Below, in pieces: positions 1 through 13,705 of a stretch of DNA of 13,705 bases (its first letter is position 1; the number at the start of each line of letters is the position of its first letter). A model generated the notes under the pieces. The model was not told the origin of the DNA. It did no database searches and saw nothing but the letters and a program-made list of their open reading frames with translations. The stretch lies in the IMG/VR virus record IMGVR_UViG_3300036715_001196, positions 64,001 through 77,705 of that record; one strand, written 5' to 3'. The position numbers were made by a program, and so were the translations under genes. This DNA is from a virus. Its lineage: Duplodnaviria; Heunggongvirae; Uroviricota; Caudoviricetes.

Positions 1-1
1 T

Positions 2-142
2 GATTGCGCATATATGCTCGACTCAAATCCATGCGAGTTAGAAATACTTGCTAAATTCGGTGATGAAAGAGCAATTTTATTATTATCTGCATGTAAGGCA
101 TTTGCAGCTATTAATAAGATACATACACCAGTTATTGCTTGA
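2..142 (+). CDS. 5'-truncated (window edge) C-terminal part of an Ala-Ala-X-X module protein paralogue
   Basis: Frame 2 reads DCAYMLDSNPCELEILAKFGDERAILLLSACKAFAAINKIHTPVIA*, matching the C-terminal domain of the downstream paralogues. TGA at 140-142. Confidence 0.9.
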   Translation, partial: DCAYMLDSNPCELEILAKFGDERAILLLSACKAFAAINKIHTPVIA

Positions 143-167
143 CATCTAGTTCCAACTGTCATATAAT
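139..167 (+). promoter_or_regulatory. sigma70-type promoter
   Basis: TTGACA-17-TATAAT. Confidence 0.92.
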
Positions 168-197
168 TACTACATACAAAGACCGTAGGAGTACAAA

Positions 198-629
198 ATG
201 TCTAATGCATGGGATCACTTACCAAATGCGAAACACATTGATGCATTAATTGCATCAGTTAAAGCACACCCAGAAGAATGGGGTGCGGCATATTATGCGG
301 CAAGGGATGCGGCATATTATGCGGCGTGGGATGCGGCAAGTAATGCGGCATGTAAGGGGGCAAGGCATGCAGCATGGGGTGCAGCAAGGGGTACGACGTG
401 GGAAGCGGCACAAGATGCGGCAAGGTACGTGGCATGGGGTGCAGCAAGGAATGCGGCGGGGGATGCAATACTTGCCCTTATTGCATATGACGATTGTGCA
501 TATATGATCGACTCAAATCCGGGTGAGCTTGAAATAATTGCTAAATTAGGTAACGAAAAGGCAATTTTATTATTATCTGCATGTAAGGCACTTGCAGCTA
601 TTAAGATACATAAACCAGTTATTGCTTGA
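198..629 (+). CDS. Ala-Ala-X-X module protein, 143 aa, 15 modules; function unknown
   Basis: AGGAG 187-191 and its own promoter. 28-aa constant N-terminus, 60-aa module region, 55-aa constant C-terminus. Confidence 0.92.
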   Translation: MSNAWDHLPNAKHIDALIASVKAHPEEWGAAYYAARDAAYYAAWDAASNAACKGARHAAWGAARGTTWEAAQDAARYVAWGAARNAAGDAILALIAYDDCAYMIDSNPGELEIIAKLGNEKAILLLSACKALAAIKIHKPVIA

Positions 630-654
630 CTGTTGATTCCAAGTATCATATAAT
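626..654 (+). promoter_or_regulatory. sigma70-type promoter
   Basis: TTGACT-17-TATAAT. Confidence 0.9.
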
Positions 655-684
655 TACTACATACAAAGACCGTAGGAGTACAAA

Positions 685-1095
685 ATGTCTAATCTATGGG
701 ATCACTTACTAAATGCGAAACACATTGATGCAATACTTGCATCAGTTAAAGCACACCCAAAAGAATGGAGTGCGGCATGGGATTCGGCAAGTAGTGCGGC
801 AAGTAGTGCGGCACGGTTTGTGGCAAGGGGTGCGACATGGGATGTGGCAAGGATTGCGGTGTGGGAAGCGGCAAGGGATGCGGCATGGAGTGCGGCCTGT
901 AGTGCGGCATATTATGCGGCAAGGGATGCAATCGTCGCCCTTATTGCATATGACGATTGCGCATATATGCTTGATTCACAACCAAGTGAACTTGAAATAC
1001 TTGCTAAATTCGGTGATGAAAGGGCAATTTTATTATTACCTGCATGTAAGGCATTTGCAGCTATTAATAAGACACATACACCAGTTATTGCTTGA
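685..1095 (+). CDS. Ala-Ala-X-X module protein, 136 aa, 13 modules
   Basis: AGGAG RBS, promoter 626-654, conserved termini with the INKTHTPVIA tail variant. Confidence 0.92.
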   Translation: MSNLWDHLLNAKHIDAILASVKAHPKEWSAAWDSASSAASSAARFVARGATWDVARIAVWEAARDAAWSAACSAAYYAARDAIVALIAYDDCAYMLDSQPSELEILAKFGDERAILLLPACKAFAAINKTHTPVIA

Positions 1096-1120
1096 CAGTT
1101 GATTCCAGCTATCATATAAT
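1092..1120 (+). promoter_or_regulatory. sigma70-type promoter
   Basis: TTGACA-17-TATAAT. Confidence 0.92.
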
Positions 1121-1150
1121 TACTACATACAAAGACCGTAGGAGTAGAAA

Positions 1151-1582
1151 ATGTCTAATCCATGGGATCACTTACCAAATGCGAAACACATTGATGCATT
1201 AATTGCATCAGTTAAAGCACACCCAAAGGAATGGGGTGCGGCATATTATGCGGCAAGGGATGCGGCATATTATGCGGCGTGGGATGCGGCAAGTAATGCG
1301 GCATGTAAGGGGGCAAGGCATGCAGCATGGGGTGCAGCAAGGGGTGCATCGTGGGATGCGGCAAGGGATGCGGAATGGGATGCGGAATGGGATGCGGCAA
1401 GGAATGCGGCAGGGGATGCAATACTTGTCCTTATTGCATATGATGATTGCGCATATATGCTCAACTCAAATCCATGCGAGTTAGAAATAATTGCTAAATT
1501 CGGTAATGAAAAAGCAATACTTTTATTATCTGCATGTAAGGCACTTGCAGCTATTAAGATACATAAACCAGTTATTGCTTGA
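1151..1582 (+). CDS. Ala-Ala-X-X module protein, 143 aa, 15 modules
   Basis: AGGAG RBS, promoter 1092-1120, conserved termini. Confidence 0.92.
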   Translation: MSNPWDHLPNAKHIDALIASVKAHPKEWGAAYYAARDAAYYAAWDAASNAACKGARHAAWGAARGASWDAARDAEWDAEWDAARNAAGDAILVLIAYDDCAYMLNSNPCELEIIAKFGNEKAILLLSACKALAAIKIHKPVIA

Positions 1583-1607
1583 CAGTTGATTCCAACTGTC
1601 ATATAAT
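1579..1607 (+). promoter_or_regulatory. sigma70-type promoter with a 9-bp palindrome across -35 and spacer
   Basis: TTGACA-17-TATAAT; TGACAGTTG-attc-CAACTGTCA at 1580-1601. Confidence 0.92.
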
Positions 1608-1637
1608 TACTACATACAAACACAGCAGGAGTAGAAA

Positions 1638-2165
1638 ATGTCTAATGCATGGGATCACTTACCAAATGCGAAACACATTGATGCAATACTTGCATCAGTT
1701 AAAGCACACCCAAAAGAATGGGTTGCGGCGTGGAATGCGGCAAGGGTTGCGGCGTGGAATGTGGTAAGGGATGCGGCAAGGGGTGCAGCGTGGAGTGCAG
1801 CCTGGTGTGTGGCGTGGGATGCGGCAAGGGGTACAGCGTGGGATGCGGCAAGTAGTGCGGCAAGTAGTGCGGCAAGTAGTGCGGCAAGGGATGCGGCATG
1901 GAGTGCGGTGTGGGATGCAGCCTGGGGTGCGGTAAGGGATGTAGCAAGTGGTGCGGTAAGGGATGCGGCATATTATGCGGCAAGGGGTGCGGCGTGGGAT
2001 GCAATACTTGCCCTTATCGCGTATGATGATTGCGCATATATGCTCGACTCCGATCCGGGCGAGTTAGAAATACTTGCTAAATTCGGTGATGAAAGAGCAA
2101 TACTTTTATTACCTGCATGTAAGGCATTTGCAGCTATTAAGATACATAAACCAGTTATTGCTTGA
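1638..2165 (+). CDS. Ala-Ala-X-X module protein, 175 aa, 23 modules
   Basis: AGGAG RBS, promoter 1579-1607, conserved termini. Confidence 0.92.
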   Translation: MSNAWDHLPNAKHIDAILASVKAHPKEWVAAWNAARVAAWNVVRDAARGAAWSAAWCVAWDAARGTAWDAASSAASSAASSAARDAAWSAVWDAAWGAVRDVASGAVRDAAYYAARGAAWDAILALIAYDDCAYMLDSDPGELEILAKFGDERAILLLPACKAFAAIKIHKPVIA

Positions 2166-2190
2166 CTGTTGATTCCAGCTATCATATAAT
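2162..2190 (+). promoter_or_regulatory. sigma70-type promoter
   Basis: TTGACT-17-TATAAT. Confidence 0.9.
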
Positions 2191-2220
2191 TACTACTCAT
2201 TAAACAAACAGGAGTACAAA

Positions 2221-2934
2221 ATGTCTAATGCATGGGATCACTTACCAAATGCGAAACACATTGATGTATTAATTGCATCAGTTAAAGCACGCCCAAAAGA
2301 ATGGAGTGCGGCATATTATGCGGCAAGGGATGCGGCATATTATGCGGCGTGGGATGCGGCAAGTAATGCGGCATGTAAGGGGGCAAGGCATGCAGCATGG
2401 GGTGCAGCAAGGGGTACGACACGGGAAGCGGCACAAGATGCGGCAAGGTATACGGCATATTATGCGGCAAGGGGTGCGGTGTGGGATGCAATACTTGCCC
2501 TTATTGTATATGATGATTGCGCATATATACTCGACTCCGATCCGGGCGAGTTAGAAATACTTGCTAAATTCGGTGATGAAAGAGCAATACTTTTATTACC
2601 TGCATGTAAGGTATTTGCAGCTATTAAACATGTTAAATGGATCGGACCAGTGTTTAGGTGTGCTAAATTCCATTTGTCGCCGGGAATCAAACAGAAGGAC
2701 GGGATGCTTAATTATATATGTCTAGCAATCGACAATGTTATCGCAGTTCCAGATGAAGCAAAGTCTGCTGCAAGGAAAATAATTAATGACAGGCTAGATG
2801 GCTATGCGGATGTATCTATTTGGTTGCAACATGTAGCTGGAATTCATCCGCGTCGACTTTCATATAAGGCAGTACAAACATTCCGGCACGAATGGCTCGA
2901 TGAATTGATTAAAGAGTTTTCAGTAAATGACTAA
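2221..2934 (+). CDS. Ala-Ala-X-X module protein (15 modules) fused to an unrelated ~100-aa C-terminal domain, 237 aa
   Basis: Matches the family up to ...AAIK (~2628), then continues in frame as HVKWIGPVFRCAKFHL...RHEWLDELIKEFSVND. Confidence 0.88.
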   Translation: MSNAWDHLPNAKHIDVLIASVKARPKEWSAAYYAARDAAYYAAWDAASNAACKGARHAAWGAARGTTREAAQDAARYTAYYAARGAVWDAILALIVYDDCAYILDSDPGELEILAKFGDERAILLLPACKVFAAIKHVKWIGPVFRCAKFHLSPGIKQKDGMLNYICLAIDNVIAVPDEAKSAARKIINDRLDGYADVSIWLQHVAGIHPRRLSYKAVQTFRHEWLDELIKEFSVND

Positions 2935-3445
2935 TAAAGAAATTGCAATTAAAGTCTTTAAAAGTCATTTAGCACTTGCACAAGATAGTCCAACTAAGTT
3001 TAAGAATACAGTTATCAACGAGATTATTAAGACACTTGACTGCGGGCTACGTGTTGCAACTGCATTCTATAATGAGGCTGTAAAACAAACCCCTAAGAGC
3101 ATAAAGCTCGTTCGCATTCCTGTCAAGAAGTTTATTATTAAAGACAAGCATAGTAAGGTTGAAACAGTCGAAGTTGAGAGTAGCGAACCTGAAGACGCAG
3201 ATTGTTATACTGTATTTGAGATTGTAGGGCAAGTGGTTGGTCGCACTAAGTCTTTTTCAACAAAGGGAGAAGCTACTAAGGATTTCAGTTTTAGAGTTAC
3301 ATATTGGCCGGACAGCATTTGGTTGATGATTAAAGGTCTTGGTAGGAACTCGGGTGAAGAGTATCGTGTTGAGCGAAAGATGAAATGGGAGTTGAAGCAT
3401 ATTCCTAAACATCTTCAAAAAGAAGTTGATATGGCTTCATCTTGA
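2927..3445 (+). CDS. Hypothetical protein, 172 aa, with an N-terminal helical motif shared with two other genes in the window
   Basis: 8-nt overlap with the upstream gene, weak AAAGAG RBS, long open frame. Motif VINEIIKTLDCGLRVATAFYN. Confidence 0.85.
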   Translation: MTNKEIAIKVFKSHLALAQDSPTKFKNTVINEIIKTLDCGLRVATAFYNEAVKQTPKSIKLVRIPVKKFIIKDKHSKVETVEVESSEPEDADCYTVFEIVGQVVGRTKSFSTKGEATKDFSFRVTYWPDSIWLMIKGLGRNSGEEYRVERKMKWELKHIPKHLQKEVDMASS

Positions 3446-3454
3446 TCATATAAT
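3426..3454 (+). promoter_or_regulatory. sigma70-type promoter with the -35 inside the upstream CDS
   Basis: TTGATA-17-TATAAT. Confidence 0.8.
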
Positions 3455-3484
3455 TACTACTCATTAAACAAACAGGGGTACAAA

Positions 3485-3907
3485 ATGTCTAATACGTGGG
3501 CTCACTTACCAAATGCGAAACACATTGATGTATTAATTGCATCAGTTAAAGCACACCCAAAAGAATGGAGTGCGGAGCGGGATGCGGCAATGGATGCGGA
3601 ATGGGACGCGGCAAGGGATGCAGCATGGAGTGCGGTGTGGGATGCAGCAAGGGATGCAGAGTGGGATGCGGCGTGGGATGCGGCGTGGGATGCGGCAAGG
3701 GATGTGACATGGGACGCGGCAAGTAGTGCGGCATGGAATGCAATCGTTGCCCTTATTGCGTATGATGATTGTGCATATATGCTCAACTCAGCCCCAAGCG
3801 AGTTAGAAATACTTGCTAAATTAGGTGATGGAAGAGCAATACTTTTATTACCTGCATGTAAGGCATTTGCAGCTATTAATAAGACACATACACCAGTTAT
3901 TGCTTGA
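3485..3907 (+). CDS. Ala-Ala-X-X module protein, 140 aa, 14 modules
   Basis: AGGGG RBS, promoter 3426-3454, conserved termini. Confidence 0.92.
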   Translation: MSNTWAHLPNAKHIDVLIASVKAHPKEWSAERDAAMDAEWDAARDAAWSAVWDAARDAEWDAAWDAAWDAARDVTWDAASSAAWNAIVALIAYDDCAYMLNSAPSELEILAKLGDGRAILLLPACKAFAAINKTHTPVIA

Positions 3908-3932
3908 CAGTTGATTCCAGCTGTCACACAAT
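3904..3932 (+). promoter_or_regulatory. Degenerate promoter cassette
   Basis: TTGACA-17-CACAAT; spacer identical to that of 6294-6322. Confidence 0.7.
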
Positions 3933-3965
3933 TACCACACATTAAACAACCCACAAGAGTACAAA

Positions 3966-4382
3966 ATGTCTAATCCATGGAATCACTTACCAAATGCTAA
4001 ACATATTGATGCAATACTTGCATCAATTAAAGCACACCCAAAAGAATGGGGTGCGGCGTGGGGTGCGGCAAGTAGTGCGGCAAGGGGTGCGGCATATTAT
4101 GCGGCAAGGGGCGCGGCAACCAGTGCGGCGTGGGAAGCGGCAAAGGGTGCAGCAAGGAAAGTGGAGTGGGGTGCGGCATATTATGCGGCAAGGGGCGCGG
4201 CAGGTGGTGCGACACAGGGCACGGCAAGGGATGCGGCGTGGGATGCAATCATTGCCCTTATCGCGTATGATGATTGCGCATATATGCTCAACTCAACTCC
4301 AGATGAACTTGAAATACTTGCTAAATTAGGCGATAGAAGAGCAATACTTTTGTTACCTGCATGTAAGGCATTTGCAGCCTAA
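3966..4382 (+). pseudogene. Decaying Ala-Ala-X-X module protein copy (16 modules, 138 aa, C-terminal 9 aa lost)
   Basis: A net 2-nt deletion (gcagctattaagata to gcagcctaagata) creates TAA at 4380-4382. Its -10 box is CACAAT and its RBS is AAGAG. It may still be translated from read-through mRNA. Confidence 0.7.
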
Positions 4383-4403
4383 GATACATAAACCAGTTAT
4401 TGC

Positions 4404-4432
4404 TTGACAAATAATCCCAACTGTCATATAAT
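4404..4432 (+). promoter_or_regulatory. sigma70-type promoter
   Basis: TTGACA-17-TATAAT. Confidence 0.92.
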
Positions 4433-4464
4433 TACTACATACACAAACATAACAGGAGTACAAA

Positions 4465-4830
4465 ATGCTTAAACGTGTTATTACGAAGGCCCACAAACAT
4501 CATGGTACAGCATACCCCGCTAAAGCAACAAAATACTTAGTGGACGTTAAACCCGGTGTAAGTGTTGCTATCTTCGACGACAGTACTGGTACAGAAGTTG
4601 CTGGTGCAAGCTTTAAGATTGGTGATCAGGCGGAATACGATTCCTTTAATTTAAGTTATTACGGGACTATCACTGCTATCAGTGAAAAGACTGTAACAAT
4701 AACATCACGCAAAGATACTCGAAACGAAAAAGTATATCGGTTGGATATGCACAAATTTTGCTGGCGTAATTACAACTTCAATTTAGAGAAAGCCCAAGCA
4801 GAGAATACTGAAACTAGCATGTATATCTAA
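4465..4830 (+). CDS. Hypothetical beta-rich phage-type protein, 121 aa
   Basis: AGGAG RBS and promoter 4404-4432. Motif FKIGDQAEYDSFNLSYYGTITAISEKTVTI suggests an SH3-like barrel (inference). Confidence 0.88.
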   Translation: MLKRVITKAHKHHGTAYPAKATKYLVDVKPGVSVAIFDDSTGTEVAGASFKIGDQAEYDSFNLSYYGTITAISEKTVTITSRKDTRNEKVYRLDMHKFCWRNYNFNLEKAQAENTETSMYI

Positions 4831-4831
4831 C

Positions 4832-5161
4832 ATGCCTGTCTTTGCATCATTAGGGCATCAAATGCAGTGTAACAAACGCAACGGTTATAAACCTGATCGT
4901 TGCGTTTGTGACAAAGACCCTGCCCTTAAAGGGGCTAAAGGTGGCAACTGTAACAGATAAGCATGCCAAGCACCTAATGCTTACTGGTACAACAAAGGCA
5001 CAAACAAATTCTATTGCGAAGATTGTGCTAAAATGATTAACCGGCAACCAACACAAGTCAGTACAGTACATACTTGTGTTCAATTCAGCCACCCGACGAA
5101 AATGTTGACTCCTAGAACCGTGTGTGCTAACATACAAACTTATGGAGGCACACATGGCTAG
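4832..5161 (+). pseudogene. Cys-rich, zinc-finger-like gene interrupted by an in-frame TAA at 4958-4960
   Basis: Manual translation: MPVFASLGHQMQCNKRNGYKPDRCVCDKDPALKGAKGGNCNR*ACQAPNAYWYNKGTNKFYCEDCAKMINRQ... The stop splits a C-x4-C...C-x2-C motif. ATG lies 1 nt after the upstream TAA. Confidence 0.65.
5105..5133 (+). promoter_or_regulatory. sigma70-type promoter, extended -10
   Basis: TTGACT-17-TAACAT with upstream TGn. Confidence 0.6.
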
Positions 5162-5285
5162 AGTCCCAACTCAAGAAGAAATTCAACACATCATGGAAAT
5201 TACGGGCTTGGAATACACCCAAGCCTATAATCACCTCGTACAATGCTACGAGTTACAAGACCGTAAGGCGCGAGGTAAATTATGA
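5154..5285 (+). CDS. Small protein, 43 aa (MARVPTQEEIQHIMEITGLEYTQAYNHLVQCYELQDRKARGKL)
   Basis: GGAGG 5144-5148, promoter 5105-5133. Below the ORF-track cutoff; translated by hand. Confidence 0.8.
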   Translation: MARVPTQEEIQHIMEITGLEYTQAYNHLVQCYELQDRKARGKL

Positions 5286-5389
5286 TATTCTGGTTAATGA
5301 TAGTATGTATATTTCTACTGTTGAATAATAGTATCTTCATTGGGCTTGCACTTTTAGCATTGATAATTTATTTAGATAAAAAGCGTTGA
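5282..5389 (+). CDS. Small membrane peptide, 35 aa (MIFWLMIVCIFLLLNNSIFIGLALLALIIYLDKKR)
   Basis: ATGA overlap with the previous gene, hydrophobic with a basic tail. The stop is the TGA of the next TTGACA. Confidence 0.65.
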   Translation: MIFWLMIVCIFLLLNNSIFIGLALLALIIYLDKKR

Positions 5390-5414
5390 CAACGGAACCT
5401 ACTTCCGGTATAAT
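5386..5414 (+). promoter_or_regulatory. sigma70-type promoter
   Basis: TTGACA-17-TATAAT; spacer contains CGGAA/TTCCG inverted repeat. Confidence 0.92.
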
Positions 5415-5451
5415 ACATACATCGCAAACATTATTATATAAGGAGTAGCAA

Positions 5452-6285
5452 ATGTCAATTCAACAAGTAAAAGATAAGTGTGCAGAGGTTTTCGCTAAAG
5501 CAACAGAACTGTACGGTGTTGATTGCTCTGCCGTAGCTATTAACTTCAACTTGCGTGGGCGTGTTGCAGGAAGCGCATCTAGACAAGGTTACTGTAATGG
5601 CCCACAAAAGCATACCTTAGAATTCAACAAAGACTTGATTGATCGTGAATTAGACACCATACTTACCGATGTAGTTCCGCATGAAATTGCTCATATCGTG
5701 TGTTTTATGAACCCAAGACTAGGTTCTAACCACGATGCTGGTTGGGCGCATGTATGCAGAAAGCTAGGCGGTACTGGTAGTCGAACACATAGTATGCAGA
5801 TTGTGTTTGGTAAAGGCAAAACATACGAATACACGACGACAGCTGGTGTAGCTATTCGTCTAAGCGAGCAGAGACATAAGGCAGTGCAAAAAGGTGGAAC
5901 ATTTACTTGCAAAGTTAGAAGCAAAGGTAAAATCAACAAGGAATGCTCGTTCACTATTGTCGGCATTGCTGGGCAAACACTTTCTAAACCAATTGCTGGT
6001 AACGTTCCAACAACACCGCTTGTAGATGGAGTGTCTGAAATACCAAAAGCACCTATAGTAGCAGATATTGCTAAAGAATTAAAAATACCTGTAGTGAAAG
6101 TAAAGTTAGCCAAAGGTAATGAAAGTAAGGCCGATGCTGCTAGACGTTTAATAAGTGTAGGCTTTGAAAGCGGCTTACACGAAAGTGAAATCATTGCCAG
6201 TATTATGCAAGCTAACGAGTTTGACTTACGTTTGGCTACTGCTTACTACAAAAACAATGCAAAGAAGCTTGGGTTTATTAGTTAA
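5452..6285 (+). CDS. sprT: SprT-like zinc metalloprotease (family-level call) with a C-terminal helical domain, 277 aa
   Basis: VVPHEIAHIVC (HExxH, aa 77-81), a downstream H-x-x-x-W motif (HDAGW) and N-terminal FNLRGRVAG, as in SprT proteins. AAGGAG RBS, promoter 5386-5414. Confidence 0.85.
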   Translation: MSIQQVKDKCAEVFAKATELYGVDCSAVAINFNLRGRVAGSASRQGYCNGPQKHTLEFNKDLIDRELDTILTDVVPHEIAHIVCFMNPRLGSNHDAGWAHVCRKLGGTGSRTHSMQIVFGKGKTYEYTTTAGVAIRLSEQRHKAVQKGGTFTCKVRSKGKINKECSFTIVGIAGQTLSKPIAGNVPTTPLVDGVSEIPKAPIVADIAKELKIPVVKVKLAKGNESKADAARRLISVGFESGLHESEIIASIMQANEFDLRLATAYYKNNAKKLGFIS

Positions 6286-6293
6286 AATAATAG

Positions 6294-6322
6294 TTGACAG
6301 TTGATTCCAGCTGTCATATAAT
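6294..6322 (+). promoter_or_regulatory. sigma70-type promoter
   Basis: TTGACA-17-TATAAT. Confidence 0.92.
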
Positions 6323-6352
6323 TACTACACATTAAACAAACAGGAGCAAACT

Positions 6353-6664
6353 ATGTATCCAATATTACTTAAATGTGTTTATATACACCTGCTAACAGTT
6401 GAAGCAAGTTCAGTTGAAGAAGCAATTGAAATTGCTAATGAAGATTATTGTATCTGTGATAACGATATTACTACAATCGAGGGTGATTGGGAATTGGATG
6501 ATACAGACTTTGCTTCTGCTGAAATGTTCAGTAATTGGCAAGACAGTCCCGTCGATGTTATCAAAGAAGCAAATAAGCTGTTGGTAGCTCACGGTTTAGT
6601 GTTTGTTGAGCAGGAAACCGATAAAGATACATATCAATTCGTATTGCAGAAAGTAGGCACATAA
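6353..6664 (+). CDS. Acidic hypothetical protein, 103 aa
   Basis: AGGAG RBS, promoter 6294-6322. Confidence 0.85.
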   Translation: MYPILLKCVYIHLLTVEASSVEEAIEIANEDYCICDNDITTIEGDWELDDTDFASAEMFSNWQDSPVDVIKEANKLLVAHGLVFVEQETDKDTYQFVLQKVGT

Positions 6665-6900
6665 TGAAAACAATTCAAGAAATCAAAACACTTGCTTCAC
6701 AGGCATCTTTCTTTGTACTACCATCCGGTACTCGTCTTCGTATGCGATACTGTAATGCGGAGATGTTCTCCGCATATGAAGAAGGCACTAATGTGAAGCA
6801 TTGGATTCGCTACGAAGCAGTCGATCTTAACGATGGCGAAACAGACTTTTTAGCATTAACCAGTTTGAAACACCCGCAGACTACACGGAGTATATCATGA
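6664..6900 (+). CDS. Hypothetical protein, 78 aa
   Basis: TAATG stop/start overlap with the upstream gene. Confidence 0.75.
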   Translation: MKTIQEIKTLASQASFFVLPSGTRLRMRYCNAEMFSAYEEGTNVKHWIRYEAVDLNDGETDFLALTSLKHPQTTRSIS

Positions 6901-7238
6901 CAGTAGATGTCCAAGGTAAGACAATTTGCGTCAATCAAAAGGTTGCTCGTGCTGCGAAATTACAAGTAAAGGATGGTTTGTGTATCCAAATCTGTACTGT
7001 AACACGTATCAATGAGGGGGCAGTATATCTCGACAATAGCAAACAGCCTATGAAGTTCCCTGAGCGGTTAGCTATTGTGGAACGTGCTCCACTCAATGAA
7101 GTTCAAGAGAATGTATTAAATGGGTATCACGAACGACTTGATAACGATGAGATTGCTGAAGAATACGACTTACTTGAAACCGAAGTTGCTGATATAATCG
7201 ATTGGCTGGATGAAAACGGCTATCATGTAAATGATTAA
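6897..7238 (+). CDS. Hypothetical protein, 113 aa, with a beta-rich N-terminus and an acidic HTH-like C-terminus
   Basis: ATGA overlap and GGAG RBS. C-terminal DEIAEEYDLLETEVADIIDWL has HTH-like spacing (inference). Confidence 0.8.
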   Translation: MTVDVQGKTICVNQKVARAAKLQVKDGLCIQICTVTRINEGAVYLDNSKQPMKFPERLAIVERAPLNEVQENVLNGYHERLDNDEIAEEYDLLETEVADIIDWLDENGYHVND

Positions 7239-7243
7239 AGTTG

Positions 7244-7272
7244 TTGACAAATGATTTCATTCGCAGTATAAT
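7244..7272 (+). promoter_or_regulatory. sigma70-type promoter
   Basis: TTGACA-17-TATAAT. Confidence 0.92.
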
Positions 7273-7302
7273 TATTACACATTAAACAAACAGGAGTACA
7301 AG

Positions 7303-7692
7303 ATGGAATCATTGCAAGAACGCATCCTTGAAGTATGTAATAACTTCTCAGAAGCAAGGTTCTCTAATTACTACAGCGGTCGTTGTATGTATAACCGTCA
7401 GTGTGTTGGTATTACAGGCAGCATGCATGAATGCATGAATGCAATTGCACACCTTGTCAAGAGCATGACTTCCGAATTGTGTCGAACTGCACGTGATGCA
7501 GATACACAGGGGGATATGGTTGAGTCACTTGATAACATGCAAGATCGCTTCGAACGTGATATCGATACTCTGCTTGACTTCAAGCAAGACAGTATGGGGT
7601 GTGATATTATTATCTATTGGGAACGTTTAACACCTATCGAAAACTTCGAAGACGAAGACGAAGACGAAGACGAAGACGAAGACGAGTTTTGA
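7303..7692 (+). CDS. Hypothetical protein, 129 aa, with an (ED)6 acidic tail
   Basis: AGGAG RBS, promoter 7244-7272. Confidence 0.88.
   Translation: MESLQERILEVCNNFSEARFSNYYSGRCMYNRQCVGITGSMHECMNAIAHLVKSMTSELCRTARDADTQGDMVESLDNMQDRFERDIDTLLDFKQDSMGCDIIIYWERLTPIENFEDEDEDEDEDEDEF
7648..7683 (+). repeat. (GAAGAC)6 coding microsatellite
   Basis: Six perfect hexamer units encoding EDEDEDEDEDED. Confidence 0.95.
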
Positions 7693-7717
7693 CATAGTAA
7701 TAAATCTGCATTACAAT
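7689..7717 (+). promoter_or_regulatory. sigma70-type promoter overlapping a terminator
   Basis: TTGACA-17-TACAAT. Confidence 0.8.
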
Positions 7718-7748
7718 ATGGGCTGCTTATGTAGCCCATATTGTTTTT
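7713..7748 (+). terminator. Intrinsic terminator
   Basis: ACAATATGGGCTGC-ttat-GTAGCCCATATTGT (14 bp, one G-U) followed by TTTT. Confidence 0.75.
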
Positions 7749-7763
7749 ATAAAGAGTAATAGA

Positions 7764-8012
7764 ATGATTAAAATACTTATAGTAGGTTTCCTAATCGGAA
7801 CATGGTACGGTATCTTTACCTCGGAGCTTGCAGGGTCTTTGATCTGTATTACATCCGCAATACTAGCATACTATGCAGAGGCATATCCTATAAAACAAAG
7901 GCACACTCGTAAGCATGCCCCTAGTCAGCCCAACACACTGCAACTGCTTGACGAGCAGTGTTGTGAGTCGTCAAGCTTAAATTCTGACCCTAGGTTTCCA
8001 ACCCAAAAGTGA
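7764..8012 (+). CDS. Putative membrane protein, 82 aa
   Basis: Two hydrophobic N-terminal segments. Promoter 7689-7717; RBS is weak (AAAGAG). Confidence 0.6.
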   Translation: MIKILIVGFLIGTWYGIFTSELAGSLICITSAILAYYAEAYPIKQRHTRKHAPSQPNTLQLLDEQCCESSSLNSDPRFPTQK

Positions 8013-8091
8013 AAACCAGATTTGGTTTTTAAAATTGGAAATTTAATTCCAAATCCTATGCGAAAATCTTGCCTATAGGTCTAAACAGGTA

Positions 8092-8120
8092 TTGACCTAA
8101 GTCCCTTTGTGTCATATAAT
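8092..8120 (+). promoter_or_regulatory. sigma70-type promoter
   Basis: TTGACC-17-TATAAT followed by the cassette leader. Confidence 0.85.
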
Positions 8121-8150
8121 TACTACATATTAAACAAACAGGAGCATAAC

Positions 8151-8363
8151 ATGGCACAATTTTTATTAGTATCAACTGAGCAACGGCTTGCAATATTGAA
8201 GCGTTCGTTATCGACATTTATTGATCGATGTGAAGGTACTGAATGGGAGGCTGATATTAACGCAGCACAGACTATGTTAGATGAGTTACAGTCTAACACT
8301 GACGTAACAACAGCTACATCTGCAGTCCTTAGTAATTGGTGTGATACTGTACCTGCACAATGA
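8151..8363 (+). CDS. Hypothetical protein, 70 aa (start reassigned from 8109)
   Basis: Cassette leader with AGGAG and ATG 8151 exactly 30 nt after TATAAT 8115-8120. Confidence 0.8.
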   Translation: MAQFLLVSTEQRLAILKRSLSTFIDRCEGTEWEADINAAQTMLDELQSNTDVTTATSAVLSNWCDTVPAQ

Positions 8364-8436
8364 CGCGCTAGTATTCTATATTCCACAAATTTATTGTAAT
8401 ATAGCAACCAAAGTAGCCAAATGAATGCCTGAATAC

Positions 8437-8464
8437 TTGACTACTTTTATTTTGACTGTATAAT
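8437..8464 (+). promoter_or_regulatory. sigma70-type promoter with no downstream gene
   Basis: TTGACT-16-TATAAT. Confidence 0.6.
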
Positions 8465-8470
8465 ATAGAT

Positions 8471-8586
8471 ATTCTATATATTCACATAGGCACTACGTAT
8501 CTCGTCTACCGGAACAGGGGTTAGCCGATCTCTACAAGGGGTAGTTGGAACAGTATTCGAAAGGATGTGTTCCGACTATTTTTTTT
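8471..8586 (+). ncRNA. Candidate ~115-nt non-coding RNA
   Basis: Promoter 8437-8464 followed by a stretch with no ATG or RBS-led ORF, ending in a GAAA-loop hairpin plus T8. The 5' end is estimated. Confidence 0.45.
8542..8586 (+). terminator. Intrinsic terminator
   Basis: TAGTTGGAACA...GAAA loop...TGTTCCGACTA followed by T8. Confidence 0.75.
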
Positions 8587-8680
8587 GGATTATGTTTCAG
8601 GATTTGAAAATCTAGATTGGGAGTATAGTATAGGTTGGGTAGTGTATTGCTGTATAGCATTCACACTCCTAGGTTTTCAA

Positions 8681-8713
8681 TCCTACATCGAATTCCTACA
8701 TCGAATTCCTACA
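8681..8713. repeat. 13-nt tandem repeat TCCTACATCGAAT x2.5
   Basis: Units start at 8681, 8694 and 8707 (partial). Confidence 0.9.
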
Positions 8714-8740
8714 AAGGTACTGTAGTAAGCACTTACTTTG

Positions 8741-8869
8741 GTACCTCACACCTCGCGGCCTATCATCTAGGGAAAATTTGCGAGGTTGACCAACAACTGC
8801 TGTACCTCACACCTCGCGGCCTATCATCTAGGGAAAATTTGCGAGGTTGATCAATGGCTGTACCTCACA
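8741..8869. repeat. Identical 49-nt direct repeat x2 (period 61) plus a partial third copy
   Basis: GTACCTCACACCTCGCGGCCTATCATCTAGGGAAAATTTGCGAGGTTGA at 8741-8789 and 8802-8850; GTACCTCACA again at 8860-8869. Confidence 0.93.
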
Positions 8870-8944
8870 ACGAACTAATAGGTTGGTCGTGTGTTACCCG
8901 TGAAGTACAGCCACAAGAATACAGCATTGCAAAGTATTCAGTCA

Positions 8945-8974
8945 CAAATAAAGCCCCTTGCGGGGCTTTATTTG
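8945..8974 (-). terminator. Intrinsic terminator, probably bidirectional
   Basis: Perfect 13-bp stem CAAATAAAGCCCC/GGGGCTTTATTTG with a GCAA loop on the - strand, 7 nt past the stop of 8982..9389. Confidence 0.88.
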
Positions 8975-8981
8975 CTTTCTG

Positions 8982-9389
8982 TTACGCTTTGACTAATGCA
9001 GCTTTCTTTGTCTTTGCAGCTTTTTCGATCGCTGCATCTGCTTCTGCTTCTGTTACACCAAGCAAGACAAGTGAATTATCTTTCTTTTTGTACACATTAA
9101 ACAGCTTTACTGCTGGCGCTGTTTCAATAACTTCTGCTACTTTCTTTTTGCGCCCGCCGTTATTTTTGCCTTCGGGGCGGCCTAAACCAACTACAAGCTC
9201 GGGATGTGCAGCTTTGCACTGTTTGAATGCGAAATTGTAGTGTGTTGCTGCCGCTGCTCGCGTGCAATCAAATTCCAGTTCTAACCAAGCAAGAATCTCT
9301 TTACGGAAACGTGTGTTGCCGAGTTCTGCACGTTGTGGCAACATTTCCATAAATTTGTTGTTTGCTGCTGGGCGAATACCTTTGTCCAT
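8982..9389 (-). CDS. Hypothetical protein, 135 aa (MDKGIRPAANNKF...; start reassigned from 9452), sharing a helical motif with 2927..3445
   Basis: AAGGAG RBS and a consensus promoter upstream on the - strand; terminator 8945-8974 downstream. Confidence 0.88.
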   Translation of the reverse strand: MDKGIRPAANNKFMEMLPQRAELGNTRFRKEILAWLELEFDCTRAAAATHYNFAFKQCKAAHPELVVGLGRPEGKNNGGRKKKVAEVIETAPAVKLFNVYKKKDNSLVLLGVTEAEADAAIEKAAKTKKAALVKA

Positions 9390-9420
9390 TTTACTACTCC
9401 TTATGTGTTTGTGTATCAAA

Positions 9421-9449
9421 ATTATACTGCGAATGGAACTACTTGTCAA
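9421..9449 (-). promoter_or_regulatory. sigma70-type promoter (- strand, proximal)
   Basis: TTGACA-17-TATAAT on the reverse complement. Confidence 0.92.
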
Positions 9450-9666
9450 CAACTATTTGCATTTATTTTTGCATCTAGTTAAGGAGTTGTATTTCCTAAC
9501 TCCATGTATTGATTATATAGATAGTAGTTCCACGTGTCAACCACTATTTTACCAAAATTTAAATTATTTTTAAATCGTGCAGCTTATGCTCGTCAATCAT
9601 GTTTGTCGTCGCGAGGTGTACTCTGCTAGTAAAATAAATGCAAATAGTAGTTGACAAGTAGTTCCA
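9434..9666. repeat. 36-bp inverted repeat (35/36 identical): 9434-9469 and 9631-9666
   Basis: AAAATAAATGCAAATAGT(T/A)GTTGACAAGTAGTTCCA, covering the upstream A-tract and -35 of two divergent promoters. Confidence 0.9.
9512..9540 (-). promoter_or_regulatory. sigma70-type promoter (- strand, distal)
   Basis: TTGACA-17-TATAAT on the reverse complement. Confidence 0.85.
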
Positions 9667-9679
9667 GGTATCATATAAT
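9651..9679 (+). promoter_or_regulatory. sigma70-type promoter
   Basis: TTGACA-17-TATAAT with an A-rich upstream tract. Confidence 0.92.
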
Positions 9680-9709
9680 TACTACACATTAAACAAACAG
9701 GAGTAGAAA

Positions 9710-10153
9710 ATGTCTAATCCATGGGATCACTTACCAAATGCGAAACACATTGATGCCATAATTGCATCAGTTGAAGCACACCCAGAAGAATGGGCTGCGG
9801 CGCGGACTGCGGCTCGGGTTGCGGCGTGGGATGCGGCAAGGAATGCGGTGTGGAATGCGGCATATAGTGCGGCGTGTGATGCGGCAAGGAATGCGGAGTG
9901 GAATGCGGCAGGTGGTGCGGCGGCGGATGCGGCAAGTAGTGCGGCAAGTAGTGCGGCATATTATGCAGCAAGGGGCGCAGCGGGGGATGCAATCATTGCC
10001 CTTATCGCGTATGATGATTGCGCATATATGATCGACTCAAATCCGGGCGAGCTTGAAATACTTGCTAAATTCGGTAATGAAAAAGCAATTTTATTATTAC
10101 CTGCATGTAATGCATTTGCAGCTATTAAGATACATAAACCAGTTATTGCTTGA
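9710..10153 (+). CDS. Ala-Ala-X-X module protein, 147 aa, 16 modules; orphan copy 5.3 kb from the main array
   Basis: AGGAG RBS, promoter 9651-9679, conserved termini. Confidence 0.92.
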   Translation: MSNPWDHLPNAKHIDAIIASVEAHPEEWAAARTAARVAAWDAARNAVWNAAYSAACDAARNAEWNAAGGAAADAASSAASSAAYYAARGAAGDAIIALIAYDDCAYMIDSNPGELEILAKFGNEKAILLLPACNAFAAIKIHKPVIA

Positions 10154-10178
10154 CAAATGATTCCAATTATCATATAAT
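10150..10178 (+). promoter_or_regulatory. sigma70-type promoter
   Basis: TTGACA-17-TATAAT. Confidence 0.92.
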
Positions 10179-10209
10179 TACTACACATTAAACAAACAGG
10201 GGTAACAAC

Positions 10210-10410
10210 ATGCTTAACCAAAAACAACAAGCACTAAGTCTATTAGCCCAATCTAAAGCGGCAATGGACAATGCCATAATATTGTTTAATCAAGCTGCTG
10301 ATGCTGTAGCTGACTTGGATTTAGACTTCGATGAAGACCCGTGCTATGCTGCTAGCGAGTTTGAACAACACATAAATGATTTTCGAGATGTATTAAATAA
10401 TGATCGATAA
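10210..10410 (+). CDS. Small acidic helical protein, 66 aa
   Basis: AGGGG RBS, promoter 10150-10178. Confidence 0.8.
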   Translation: MLNQKQQALSLLAQSKAAMDNAIILFNQAADAVADLDLDFDEDPCYAASEFEQHINDFRDVLNNDR

Positions 10411-10443
10411 CTGAAAGTAAGTGTGCTATAATGCACTTACTTT
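10404..10443 (+). promoter_or_regulatory. Extended -10 promoter inside a 10-bp inverted repeat
   Basis: TCGATA-17-TATAAT with TGn; AAAGTAAGTG/CACTTACTTT. Confidence 0.78.
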
Positions 10444-10462
10444 GAAAGTTTAGGAGTGCAGT

Positions 10463-10660
10463 ATGAAACTATGTGGGCACAGTCGCAGCGACAAACTAGA
10501 ATGCAAGTACGGTTGCTGTACAGGAAAACCTAGCAAGATGAAAAATTGCCGTAGTATTGTAGATAAAGTTAATCGTAAAACAGCTCGTCAAGAAGCAAAA
10601 AAAGCACAAGACTGCAACATTAGCAAACAGTTCGAGGAAGACGATTATGAAAATAATTAG
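10463..10660 (+). CDS. Small basic Cys-containing protein, 65 aa
   Basis: AGGAG RBS, extended -10 promoter at 10424-10432. Motif CKYGCC. Confidence 0.8.
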   Translation: MKLCGHSRSDKLECKYGCCTGKPSKMKNCRSIVDKVNRKTARQEAKKAQDCNISKQFEEDDYENN

Positions 10661-10865
10661 CTTACCTTCAAACGTTCGTGCTGTCAAGGCTAAGAAGCTA
10701 ACAGCAGGAATGAAGATGTATTTTCATAATTCATCGCCCATGTTTGTTAATAGCATTGATACAAACAGCGAGGGCAAAGTTGTTGTTCACTGTGGATATA
10801 CCGACGGTGACGAAGCTACTCCTATCTTGTTTAACAGCGAGGACAGGGCTTTAATTATAAATTAA
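10647..10865 (+). CDS. Hypothetical protein, 72 aa
   Basis: GAGGA RBS; overlaps the upstream gene by 14 nt. Confidence 0.75.
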   Translation: MKIISLPSNVRAVKAKKLTAGMKMYFHNSSPMFVNSIDTNSEGKVVVHCGYTDGDEATPILFNSEDRALIIN

Positions 10866-10868
10866 TGG

Positions 10869-10909
10869 TTGACAGTTGGGAGTATCTATGTAATAATATA
10901 GACACTAAC
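10869..10909 (+). promoter_or_regulatory. sigma70-type promoter with the -10 inside an inverted repeat
   Basis: TTGACA-17-AATAAT with TGn; AGTATCTAT/ATAGACACT (8/9). Confidence 0.72.
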
Positions 10910-10928
10910 ACACTGAAGGAGAAACAAA

Positions 10929-11216
10929 ATGGCTTACAAAGTTCCGGGCACTAAATGCGATCCAAGCTTAGAAACTTGTTCAGCTCAAGGTCGTTGTACT
11001 TTTGAACTTAAAGCAGCAGCAGCAGAAGCTGGTTTGCCGTTGCGTAACTTCTCAATAAGCTATCCGTCACATCGCCGTATTCGTAAAGCGGCTAAGCGTT
11101 ATGATACAGGCATGCCTGCTATCGGGAACTTTGAGCGTAGCATCTACAAGATGTTCCGCGATTTCGAAGCTGAGTTTAGAGCAGAATTTATTGATAAGCC
11201 GATATTCTCTGGTTGA
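10929..11216 (+). CDS. Hypothetical protein, 95 aa
   Basis: AAGGAG RBS, promoter 10869-10897. Confidence 0.82.
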   Translation: MAYKVPGTKCDPSLETCSAQGRCTFELKAAAAEAGLPLRNFSISYPSHRRIRKAAKRYDTGMPAIGNFERSIYKMFRDFEAEFRAEFIDKPIFSG

Positions 11217-11252
11217 CAGTTGGATGCTAGTGTGTTATAGTAGCACACTAGC
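11213..11252 (+). promoter_or_regulatory. sigma70-type promoter with the -10 inside an inverted repeat
   Basis: TTGACA-17-TATAGT with TGn; GCTAGTGTG/CACACTAGC (9/9). Confidence 0.85.
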
Positions 11253-11264
11253 TTAGGAGCTATC

Positions 11265-11417
11265 ATGAATAGTTACAGAAAGACGCAGTATGTTTTACAT
11301 GTCCTCAGGGGTTTGCGGCAGAAGTTTAAGCCGTTGTCCGAGAAGCAGTATAATGCACTATGCAACAGAATTGAGTTAAGTATTTTTGTAGATGGTTTAA
11401 AAATTGTCAAAAAGTAG
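11265..11417 (+). CDS. Small basic protein, 50 aa (MNSYRKTQYVLHVLRGLRQKFKPLSEKQYNALCNRIELSIFVDGLKIVKK)
   Basis: AGGAG 11255-11259, promoter 11213-11241. Similar to 12679..12810. Translated by hand. Confidence 0.78.
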   Translation: MNSYRKTQYVLHVLRGLRQKFKPLSEKQYNALCNRIELSIFVDGLKIVKK

Positions 11418-11454
11418 TTGACATTGGTAAGTAGTTGTACTATAATGTACTTAC
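11418..11454 (+). promoter_or_regulatory. sigma70-type promoter with the -10 inside an inverted repeat
   Basis: TTGACA-17-TATAAT; GTAAGTA/TACTTAC. Confidence 0.9.
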
Positions 11455-11500
11455 TGAACAAGTAGTTCATTCCGTAGTTAAACTTTTAAGGAGTAGTAAA

Positions 11501-11704
11501 ATGAAGAAATTATTTTTGTTGGTTGCTATGTTTGCTGTTATGGTATCCCCTTTCTCAGCATTTGCTGGCTCGAACACAATGCCACCAAAGCCGCCAGTGT
11601 ATGGTAAAGTTGGTTGCCAAGCAGACGGCACATTCACCCTCGTCACTTACACGTTGCATGGTGTAACATACACTGTCAAGTTGCCACATTACAAGTGCTA
11701 TTAA
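11501..11704 (+). CDS. Small exported protein with a Sec-type signal peptide, 67 aa (start reassigned from 11435)
   Basis: AAGGAG RBS. MKK, hydrophobic core, then AFA|G cleavage motif. Two Cys in the mature part. Confidence 0.8.
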   Translation: MKKLFLLVAMFAVMVSPFSAFAGSNTMPPKPPVYGKVGCQADGTFTLVTYTLHGVTYTVKLPHYKCY

Positions 11705-11723
11705 TCTAGCAACAACTTAAAAG

Positions 11724-11747
11724 AAGCAGGCTACGGTCTGCTTTTTT
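11724..11747 (+). terminator. Intrinsic terminator with a C(UACG)G tetraloop
   Basis: AAGCAGGC-TACG-GTCTGCTT followed by TTTT. Confidence 0.88.
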
Positions 11748-11816
11748 AATGGACACAAGTACCTCGGAACCTAGCCGTAGGTCCATATATAAATTGTGAG
11801 ATACTTAAAATAGTGC

Positions 11817-11855
11817 TTGACAGGTAGGGACATTTCATCTACAATGTACTTACCT
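11817..11855 (+). promoter_or_regulatory. sigma70-type promoter with the -10 inside an inverted repeat
   Basis: TTGACA-17-TACAAT; AGGTAGGGACATT/AATGTACTTACCT (11/13 Watson-Crick). Confidence 0.85.
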
Positions 11856-11875
11856 TAACTTAATTGGAGTACAGT

Positions 11876-12109
11876 ATGTCTACTACTATCCCTACAGAAC
11901 AGCGCGTAAGCTTTCTTATTGCTACATACAGCGAAGGTGGGTATGAAGCTGCACAAATCACAAAAAAGAACCCATTGTACTACATAACCGAGCTTGAAGA
12001 TATAGGCCCAATGTATATTATGGATGATTACGGCAACACTGTAAAAGTCGACTGGGACATACACGCACAACAATGCGTTGCATACCCGCCGCTTAACGCA
12101 TTAACATAG
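11876..12109 (+). CDS. Hypothetical protein, 77 aa (start reassigned from 11864)
   Basis: GGAG RBS; ATG 30 nt after TACAAT 11840-11845. Confidence 0.78.
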   Translation: MSTTIPTEQRVSFLIATYSEGGYEAAQITKKNPLYYITELEDIGPMYIMDDYGNTVKVDWDIHAQQCVAYPPLNALT

Positions 12110-12181
12110 TCTTATGTACACGCCTTTTGTATGCAGACACTGGGCTGCATACGTTGCGGCAGGGGCTACAAAATAAAGGAC

Positions 12182-12207
12182 AAAAAGCAGGCTACGGTCT
12201 GCTTTTT
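12182..12207 (+). terminator. Intrinsic terminator, duplicate of 11724-11747
   Basis: AAAAAGCAGGC-TACG-GTCTGCTTTTT. Confidence 0.88.
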
Positions 12208-12350
12208 AATGGCCACAAGTATCTCGGAACTACTAACAGAGCTAGTCGAGCCATAGTTGTGAGGTATATAAGCCTTTAACTGATCCTACCTCGGAACTTA
12301 TATAACCTAACCTAAGGTTATGCTTTGTCTTCGAGAGTATAAAATAAAGG

Positions 12351-12390
12351 TTGACTACTGGAAATATTTCATTTATACTATATTTACAGT
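12351..12390 (+). promoter_or_regulatory. sigma70-type promoter with the -10 inside an inverted repeat
   Basis: TTGACT-17-TATACT; ACTGGAAATAT/ATATTTACAGT (10/11). Confidence 0.82.
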
Positions 12391-12409
12391 GAAACAATAG
12401 GAGTACAAA

Positions 12410-12616
12410 ATGTCACAAGATGCTGATCTTTCAACAGAGGAAATTCAAAAATATACTAACATAGTATCGCTTGAAAATAGTGGTGCATACATTACTCCTA
12501 CCGAGAAGCAATGGATGCTTGACCTTGCGAAACGTTTGCGTATTCCTGTCCCTGTGCAGCAGGCTTATATAGCTGGGAAGATGGGCTACAATATCGAAGG
12601 TCTAACTGTAATTTAA
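12410..12616 (+). CDS. Hypothetical protein, 68 aa
   Basis: AGGAG RBS, promoter 12351-12379. Confidence 0.82.
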   Translation: MSQDADLSTEEIQKYTNIVSLENSGAYITPTEKQWMLDLAKRLRIPVPVQQAYIAGKMGYNIEGLTVI

Positions 12617-12619
12617 TTG

Positions 12620-12657
12620 TTGGCAAGTGGAGGTAAGTGCGTTACAATGTACTTACT
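12620..12657 (+). promoter_or_regulatory. sigma70-type promoter with the -10 inside an inverted repeat
   Basis: TTGGCA-17-TACAAT; GGTAAGTGC/GTACTTACT (7 Watson-Crick + 2 G-T). Confidence 0.75.
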
Positions 12658-12678
12658 TTAACACACAAGGAGTATAAC

Positions 12679-12810
12679 ATGTCCGGATTTGATTTAGTAC
12701 GTTACAGCGCACACTTAGCACGCGCAGTCTTGCAAGGCTTTAAACCACTCAGTGCTTCACAGTTTGCTATGCGTGTTTCTAAAATTAAATTCAACTCAAC
12801 TAATTGTTGA
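12679..12810 (+). CDS. Small protein, 43 aa (MSGFDLVRYSAHLARAVLQGFKPLSASQFAMRVSKIKFNSTNC)
   Basis: AAGGAG RBS, promoter 12620-12648. Similar to 11265..11417. The stop lies in the next TTGACA. Confidence 0.78.
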   Translation: MSGFDLVRYSAHLARAVLQGFKPLSASQFAMRVSKIKFNSTNC

Positions 12811-12844
12811 CAGCTGAGTGTAAATGCGATATAATGTATTTACA
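12807..12844 (+). promoter_or_regulatory. sigma70-type promoter with the -10 inside an inverted repeat
   Basis: TTGACA-17-TATAAT; TGTAAAT/ATTTACA. Confidence 0.9.
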
Positions 12845-12865
12845 TTGATACACAGGAGTTTGAAA

Positions 12866-13045
12866 ATGAAATTCGGTAAGTGGCTAGTGTACGCAAAAGG
12901 GAAAGTATCGGAACTTCCCAAAGAAGTTACAGCAAGCTGGGATCTAGATTTTGTGCCTCATGACACAGAGCTCTTAGTATTTGCAACACAGGGCGGCTTT
13001 AGCTGGGTACGTGCAACTGACAAAGCAGAAGAGTATGCACAGTGA
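12866..13045 (+). CDS. Small protein, 59 aa (start reassigned from 12824)
   Basis: AGGAG RBS; ATG 30 nt after TATAAT 12830-12835. Confidence 0.78.
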   Translation: MKFGKWLVYAKGKVSELPKEVTASWDLDFVPHDTELLVFATQGGFSWVRATDKAEEYAQ

Positions 13046-13133
13046 AAAGAGTAATTATAAACACATTAGCATTCCTAATTTGTGTGTTTGCAATTGCCGG
13101 TCCGTTTTTAATATACACGTTTCAAACCTAGAG

Positions 13134-13363
13134 AGCAATATTAGATTGCTATTTTTATTTGCTATTTTTATTTCCTATTTTTGCCTCGTGTTCTGACCAC
13201 AGGCCTATATGTAAAACACGAGAGCATATACGCGCTACCCTACATAAACTAAAAAGCAATCTAATATTGCTTTTTTATTTCCTATTTTTACCTCGCTGCT
13301 TGCCTGCCGTCGCCTATATGTAAAACACGAGAGCATATACTCGCTACCCTACATAAACTAAAA
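13134..13363. repeat. Two imperfect direct-repeat units, each with a 17-bp palindromic site, a T-rich tract and a 52-nt block
   Basis: 52-nt block at 13203-13254 and 13312-13363 (1 mismatch). The 17-mers at 13134-13150 and 13255-13271 are exact reverse complements. Confidence 0.88.
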
Positions 13364-13705
13364 GACTATGTCTTGACACCTTTACCATTTAAGGATAGAT
13401 ACCTCACGCATTAAACACGGACCTAAAGCAGGTTATAGATTATCTCCGAGGTACTAAAAGACTTGTTGACAAATGACAACACAGATACCTCACGCATTAA
13501 ACACGAACCTAAAGCAGGTTATACATTGTCCCCGAGGTACTAAAAGACTATGTCTTGACACCTTTACCATTTAAGGATAGATACCTCACGCATTAAACAC
13601 GAACCTAAAGCAGGTTATACATTGTCCCCGAGGTACTAAAAGACTATGTCTTGACACCTTTACCATTTAAGGATAGATACCTCACGCATTAAACACGAAC
13701 CTAAA
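13358..13705. repeat. Non-coding tandem array with 96/86/96-nt units plus a partial fourth, running off the window
   Basis: CTAAAAGACT starts at 13358, 13454, 13540 and 13636. The complete units contain TTGACA and TACCTC-N42-GAGGTA. Confidence 0.93.

Follow-up and report, generated by a model that had tools for sequence, protein, structure and literature searches.

A multi-copy family of small phage proteins with conserved ends and a modular Ala-Ala-x-x middle: a possible repertoire of early binder proteins

Family copies in the window and contig

The stretch of DNA analysed here (the window, 13,705 nucleotides) corresponds to positions 64,001 to 77,705 of the viral contig IMGVR_UViG_3300036715_001196, which is assigned to the Caudoviricetes. 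Calling of open reading frames confirmed the nine paralogues listed in a first-pass annotation of the window, all of them on the + strand (Table 1). Alignment of these copies also bears out the constant terminal domains that had been described, namely a 28-aa N-terminal end containing the motif W-x-H-L-P-N-A-x-H-I-D and a C-terminal end of about 55 aa containing A-L-I-A-Y-D-D-C-A-Y-M-L-D-S...L-L-L-P-A-C. As had been suspected, the array continues upstream, since the partial copy at the edge of the window starts at contig position 63708. The count of nine, however, is valid for the window only: the 77.7-kb contig encodes at least 26 family members spread along its whole length, comprising 21 repeat-type copies and 5 with an ordinary, non-repeat middle. 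The window represents one end only of this spread.

Two of the copies in the window depart from the common plan. The 102-aa domain fused to the copy at 2221 is unrelated to the family, and three paralogues of it lie upstream in the contig, to each of which a non-repeat family member is translationally coupled; a complex prediction for a non-repeat member and its coupled upstream partner scored 0.00, which speaks neither for nor against binding. In the copy at 3966 a 2-nt deletion leads to an early TAA and a product that is 9 aa short. The isoelectric points of the family range from 4.5 to 8.8, a spread without a common charge theme, and DNA mimicry was dropped as a candidate function. Scans of the window for tRNAs and Rfam families found none. 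A SprT-like gene is the only one in the window with distant phage relatives.

Table 1. Family copies and promoter-leader cassettes in the window
Feature	Position	Strand	Remarks
Family copy, 3' end, 46 aa	2..142	+	5' part outside the window, from contig 63708
Promoter-leader cassette	139..197	+	TTGACA, 17 nt, TATAAT, then AGGAG
Family copy, 143 aa, 15 AAxx modules	198..629	+	
Further cassette copies	626-684, 1092-1150, 1579-1637, 2162-2220, 3904-3965 (weakened), 9651-9709	+	
Family copy, 136 aa, 13 modules	685..1095	+	
Family copy, 143 aa, 15 modules	1151..1582	+	modules 1-9 DNA-identical to copies 198 and 2221
Family copy, 175 aa, 23 modules, longest	1638..2165	+	
Family copy (15 modules) with in-frame fused 102-aa domain	2221..2934	+	domain 2626-2931, phrog_8421-like
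Truncated cassette	3426..3484	+	-35 TTGATA inside upstream gene, 17-nt spacer, TATAAT
Family copy, 140 aa, 14 modules	3485..3907	+	
Family copy, 138 aa, 16 modules, weakened look	3966..4382	+	-10 CACAAT, RBS AGAG, early TAA
Isolated family copy, 147 aa, 16 modules	9710..10153	+	

A repeated promoter-leader cassette

A sigma-70-like site lies about 59 nt 5' of the ATG in every complete copy in the window, and the earlier claim that each gene has its own promoter therefore holds for all eight. Agreement with the consensus is 12/12 at four sites (139, 1092, 1579 and 9651), 11/12 at three (626, 2162 and 3426) and 10/12 at 3904. The ribosome binding site assigned to each gene is evident in the first cassette, but is weakened at copy 3966. 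These sites are part of a cassette of about 60 nt, in which the -35 element (TTGAC) overlaps the stop codon TGA of the preceding gene and an inverted repeat surrounds the promoter spacer. The same cassette is found in front of unrelated genes at 4404, 6294, 7244, 8092 and 10150. Across the contig, the + strand has 48 consensus sigma-70 promoters and the - strand 3, and the family genes are probably expressed early in infection, from promoters of the host sigma-70 type. No RNA data set was listed as containing the window or the one gene looked up.

Judged at the nucleotide level, the cassette appears to be of the promoter-early stem-loop (PeSL) type, combining a strong sigma-70-like promoter with a putative stem-loop that recurs between small, presumptive early genes. 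PeSL cassettes characterise the hyperplastic regions of T4-type phages, which carry small non-essential early genes with strong sigma-70-like promoters (Arbiol et al. 2010, PMC2839356). In both systems a regulatory cassette is repeated between genes and can serve as a site of recombination, and an inverted repeat (TGACA../..TGTCA) is present here also. In contrast to PeSL, the present cassette stands mostly between genes of a single protein family, and the gene ends provide additional homology. Another parallel is found in the jumbo phages G and 121Q, where more than 30 similar genes are arrayed in tandem (Hua et al. 2017, PMC5646251): there as here, a small gene has undergone large lineage-specific expansion in a big genome. 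The copies described here, however, are located in several clusters over at least 70 kb, each contain an internal repeat that varies between copies, and show block exchange.

Modules of the repeat region

The repeat unit is a 12-nt sequence, GCG-GCA-NNN-NNN, and the middle of each gene consists of a whole number of units. The rule that this region is an exact multiple of 4 aa extends from the window to 21 of 21 repeat-type copies in the contig, which have 11 to 23 modules. Codon usage over 322 modules is position-specific, in agreement with the proposed unit of GCGGCA plus six variable nucleotides: the first Ala is encoded by GCG in 78% of modules and the second by GCA in 59%, most modules have TGG, AGG, TAT or AGT at the third position (x3), and GAT, GGT, TAT, AGT or AAT at the fourth (x4). 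Synonymous variation at x3 and x4 is almost nil (for example 118 GAT vs 2 GAC at x4), while amino-acid variety is high. The repeat DNA is G-rich, with a GC skew of up to 0.35, and its other reading frames stay open.

The order of modules is not free. An Arg module is followed by Trp in 57 of 109 cases and by Arg in only 18, a Tyr module is followed by Arg in 27 of 37, and aromatic and Arg modules alternate along the repeat. Tyr at x3 occurs as YY in 35 of 37 instances across the contig; the eight complete copies in the window contain 12 YY modules, as originally counted, and 9 of these are succeeded by x-A-R/K; most had been described as lying in the same AYYAAR block. This order looks like a helix-stabilising grammar of i/i+4 aromatic-Arg and Asp-Arg pairs. 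Because a self-stabilising helix requires just such an alternation of aromatic residues with Arg, together with Asp at x4, much of the module vocabulary may be structural.

Predicted fold and database matches

The AF2 model of a non-repeat copy is a confident, compact helical domain (pLDDT 92.7, pTM 0.87). A repeat copy is also predicted to be helical (pLDDT 76), with helices of 14-18 residues, equivalent to about 4 units, that pack in a bundle rather than forming one long helix, and the model is thus at variance with the constant Ala-rich helix envisaged initially. An analogy had also been drawn with the repeat-variable di-residues of TALE proteins, in which units of about 34 aa (33-35) fold on their own, read one base each and present the variable di-residue in a loop. 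Although the tandem units vary chiefly at a pair of adjacent positions in both systems, the unit here (12 nt, 4 aa) amounts to about one helical turn, neighbouring units are correlated, the predicted helices span about four units where a TALE has independently folding units of 33-35 aa, and nothing points to nucleic-acid binding. A TALE-like code is consequently unsupported by the unit length, the ordered neighbours and the compact predicted bundle. Like the present repeat, Ala-based and charged single alpha-helices (designed A(EAAAK)n linkers and ER/K helices, for instance) have a high Ala content with oppositely charged i/i+3 and i/i+4 pairs, and shift in length by whole repeat units. The repeat, however, is rich in Trp and Tyr, is modelled as a bundle, and would need to bring both of its ends back to one scaffold.

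Pfam was searched with 7 repeat and 4 non-repeat copies (E<=1) and with 88 relatives (E<=0.01) without a match, and nothing meaningful was retrieved from PADLOC, NCBIfam or a PDB sequence search. Fold searches with both AF2 models of the PDB (Foldseek; VIA-align wide), AFDB clusters and the ESM Atlas, and of BFVD with the repeat model, yielded no match above noise, the highest-ranking rows being uncharacterised AFDB entries (TM by query 0.57-0.59) and 8ows_A (Z 4.5-4.8). The sole library family matched was phrog_8332 (PHROGs v4), which is without annotation (E 3e-12 for repeat copies; 2e-7 for non-repeat relatives, in 15 of 88). This match covers only positions 149-225 of the 248 in the profile, corresponding to the variable helical part and not to the conserved ends. 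The family accordingly lacks a Pfam entry and an annotated library family, and its predicted fold is confident yet unmatched. A literature search on the repeat motifs found nothing relevant.

Distribution of the wider family

Relatives form 833 clusters at 50% identity with E<=1e-3, or 550 with E<=1e-10. The family is virus-only, with proteins of about 105-175 aa; among prokaryotes, represented by one genome for each of 185,579 species, there were only 3 matches, all on MAG contigs. Other phage contigs carry 1 to 8 family copies per 20 kb or less. One contig bearing a relative is a complete 64.9-kb phage. Among 50,697 phage records of cultured phages, neither the window (megablast) nor one copy (tblastn) gave a match, and a word search with a non-repeat copy or the partner protein returned only the queries themselves and near copies.

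The gene frame and ends are kept across hundreds of relatives. Codon differences between paralogues in the C-terminal end, 1583 synonymous vs 1593 non-synonymous, fit purifying selection on this region. The AAxx repeat is absent in about half of the wider family. Since most relatives lack it, the repeat is derived, having arisen in a variable helical region that lies within a compact all-alpha domain. A tree of the conserved ends allows a single clade for this phage's 21 repeat copies (p-AU 0.94), compatible with amplification within the genome, and the repeat state switches 31 times over 166 tips, a figure based on 78 columns only and without shuffle control.

Exchange between paralogues and change between strains

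The family was initially proposed to be diversified by recombination. Exact shared runs of three or more modules link 16 pairs of copies vs 0.8 expected (maximum 5 in 200 module-order shuffles), many at different offsets, and the N- and C-terminal ends of one gene have different nearest paralogues, the distances at the two ends being correlated at r=0.31 only. This block sharing, the discordant ends and the strain differences described below argue for recombination as the cause, whereas the conserved ends gave no significant result in a PHI test (p=0.19).

In near-identical strains that co-occur with this phage, the differences cluster in the family genes, which are hot spots of change and whose positional orthologues show module indels, block replacement and clustered non-synonymous changes. 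A 6.1-kb contig collinear with positions 49167-55285, for example, has 6 of its 13 SNPs inside one 135-nt repeat core (binomial P=1.7e-7), and all 5 affected codons there are non-synonymous. The orthologue of copy 9710 in a co-occurring strain differs by 9% over the gene and its promoter cassette vs 0.8% in the flanks, and has 15 modules in place of 16 owing to a 12-nt indel. At contig position 47644 a gene body is replaced while the 837 nt upstream are identical. These comparisons are between short-read metagenome assemblies, in which mis-joined paralogues could mimic exchange, above all at 47644.

Contigs from the assemblies of four other samples are collinear with contig positions 61648-65361 at 99-100% identity, without module indels, and the 6.1-kb contig mentioned above is collinear as well. 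The array order is thereby reproduced by independent contigs from other assemblies, which answers the concern that it might be an artefact. The copies at contig positions 63708, 64198 and 64685 have identical module strings in four assemblies from one habitat, and change is therefore not fast. All four DNA runs examined as Logan contigs, from microbial mat and sediment, contain the unique parts of the window, at about 10-20x; these contigs break inside family genes and so inform on neither array order nor module variation.

Interpretation

The reading that we favour, with a probability of roughly 0.45, is that the family may form a repertoire of early binders or inhibitors which undergoes diversification and serves host takeover or counter-defence. 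Its members would be small, cytoplasmic, all-alpha proteins of a lineage-expanded, virus-only family, in which the N- and C-terminal ends pack into one scaffold and the helical region between them forms the variable part. In this phage lineage the variable region would have turned into a 12-nt tandem repeat that changes in three ways, by gain or loss of modules, by point changes and by block exchange between paralogues, the last of these with putative homology arms in the conserved ends of the genes and in the recurring promoter-leader cassette. The outcome would be a set of related proteins with differing helical surfaces, which may determine specificity, and variable host proteins would be the most likely targets of binding or inhibition. 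Against a binder function, no fold or family match points to one. In a more ambitious form of this proposal, which we consider unlikely, the array would be a phage counterpart of antigenic-variation and immune-repertoire systems, with at least 26 expressed cassettes whose helical specificity regions are continually rewritten by short templated paralogue conversion and by gain and loss of 12-nt modules, such that co-occurring strains of one phage would have different sets of inhibitors, fitted to whichever variable defence proteins their hosts possess.

It is conceivable, if somewhat doubtful, that function instead resides in the ends, which may serve one conserved host target or form a ligand or metal site near H13/D15 and D98/D99/C100; the AAxx middle would then be tolerant, slippage-prone filler or a length spacer, and copy number would reflect dosage or passive amplification by promoter cassettes. 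The near-invariant residues are all in the ends and none in the middle, as this explanation would have it, and the best-conserved residues thus count against the repertoire. Relatives have middles of 23 to 108 aa, about half of which are non-repetitive, and the module grammar fits helix stabilisation. Moreover, the same cassette drives unrelated genes, comparable to the gene-shuffling PeSL cassettes of T4-type phages (PMC2839356), and the arrays of phages G and 121Q have been read as plain duplication (PMC5646251). However, the copies are 9-13% diverged in their ends and yet intact, something that dosage by itself would not require. Differences between strains are concentrated in the repeat core and, in the clearest case, are all non-synonymous, and the x3 and x4 positions vary in amino acid with next to no synonymous change.

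A distant relationship to the Imm5 and Imm5_like immunity proteins (PF14423, PF21805) is improbable. The array would in that case represent a phage polyimmunity locus directed against toxin-type effectors (deaminases, nucleases) of host defences or competitors; such loci contain diverged paralogue arrays that are thought to cover many toxins, and Imm5 itself is mostly alpha and found in them (Zhang et al. 2012, PMC3482391). The two families are alike in being small, mostly alpha, Ala-rich and often viral, and the Imm5_like members that we retrieved also have Ala-rich A-A-x-x-like helices. For one copy of each type, non-repeat and repeat, the language-model neighbours comprise Imm5, Imm5_like and Imm6 clusters among others, with many viral ones, at scores of 0.78-0.83, below the 0.9 mark of the tool. 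The top structural row for both AF2 models was 8ows_A, a chain of a toxin-immunity complex (toxin or immunity protein), with Z 4.8, rmsd 3.5 A and 100 residues aligned for the repeat model and Z 4.5, rmsd 4.0 A and 90 residues for the non-repeat model; both Z values are well under the noise level that the aligner states for helical proteins. The lead was followed and remained unsupported by HMM and profile-profile tests. Besides the negative Pfam searches, PF21805 (six-frame) and PF14423 match nothing in the contig at E<=10, and hhalign of three family profiles with 7 PF21805 members, a reference of 7 sequences only, all passing the Pfam cut-off (25 bits), gave probabilities of 0.2%, 1.5% and 15.5% vs 100% for a family-vs-family control. 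The end motifs of the family are absent from the retrieved Imm5_like members, and there are no toxin genes near the array.

A dedicated mechanism (a diversity-generating retroelement or phase-variable slippage), a role of the repeat at the DNA level or an assembly artefact is scarcely credible: G-rich 12-nt tandem repeats with open alternative frames and the breaks in Logan contigs would suit one or other of these, but the contig, about 20% of the genome, has no reverse transcriptase (RVT_1, E<=1), strain differences (C>T, T>G, G>A, G>C) are not adenine-specific, module strings are identical in four assemblies, frame and ends persist in hundreds of relatives, and independent contigs reproduce the gene order.

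Large phages encode many small early genes without an assigned role, and lineage-specific expansions are rare clues to the sites of phage-host conflict. The design of conserved ends with a modular middle makes specificity-swap experiments simple. If the middle is filler, the family is a good case of tandem 12-nt slippage reshaping proteins without breakage. If, as the repertoire proposal would have it, the copies inhibit host defences, they would provide a compact natural scaffold for variable helical binders and an example of viral repertoire evolution via micro-recombination.

Family copies in the source contig and in other viruses

The source contig is linear, 77,705 bp in length, with a CheckV completeness of ~20%, and the window forms its final 13.7 kb. 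All nine family genes placed in the window by the first-pass annotation were found where it had put them, every one on the + strand. With one copy as query, 32 matching stretches were detected over the full contig; these represent at least 26 genes and one 53-amino-acid remnant, so the window contains one end of a far larger family. The Ala-Ala-x-x (AAxx) repeat is present in 21 of these genes, and five non-repeat members have the same N- and C-terminal ends with an ordinary middle region between them.

A word-based search returned 298 relatives, none of which has a name, and an exhaustive profile search detected 833 clusters (50% identity), of which 550 reached E<=1e-10. From the best 148 representatives, 108 middle regions could be parsed; these span 23 to 108 amino acids, with 19% being mainly AAxx and 54% clearly not. 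Other phage contigs carry 1-8 copies per 20 kb or less, in which repeat and non-repeat forms are mixed. The family is not limited to jumbo phages, since L046 (record G001), a phage of 64.9 kb that is complete and carries direct terminal repeats, encodes two to three members. A prokaryote survey of 185,579 species, each represented by one genome, yielded three matches, all on MAG contigs, labelled Parabacteroides (L050), Verminephrobacter (L051) and Armatimonadetes (L052). Each encodes one full-length repeat-type member, which may be binned phage DNA or part of a prophage. The family is virus-only, widespread and often multi-copy, and its expansion in this phage is unusual. A tree of the conserved ends allows this phage's 21 repeat copies to form a single clade (p-AU 0.94), which would be compatible with amplification within this lineage.

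Repeat modules

The middle region comprises an integer number of 12-nt units in all 21 repeat copies, with 11-23 units per gene and 322 in total. Codon counts over these 322 modules show that the first Ala is encoded by GCG in 78% and the second by GCA in 59%, whilst the first variable residue (x3) is specified by TGG, AGG, TAT or AGT in most modules and the second (x4) by GAT, GGT, TAT, AGT or AAT. Synonymous variety at x3 and x4 is almost nil (GAT 118 versus GAC 2), and TAC and AAC are missing from the 14 commonest codons listed for these positions. This position-specific codon usage, with its scarcity of synonymous alternatives, shows that the units are related through DNA-level duplication rather than convergent protein selection. 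The earlier count of 12 YY modules in the window is exact.

Module order is constrained: an Arg module is followed by a Trp module in 57 of 109 cases and by a second Arg module in just 18, and Tyr modules are followed by Arg in 27 of 37 cases. The same alternation is observed in metagenomic relatives, but is weaker. Judged from general helix chemistry, aromatic and Arg residues four apart, together with Asp 3-4 residues before Arg, would form a stable alpha-helix pattern.

Probable exchange between paralogues and variation between strains

In 16 gene pairs the two members share an exact run of at least three modules, against an expectation of 0.8 such pairs and a maximum of 5 when module order was shuffled 200 times; many of the shared runs are located at different offsets. 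For example, copies 198, 1151 and 2221 (named by their start in the window) are identical over their first nine modules and diverge afterwards. The nearest paralogue by the N-terminal end is not the nearest by the C-terminal end, distances for the two ends correlate at r=0.31, and similarity between paralogues is independent of their physical distance along the contig. A PHI test on the conserved ends was not significant (p=0.19), and the case for exchange therefore stands on the shared blocks and the discordance of the ends.

Contigs from four other samples are 99-100% identical to contig positions 61648-65361 and have the same module strings. The few differences are patchy and lie within the conserved ends, and two of three patches checked have 20-25-mers in common with other paralogues. 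A further 6.1-kb contig is 99.8% identical to positions 49167-55285. Of its 13 differences, six are located in copy 52886, inside a repeat core of 135 nt (P=1.7e-7), where all five changed codons are non-synonymous. Copy 9710 differs from its positional orthologue by 9% over the gene and promoter cassette, including a 12-nt indel, versus 0.8% in the flanks. In L062, a sequence from another sample aligned to contig 46816-48026, 837 nt of identical upstream sequence leads into another family gene where copy 47644 would be expected, with a repeat resembling that of copy 67966; as all strain comparisons derive from short-read assemblies, this is either paralogue replacement or an assembly joining the wrong copies. 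From the 9710 orthologue, the 52886 core, the apparent replacement at 47644 and the patches in the ends, the family genes are the most variable spots among near-identical strains.

Promoter cassettes

Upstream of every window copy lie a sigma-70-like promoter and an AGGAG-type RBS, at constant spacing from the gene. The -35 element (TTGAC) overlaps the upstream stop codon, with TGA common to both. Across the contig, consensus promoters number 48 on the + strand and 3 on the - strand. The cassette of ~60 nt, comprising promoter, inverted-repeat arms, leader and RBS, precedes both family and unrelated genes. In the arms, here and in other cassette copies, the -35 sequence TTGACA(g) would pair with the bases just before the -10 box (cTGTCA-TATAAT), which would place the promoter inside a potential stem-loop. 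In this respect, and in its repetition before family and unrelated genes, the cassette resembles the PeSL (promoter-early stem-loop) cassettes through which genes are shuffled in T4-type phages (PMC2839356). On the strength of the promoters and this PeSL-like cassette, the family genes are probably expressed early.

Coordinates of individual features in the window, the contig and L039 (a sequence covering an upstream part of the contig)
Feature	Position	Strand	Remarks
Non-repeat family gene	contig 38882
Non-repeat family gene	contig 45510
Non-repeat family gene	contig 51887
Non-repeat family gene	contig 61044
Non-repeat family gene	contig 62365
Separate partner-domain gene	L039 10715-11044		upstream in contig
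Separate partner-domain gene	L039 11480-11818		upstream in contig
Separate partner-domain gene	L039 12027-12365		upstream in contig
Inverted-repeat arms	window 139-167
Fused family copy	window 2221-2934	+
Partner domain of fused copy	window 2626-2931	+	C-terminal, 102 aa, phrog_8421-like
SprT-like gene	window 5452-6285		277 aa, Pfam E 4.6e-10
Gene with acidic DEDEDE tail	window 7303-7692		129 aa
(CGAAGA)6.5 repeat	window 7647-7685		perfect; encodes the tail
Terminator-like hairpin	window 8945-8974		strong; just past 3' end of 8982-9452 gene
Minus-strand gene	window 8982-9452	-	156 aa, basic, no family
Perfect consensus promoter	window 9449	-	8982-9452 gene
Perfect consensus promoter	window 9540	-	8982-9452 gene
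Non-coding tandem repeats	window 13146-13705		reach contig end; TTGACA in each unit
109-nt tandem repeat	window 13159-13363		1.9 copies
96-nt tandem repeat	window 13357-13705		3.7 copies, last 2.3 identical

A fused partner domain and other window features

Copy 2221 is fused to a domain whose paralogues occur as three separate genes. The partner domain is 102-113 amino acids long and ends in the motif QTFRHEWLD(E/Q)LI(K/S)EFS. The stop codon of each separate gene shares an ATGA with the start codon of a non-repeat family member. That the same two domains are fused once and coupled three times suggests that these two unannotated proteins work together.

Among the window products, only the protein with a SprT-like metalloprotease domain has cultured-phage relatives (49 records, 34 of them Aeromonas phages, with the rest from Pseudomonas, Cronobacter, Vibrio, Ralstonia and others). 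Summed contig depth at the (CGAAGA)6.5 repeat is ~50-fold higher in all four runs; because loose contig ends there enter unlike sequence, the excess points to cross-mapping of unrelated simple-repeat contigs. The gene at 8982-9452 is the only clear minus-strand gene in the window.

Structure and possible function

For a non-repeat copy, AF2 predicts with high confidence some nine helices packed into a compact bundle (pLDDT 92.7, pTM 0.87). A repeat copy is predicted to form a comparable helical bundle, less confidently in the repeat (pLDDT 76 overall and 57-70 inside the repeat). Searches of structure libraries with both models gave no match above noise, and sequence searches of Pfam, PADLOC, NCBIfam and PDB gave no match for the family. 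Weak leads come from language-model neighbours that include Imm5-type immunity proteins (scores 0.78-0.83), from the similar Ala-rich appearance of these proteins, and from 8ows_A, the first structural row for both models (Z 4.5-4.8). Comparison with seven proteins above the PF21805 cut-off did not support Imm5-type membership (profile-profile probability 0.2-15%, versus 100% for an internal control). A functional likeness to Imm5-type proteins, as arrays of small inhibitors, is possible.

The main rival explanation, in which the conserved ends are functional and the repeat is tolerated filler, appears to us rather doubtful. The analogy with TALE repeats drawn in the first-pass annotation breaks down over unit size, the correlation between neighbouring modules and the fold that AF2 predicts. 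Also unlikely are a DGR, a role of the repeats at the DNA level and an assembly artefact. We tentatively favour, at a probability of about 0.45, a repertoire of small helical proteins, expressed early, in which the variable middle would determine what each copy binds. Module slippage and exchange between paralogues would diversify this repertoire, whose likely role would be in host takeover or counter-defence.

Follow-up and report, generated by a model that had tools for sequence, protein, structure and literature searches.

A repeated promoter–leader block ahead of unrelated genes in an uncultured jumbo phage: a likely PeSL-type cassette and recombination seam

The window analysed here, a 13,705-nt stretch of phage DNA, contains a block of about 59 nt that recurs nearly unchanged in front of many small genes, which raises the question of what this block is and whether genes are exchanged through it. 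The window is part of a 77.7-kb contig that amounts to ~20% of a jumbo phage genome and contains no structural genes; the genome size class of this uncultured clade is roughly 330–390 kb. A gp23-family capsid protein was found in the relatives G001 and G006 (E 7e-96), and a RecA-family protein is also encoded, the relatives encoding a RecA/UvsX-type recombinase. As judged from sequence, the phage probably belongs to a T4-capsid jumbo clade, in which the relatives merely share the gp23-type capsid. The nearest cultured match is PA5oct, with an ATPase that is 56% identical. In the complete relative G006, the corresponding region is located near a genome end. The largest ORF of the window encodes SprT (277 aa).

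Anatomy, copies and cargo of the block

In the window, the block is present in 12 full copies, once in decayed form and once as a half copy, and the whole contig contains 24 copies per 77.7 kb, in an ORFan-rich region. The block consists of TTGACA, a 17-nt spacer, TATAAT, TACTAC, an A/C-rich leader and GGAG, with an ATG 6–7 nt after GGAG at the 3' edge and the TGA of the upstream paralogue inside TTGACA at the 5' edge. On the + strand, the -35 hexamers start at 139, 626, 1092, 1579, 2162, 3426, 4404, 6294, 7244, 8092, 9651 and 10150. Comparison with the sigma-70 consensus gave 12 of 12 hexamer matches, and most copies have a spacer of 17 nt. In the window, the 12-nt core TATAATTACTAC occurs 11 times without a mismatch; with up to two mismatches, 15 matches were found versus 2.7 expected, a number reached by 0 of 200 shuffles, and 23 forward matches with up to one mismatch occur in the whole contig. 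There are four leader variants (139, 626 and 1092 share one, 1579 has another and 4404 yet another), only one of which was quoted in the preliminary description of the window. The spacer centre deviates from TTCC at 7244 (TTTC) and at 4404 and 8092 (TCCC). Transcription is predicted to start at an A 7 nt past the -10 element, and the leader would be a fixed one of roughly 24 nt, A-rich and weakly structured, followed by GGAG and the ATG. The copies and related features are listed below, with the genes that each promoter is predicted to drive.

139–197, + strand: cassette with leader variant ATACAAAGACCGTAGGAG, driving paralogue 198–629; the upstream paralogue ends with a TGA stop that overlaps the -35
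626–684, + strand: cassette with -35 TTGACT and the leader variant of 139, driving paralogue 685–1095
1092–1150, + strand: cassette with a moderate spacer hairpin (-6.8 kcal/mol), driving paralogue 1151–1582
1579–1637, + strand: cassette with a perfect spacer palindrome (9 bp, 4-nt loop; -12.3 kcal/mol, z -5.4), driving paralogue 1638–2165; its leader variant ATACAAACACAGCAGGAG is common, within 1 nt, to the relatives G004 and L031
2162–2220, + strand: cassette driving fusion ORF 2221–2934
3426–3484, + strand: left-truncated cassette driving paralogue 3485–3907; homology begins ~5 nt ahead of -10, and the -35 and spacer lie within the last codons of an unrelated 172-aa gene (2927–3445)
3904–3965, + strand: decayed cassette (-10 CACAAT, SD AAGAG) preceding paralogue 3966–4382, which stops early compared with its relatives
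4404–4464, + strand: cassette with hybrid arms and without a hairpin, located behind the final paralogue of the array and driving ORFan 4465–4830, an unrelated gene
5386–5451, + strand: SprT promoter, other than the cassette and used for comparison, with spacer hairpin CGGAA..TTCCG and leader ACATACATCGCAA
6294–6352, + strand: free cassette after SprT with no paralogue on either side and a strong hairpin (-13.2 kcal/mol), driving three ORFans (6353–6664, 6664–6900 and 6897–7238)
7244–7302, + strand: free cassette driving ORFan 7303–7692; its right arm ATTCGCAG recurs only in the 9449(-) promoter
8092–8150, + strand: free cassette with -35 TTGACC and a divergent spacer, driving ORFan 8151–8363
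9390–9449, - strand: half cassette, the promoter of a conserved 135-aa gene (8982–9389, - strand); its left part is common with 9651, its right arm with 7244, and its leader is its own
9434–9666, no strand assigned: 36-nt inverted repeat with 97% identical arms (9434–9469 and 9631–9666), ending where both divergent promoters, 9449(-) and 9651, have their spacer centre TTCCA
9651–9709, + strand: chimeric cassette driving paralogue 9710–10153; its upstream 19 nt, -35 and left arm repeat the 9449(-) promoter in inverted orientation
10150–10209, + strand: cassette trailing paralogue 9710–10153 and driving ORFan 10210–10410

About 30 other consensus promoters on the contig are quite different, with unrelated spacers and leaders. 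Function alone thus does not require the exact cassette sequence, which points to cassette copies by descent.

The cassettes precede one paralogue family plus at least 10 unrelated ORFans. In BLASTP (E ≤ 0.01), the genes at 4465, 6353, 7303, 8151 and 10210 were similar neither to one another nor to the paralogues, and for the cassette cargo neither a significant Pfam match nor a PHROG family with a known function was found. The preliminary description had proposed a portable promoter–leader–RBS cassette ahead of unrelated genes, and the 12 full copies, together with the dissimilar genes at these five positions, bear this out; the coordinates and spacer pairings that it gave are all present in the sequence. 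The "single-gene units" that it supposed between cassettes are often multi-gene, as with the three genes behind 6294 and the stretch from 4404 to 6294, which contains about six genes.

The cassette serves here mainly as the promoter that trails the members of an expanded helical-repeat gene family, with the TGA stop inside the -35. This stop position was found in both G000 and G004; the G004 paralogues have no upstream cassette but do have a trailing promoter, and the copies at 4404 and 10150, as well as contig copies 61421 and 62775, trail a paralogue. These characteristics would also fit a by-product of paralogue duplication, where the cassette is merely the 3' trailing promoter of the family and the unrelated genes are whatever follows the array. 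As the whole explanation, such an origin is quite unlikely in view of the free copies without a neighbouring paralogue (6294, 7244, 8092 and contig positions 61969 and 49235) and of a cassette in the relative L031 that is located between a small membrane-protein gene and SprT.

Mosaicism and strain-level breakpoints

The PHI test on 10 junctions gave p = 0.007, and all four combinations of two left-arm types with two leader types (differing at ≥6 nt) occur; the 36-nt inverted patch that stops at the spacer centre is a further sign of mosaicism. The two spacer halves form the arms of an imperfect 9-4-9 palindrome, of which two self-complementary versions and hybrids were found. Arm complementarity is higher than under random re-pairing (6.5 vs 6.2 pairs, p = 0.03; p = 0.006 with G–U pairs allowed), and the 2 × 2 table of arm types (6 and 4; 0 and 5) gave a Fisher p = 0.044. 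The arms are weakly linked (p 0.03–0.04), so that, of the earlier claim of freely assorting halves, the mosaicism stands, while free assortment is too strong a description.

The window was compared with contigs of near-identical strains from other metagenomes (Logan contigs), and it was revealed that divergence jumps from 0% to ~8–20% inside cassettes 9651, 10150, 3426 and 4404. Contigs L057 and L060, obtained from two samples, are identical across their 390-nt overlap and show 0 differences in 8139–9666, 45 in 9667–10201 and 0 in 10202–10432, the divergent tract beginning at 9667 in the right arm of cassette 9651. In the L057 allele of cassette 10150, 6 of 60 nt are changed; its spacer is that of contig copy 43484 and its leader is that of copy 2162. 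Cassette 10150 has two alleles, both assembled from arms and leaders present elsewhere in the genome. Contig L064 has 0 differences in 2476–3429 and is divergent from 3430 (first differences at 3430 and 3461, in cassette 3426), and L042 shows ~20% divergence up to 4379, 3 differences within cassette 4404 and 0.9% after it, both contigs being possible chimeras with paralogues from the unsequenced ~80% of the genome. The L057/L060 variant is the only replicated one, metagenome assemblers can mis-join at repeats, and Logan contigs end within cassettes. Breakpoint positions are spread over the arm, leader and SD. Breakpoints also occur outside the cassettes, within the cores of paralogues and 57 nt ahead of cassette 2162 (L061); the cassettes are therefore seams, but not the only ones.

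The divergence steps and the allele swap at 10150 agree with the recombination inside cassettes that had been suggested. The reordering of units suggested with it was not borne out: gene order is unchanged in all of the near-identical strains (at least six), and no gain, loss or move of an ORFan was found among their contigs (97–100% identical). Nor did the Logan contigs, which break in the cassettes, show mini-circles or excision of units. In the synteny comparison recommended in the preliminary description, near-identical strains kept the gene order, but divergence steps fell in cassettes.

All this makes it likely, in our view, that the block is a PeSL-type early-gene expression cassette that doubles as a recombination seam. 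About 24 copies in the same orientation are nearly identical over 30–59 nt, so that gene conversion and general homologous recombination would resolve inside them. Such exchange could swap the adjacent gene or allele, reshuffle the sub-blocks of the cassette (left arm, right arm and leader) or move the cassette to new genes.

The spacer palindrome and the promoters of relatives

The hairpin is strong in some copies only (1579, 3904, 6294 and contig copies 61421 and 61969), with a fold of -10 to -13 kcal/mol (z -4 to -5.4) in 1579, 6294 and 61969. In copies 4404, 7244, 8092, 9651 and 10150 it is absent, the fold being no better than that of shuffles. TCC at the spacer centre is enriched in the relative L026 (11 of 22 promoters), where the spacers contain unrelated stems at the same position. 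The central TTCC and the arms thus appear to be a conserved clade-wide hairpin-loop architecture and not merely a crossover scar, and in read-through RNA from the upstream gene the palindrome may form a hairpin. Another reading is that a dimeric phage or host regulator binds the palindrome to shut early promoters off and that the arm variants are operator variants. Two self-complementary versions exist, and the midpoint of the palindrome falls between -35 and -10, a position at which a bound dimer would stand in the way of RNA polymerase. Such an operator is nevertheless improbable, since the compensated arm changes and the unrelated L026 stems fit a fold better, the symmetry is lost in many copies, and no regulator was identified among the cassette cargo.

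The SprT promoter of this phage (5386–5451) resembles the SprT promoters of L032 and L035 in its hairpin and leader; in L031, a TACTAC cassette occupies this site instead. The L031 SprT gene is 59% identical at the nucleotide level, yet its upstream region matches the cassette exactly over 29 nt; no other exact match of ≥20 nt connects L031 with the contig. The SprT promoter has been replaced in a relative. Relatives have other genes in the interval from SprT to the 135-aa gene, both of which are conserved anchors. Gene-linked promoters were found for the 135-aa gene in G000 and L026, the 9449(-) promoter being orthologous to that of L026, and for SprT in G000, L032 and L035.

The leader variant has an identical 29-nt stretch in L031 and agrees at 29 of 30 nt in G004, at a coding DNA identity of ~51–59%, and a second leader family (ACATACATCGCAAC..AGGAG) recurs in six phages (G000, G004, L026, L027, L033 and L035). 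Conservation of 29 of 29 leader nt despite ~59% gene identity could reflect selection rather than exchange. Together with the TCC centres of L026, these data are in line with selection only, under which the exact promoter, discriminator and leader are an optimal or specifically recognised early signal with no special recombination role. As an explanation of the whole block this is unlikely, given the other consensus promoters of the contig with their unrelated spacers and leaders, the PHI result, the strain divergence steps and allele swap within cassettes, and the promoter replacement in L031.

Comparison with known systems and biological meaning

PeSL cassettes are found in the T4-type phages RB49/phi1, PST/T4 and nt-1/KVP40 (Arbiol et al. 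2010, PMC2839356; Comeau et al. 2014, PMC4122927), and their published anatomy includes a stem-loop, commonly between -35 and -10 (PMC2839356). The earlier comparison with PeSL is apt, and the block can be regarded as a portable expression cassette of this type. Like the PeSL cassettes, repeated units of ~60–70 nt, it combines an upstream stop codon, a sigma-70 consensus promoter, in some copies a stem-loop, an SD and an ATG; it is dense in ORFan-rich regions, and recombination would resolve between -10 and the ATG or within the promoter, by general recombination with no dedicated recombinase. Unlike in PeSL, about half of the copies have only a weak stem-loop or have lost it, the stop codon is within the -35 itself, the sequence of discriminator and leader varies far less (up to 30 identical nt), one leader variant is conserved between divergent phages, the cassettes are tied to one expanded gene family, and the phage is an uncultured jumbo phage of roughly 330–390 kb.

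In the terminal redundancy of SPO1 and in T5, host-takeover early modules carry many strong, similar promoters and RBSs near the genome end, and T5 early promoters have a conserved initial transcribed region. The cassettes resemble these modules in arraying small early genes that each have a strong RBS and a near-consensus host-type promoter, in the conserved sequence downstream of -10 and in the genome-end position (G006). To our knowledge, SPO1 and T5 promoters have not been described as near-identical portable blocks or recombination seams. Morons of lambdoid phages are promoter–gene–terminator insertions, similar to the cassettes as autonomously expressed accessory genes inserted between other genes; we know of no single repeated promoter sequence shared by morons, nor of a moron promoter that is the crossover site.

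The likeness to integrons and CALINs, suggested earlier as "integron-like", is in outcome only, namely small genes exchanged as units between repeated sites. It fails in every defining feature: there is no integrase in the window, no attC architecture and no common Pc promoter, each unit having its own promoter, and exchange would depend on homology instead of being site-specific. No IntI-type integrase was found in the window, where all ORFs are ≤277 aa, and a scan of the ten largest contig ORFs gave matches to HNH endonucleases and ATPases but none to integrases. Neither attC sites (imperfect palindromes of ≥55 nt with paired core sites) nor promoterless cassettes were found; the cassette palindrome is just 22 nt, lies inside the promoter and is lost in half of the copies. 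Repeated palindromes between small same-strand genes do recall sites for a dedicated recombinase, but with these features and with breakpoints scattered over the arm, leader and SD, a site-specific system is extremely improbable.

A further, rather doubtful possibility is that the invariant TACTAC discriminator and the A/C-rich leader are more than a good 5'UTR and form a signal that some phage factor reads in trans. Candidate factors include a leader-specific nuclease, a translational repressor or an RNA-polymerase modifier. Reading in trans would explain 29 identical nt between phages with ~59% identical genes, and at least 24 cassette-driven genes would then form one post-initiation regulon.

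The principle of the cassette as a seam is already known from T4-type PeSL, and the family of the jumbo clade adds to it. PeSL-type mobile regulatory cassettes are extended from classical T4-like phages to an uncultured clade of ~330–390 kb, and strain variants from several metagenomes provide evidence in natural populations for crossovers within the 59-nt promoter block. The unusually strict conservation of the leader across phages is a testable hint of an extra regulatory layer, and the cassettes may provide giant phages with a route to diversify their batteries of host-takeover genes without a dedicated recombinase.

Host contig and structure of the repeated promoter block

The window represents the final 13.7 kb of a 77,705-bp IMG/VR viral contig (37% GC; CheckV completeness of ~20%), which encodes homing endonucleases and ATPases and carries a large number of small ORFs, none of its ORFs exceeding 516 aa. 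The phage is present in microbial-mat and sediment samples. An ATPase of the contig was 56% identical to that of the Pseudomonas jumbo phage PA5oct. A megablast search with 9.3 kb of sequence revealed no match among cultured phages. The related uncultured contigs were 328 kb and 369 kb long, the latter complete with terminal repeats, and their products include a capsid protein of the T4 gp23 family and a member of the RecA/UvsX family. The cassette-bearing contig is therefore part of the genome of an uncultured jumbo phage, whose relatives possess T4-type core genes.

The repeated block claimed in the preliminary description was confirmed, namely TTGACA, a 17-nt spacer, TATAAT, TACTAC, an A/C-rich leader, GGAG and, 6–7 nt downstream, ATG. 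Twelve full copies of this cassette, named by their -35 start, were found in the window (139, 626, 1092, 1579, 2162, 3426, 4404, 6294, 7244, 8092, 9651 and 10150), besides which the copy at 3904 is decayed and that at 9449(-) is a half cassette; the count of the 12-nt core was well over chance expectation. Ten further copies are located elsewhere on the contig, all of them on the plus strand. Outside the window, one copy (contig 4699–4790) is split between the -10 element and the leader by a long (TAA)n microsatellite. The single leader sequence quoted earlier has to be replaced by four leader variants.

The genes at 4465, 6353, 7303, 8151 and 10210 were described as unrelated, and indeed no kinship was found among them or with the paralogues, an expanded family of helical-repeat genes. 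None of the five had a significant Pfam match or a PHROG family of known function, and the search for relatives of ORFan 4465 in IMG/VR found none. The Asp/Glu tail of ORFan 7303–7692 is encoded by a (CGAAGA)6.5 repeat (7647–7685), whose very high contig depth in public runs originates from unrelated organisms.

Transcription is predicted to start at an A located 7 nt after the -10 element, giving a weakly folded leader of 24–26 nt with an A content above 50%. The spacer forms an imperfect palindrome, in which TGACA and 4 further nt precede a loop (ATTC) and the complement. Two self-complementary versions were found, with inner arms AATG/CATT and GTTG/CAAC, and their predicted fold is -10 to -13 kcal/mol (z -4 to -5.4); roughly half the copies, among them 4404, 7244, 8092, 9651 and 10150, folded no better than shuffled sequences. 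The palindrome was compared by eye with LexA, CRP and Fur boxes and with attC sites, but these readings were dropped, since spacing and cores misfit and the arms vary. The upstream TGCTTGA was also considered as a MotA box, but it is too distant from the -10 element and is the coding end of a paralogue.

Several repeats lie outside the cassettes. The gene-free stretch 8400–8950 contains a 13-nt tandem repeat (8681–8713) and two direct repeats of ~60 nt (~8741–8811 and ~8802–8869), and ends at a bidirectional terminator (8945–8974); tRNA and Rfam scans gave no match in this stretch or anywhere across the window. A repeated terminator module is present at 11,724–11,775 and 12,186–12,235, where two nearly identical terminator hairpins with common flanks follow different genes. 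At 13,357–13,705, a tandem array of 3.7 copies of a 96-nt unit, every one with a TTGACA, runs into the contig end, beyond which the JGI contig L055 extends by ~2.7 kb.

Assortment of spacer halves and strain-level breakpoints

All arm pairings quoted in the preliminary description were correct, but the free assortment deduced from them was too strong a reading: four clear hybrids exist, but the arms are weakly linked. Left and right arm types were associated (table [[6,4],[0,5]], p = 0.044), and random re-pairing reduced complementarity (p = 0.03; p = 0.006 with G-U pairs). Two leader variants differing at at least 6 positions each occur with both left-arm types, and the PHI test on ten paralogue-to-paralogue junctions gave p = 0.007. 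A 36-nt inverted patch (97%), which ends at the spacer centre, is common to the divergent promoters 9449(-) and 9651(+); 7244 is the only other copy with the 9449(-) right arm. Since the 9449(-) promoter is orthologous to the promoter of the same gene in L026, a locus of a related phage, the 9651 copy is the chimera.

Gene order across all cassettes was unchanged in JGI contigs from six samples that were 97–100% identical to the window, and the differences were unevenly distributed. The contigs L057 and L060, obtained from two samples and matching without a difference across a 390-nt overlap, showed 0 differences from the window at 8139–9666, 45 at 9667–10,201 and 0 at 10,202–10,432; thus, the divergent tract begins in the right arm of 9651, spans the paralogue and ends at the SD of 10150. 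Cassette 10150 of this strain carries six changes, which make its spacer exactly the same as in contig copy 43484 and its leader the same as in copy 2162. In L064, no difference was found through the 172-aa gene and divergence begins at 3430, within cassette 3426. In L042, divergence falls from ~20% to 0.9% inside cassette 4404, and both L042 and L045 carry four changes immediately abutting the -35 element of 6294. L061 is a counter-example, since its breakpoints lie within the paralogue core and at 57 nt before cassette 2162. Assembler mis-joins at repeats could account for such breakpoints, the replicated haplotype being that of L057 and L060 only. The Logan contigs of four public runs on the window all ended in cassettes, and the joints listed for them had short sides or came from other paralogues or related phages.

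Promoters of related phages and the paralogue family

Consensus promoters are dense throughout the clade (0.5–1.35 per kb); their A/C-rich leaders are conserved, the hairpins in their spacers vary in sequence, and the centre of the spacer is rich in TCC. The TCC-rich centre across the clade indicates that the central TTCC is an inherited architectural feature. Nearest-neighbour distances of all promoters, within versus between genomes, gave no clean signal. The L026 locus of the relative G007 contains 22 consensus promoters in 16 kb; many of them carry the leader ACATACATCGCAACAAGGAG in front of unrelated genes and spacer hairpins, with compensated stems, that are unrelated in sequence. The L026 promoters form a sister cassette family.

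One leader variant of the cassette is common to the related contig G004 (29/30 nt) and the metagenome contig L031 (29 nt, exact). In exact searches, the main variant had no match in IMG/VR and the JGI metagenomes outside the contig's own record, and the second was restricted to G004-type contigs. In L031, the cassette is located between a small membrane-protein gene and SprT, and the same gene pair is present in the window, where the SprT promoter differs from the cassette and resembles those of the more distant L032 and L035. The SprT genes of L031 and the window are 59% identical at the nucleotide level, and the sole exact match of at least 20 nt is the cassette. The promoter of an orthologous gene has thus been replaced. 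Among JGI contigs, no SprT relative closer than 51% was found. SprT and the 135-aa gene (8982–9389, minus strand) are conserved convergent anchors, between which the genes differ completely among the present phage, L026 and L034. The 135-aa gene has a 45-nt in-frame insertion at 9141 in the strain contig L056.

The -35 element contains the TGA stop of the paralogue. This arrangement recurs in G004, whose paralogues have a trailing promoter and no upstream one. By origin, therefore, the cassette is a promoter that trailed members of the expanded family. Because the cassette trails paralogues, it drives the unrelated genes that follow the arrays (4404, 10150); the free copies, which no paralogue adjoins (6294, 7244, 8092 and contig 61969 and 49235), are left unexplained by this origin.

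Individual family members show further peculiarities. ORF 2221–2934 is a fusion of 237 aa, with a paralogue as its N-terminal ~140 aa and a C-terminal ~96 aa showing 35–40% identity to the proteins of 113 aa at contig 61480 and 62027 (these come after a paralogue and cassette elsewhere); a deletion appears to have taken the paralogue end, the cassette and the start of the next gene. The paralogue 3904–4382 looks decaying (mutated -10 and SD; a 2-nt loss leading to an early TAA relative to other copies), and its ending is intact in L042. In G004 (17,967–18,362; L021 ~10,381), the -10 element of a paralogue's trailing promoter is followed by an ATG at a distance of 7 nt, which makes the transcript a candidate leaderless mRNA.

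Comparison with known cassette systems

The proposed analogy with integrons fails, as integrase, attC and promoterless cargo are not matched by the present cassette. Recombination inside cassettes, also proposed, is supported where the neighbouring (paralogue) gene is exchanged or converted and where the cassette was transferred to SprT. Strict leader conservation between divergent phages is the single feature that the model of PeSL (promoter-early stem-loop cassettes of T4-type phages) alone leaves unexplained. Both the anatomy and the behaviour of the cassette largely match published PeSL, and the best reading is a cassette family of PeSL type in a new phage clade.

Follow-up and report, generated by a model that had tools for sequence, protein, structure and literature searches.

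Inverted repeats around the -10 boxes of eight tandem jumbo-phage promoters as candidate hairpins of read-through RNA

Results and discussion

All eight sigma70-type promoters between positions 10404 and 12844 of the window, the 13,705-nt stretch of viral DNA that was analysed (IMGVR_UViG_3300036715_001196:64001-77705), have an inverted repeat around or overlapping the -10 box. With a probability of roughly 0.45, we consider these repeats to be intercistronic RNA hairpins that would form only in read-through transcripts, each a PeSL-like stem-loop collapsed onto a promoter. The source is an uncultured giant (jumbo) phage distantly related to PA5oct. Judged from its sequence, the promoter-nested hairpin may be a compact, so far undescribed variant of phage promoter/stem-loop cassettes.

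Eight promoters with inverted repeats at the -10 box

The initial annotation had placed arms at or around the -10 box of eight promoters, and an independent inverted-repeat scan of the window recovered all eight in the same places. The promoters (P1 to P8) scored 10-12 of 12 in the promoter match, and each has a 17-nt spacer and an A+T-rich stretch of 15 nt directly upstream. Summed over P1-P8, the inverted-repeat score was 60, against 29.4 ± 2.9 (maximum 42) in 2000 shuffles that kept both promoter hexamers, so the pairing exceeds chance. A repeat score of at least 7 was reached by 1.6% of shuffled promoters and at 4% of window positions. The other strong + strand promoters in the window (n = 16, 139-10150) had repeat scores at background (3-6) and form a different cassette class (class I). 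A weak promoter-like match at 12756 (10 of 12) lies inside an ORF, has no repeat and is probably not a promoter.

All eight promoters lie on the + strand, and folding energies are given for RNA in kcal/mol. P1 (10404-10443) combines a weak -35 element (10404-10409) with an extended -10 element, TGcTATAAT, whose -10 box is at 10427-10432. Its arms AAAGTAAGTG and CACTTACTTT (10414-10423 and 10434-10443) pair perfectly over 10 bp and fold at -13.2 (z -4.1); an upstream stop codon is at 10408-10410 and an ATG follows at 10463. P2 (10869-10906; -35 TTGACA at 10869-10874, -10 box at 10892-10897, ATG at 10929) has the arms AGTATCTAT and ATAGACACT (10881-10889 and 10898-10906), which form 9 bp with one A·C mismatch (10884/10903) and fold at -13.0 (z -3.25). 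At P3 (11213-11252; -35 TTGACA at 11213-11218, -10 TATAGT at 11236-11241) the upstream TGA stop codon (11214-11216) lies within the -35 hexamer. The P3 arms GCTAGTGTG and CACACTAGC (11226-11234 and 11244-11252) pair over 9 bp, and the predicted RNA fold at -17.2 (z -3.67) has a 12-bp stem and a 3-nt loop; the Shine-Dalgarno (SD) sequence begins 2 nt past the stem and the ATG is at 11265. P4 (11418-11454) is a consensus promoter (-35 at 11418-11423, -10 at 11441-11446) with 7-bp arms GTAAGTA and TACTTAC (11427-11433 and 11448-11454). It precedes a gene (11501-11704) for a 67-aa protein with a signal-peptide-like N-terminus, and its fold (-9.0, z -1.44) is statistically the weakest of the eight.

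The arms of P5 (11817-11855; -35 at 11817-11822, -10 TACAAT at 11840-11845, ATG at 11876) cover 13 positions (11822-11834 and 11843-11855) with two mismatches, one G·T and one G·A, and fold at -11.4 (z -3.03). P6 (12351-12390; -35 TTGACT at 12351-12356, -10 TATACT at 12374-12379, ATG at 12410) has the arms ACTGGAAATAT and ATATTTACAGT (12357-12367 and 12380-12390), 11 bp with one G·A mismatch, and a fold of -6.8 (z -2.76). For P7 (12620-12664; -35 TTGGCA at 12620-12625, -10 TACAAT at 12643-12648, ATG at 12679), the arms (12632-12640 and 12649-12657) pair exactly over 6 bp (12633-12656) and over 8-10 bp with G·T pairs. The P7 RNA fold spans 12627-12664, includes four G·U pairs and reaches -16.1 (z -5.13) on the sense strand versus -5.5 (z -0.44) on the bottom strand. 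P8 (12807-12845), again a consensus promoter (-35 at 12807-12812, -10 at 12830-12835, ATG at 12866), has the upstream TGA stop codon (12808-12810) within its -35 hexamer. Its arms TGTAAAT and ATTTACA (12819-12825 and 12838-12844) pair exactly over 7 bp, two G·T pairs extend the stem to 10 bp (12818-12845), and the fold is -11.0 (z -3.47) versus -3.4 on the bottom strand.

Pairing rather than one operator sequence

The gap between the arms is 8-14 nt across P1-P8, and the distance from the left arm to the -10 box varies. The right arm, (G)TACTTAC or GTATTTAC, is fixed 1-2 nt 3' of the -10 box. It is a widespread promoter-proximal motif, found in a further 21 viral contigs and there usually lacking a left arm, so the complementary left arm is an added feature rather than a by-product of the promoter consensus. 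Cross-pairing of chimeric left and right halves sorted the arms in the window into four families, with P1, P4, P5 and P7 (10404, 11418, 11817 and 12620) cross-pairing as one set and P6 and P8 (12351 and 12807) as another. The description of the arms as unrelated in sequence was thus overstated: there are four families, not eight, and the right arm is a common motif.

Palindromic operators, on which a dimeric phage or host repressor would shut off the early genes, might produce such a pattern. Overlap with the -10 box is common among operators, four promoters cross-pair, and P1, P7 and P8 have a common geometry of GTAAGT/GTAAAT, 12 nt and ACTTAC/ATTTAC. However, the window holds at least four unrelated arm families, with more elsewhere, and the shared hexamers are separated by 12, 16 or 18 nt even though the position of the right arm relative to the -10 box is constant; on the grounds of families and spacing we rejected an operator for a single repressor. 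Strand-asymmetric G·T mismatches and pair-restoring variants (both described below) are likewise unexpected for protein half-sites. A search of ten neighbouring ORFs gave no Pfam or PHROG match and no DNA-binding domain, which is weak evidence against this explanation. We consider operators highly improbable. Because there are at least four arm families, a variable gap with a fixed right arm, pair-restoring variants and strand-asymmetric mismatches, selection on pairing rather than on a single protein operator is supported at the sequence level, as the initial annotation had proposed.

The hairpins favour the sense strand and RNA

The RNA minimum free energy was lower on the sense strand at every one of the eight sites, with a sum of -97.7 kcal/mol versus -64.5 kcal/mol for the antisense strand. 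Several mismatches had been noted as G-T; this was confirmed, and they fall mostly on the + strand, giving 14 G·U pairs in the sense orientation versus 3 in antisense. This ratio differs from that of the genome's inverted-repeat background (469:415; Fisher p = 0.024) and weakens to 26:13 (p = 0.10) when all weak promoter-like inverted-repeat sites are added. The sense-strand energy asymmetry was -3.6 versus -0.57 kcal/mol (Mann-Whitney p = 0.001); the 17-hairpin set of this analysis includes six extra hairpins from this genome, partly chosen by their sense-strand energies. Under RNA parameters, seven of the eight hairpins had z-scores of -2.76 or lower. Under DNA parameters the hairpins were weak (-2.3 to -9.2 kcal/mol), and three of the eight top-strand and about half of the bottom-strand hairpins were no better than shuffles. 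The energies of P1-P8 fit RNA better than DNA.

This bears on an alternative in which the structure acts in DNA, where a supercoiling-driven cruciform or a hairpin of the non-template strand would present or hide the -10 box and so tune melting or timing. The repeats have their centre at the -10 box, which is rich in A+T and the part most easily opened, and the hairpins of P1, P2 and P3 are equally good on both strands. A non-template hairpin also predicts a + strand bias, and the observed sense-strand bias is equally compatible with a single-stranded DNA hairpin of that strand. Against a DNA structure in general stands the weakness of the hairpins as DNA. Four of the eight hairpins of the bottom strand are no better than shuffles, which leaves little support for a two-sided cruciform, and a symmetric structure would not be expected to hold G·T in place of A·C on one strand. 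Large loops and short arms disfavour cruciform extrusion, and the Watson-Crick loops here are 8-14 nt with arms of 7-13 bp. We regard a DNA structure as distinctly unlikely. Among the three options raised at the outset, an RNA hairpin in read-through transcripts fits best and a cruciform worst.

A candidate intercistronic hairpin of read-through RNA

The genes behind P1-P8 are arranged in tandem, with stop codons at or within the -35 hexamer, and an RNA element between two cistrons thus cannot avoid overlapping the promoter. The hairpins follow the upstream gene's stop codon by 3-11 nt and precede the next SD by 2-15 nt (about 40 nt at P4). The predicted start, 7 nt past the -10 box, falls in the right arm, and a GGAG-type SD and the ATG follow 24-25 nt from it (17 nt at P3, 48 nt at P4). 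From this promoter geometry we infer that transcription starts within the 3' arm.

We propose that the eight host-sigma70-type early promoters are each nested in a sense-strand stem-loop, with the left arm in the promoter spacer, the -10 box in or beside the loop, and the right arm over the discriminator and predicted start. Because the promoter's own transcript would begin inside the right arm, the hairpin would be limited to polycistronic read-through RNA that starts at a promoter further upstream. There it may act chiefly as a 3' protective or processing boundary of the upstream cistron and might in addition weakly attenuate read-through. In PeSL terms, the cassette's stem-loop half would have merged into its promoter half, since the roughly 60 nt between genes are wholly promoter. 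In this proposal the position of the start site, the occurrence of read-through and the specific role, stability or attenuation, are inferred.

Two canonical intrinsic terminators lie on the + strand among these promoters. The copy at 11721-11770 consists of a G+C-rich stem (11724-11743), a T-run and a conserved tail, and the copy at 12182-12230 of a G+C-rich stem and then a T-run; together they form a direct repeat. Both were read from the + strand sequence, as the terminator scan lists their stems on the - strand only. The phage thus uses ordinary terminators, located at 11721-11748 and 12182-12209 within these copies, which do not resemble the promoter hairpins. None of the eight hairpins appeared in the terminator scan and the sequence after their stems is not U-rich, so they were rejected as canonical intrinsic terminators. 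Terminator activity of any kind is doubtful because the stems are A+U-rich, the Watson-Crick loops are 8-14 nt and a U-tract is absent. P5 and P6 carry hairpins although they lie downstream of the canonical terminators; little read-through is expected there, which counts against the read-through reading.

Natural variants and related sites

Comparison of related sequences shows that natural variants maintain or improve the repeats. A strain contig (L094) has a 2-nt insertion (+CA) in the right arm of P1 that makes the stem perfect over 13 bp and leaves TATAAT as the loop (-20.6 kcal/mol). In two metagenome runs (X2 and X3), 10884 A>G turns the sole mismatch of P2 into a G-C pair. Strain variants of P7 convert a G·U pair into A-U (12632 G>A) and bring the -35 hexamer to consensus (12623 G>A). 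A P5 paralogue past the window end (L087:4397) has two changes to G·U and one broken pair, and two changes in the loop create a new proximal arm, AAGTAC/GTACTT.

Elsewhere in the genome, the -10 boxes near contig positions 8706, 30697, 33645, 46102, 5326 and 29099 are enclosed by unrelated arms, and such arms are also found in G001, a distant IMG/VR relative. At contig positions 8711-8750 we observed a terminator-like site made of an A-tract, a stem and a T-tract, with TATAAT in the loop. In the cultured Pseudomonas phage PA5oct, 5 of 30 promoters are bracketed versus 0.93 ± 0.9 expected. The class I arrays of promoters in this genome, although just as compact, lack hairpins; the hairpin is thus not a general necessity, which counts against the read-through reading.

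It is possible, though improbable, that the repeats have no function of their own and arose as side effects when cassettes recombined or when template switching (quasi-palindrome mutation) took place about a conserved right arm, perhaps serving only as PeSL-like recombination hot spots. Promoter cassettes are joined to one another in metagenome contigs (10912 with 12643 and 11829 with 12364, for instance; matching sides of at most 30 nt at 85% likeness), and the cassettes may therefore be rearrangement junctions. The P5 paralogue elsewhere in the genome would also be accounted for, and template switching tends to perfect palindromes such as the P1 variant. However, class I cassettes also recombine and yet have no repeats, and G·U pairs are kept rather than random mismatches. 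The unbroken run of eight, the independent arm families and the same feature in distant relatives also argue against a by-product, to which we give low odds.

A broader claim is that sigma70 early promoters within sense-strand hairpins follow a general, undescribed design rule of one jumbo-phage lineage (this phage, G001 and PA5oct), or else that a non-template hairpin makes a pre-melted promoter; we regard this claim as unlikely. Under such a rule, each gene would have two mRNA isoforms with different fates, one unstructured from its own promoter and one structured from read-through. With a non-template hairpin, the -10 box would be offered to sigma70 as a ready single-stranded loop, a new build of pre-melted promoter.

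Comparison with known systems

The two precedents suggested initially, N4 promoters and PeSL cassettes, proved partly apt. The hairpin promoters of N4 have a short stem and a 3-nt loop on the template strand, are used by a giant virion RNA polymerase and have no sigma70 boxes. As at P1-P8, the hairpin is part of an early promoter, but the N4 promoters differ in kind: P1-P8 have consensus boxes and variable Watson-Crick loops of 8-14 nt, and the non-template (sense) strand is the more stable. An N4-type promoter was therefore rejected. As for a phage-encoded giant virion RNA polymerase, ORFs reach at most 516 aa within the initial 60 kb of the contig (77.7 kb, a fragment of a larger genome) and at most 277 aa in the window.

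Intercistronic stabilising hairpins (REP-type and phage intergenic) and intrinsic terminators are sense-strand stem-loops in polycistronic RNA, and they resemble P1-P8 in that the stem-loop directly follows a stop codon. To our knowledge, none is built around the -10 box of the next gene.

The PeSL cassettes of T4-type phages pair an early promoter with a stem-loop that lies just upstream of the promoter and functions as a terminator (Arbiol et al. 2010, PMC2839356; Comeau et al. 2014, PMC4122927). They share with P1-P8 a near-consensus sigma70 early promoter with an A+T-rich upstream stretch, a stem-loop, and an SD followed by a start codon. In the two kinds alike, copies of the cassette precede small ORFan genes within a hyperplastic region. 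PeSLs mark where close relatives differ by insertion, deletion or replacement, and the cassettes of P1-P8 may likewise be junctions of rearrangement. In contrast to the PeSL stem-loop, often based on G/C tracts, the arms of P1-P8 are A+U-rich, cassette-specific, without a U-tract and enclose the -10 box, and their phage is not of the T4 type but a jumbo phage with PA5oct as a distant relative. No hairpin lies upstream of the -35 hexamer at P1-P8, since the preceding gene ends at that hexamer or within it.

In T4, the promoters of genes e, soc, 49 and I-TevI lie inside an inhibitory RNA hairpin that only longer transcripts can fold (PMC3014915). The corresponding explanation for P1-P8 is translational discrimination, in which read-through RNA would be poorly translated and RNA from the gene's own promoter well. 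The predicted topology is as in the T4 cases (PMC3014915), and at seven of the eight sites 2-15 nt separate the end of the hairpin from the SD. For P1, P2, P5 and P7 the initiation region has a predicted accessibility of 0.35-0.47 in read-through RNA versus 0.56-0.73 in own-promoter RNA, but for P3, P4, P6 and P8 it is unchanged or higher in read-through RNA; these differences are small and inconsistent and hinge on non-specific long-range pairs. Whereas the 3' arm of the T4 leaders sequesters the SD and/or AUG, both lie outside the stem at all eight sites here, and hiding of the ribosome site was rejected on this ground. The internal promoters of T4 belong to a later class, whereas upstream and internal promoters here share one sigma70 class, which gives no sign of a temporal switch. 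Translational discrimination therefore seems quite improbable, and we retain the intercistronic hairpin of read-through RNA as the preferred reading. By analogy, the arrangement of T4 gene e, soc and I-TevI may nevertheless be a closer topological precedent than either PeSL or N4: in the T4 leaders the promoter sits in the hairpin's 5' part and its own transcripts lack the 5' arm, as is predicted for P1-P8.

Inverted repeats bracket the -10 boxes of eight promoters

The window closes a 77.7-kb IMG/VR virus record, of which it is the final 13.7 kb and in which the + strand carries nearly all genes. The larger proteins of the record are phage-like (a NinI-type phosphatase, a MoxR-type ATPase, a VWA/metallopeptidase pair and homing endonucleases), and the MoxR-type ATPase shares 56% identity with its counterpart in PA5oct-like jumbo Pseudomonas phages, 59% with that of the 259-kb IMG/VR contig G001 and 54% with that of a second contig, G002. 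These protein likenesses mark the record as a fragment of an uncultured jumbo phage genome. DNA similarity searches of GenBank phages in near and distant modes returned no match, and Rfam gave nothing relevant, with a single sub-threshold GcvB match at 13027-13278.

The + strand of the contig holds 83 promoter-like sites scoring at least 10/12, many of them a perfect TTGACA - 17 nt - TATAAT. Promoters in 139-10150 mostly belong to one highly conserved cassette (class I), for which an exact search of IMG/VR gave zero matches. The eight promoters in 10404-12844 (P1 to P8, starting at 10404, 10869, 11213, 11418, 11817, 12351, 12620 and 12807) form a separate set driving ten small ORFan genes. The minus strand carries two perfect consensus promoters at 9421-9540, in a genome otherwise almost wholly on the + strand, and AT skew is strongly negative in the 9001-9500 bin.

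The initial annotation had placed the -10 boxes of P1 to P8 inside inverted repeats, and our search for ungapped inverted repeats with centres close to the -10 box recovered all eight at identical coordinates. Shuffling did not reproduce comparable repeats: the summed score of the eight promoters was 60, against 29.4 +/- 2.9 (maximum 42) in 2000 shuffles that kept both hexamers. Among shuffled promoters 1.6% reached a single score of at least 7, as did 4% of positions taken arbitrarily in the window, and the 16 other strong promoters in the window scored 3-6. The -10-bracketing repeats are therefore real, non-random and specific to the 10404-12844 promoter set. Folded as sense-strand RNA, they gave -6.8 to -17.2 kcal/mol with z-scores of -1.4 to -5.1; z was -2.76 or lower in seven of the eight, P4 being the weak one. 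A repeat in class I that pairs the -35 region (TGACAG) with the sequence before the -10 box (CTGTCA) varies without compensation and was dismissed.

The sense-strand RNA is favoured as the folding molecule

As RNA, the sense strand was more stable than the antisense strand at all eight promoters (sums of -97.7 versus -64.5 kcal/mol), and the antisense hairpins of P4, P6, P7 and P8 were no better than shuffles. Class I promoters had the opposite strand tendency. When both strands were folded alike, the eight hairpins contained 14 G.U pairs in the sense and 3 in the antisense orientation, against a background of 469 to 415 over all inverted repeats of the contig (Fisher p = 0.024), and the energy asymmetry was -3.6 versus -0.57 kcal/mol (Mann-Whitney p = 0.001). 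The G.U count was 25 to 6 in a set of 17 hairpins, including six extra hairpins from this genome picked partly by sense-strand energy. In an unbiased set of all inverted repeats near any promoter-like site, weak sites included, it was 26 to 13 (p = 0.10), and the stronger figures come from the eight hairpins picked in the initial annotation and from the 17-hairpin set. Folds with DNA parameters were weak (-2.3 to -9.2 kcal/mol), and 3/8 sense and about half of the antisense hairpins were then no better than shuffles.

Together, the sense-strand stability, the G.U and energy asymmetries and the weak DNA folds favour sense-strand RNA. A symmetric cruciform at the -10 boxes is argued against by the strand and G.U asymmetry and by the weakness of the folds under DNA parameters; a hairpin of the non-template DNA strand is a possible alternative. 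The strand asymmetry likewise argues against the repeats being protein half-sites, that is, a dimeric operator lying over the -10 box.

Arm families, arm geometry and natural variants

The arms had been described as unrelated in sequence, which overstates their diversity. Chimeras of left and right halves cross-paired among P1, P4, P5 and P7 and between P6 and P8; P2 and P3 each have no family partner. The common right arm, (G)TACTTAC or GTATTTAC, invariably begins 1-2 nt past the -10 box. Another 21 IMG/VR stretches contain TTGACA - 17 nt - TAYAATGTACTTAC, and a complementary left arm is absent from almost every one of them. The right arm by itself is thus a promoter-proximal motif of the ordinary kind, to which these promoters add a left arm. 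Left-arm placement is variable, with 12, 16 or 18 nt between shared hexamers; such changes of distance fit poorly with a dimeric operator and are readily accommodated by a hairpin.

Natural variants were taken from several JGI and Logan contigs and from the four sequencing runs listed for the region, which are all DNA metagenomes of microbial mat and sediment and contain it as contigs only; all of these sources have near-identical sequence. A P1 variant in contig L094 has two extra right-arm bases that give a 13-bp stem free of mismatches, with TATAAT alone as the loop (-20.6 kcal/mol). At P2, 10884 A>G (two runs) converts the sole mismatch, A.C, to G-C. At P7, 12632 G>A converts G.U to A-U and occurs together with 12623 G>A, which creates a consensus -35, and 12627 G>A costs one peripheral pair. 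The P5 paralogue at position 4397 of JGI contig L087, past the window end, carries two changes that yield G.U pairs, one that breaks a pair and two in the loop that give rise to a new left arm, six bases long, able to pair with the conserved right arm. At P5 itself, 11830 A>G and 11847 T>C, each read from contig tables, affect the two partners of one pair. Most of these variants keep or better the pairing; they are few and do not make up a formal covariation test.

In L087 the genome goes on past the window end, with a second copy, 91% identical, of the P5 promoter and its 77-aa gene. The window and the contig end in a non-coding block (13146-13705) with a 109-nt repeat unit in 1.9 copies (13159-13363) and a 96-nt tandem repeat in 3.7 copies (13357-13705), the final 2.3 of which are identical. 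Short metagenome contigs joining cassette to cassette (10912>12643, 11829>12364 and 12402>13057) suggest, not securely given their short matching sides, strain variants in which intervening genes were deleted or swapped by shuffling in the style of PeSL, the promoter-early stem-loop cassette of T4-type phages.

Placement in the transcript points to a possible intercistronic element

The left arms lie 3-11 nt past upstream stop codons, the stop falling inside the -35 hexamer in two cases, and the next Shine-Dalgarno sequence follows 2-15 nt past the right arm. At 11214-11216, at 12808-12810 and in class I cassettes, the TGA stop of the upstream gene forms part of the next TTGACA, so that coding sequence and promoter overlap directly. 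Neither Shine-Dalgarno sequence nor AUG was found in the stem, and predicted accessibility of the initiation region showed small, inconsistent differences between read-through and own transcripts; sequestration of the ribosome site was thus not found. A terminator reading of the P1 to P8 hairpins was also rejected, since a U-tract follows none of them and 0/8 were called terminator-like.

True terminators, with G+C-rich stems and then T-runs, are at 11721-11748 and 12182-12209; the terminator scan lists both stems on the - strand only. Each belongs to a copy of a ~50-nt element (11721-11770 and 12182-12230) made of a canonical terminator and a conserved tail, TTTTTAATGGmCACAAGTAyCTCGGAAC. Over 11716-12220, metagenome depth reaches ~5x that of the neighbouring sequence, so further copies of this element, or of the P5 gene, exist elsewhere or in related phages.

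Transcription is predicted to start ~7 nt past the -10 box, which would place the beginning of each promoter's own transcript within the right arm, so that only transcripts initiated upstream could fold. In such read-through transcripts the hairpin would be an intercistronic RNA element directly after the stop codon that protects or delimits the cistron before it, perhaps with a weak damping of read-through as well; its overlap with the promoter would be forced by the intergenic space, all 60 nt of which are promoter. We regard this intercistronic element, a stabiliser or attenuator, as the most economical reading and give it a probability of about 0.45, and an RNA-level role of any kind has slightly better than even odds. 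As caveats to this reading, class I arrays are without hairpins, and P5 and P6 are downstream of terminators and have hairpins nonetheless. The proposal in the initial annotation that selection acts on structure rather than on a protein operator is supported by these analyses, and among the options it offered an RNA hairpin in read-through transcripts has the best support.

Two of the genes under hairpin promoters, a 50-aa ORF (11265-11417) and a 43-aa ORF (12679-12810), have the motif L..GFKPLS..Q / LRQKFKPLSEKQ in common and resemble diverged paralogues. The 67-aa ORF at 11501-11704 has a signal-peptide-like N-terminus (MKKLFLLVAMFAVMVSPFSAFA) and four cysteines, and probably encodes a small early protein that is secreted or periplasmic.

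Similar hairpins elsewhere in the contig and in relatives

Further hairpins, with quite different arms, bracket -10 boxes at contig positions 5326, 8706, 29099, 30697, 33645 and 46102, and 10/65 contig promoters with a 17-nt spacer score at least 7 (shuffles 1.5 +/- 1.1). The hairpin at the 8706 site (contig 8711-8750), directly 3' of a 212-aa ORF, has a 14-bp perfect stem, flanked by A5 on the 5' side and T5 on the 3' side, and its loop contains TATAAT. It resembles a terminator that has a promoter -10 box as its loop; the terminator scan made no call there because the T-run falls inside the stem.

The same cassette style is present in G001, where three promoters have stems of 13-14 positions that surround the -10 box. 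A further three have hairpins in the spacer with the right arm entering the -10 box; the stem sequences are all different and two loops are GAAA. This second kind of promoter hairpin, all within the spacer except where the right arm extends into the -10 box (e.g. ATAGCACC-GAAA-GGTGCTAT), was listed at position 11117 of the present contig (L001) and at 570, 2217 and 5076 (- strand) of contig L009, as 8-bp stems of differing sequence, two with a GAAA loop.

Of 30 consensus promoters of the cultured Pseudomonas jumbo phage PA5oct, five have such repeats (shuffles 0.93 +/- 0.9, maximum 3), and the hairpin-promoter feature appears to extend to this cultured relative. Its hairpin promoters lie near 19871, 145855, 154712, 158206 and 216211 of MK797984.1. 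The PA5oct paper lists 32 promoters with no mention of such repeats, -10-enclosing hairpins are unmentioned in the PA5oct, phiKZ and 201phi2-1 transcriptome papers, and our literature searches gave no account of phage early promoters whose -10 box is enclosed by a hairpin. The 95-aa ORF gave nothing by tblastn or in a search for related loci, and the 77-aa ORF gave a single related locus (L026, 58% identical) on a contig without this promoter style.

Hairpin promoters and known phage systems

In the early regions of phages, small genes are densely arranged and have individual strong promoters. To our knowledge, the balance of expression in such arrays and the evolution of promoter cassettes are only partly understood. 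If the stem-loop reading of the -10 region is true, one 40-nt stretch has two uses, as a DNA promoter and as an RNA structural signal. That signal would be limited to transcripts from upstream, separating own from read-through messages with no extra sequence, and the left arm would constrain the promoter spacer, usually taken as free to vary. For annotation, inverted repeats over phage -10 boxes are not necessarily operators. The enrichment in PA5oct, for which RNA-seq is published (PMC7318152), makes the idea directly testable.

The hairpin promoters have a topology in common with the translational occlusion of T4 gene e (PMC3014915), but the defining occlusion feature is absent here, with the Shine-Dalgarno sequence and AUG outside the stem. 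They also have in common with PeSL (PMC2839356, PMC4122927) the idea of a promoter combined with a stem-loop, here in collapsed form. In PeSL the stem-loop is upstream of the promoter, whereas here it is around the -10 box, and by that criterion the hairpin promoters are therefore not PeSL members. The -10-bracketing hairpins are a variant of known phage promoter/stem-loop arrangements, and the variant itself is new.
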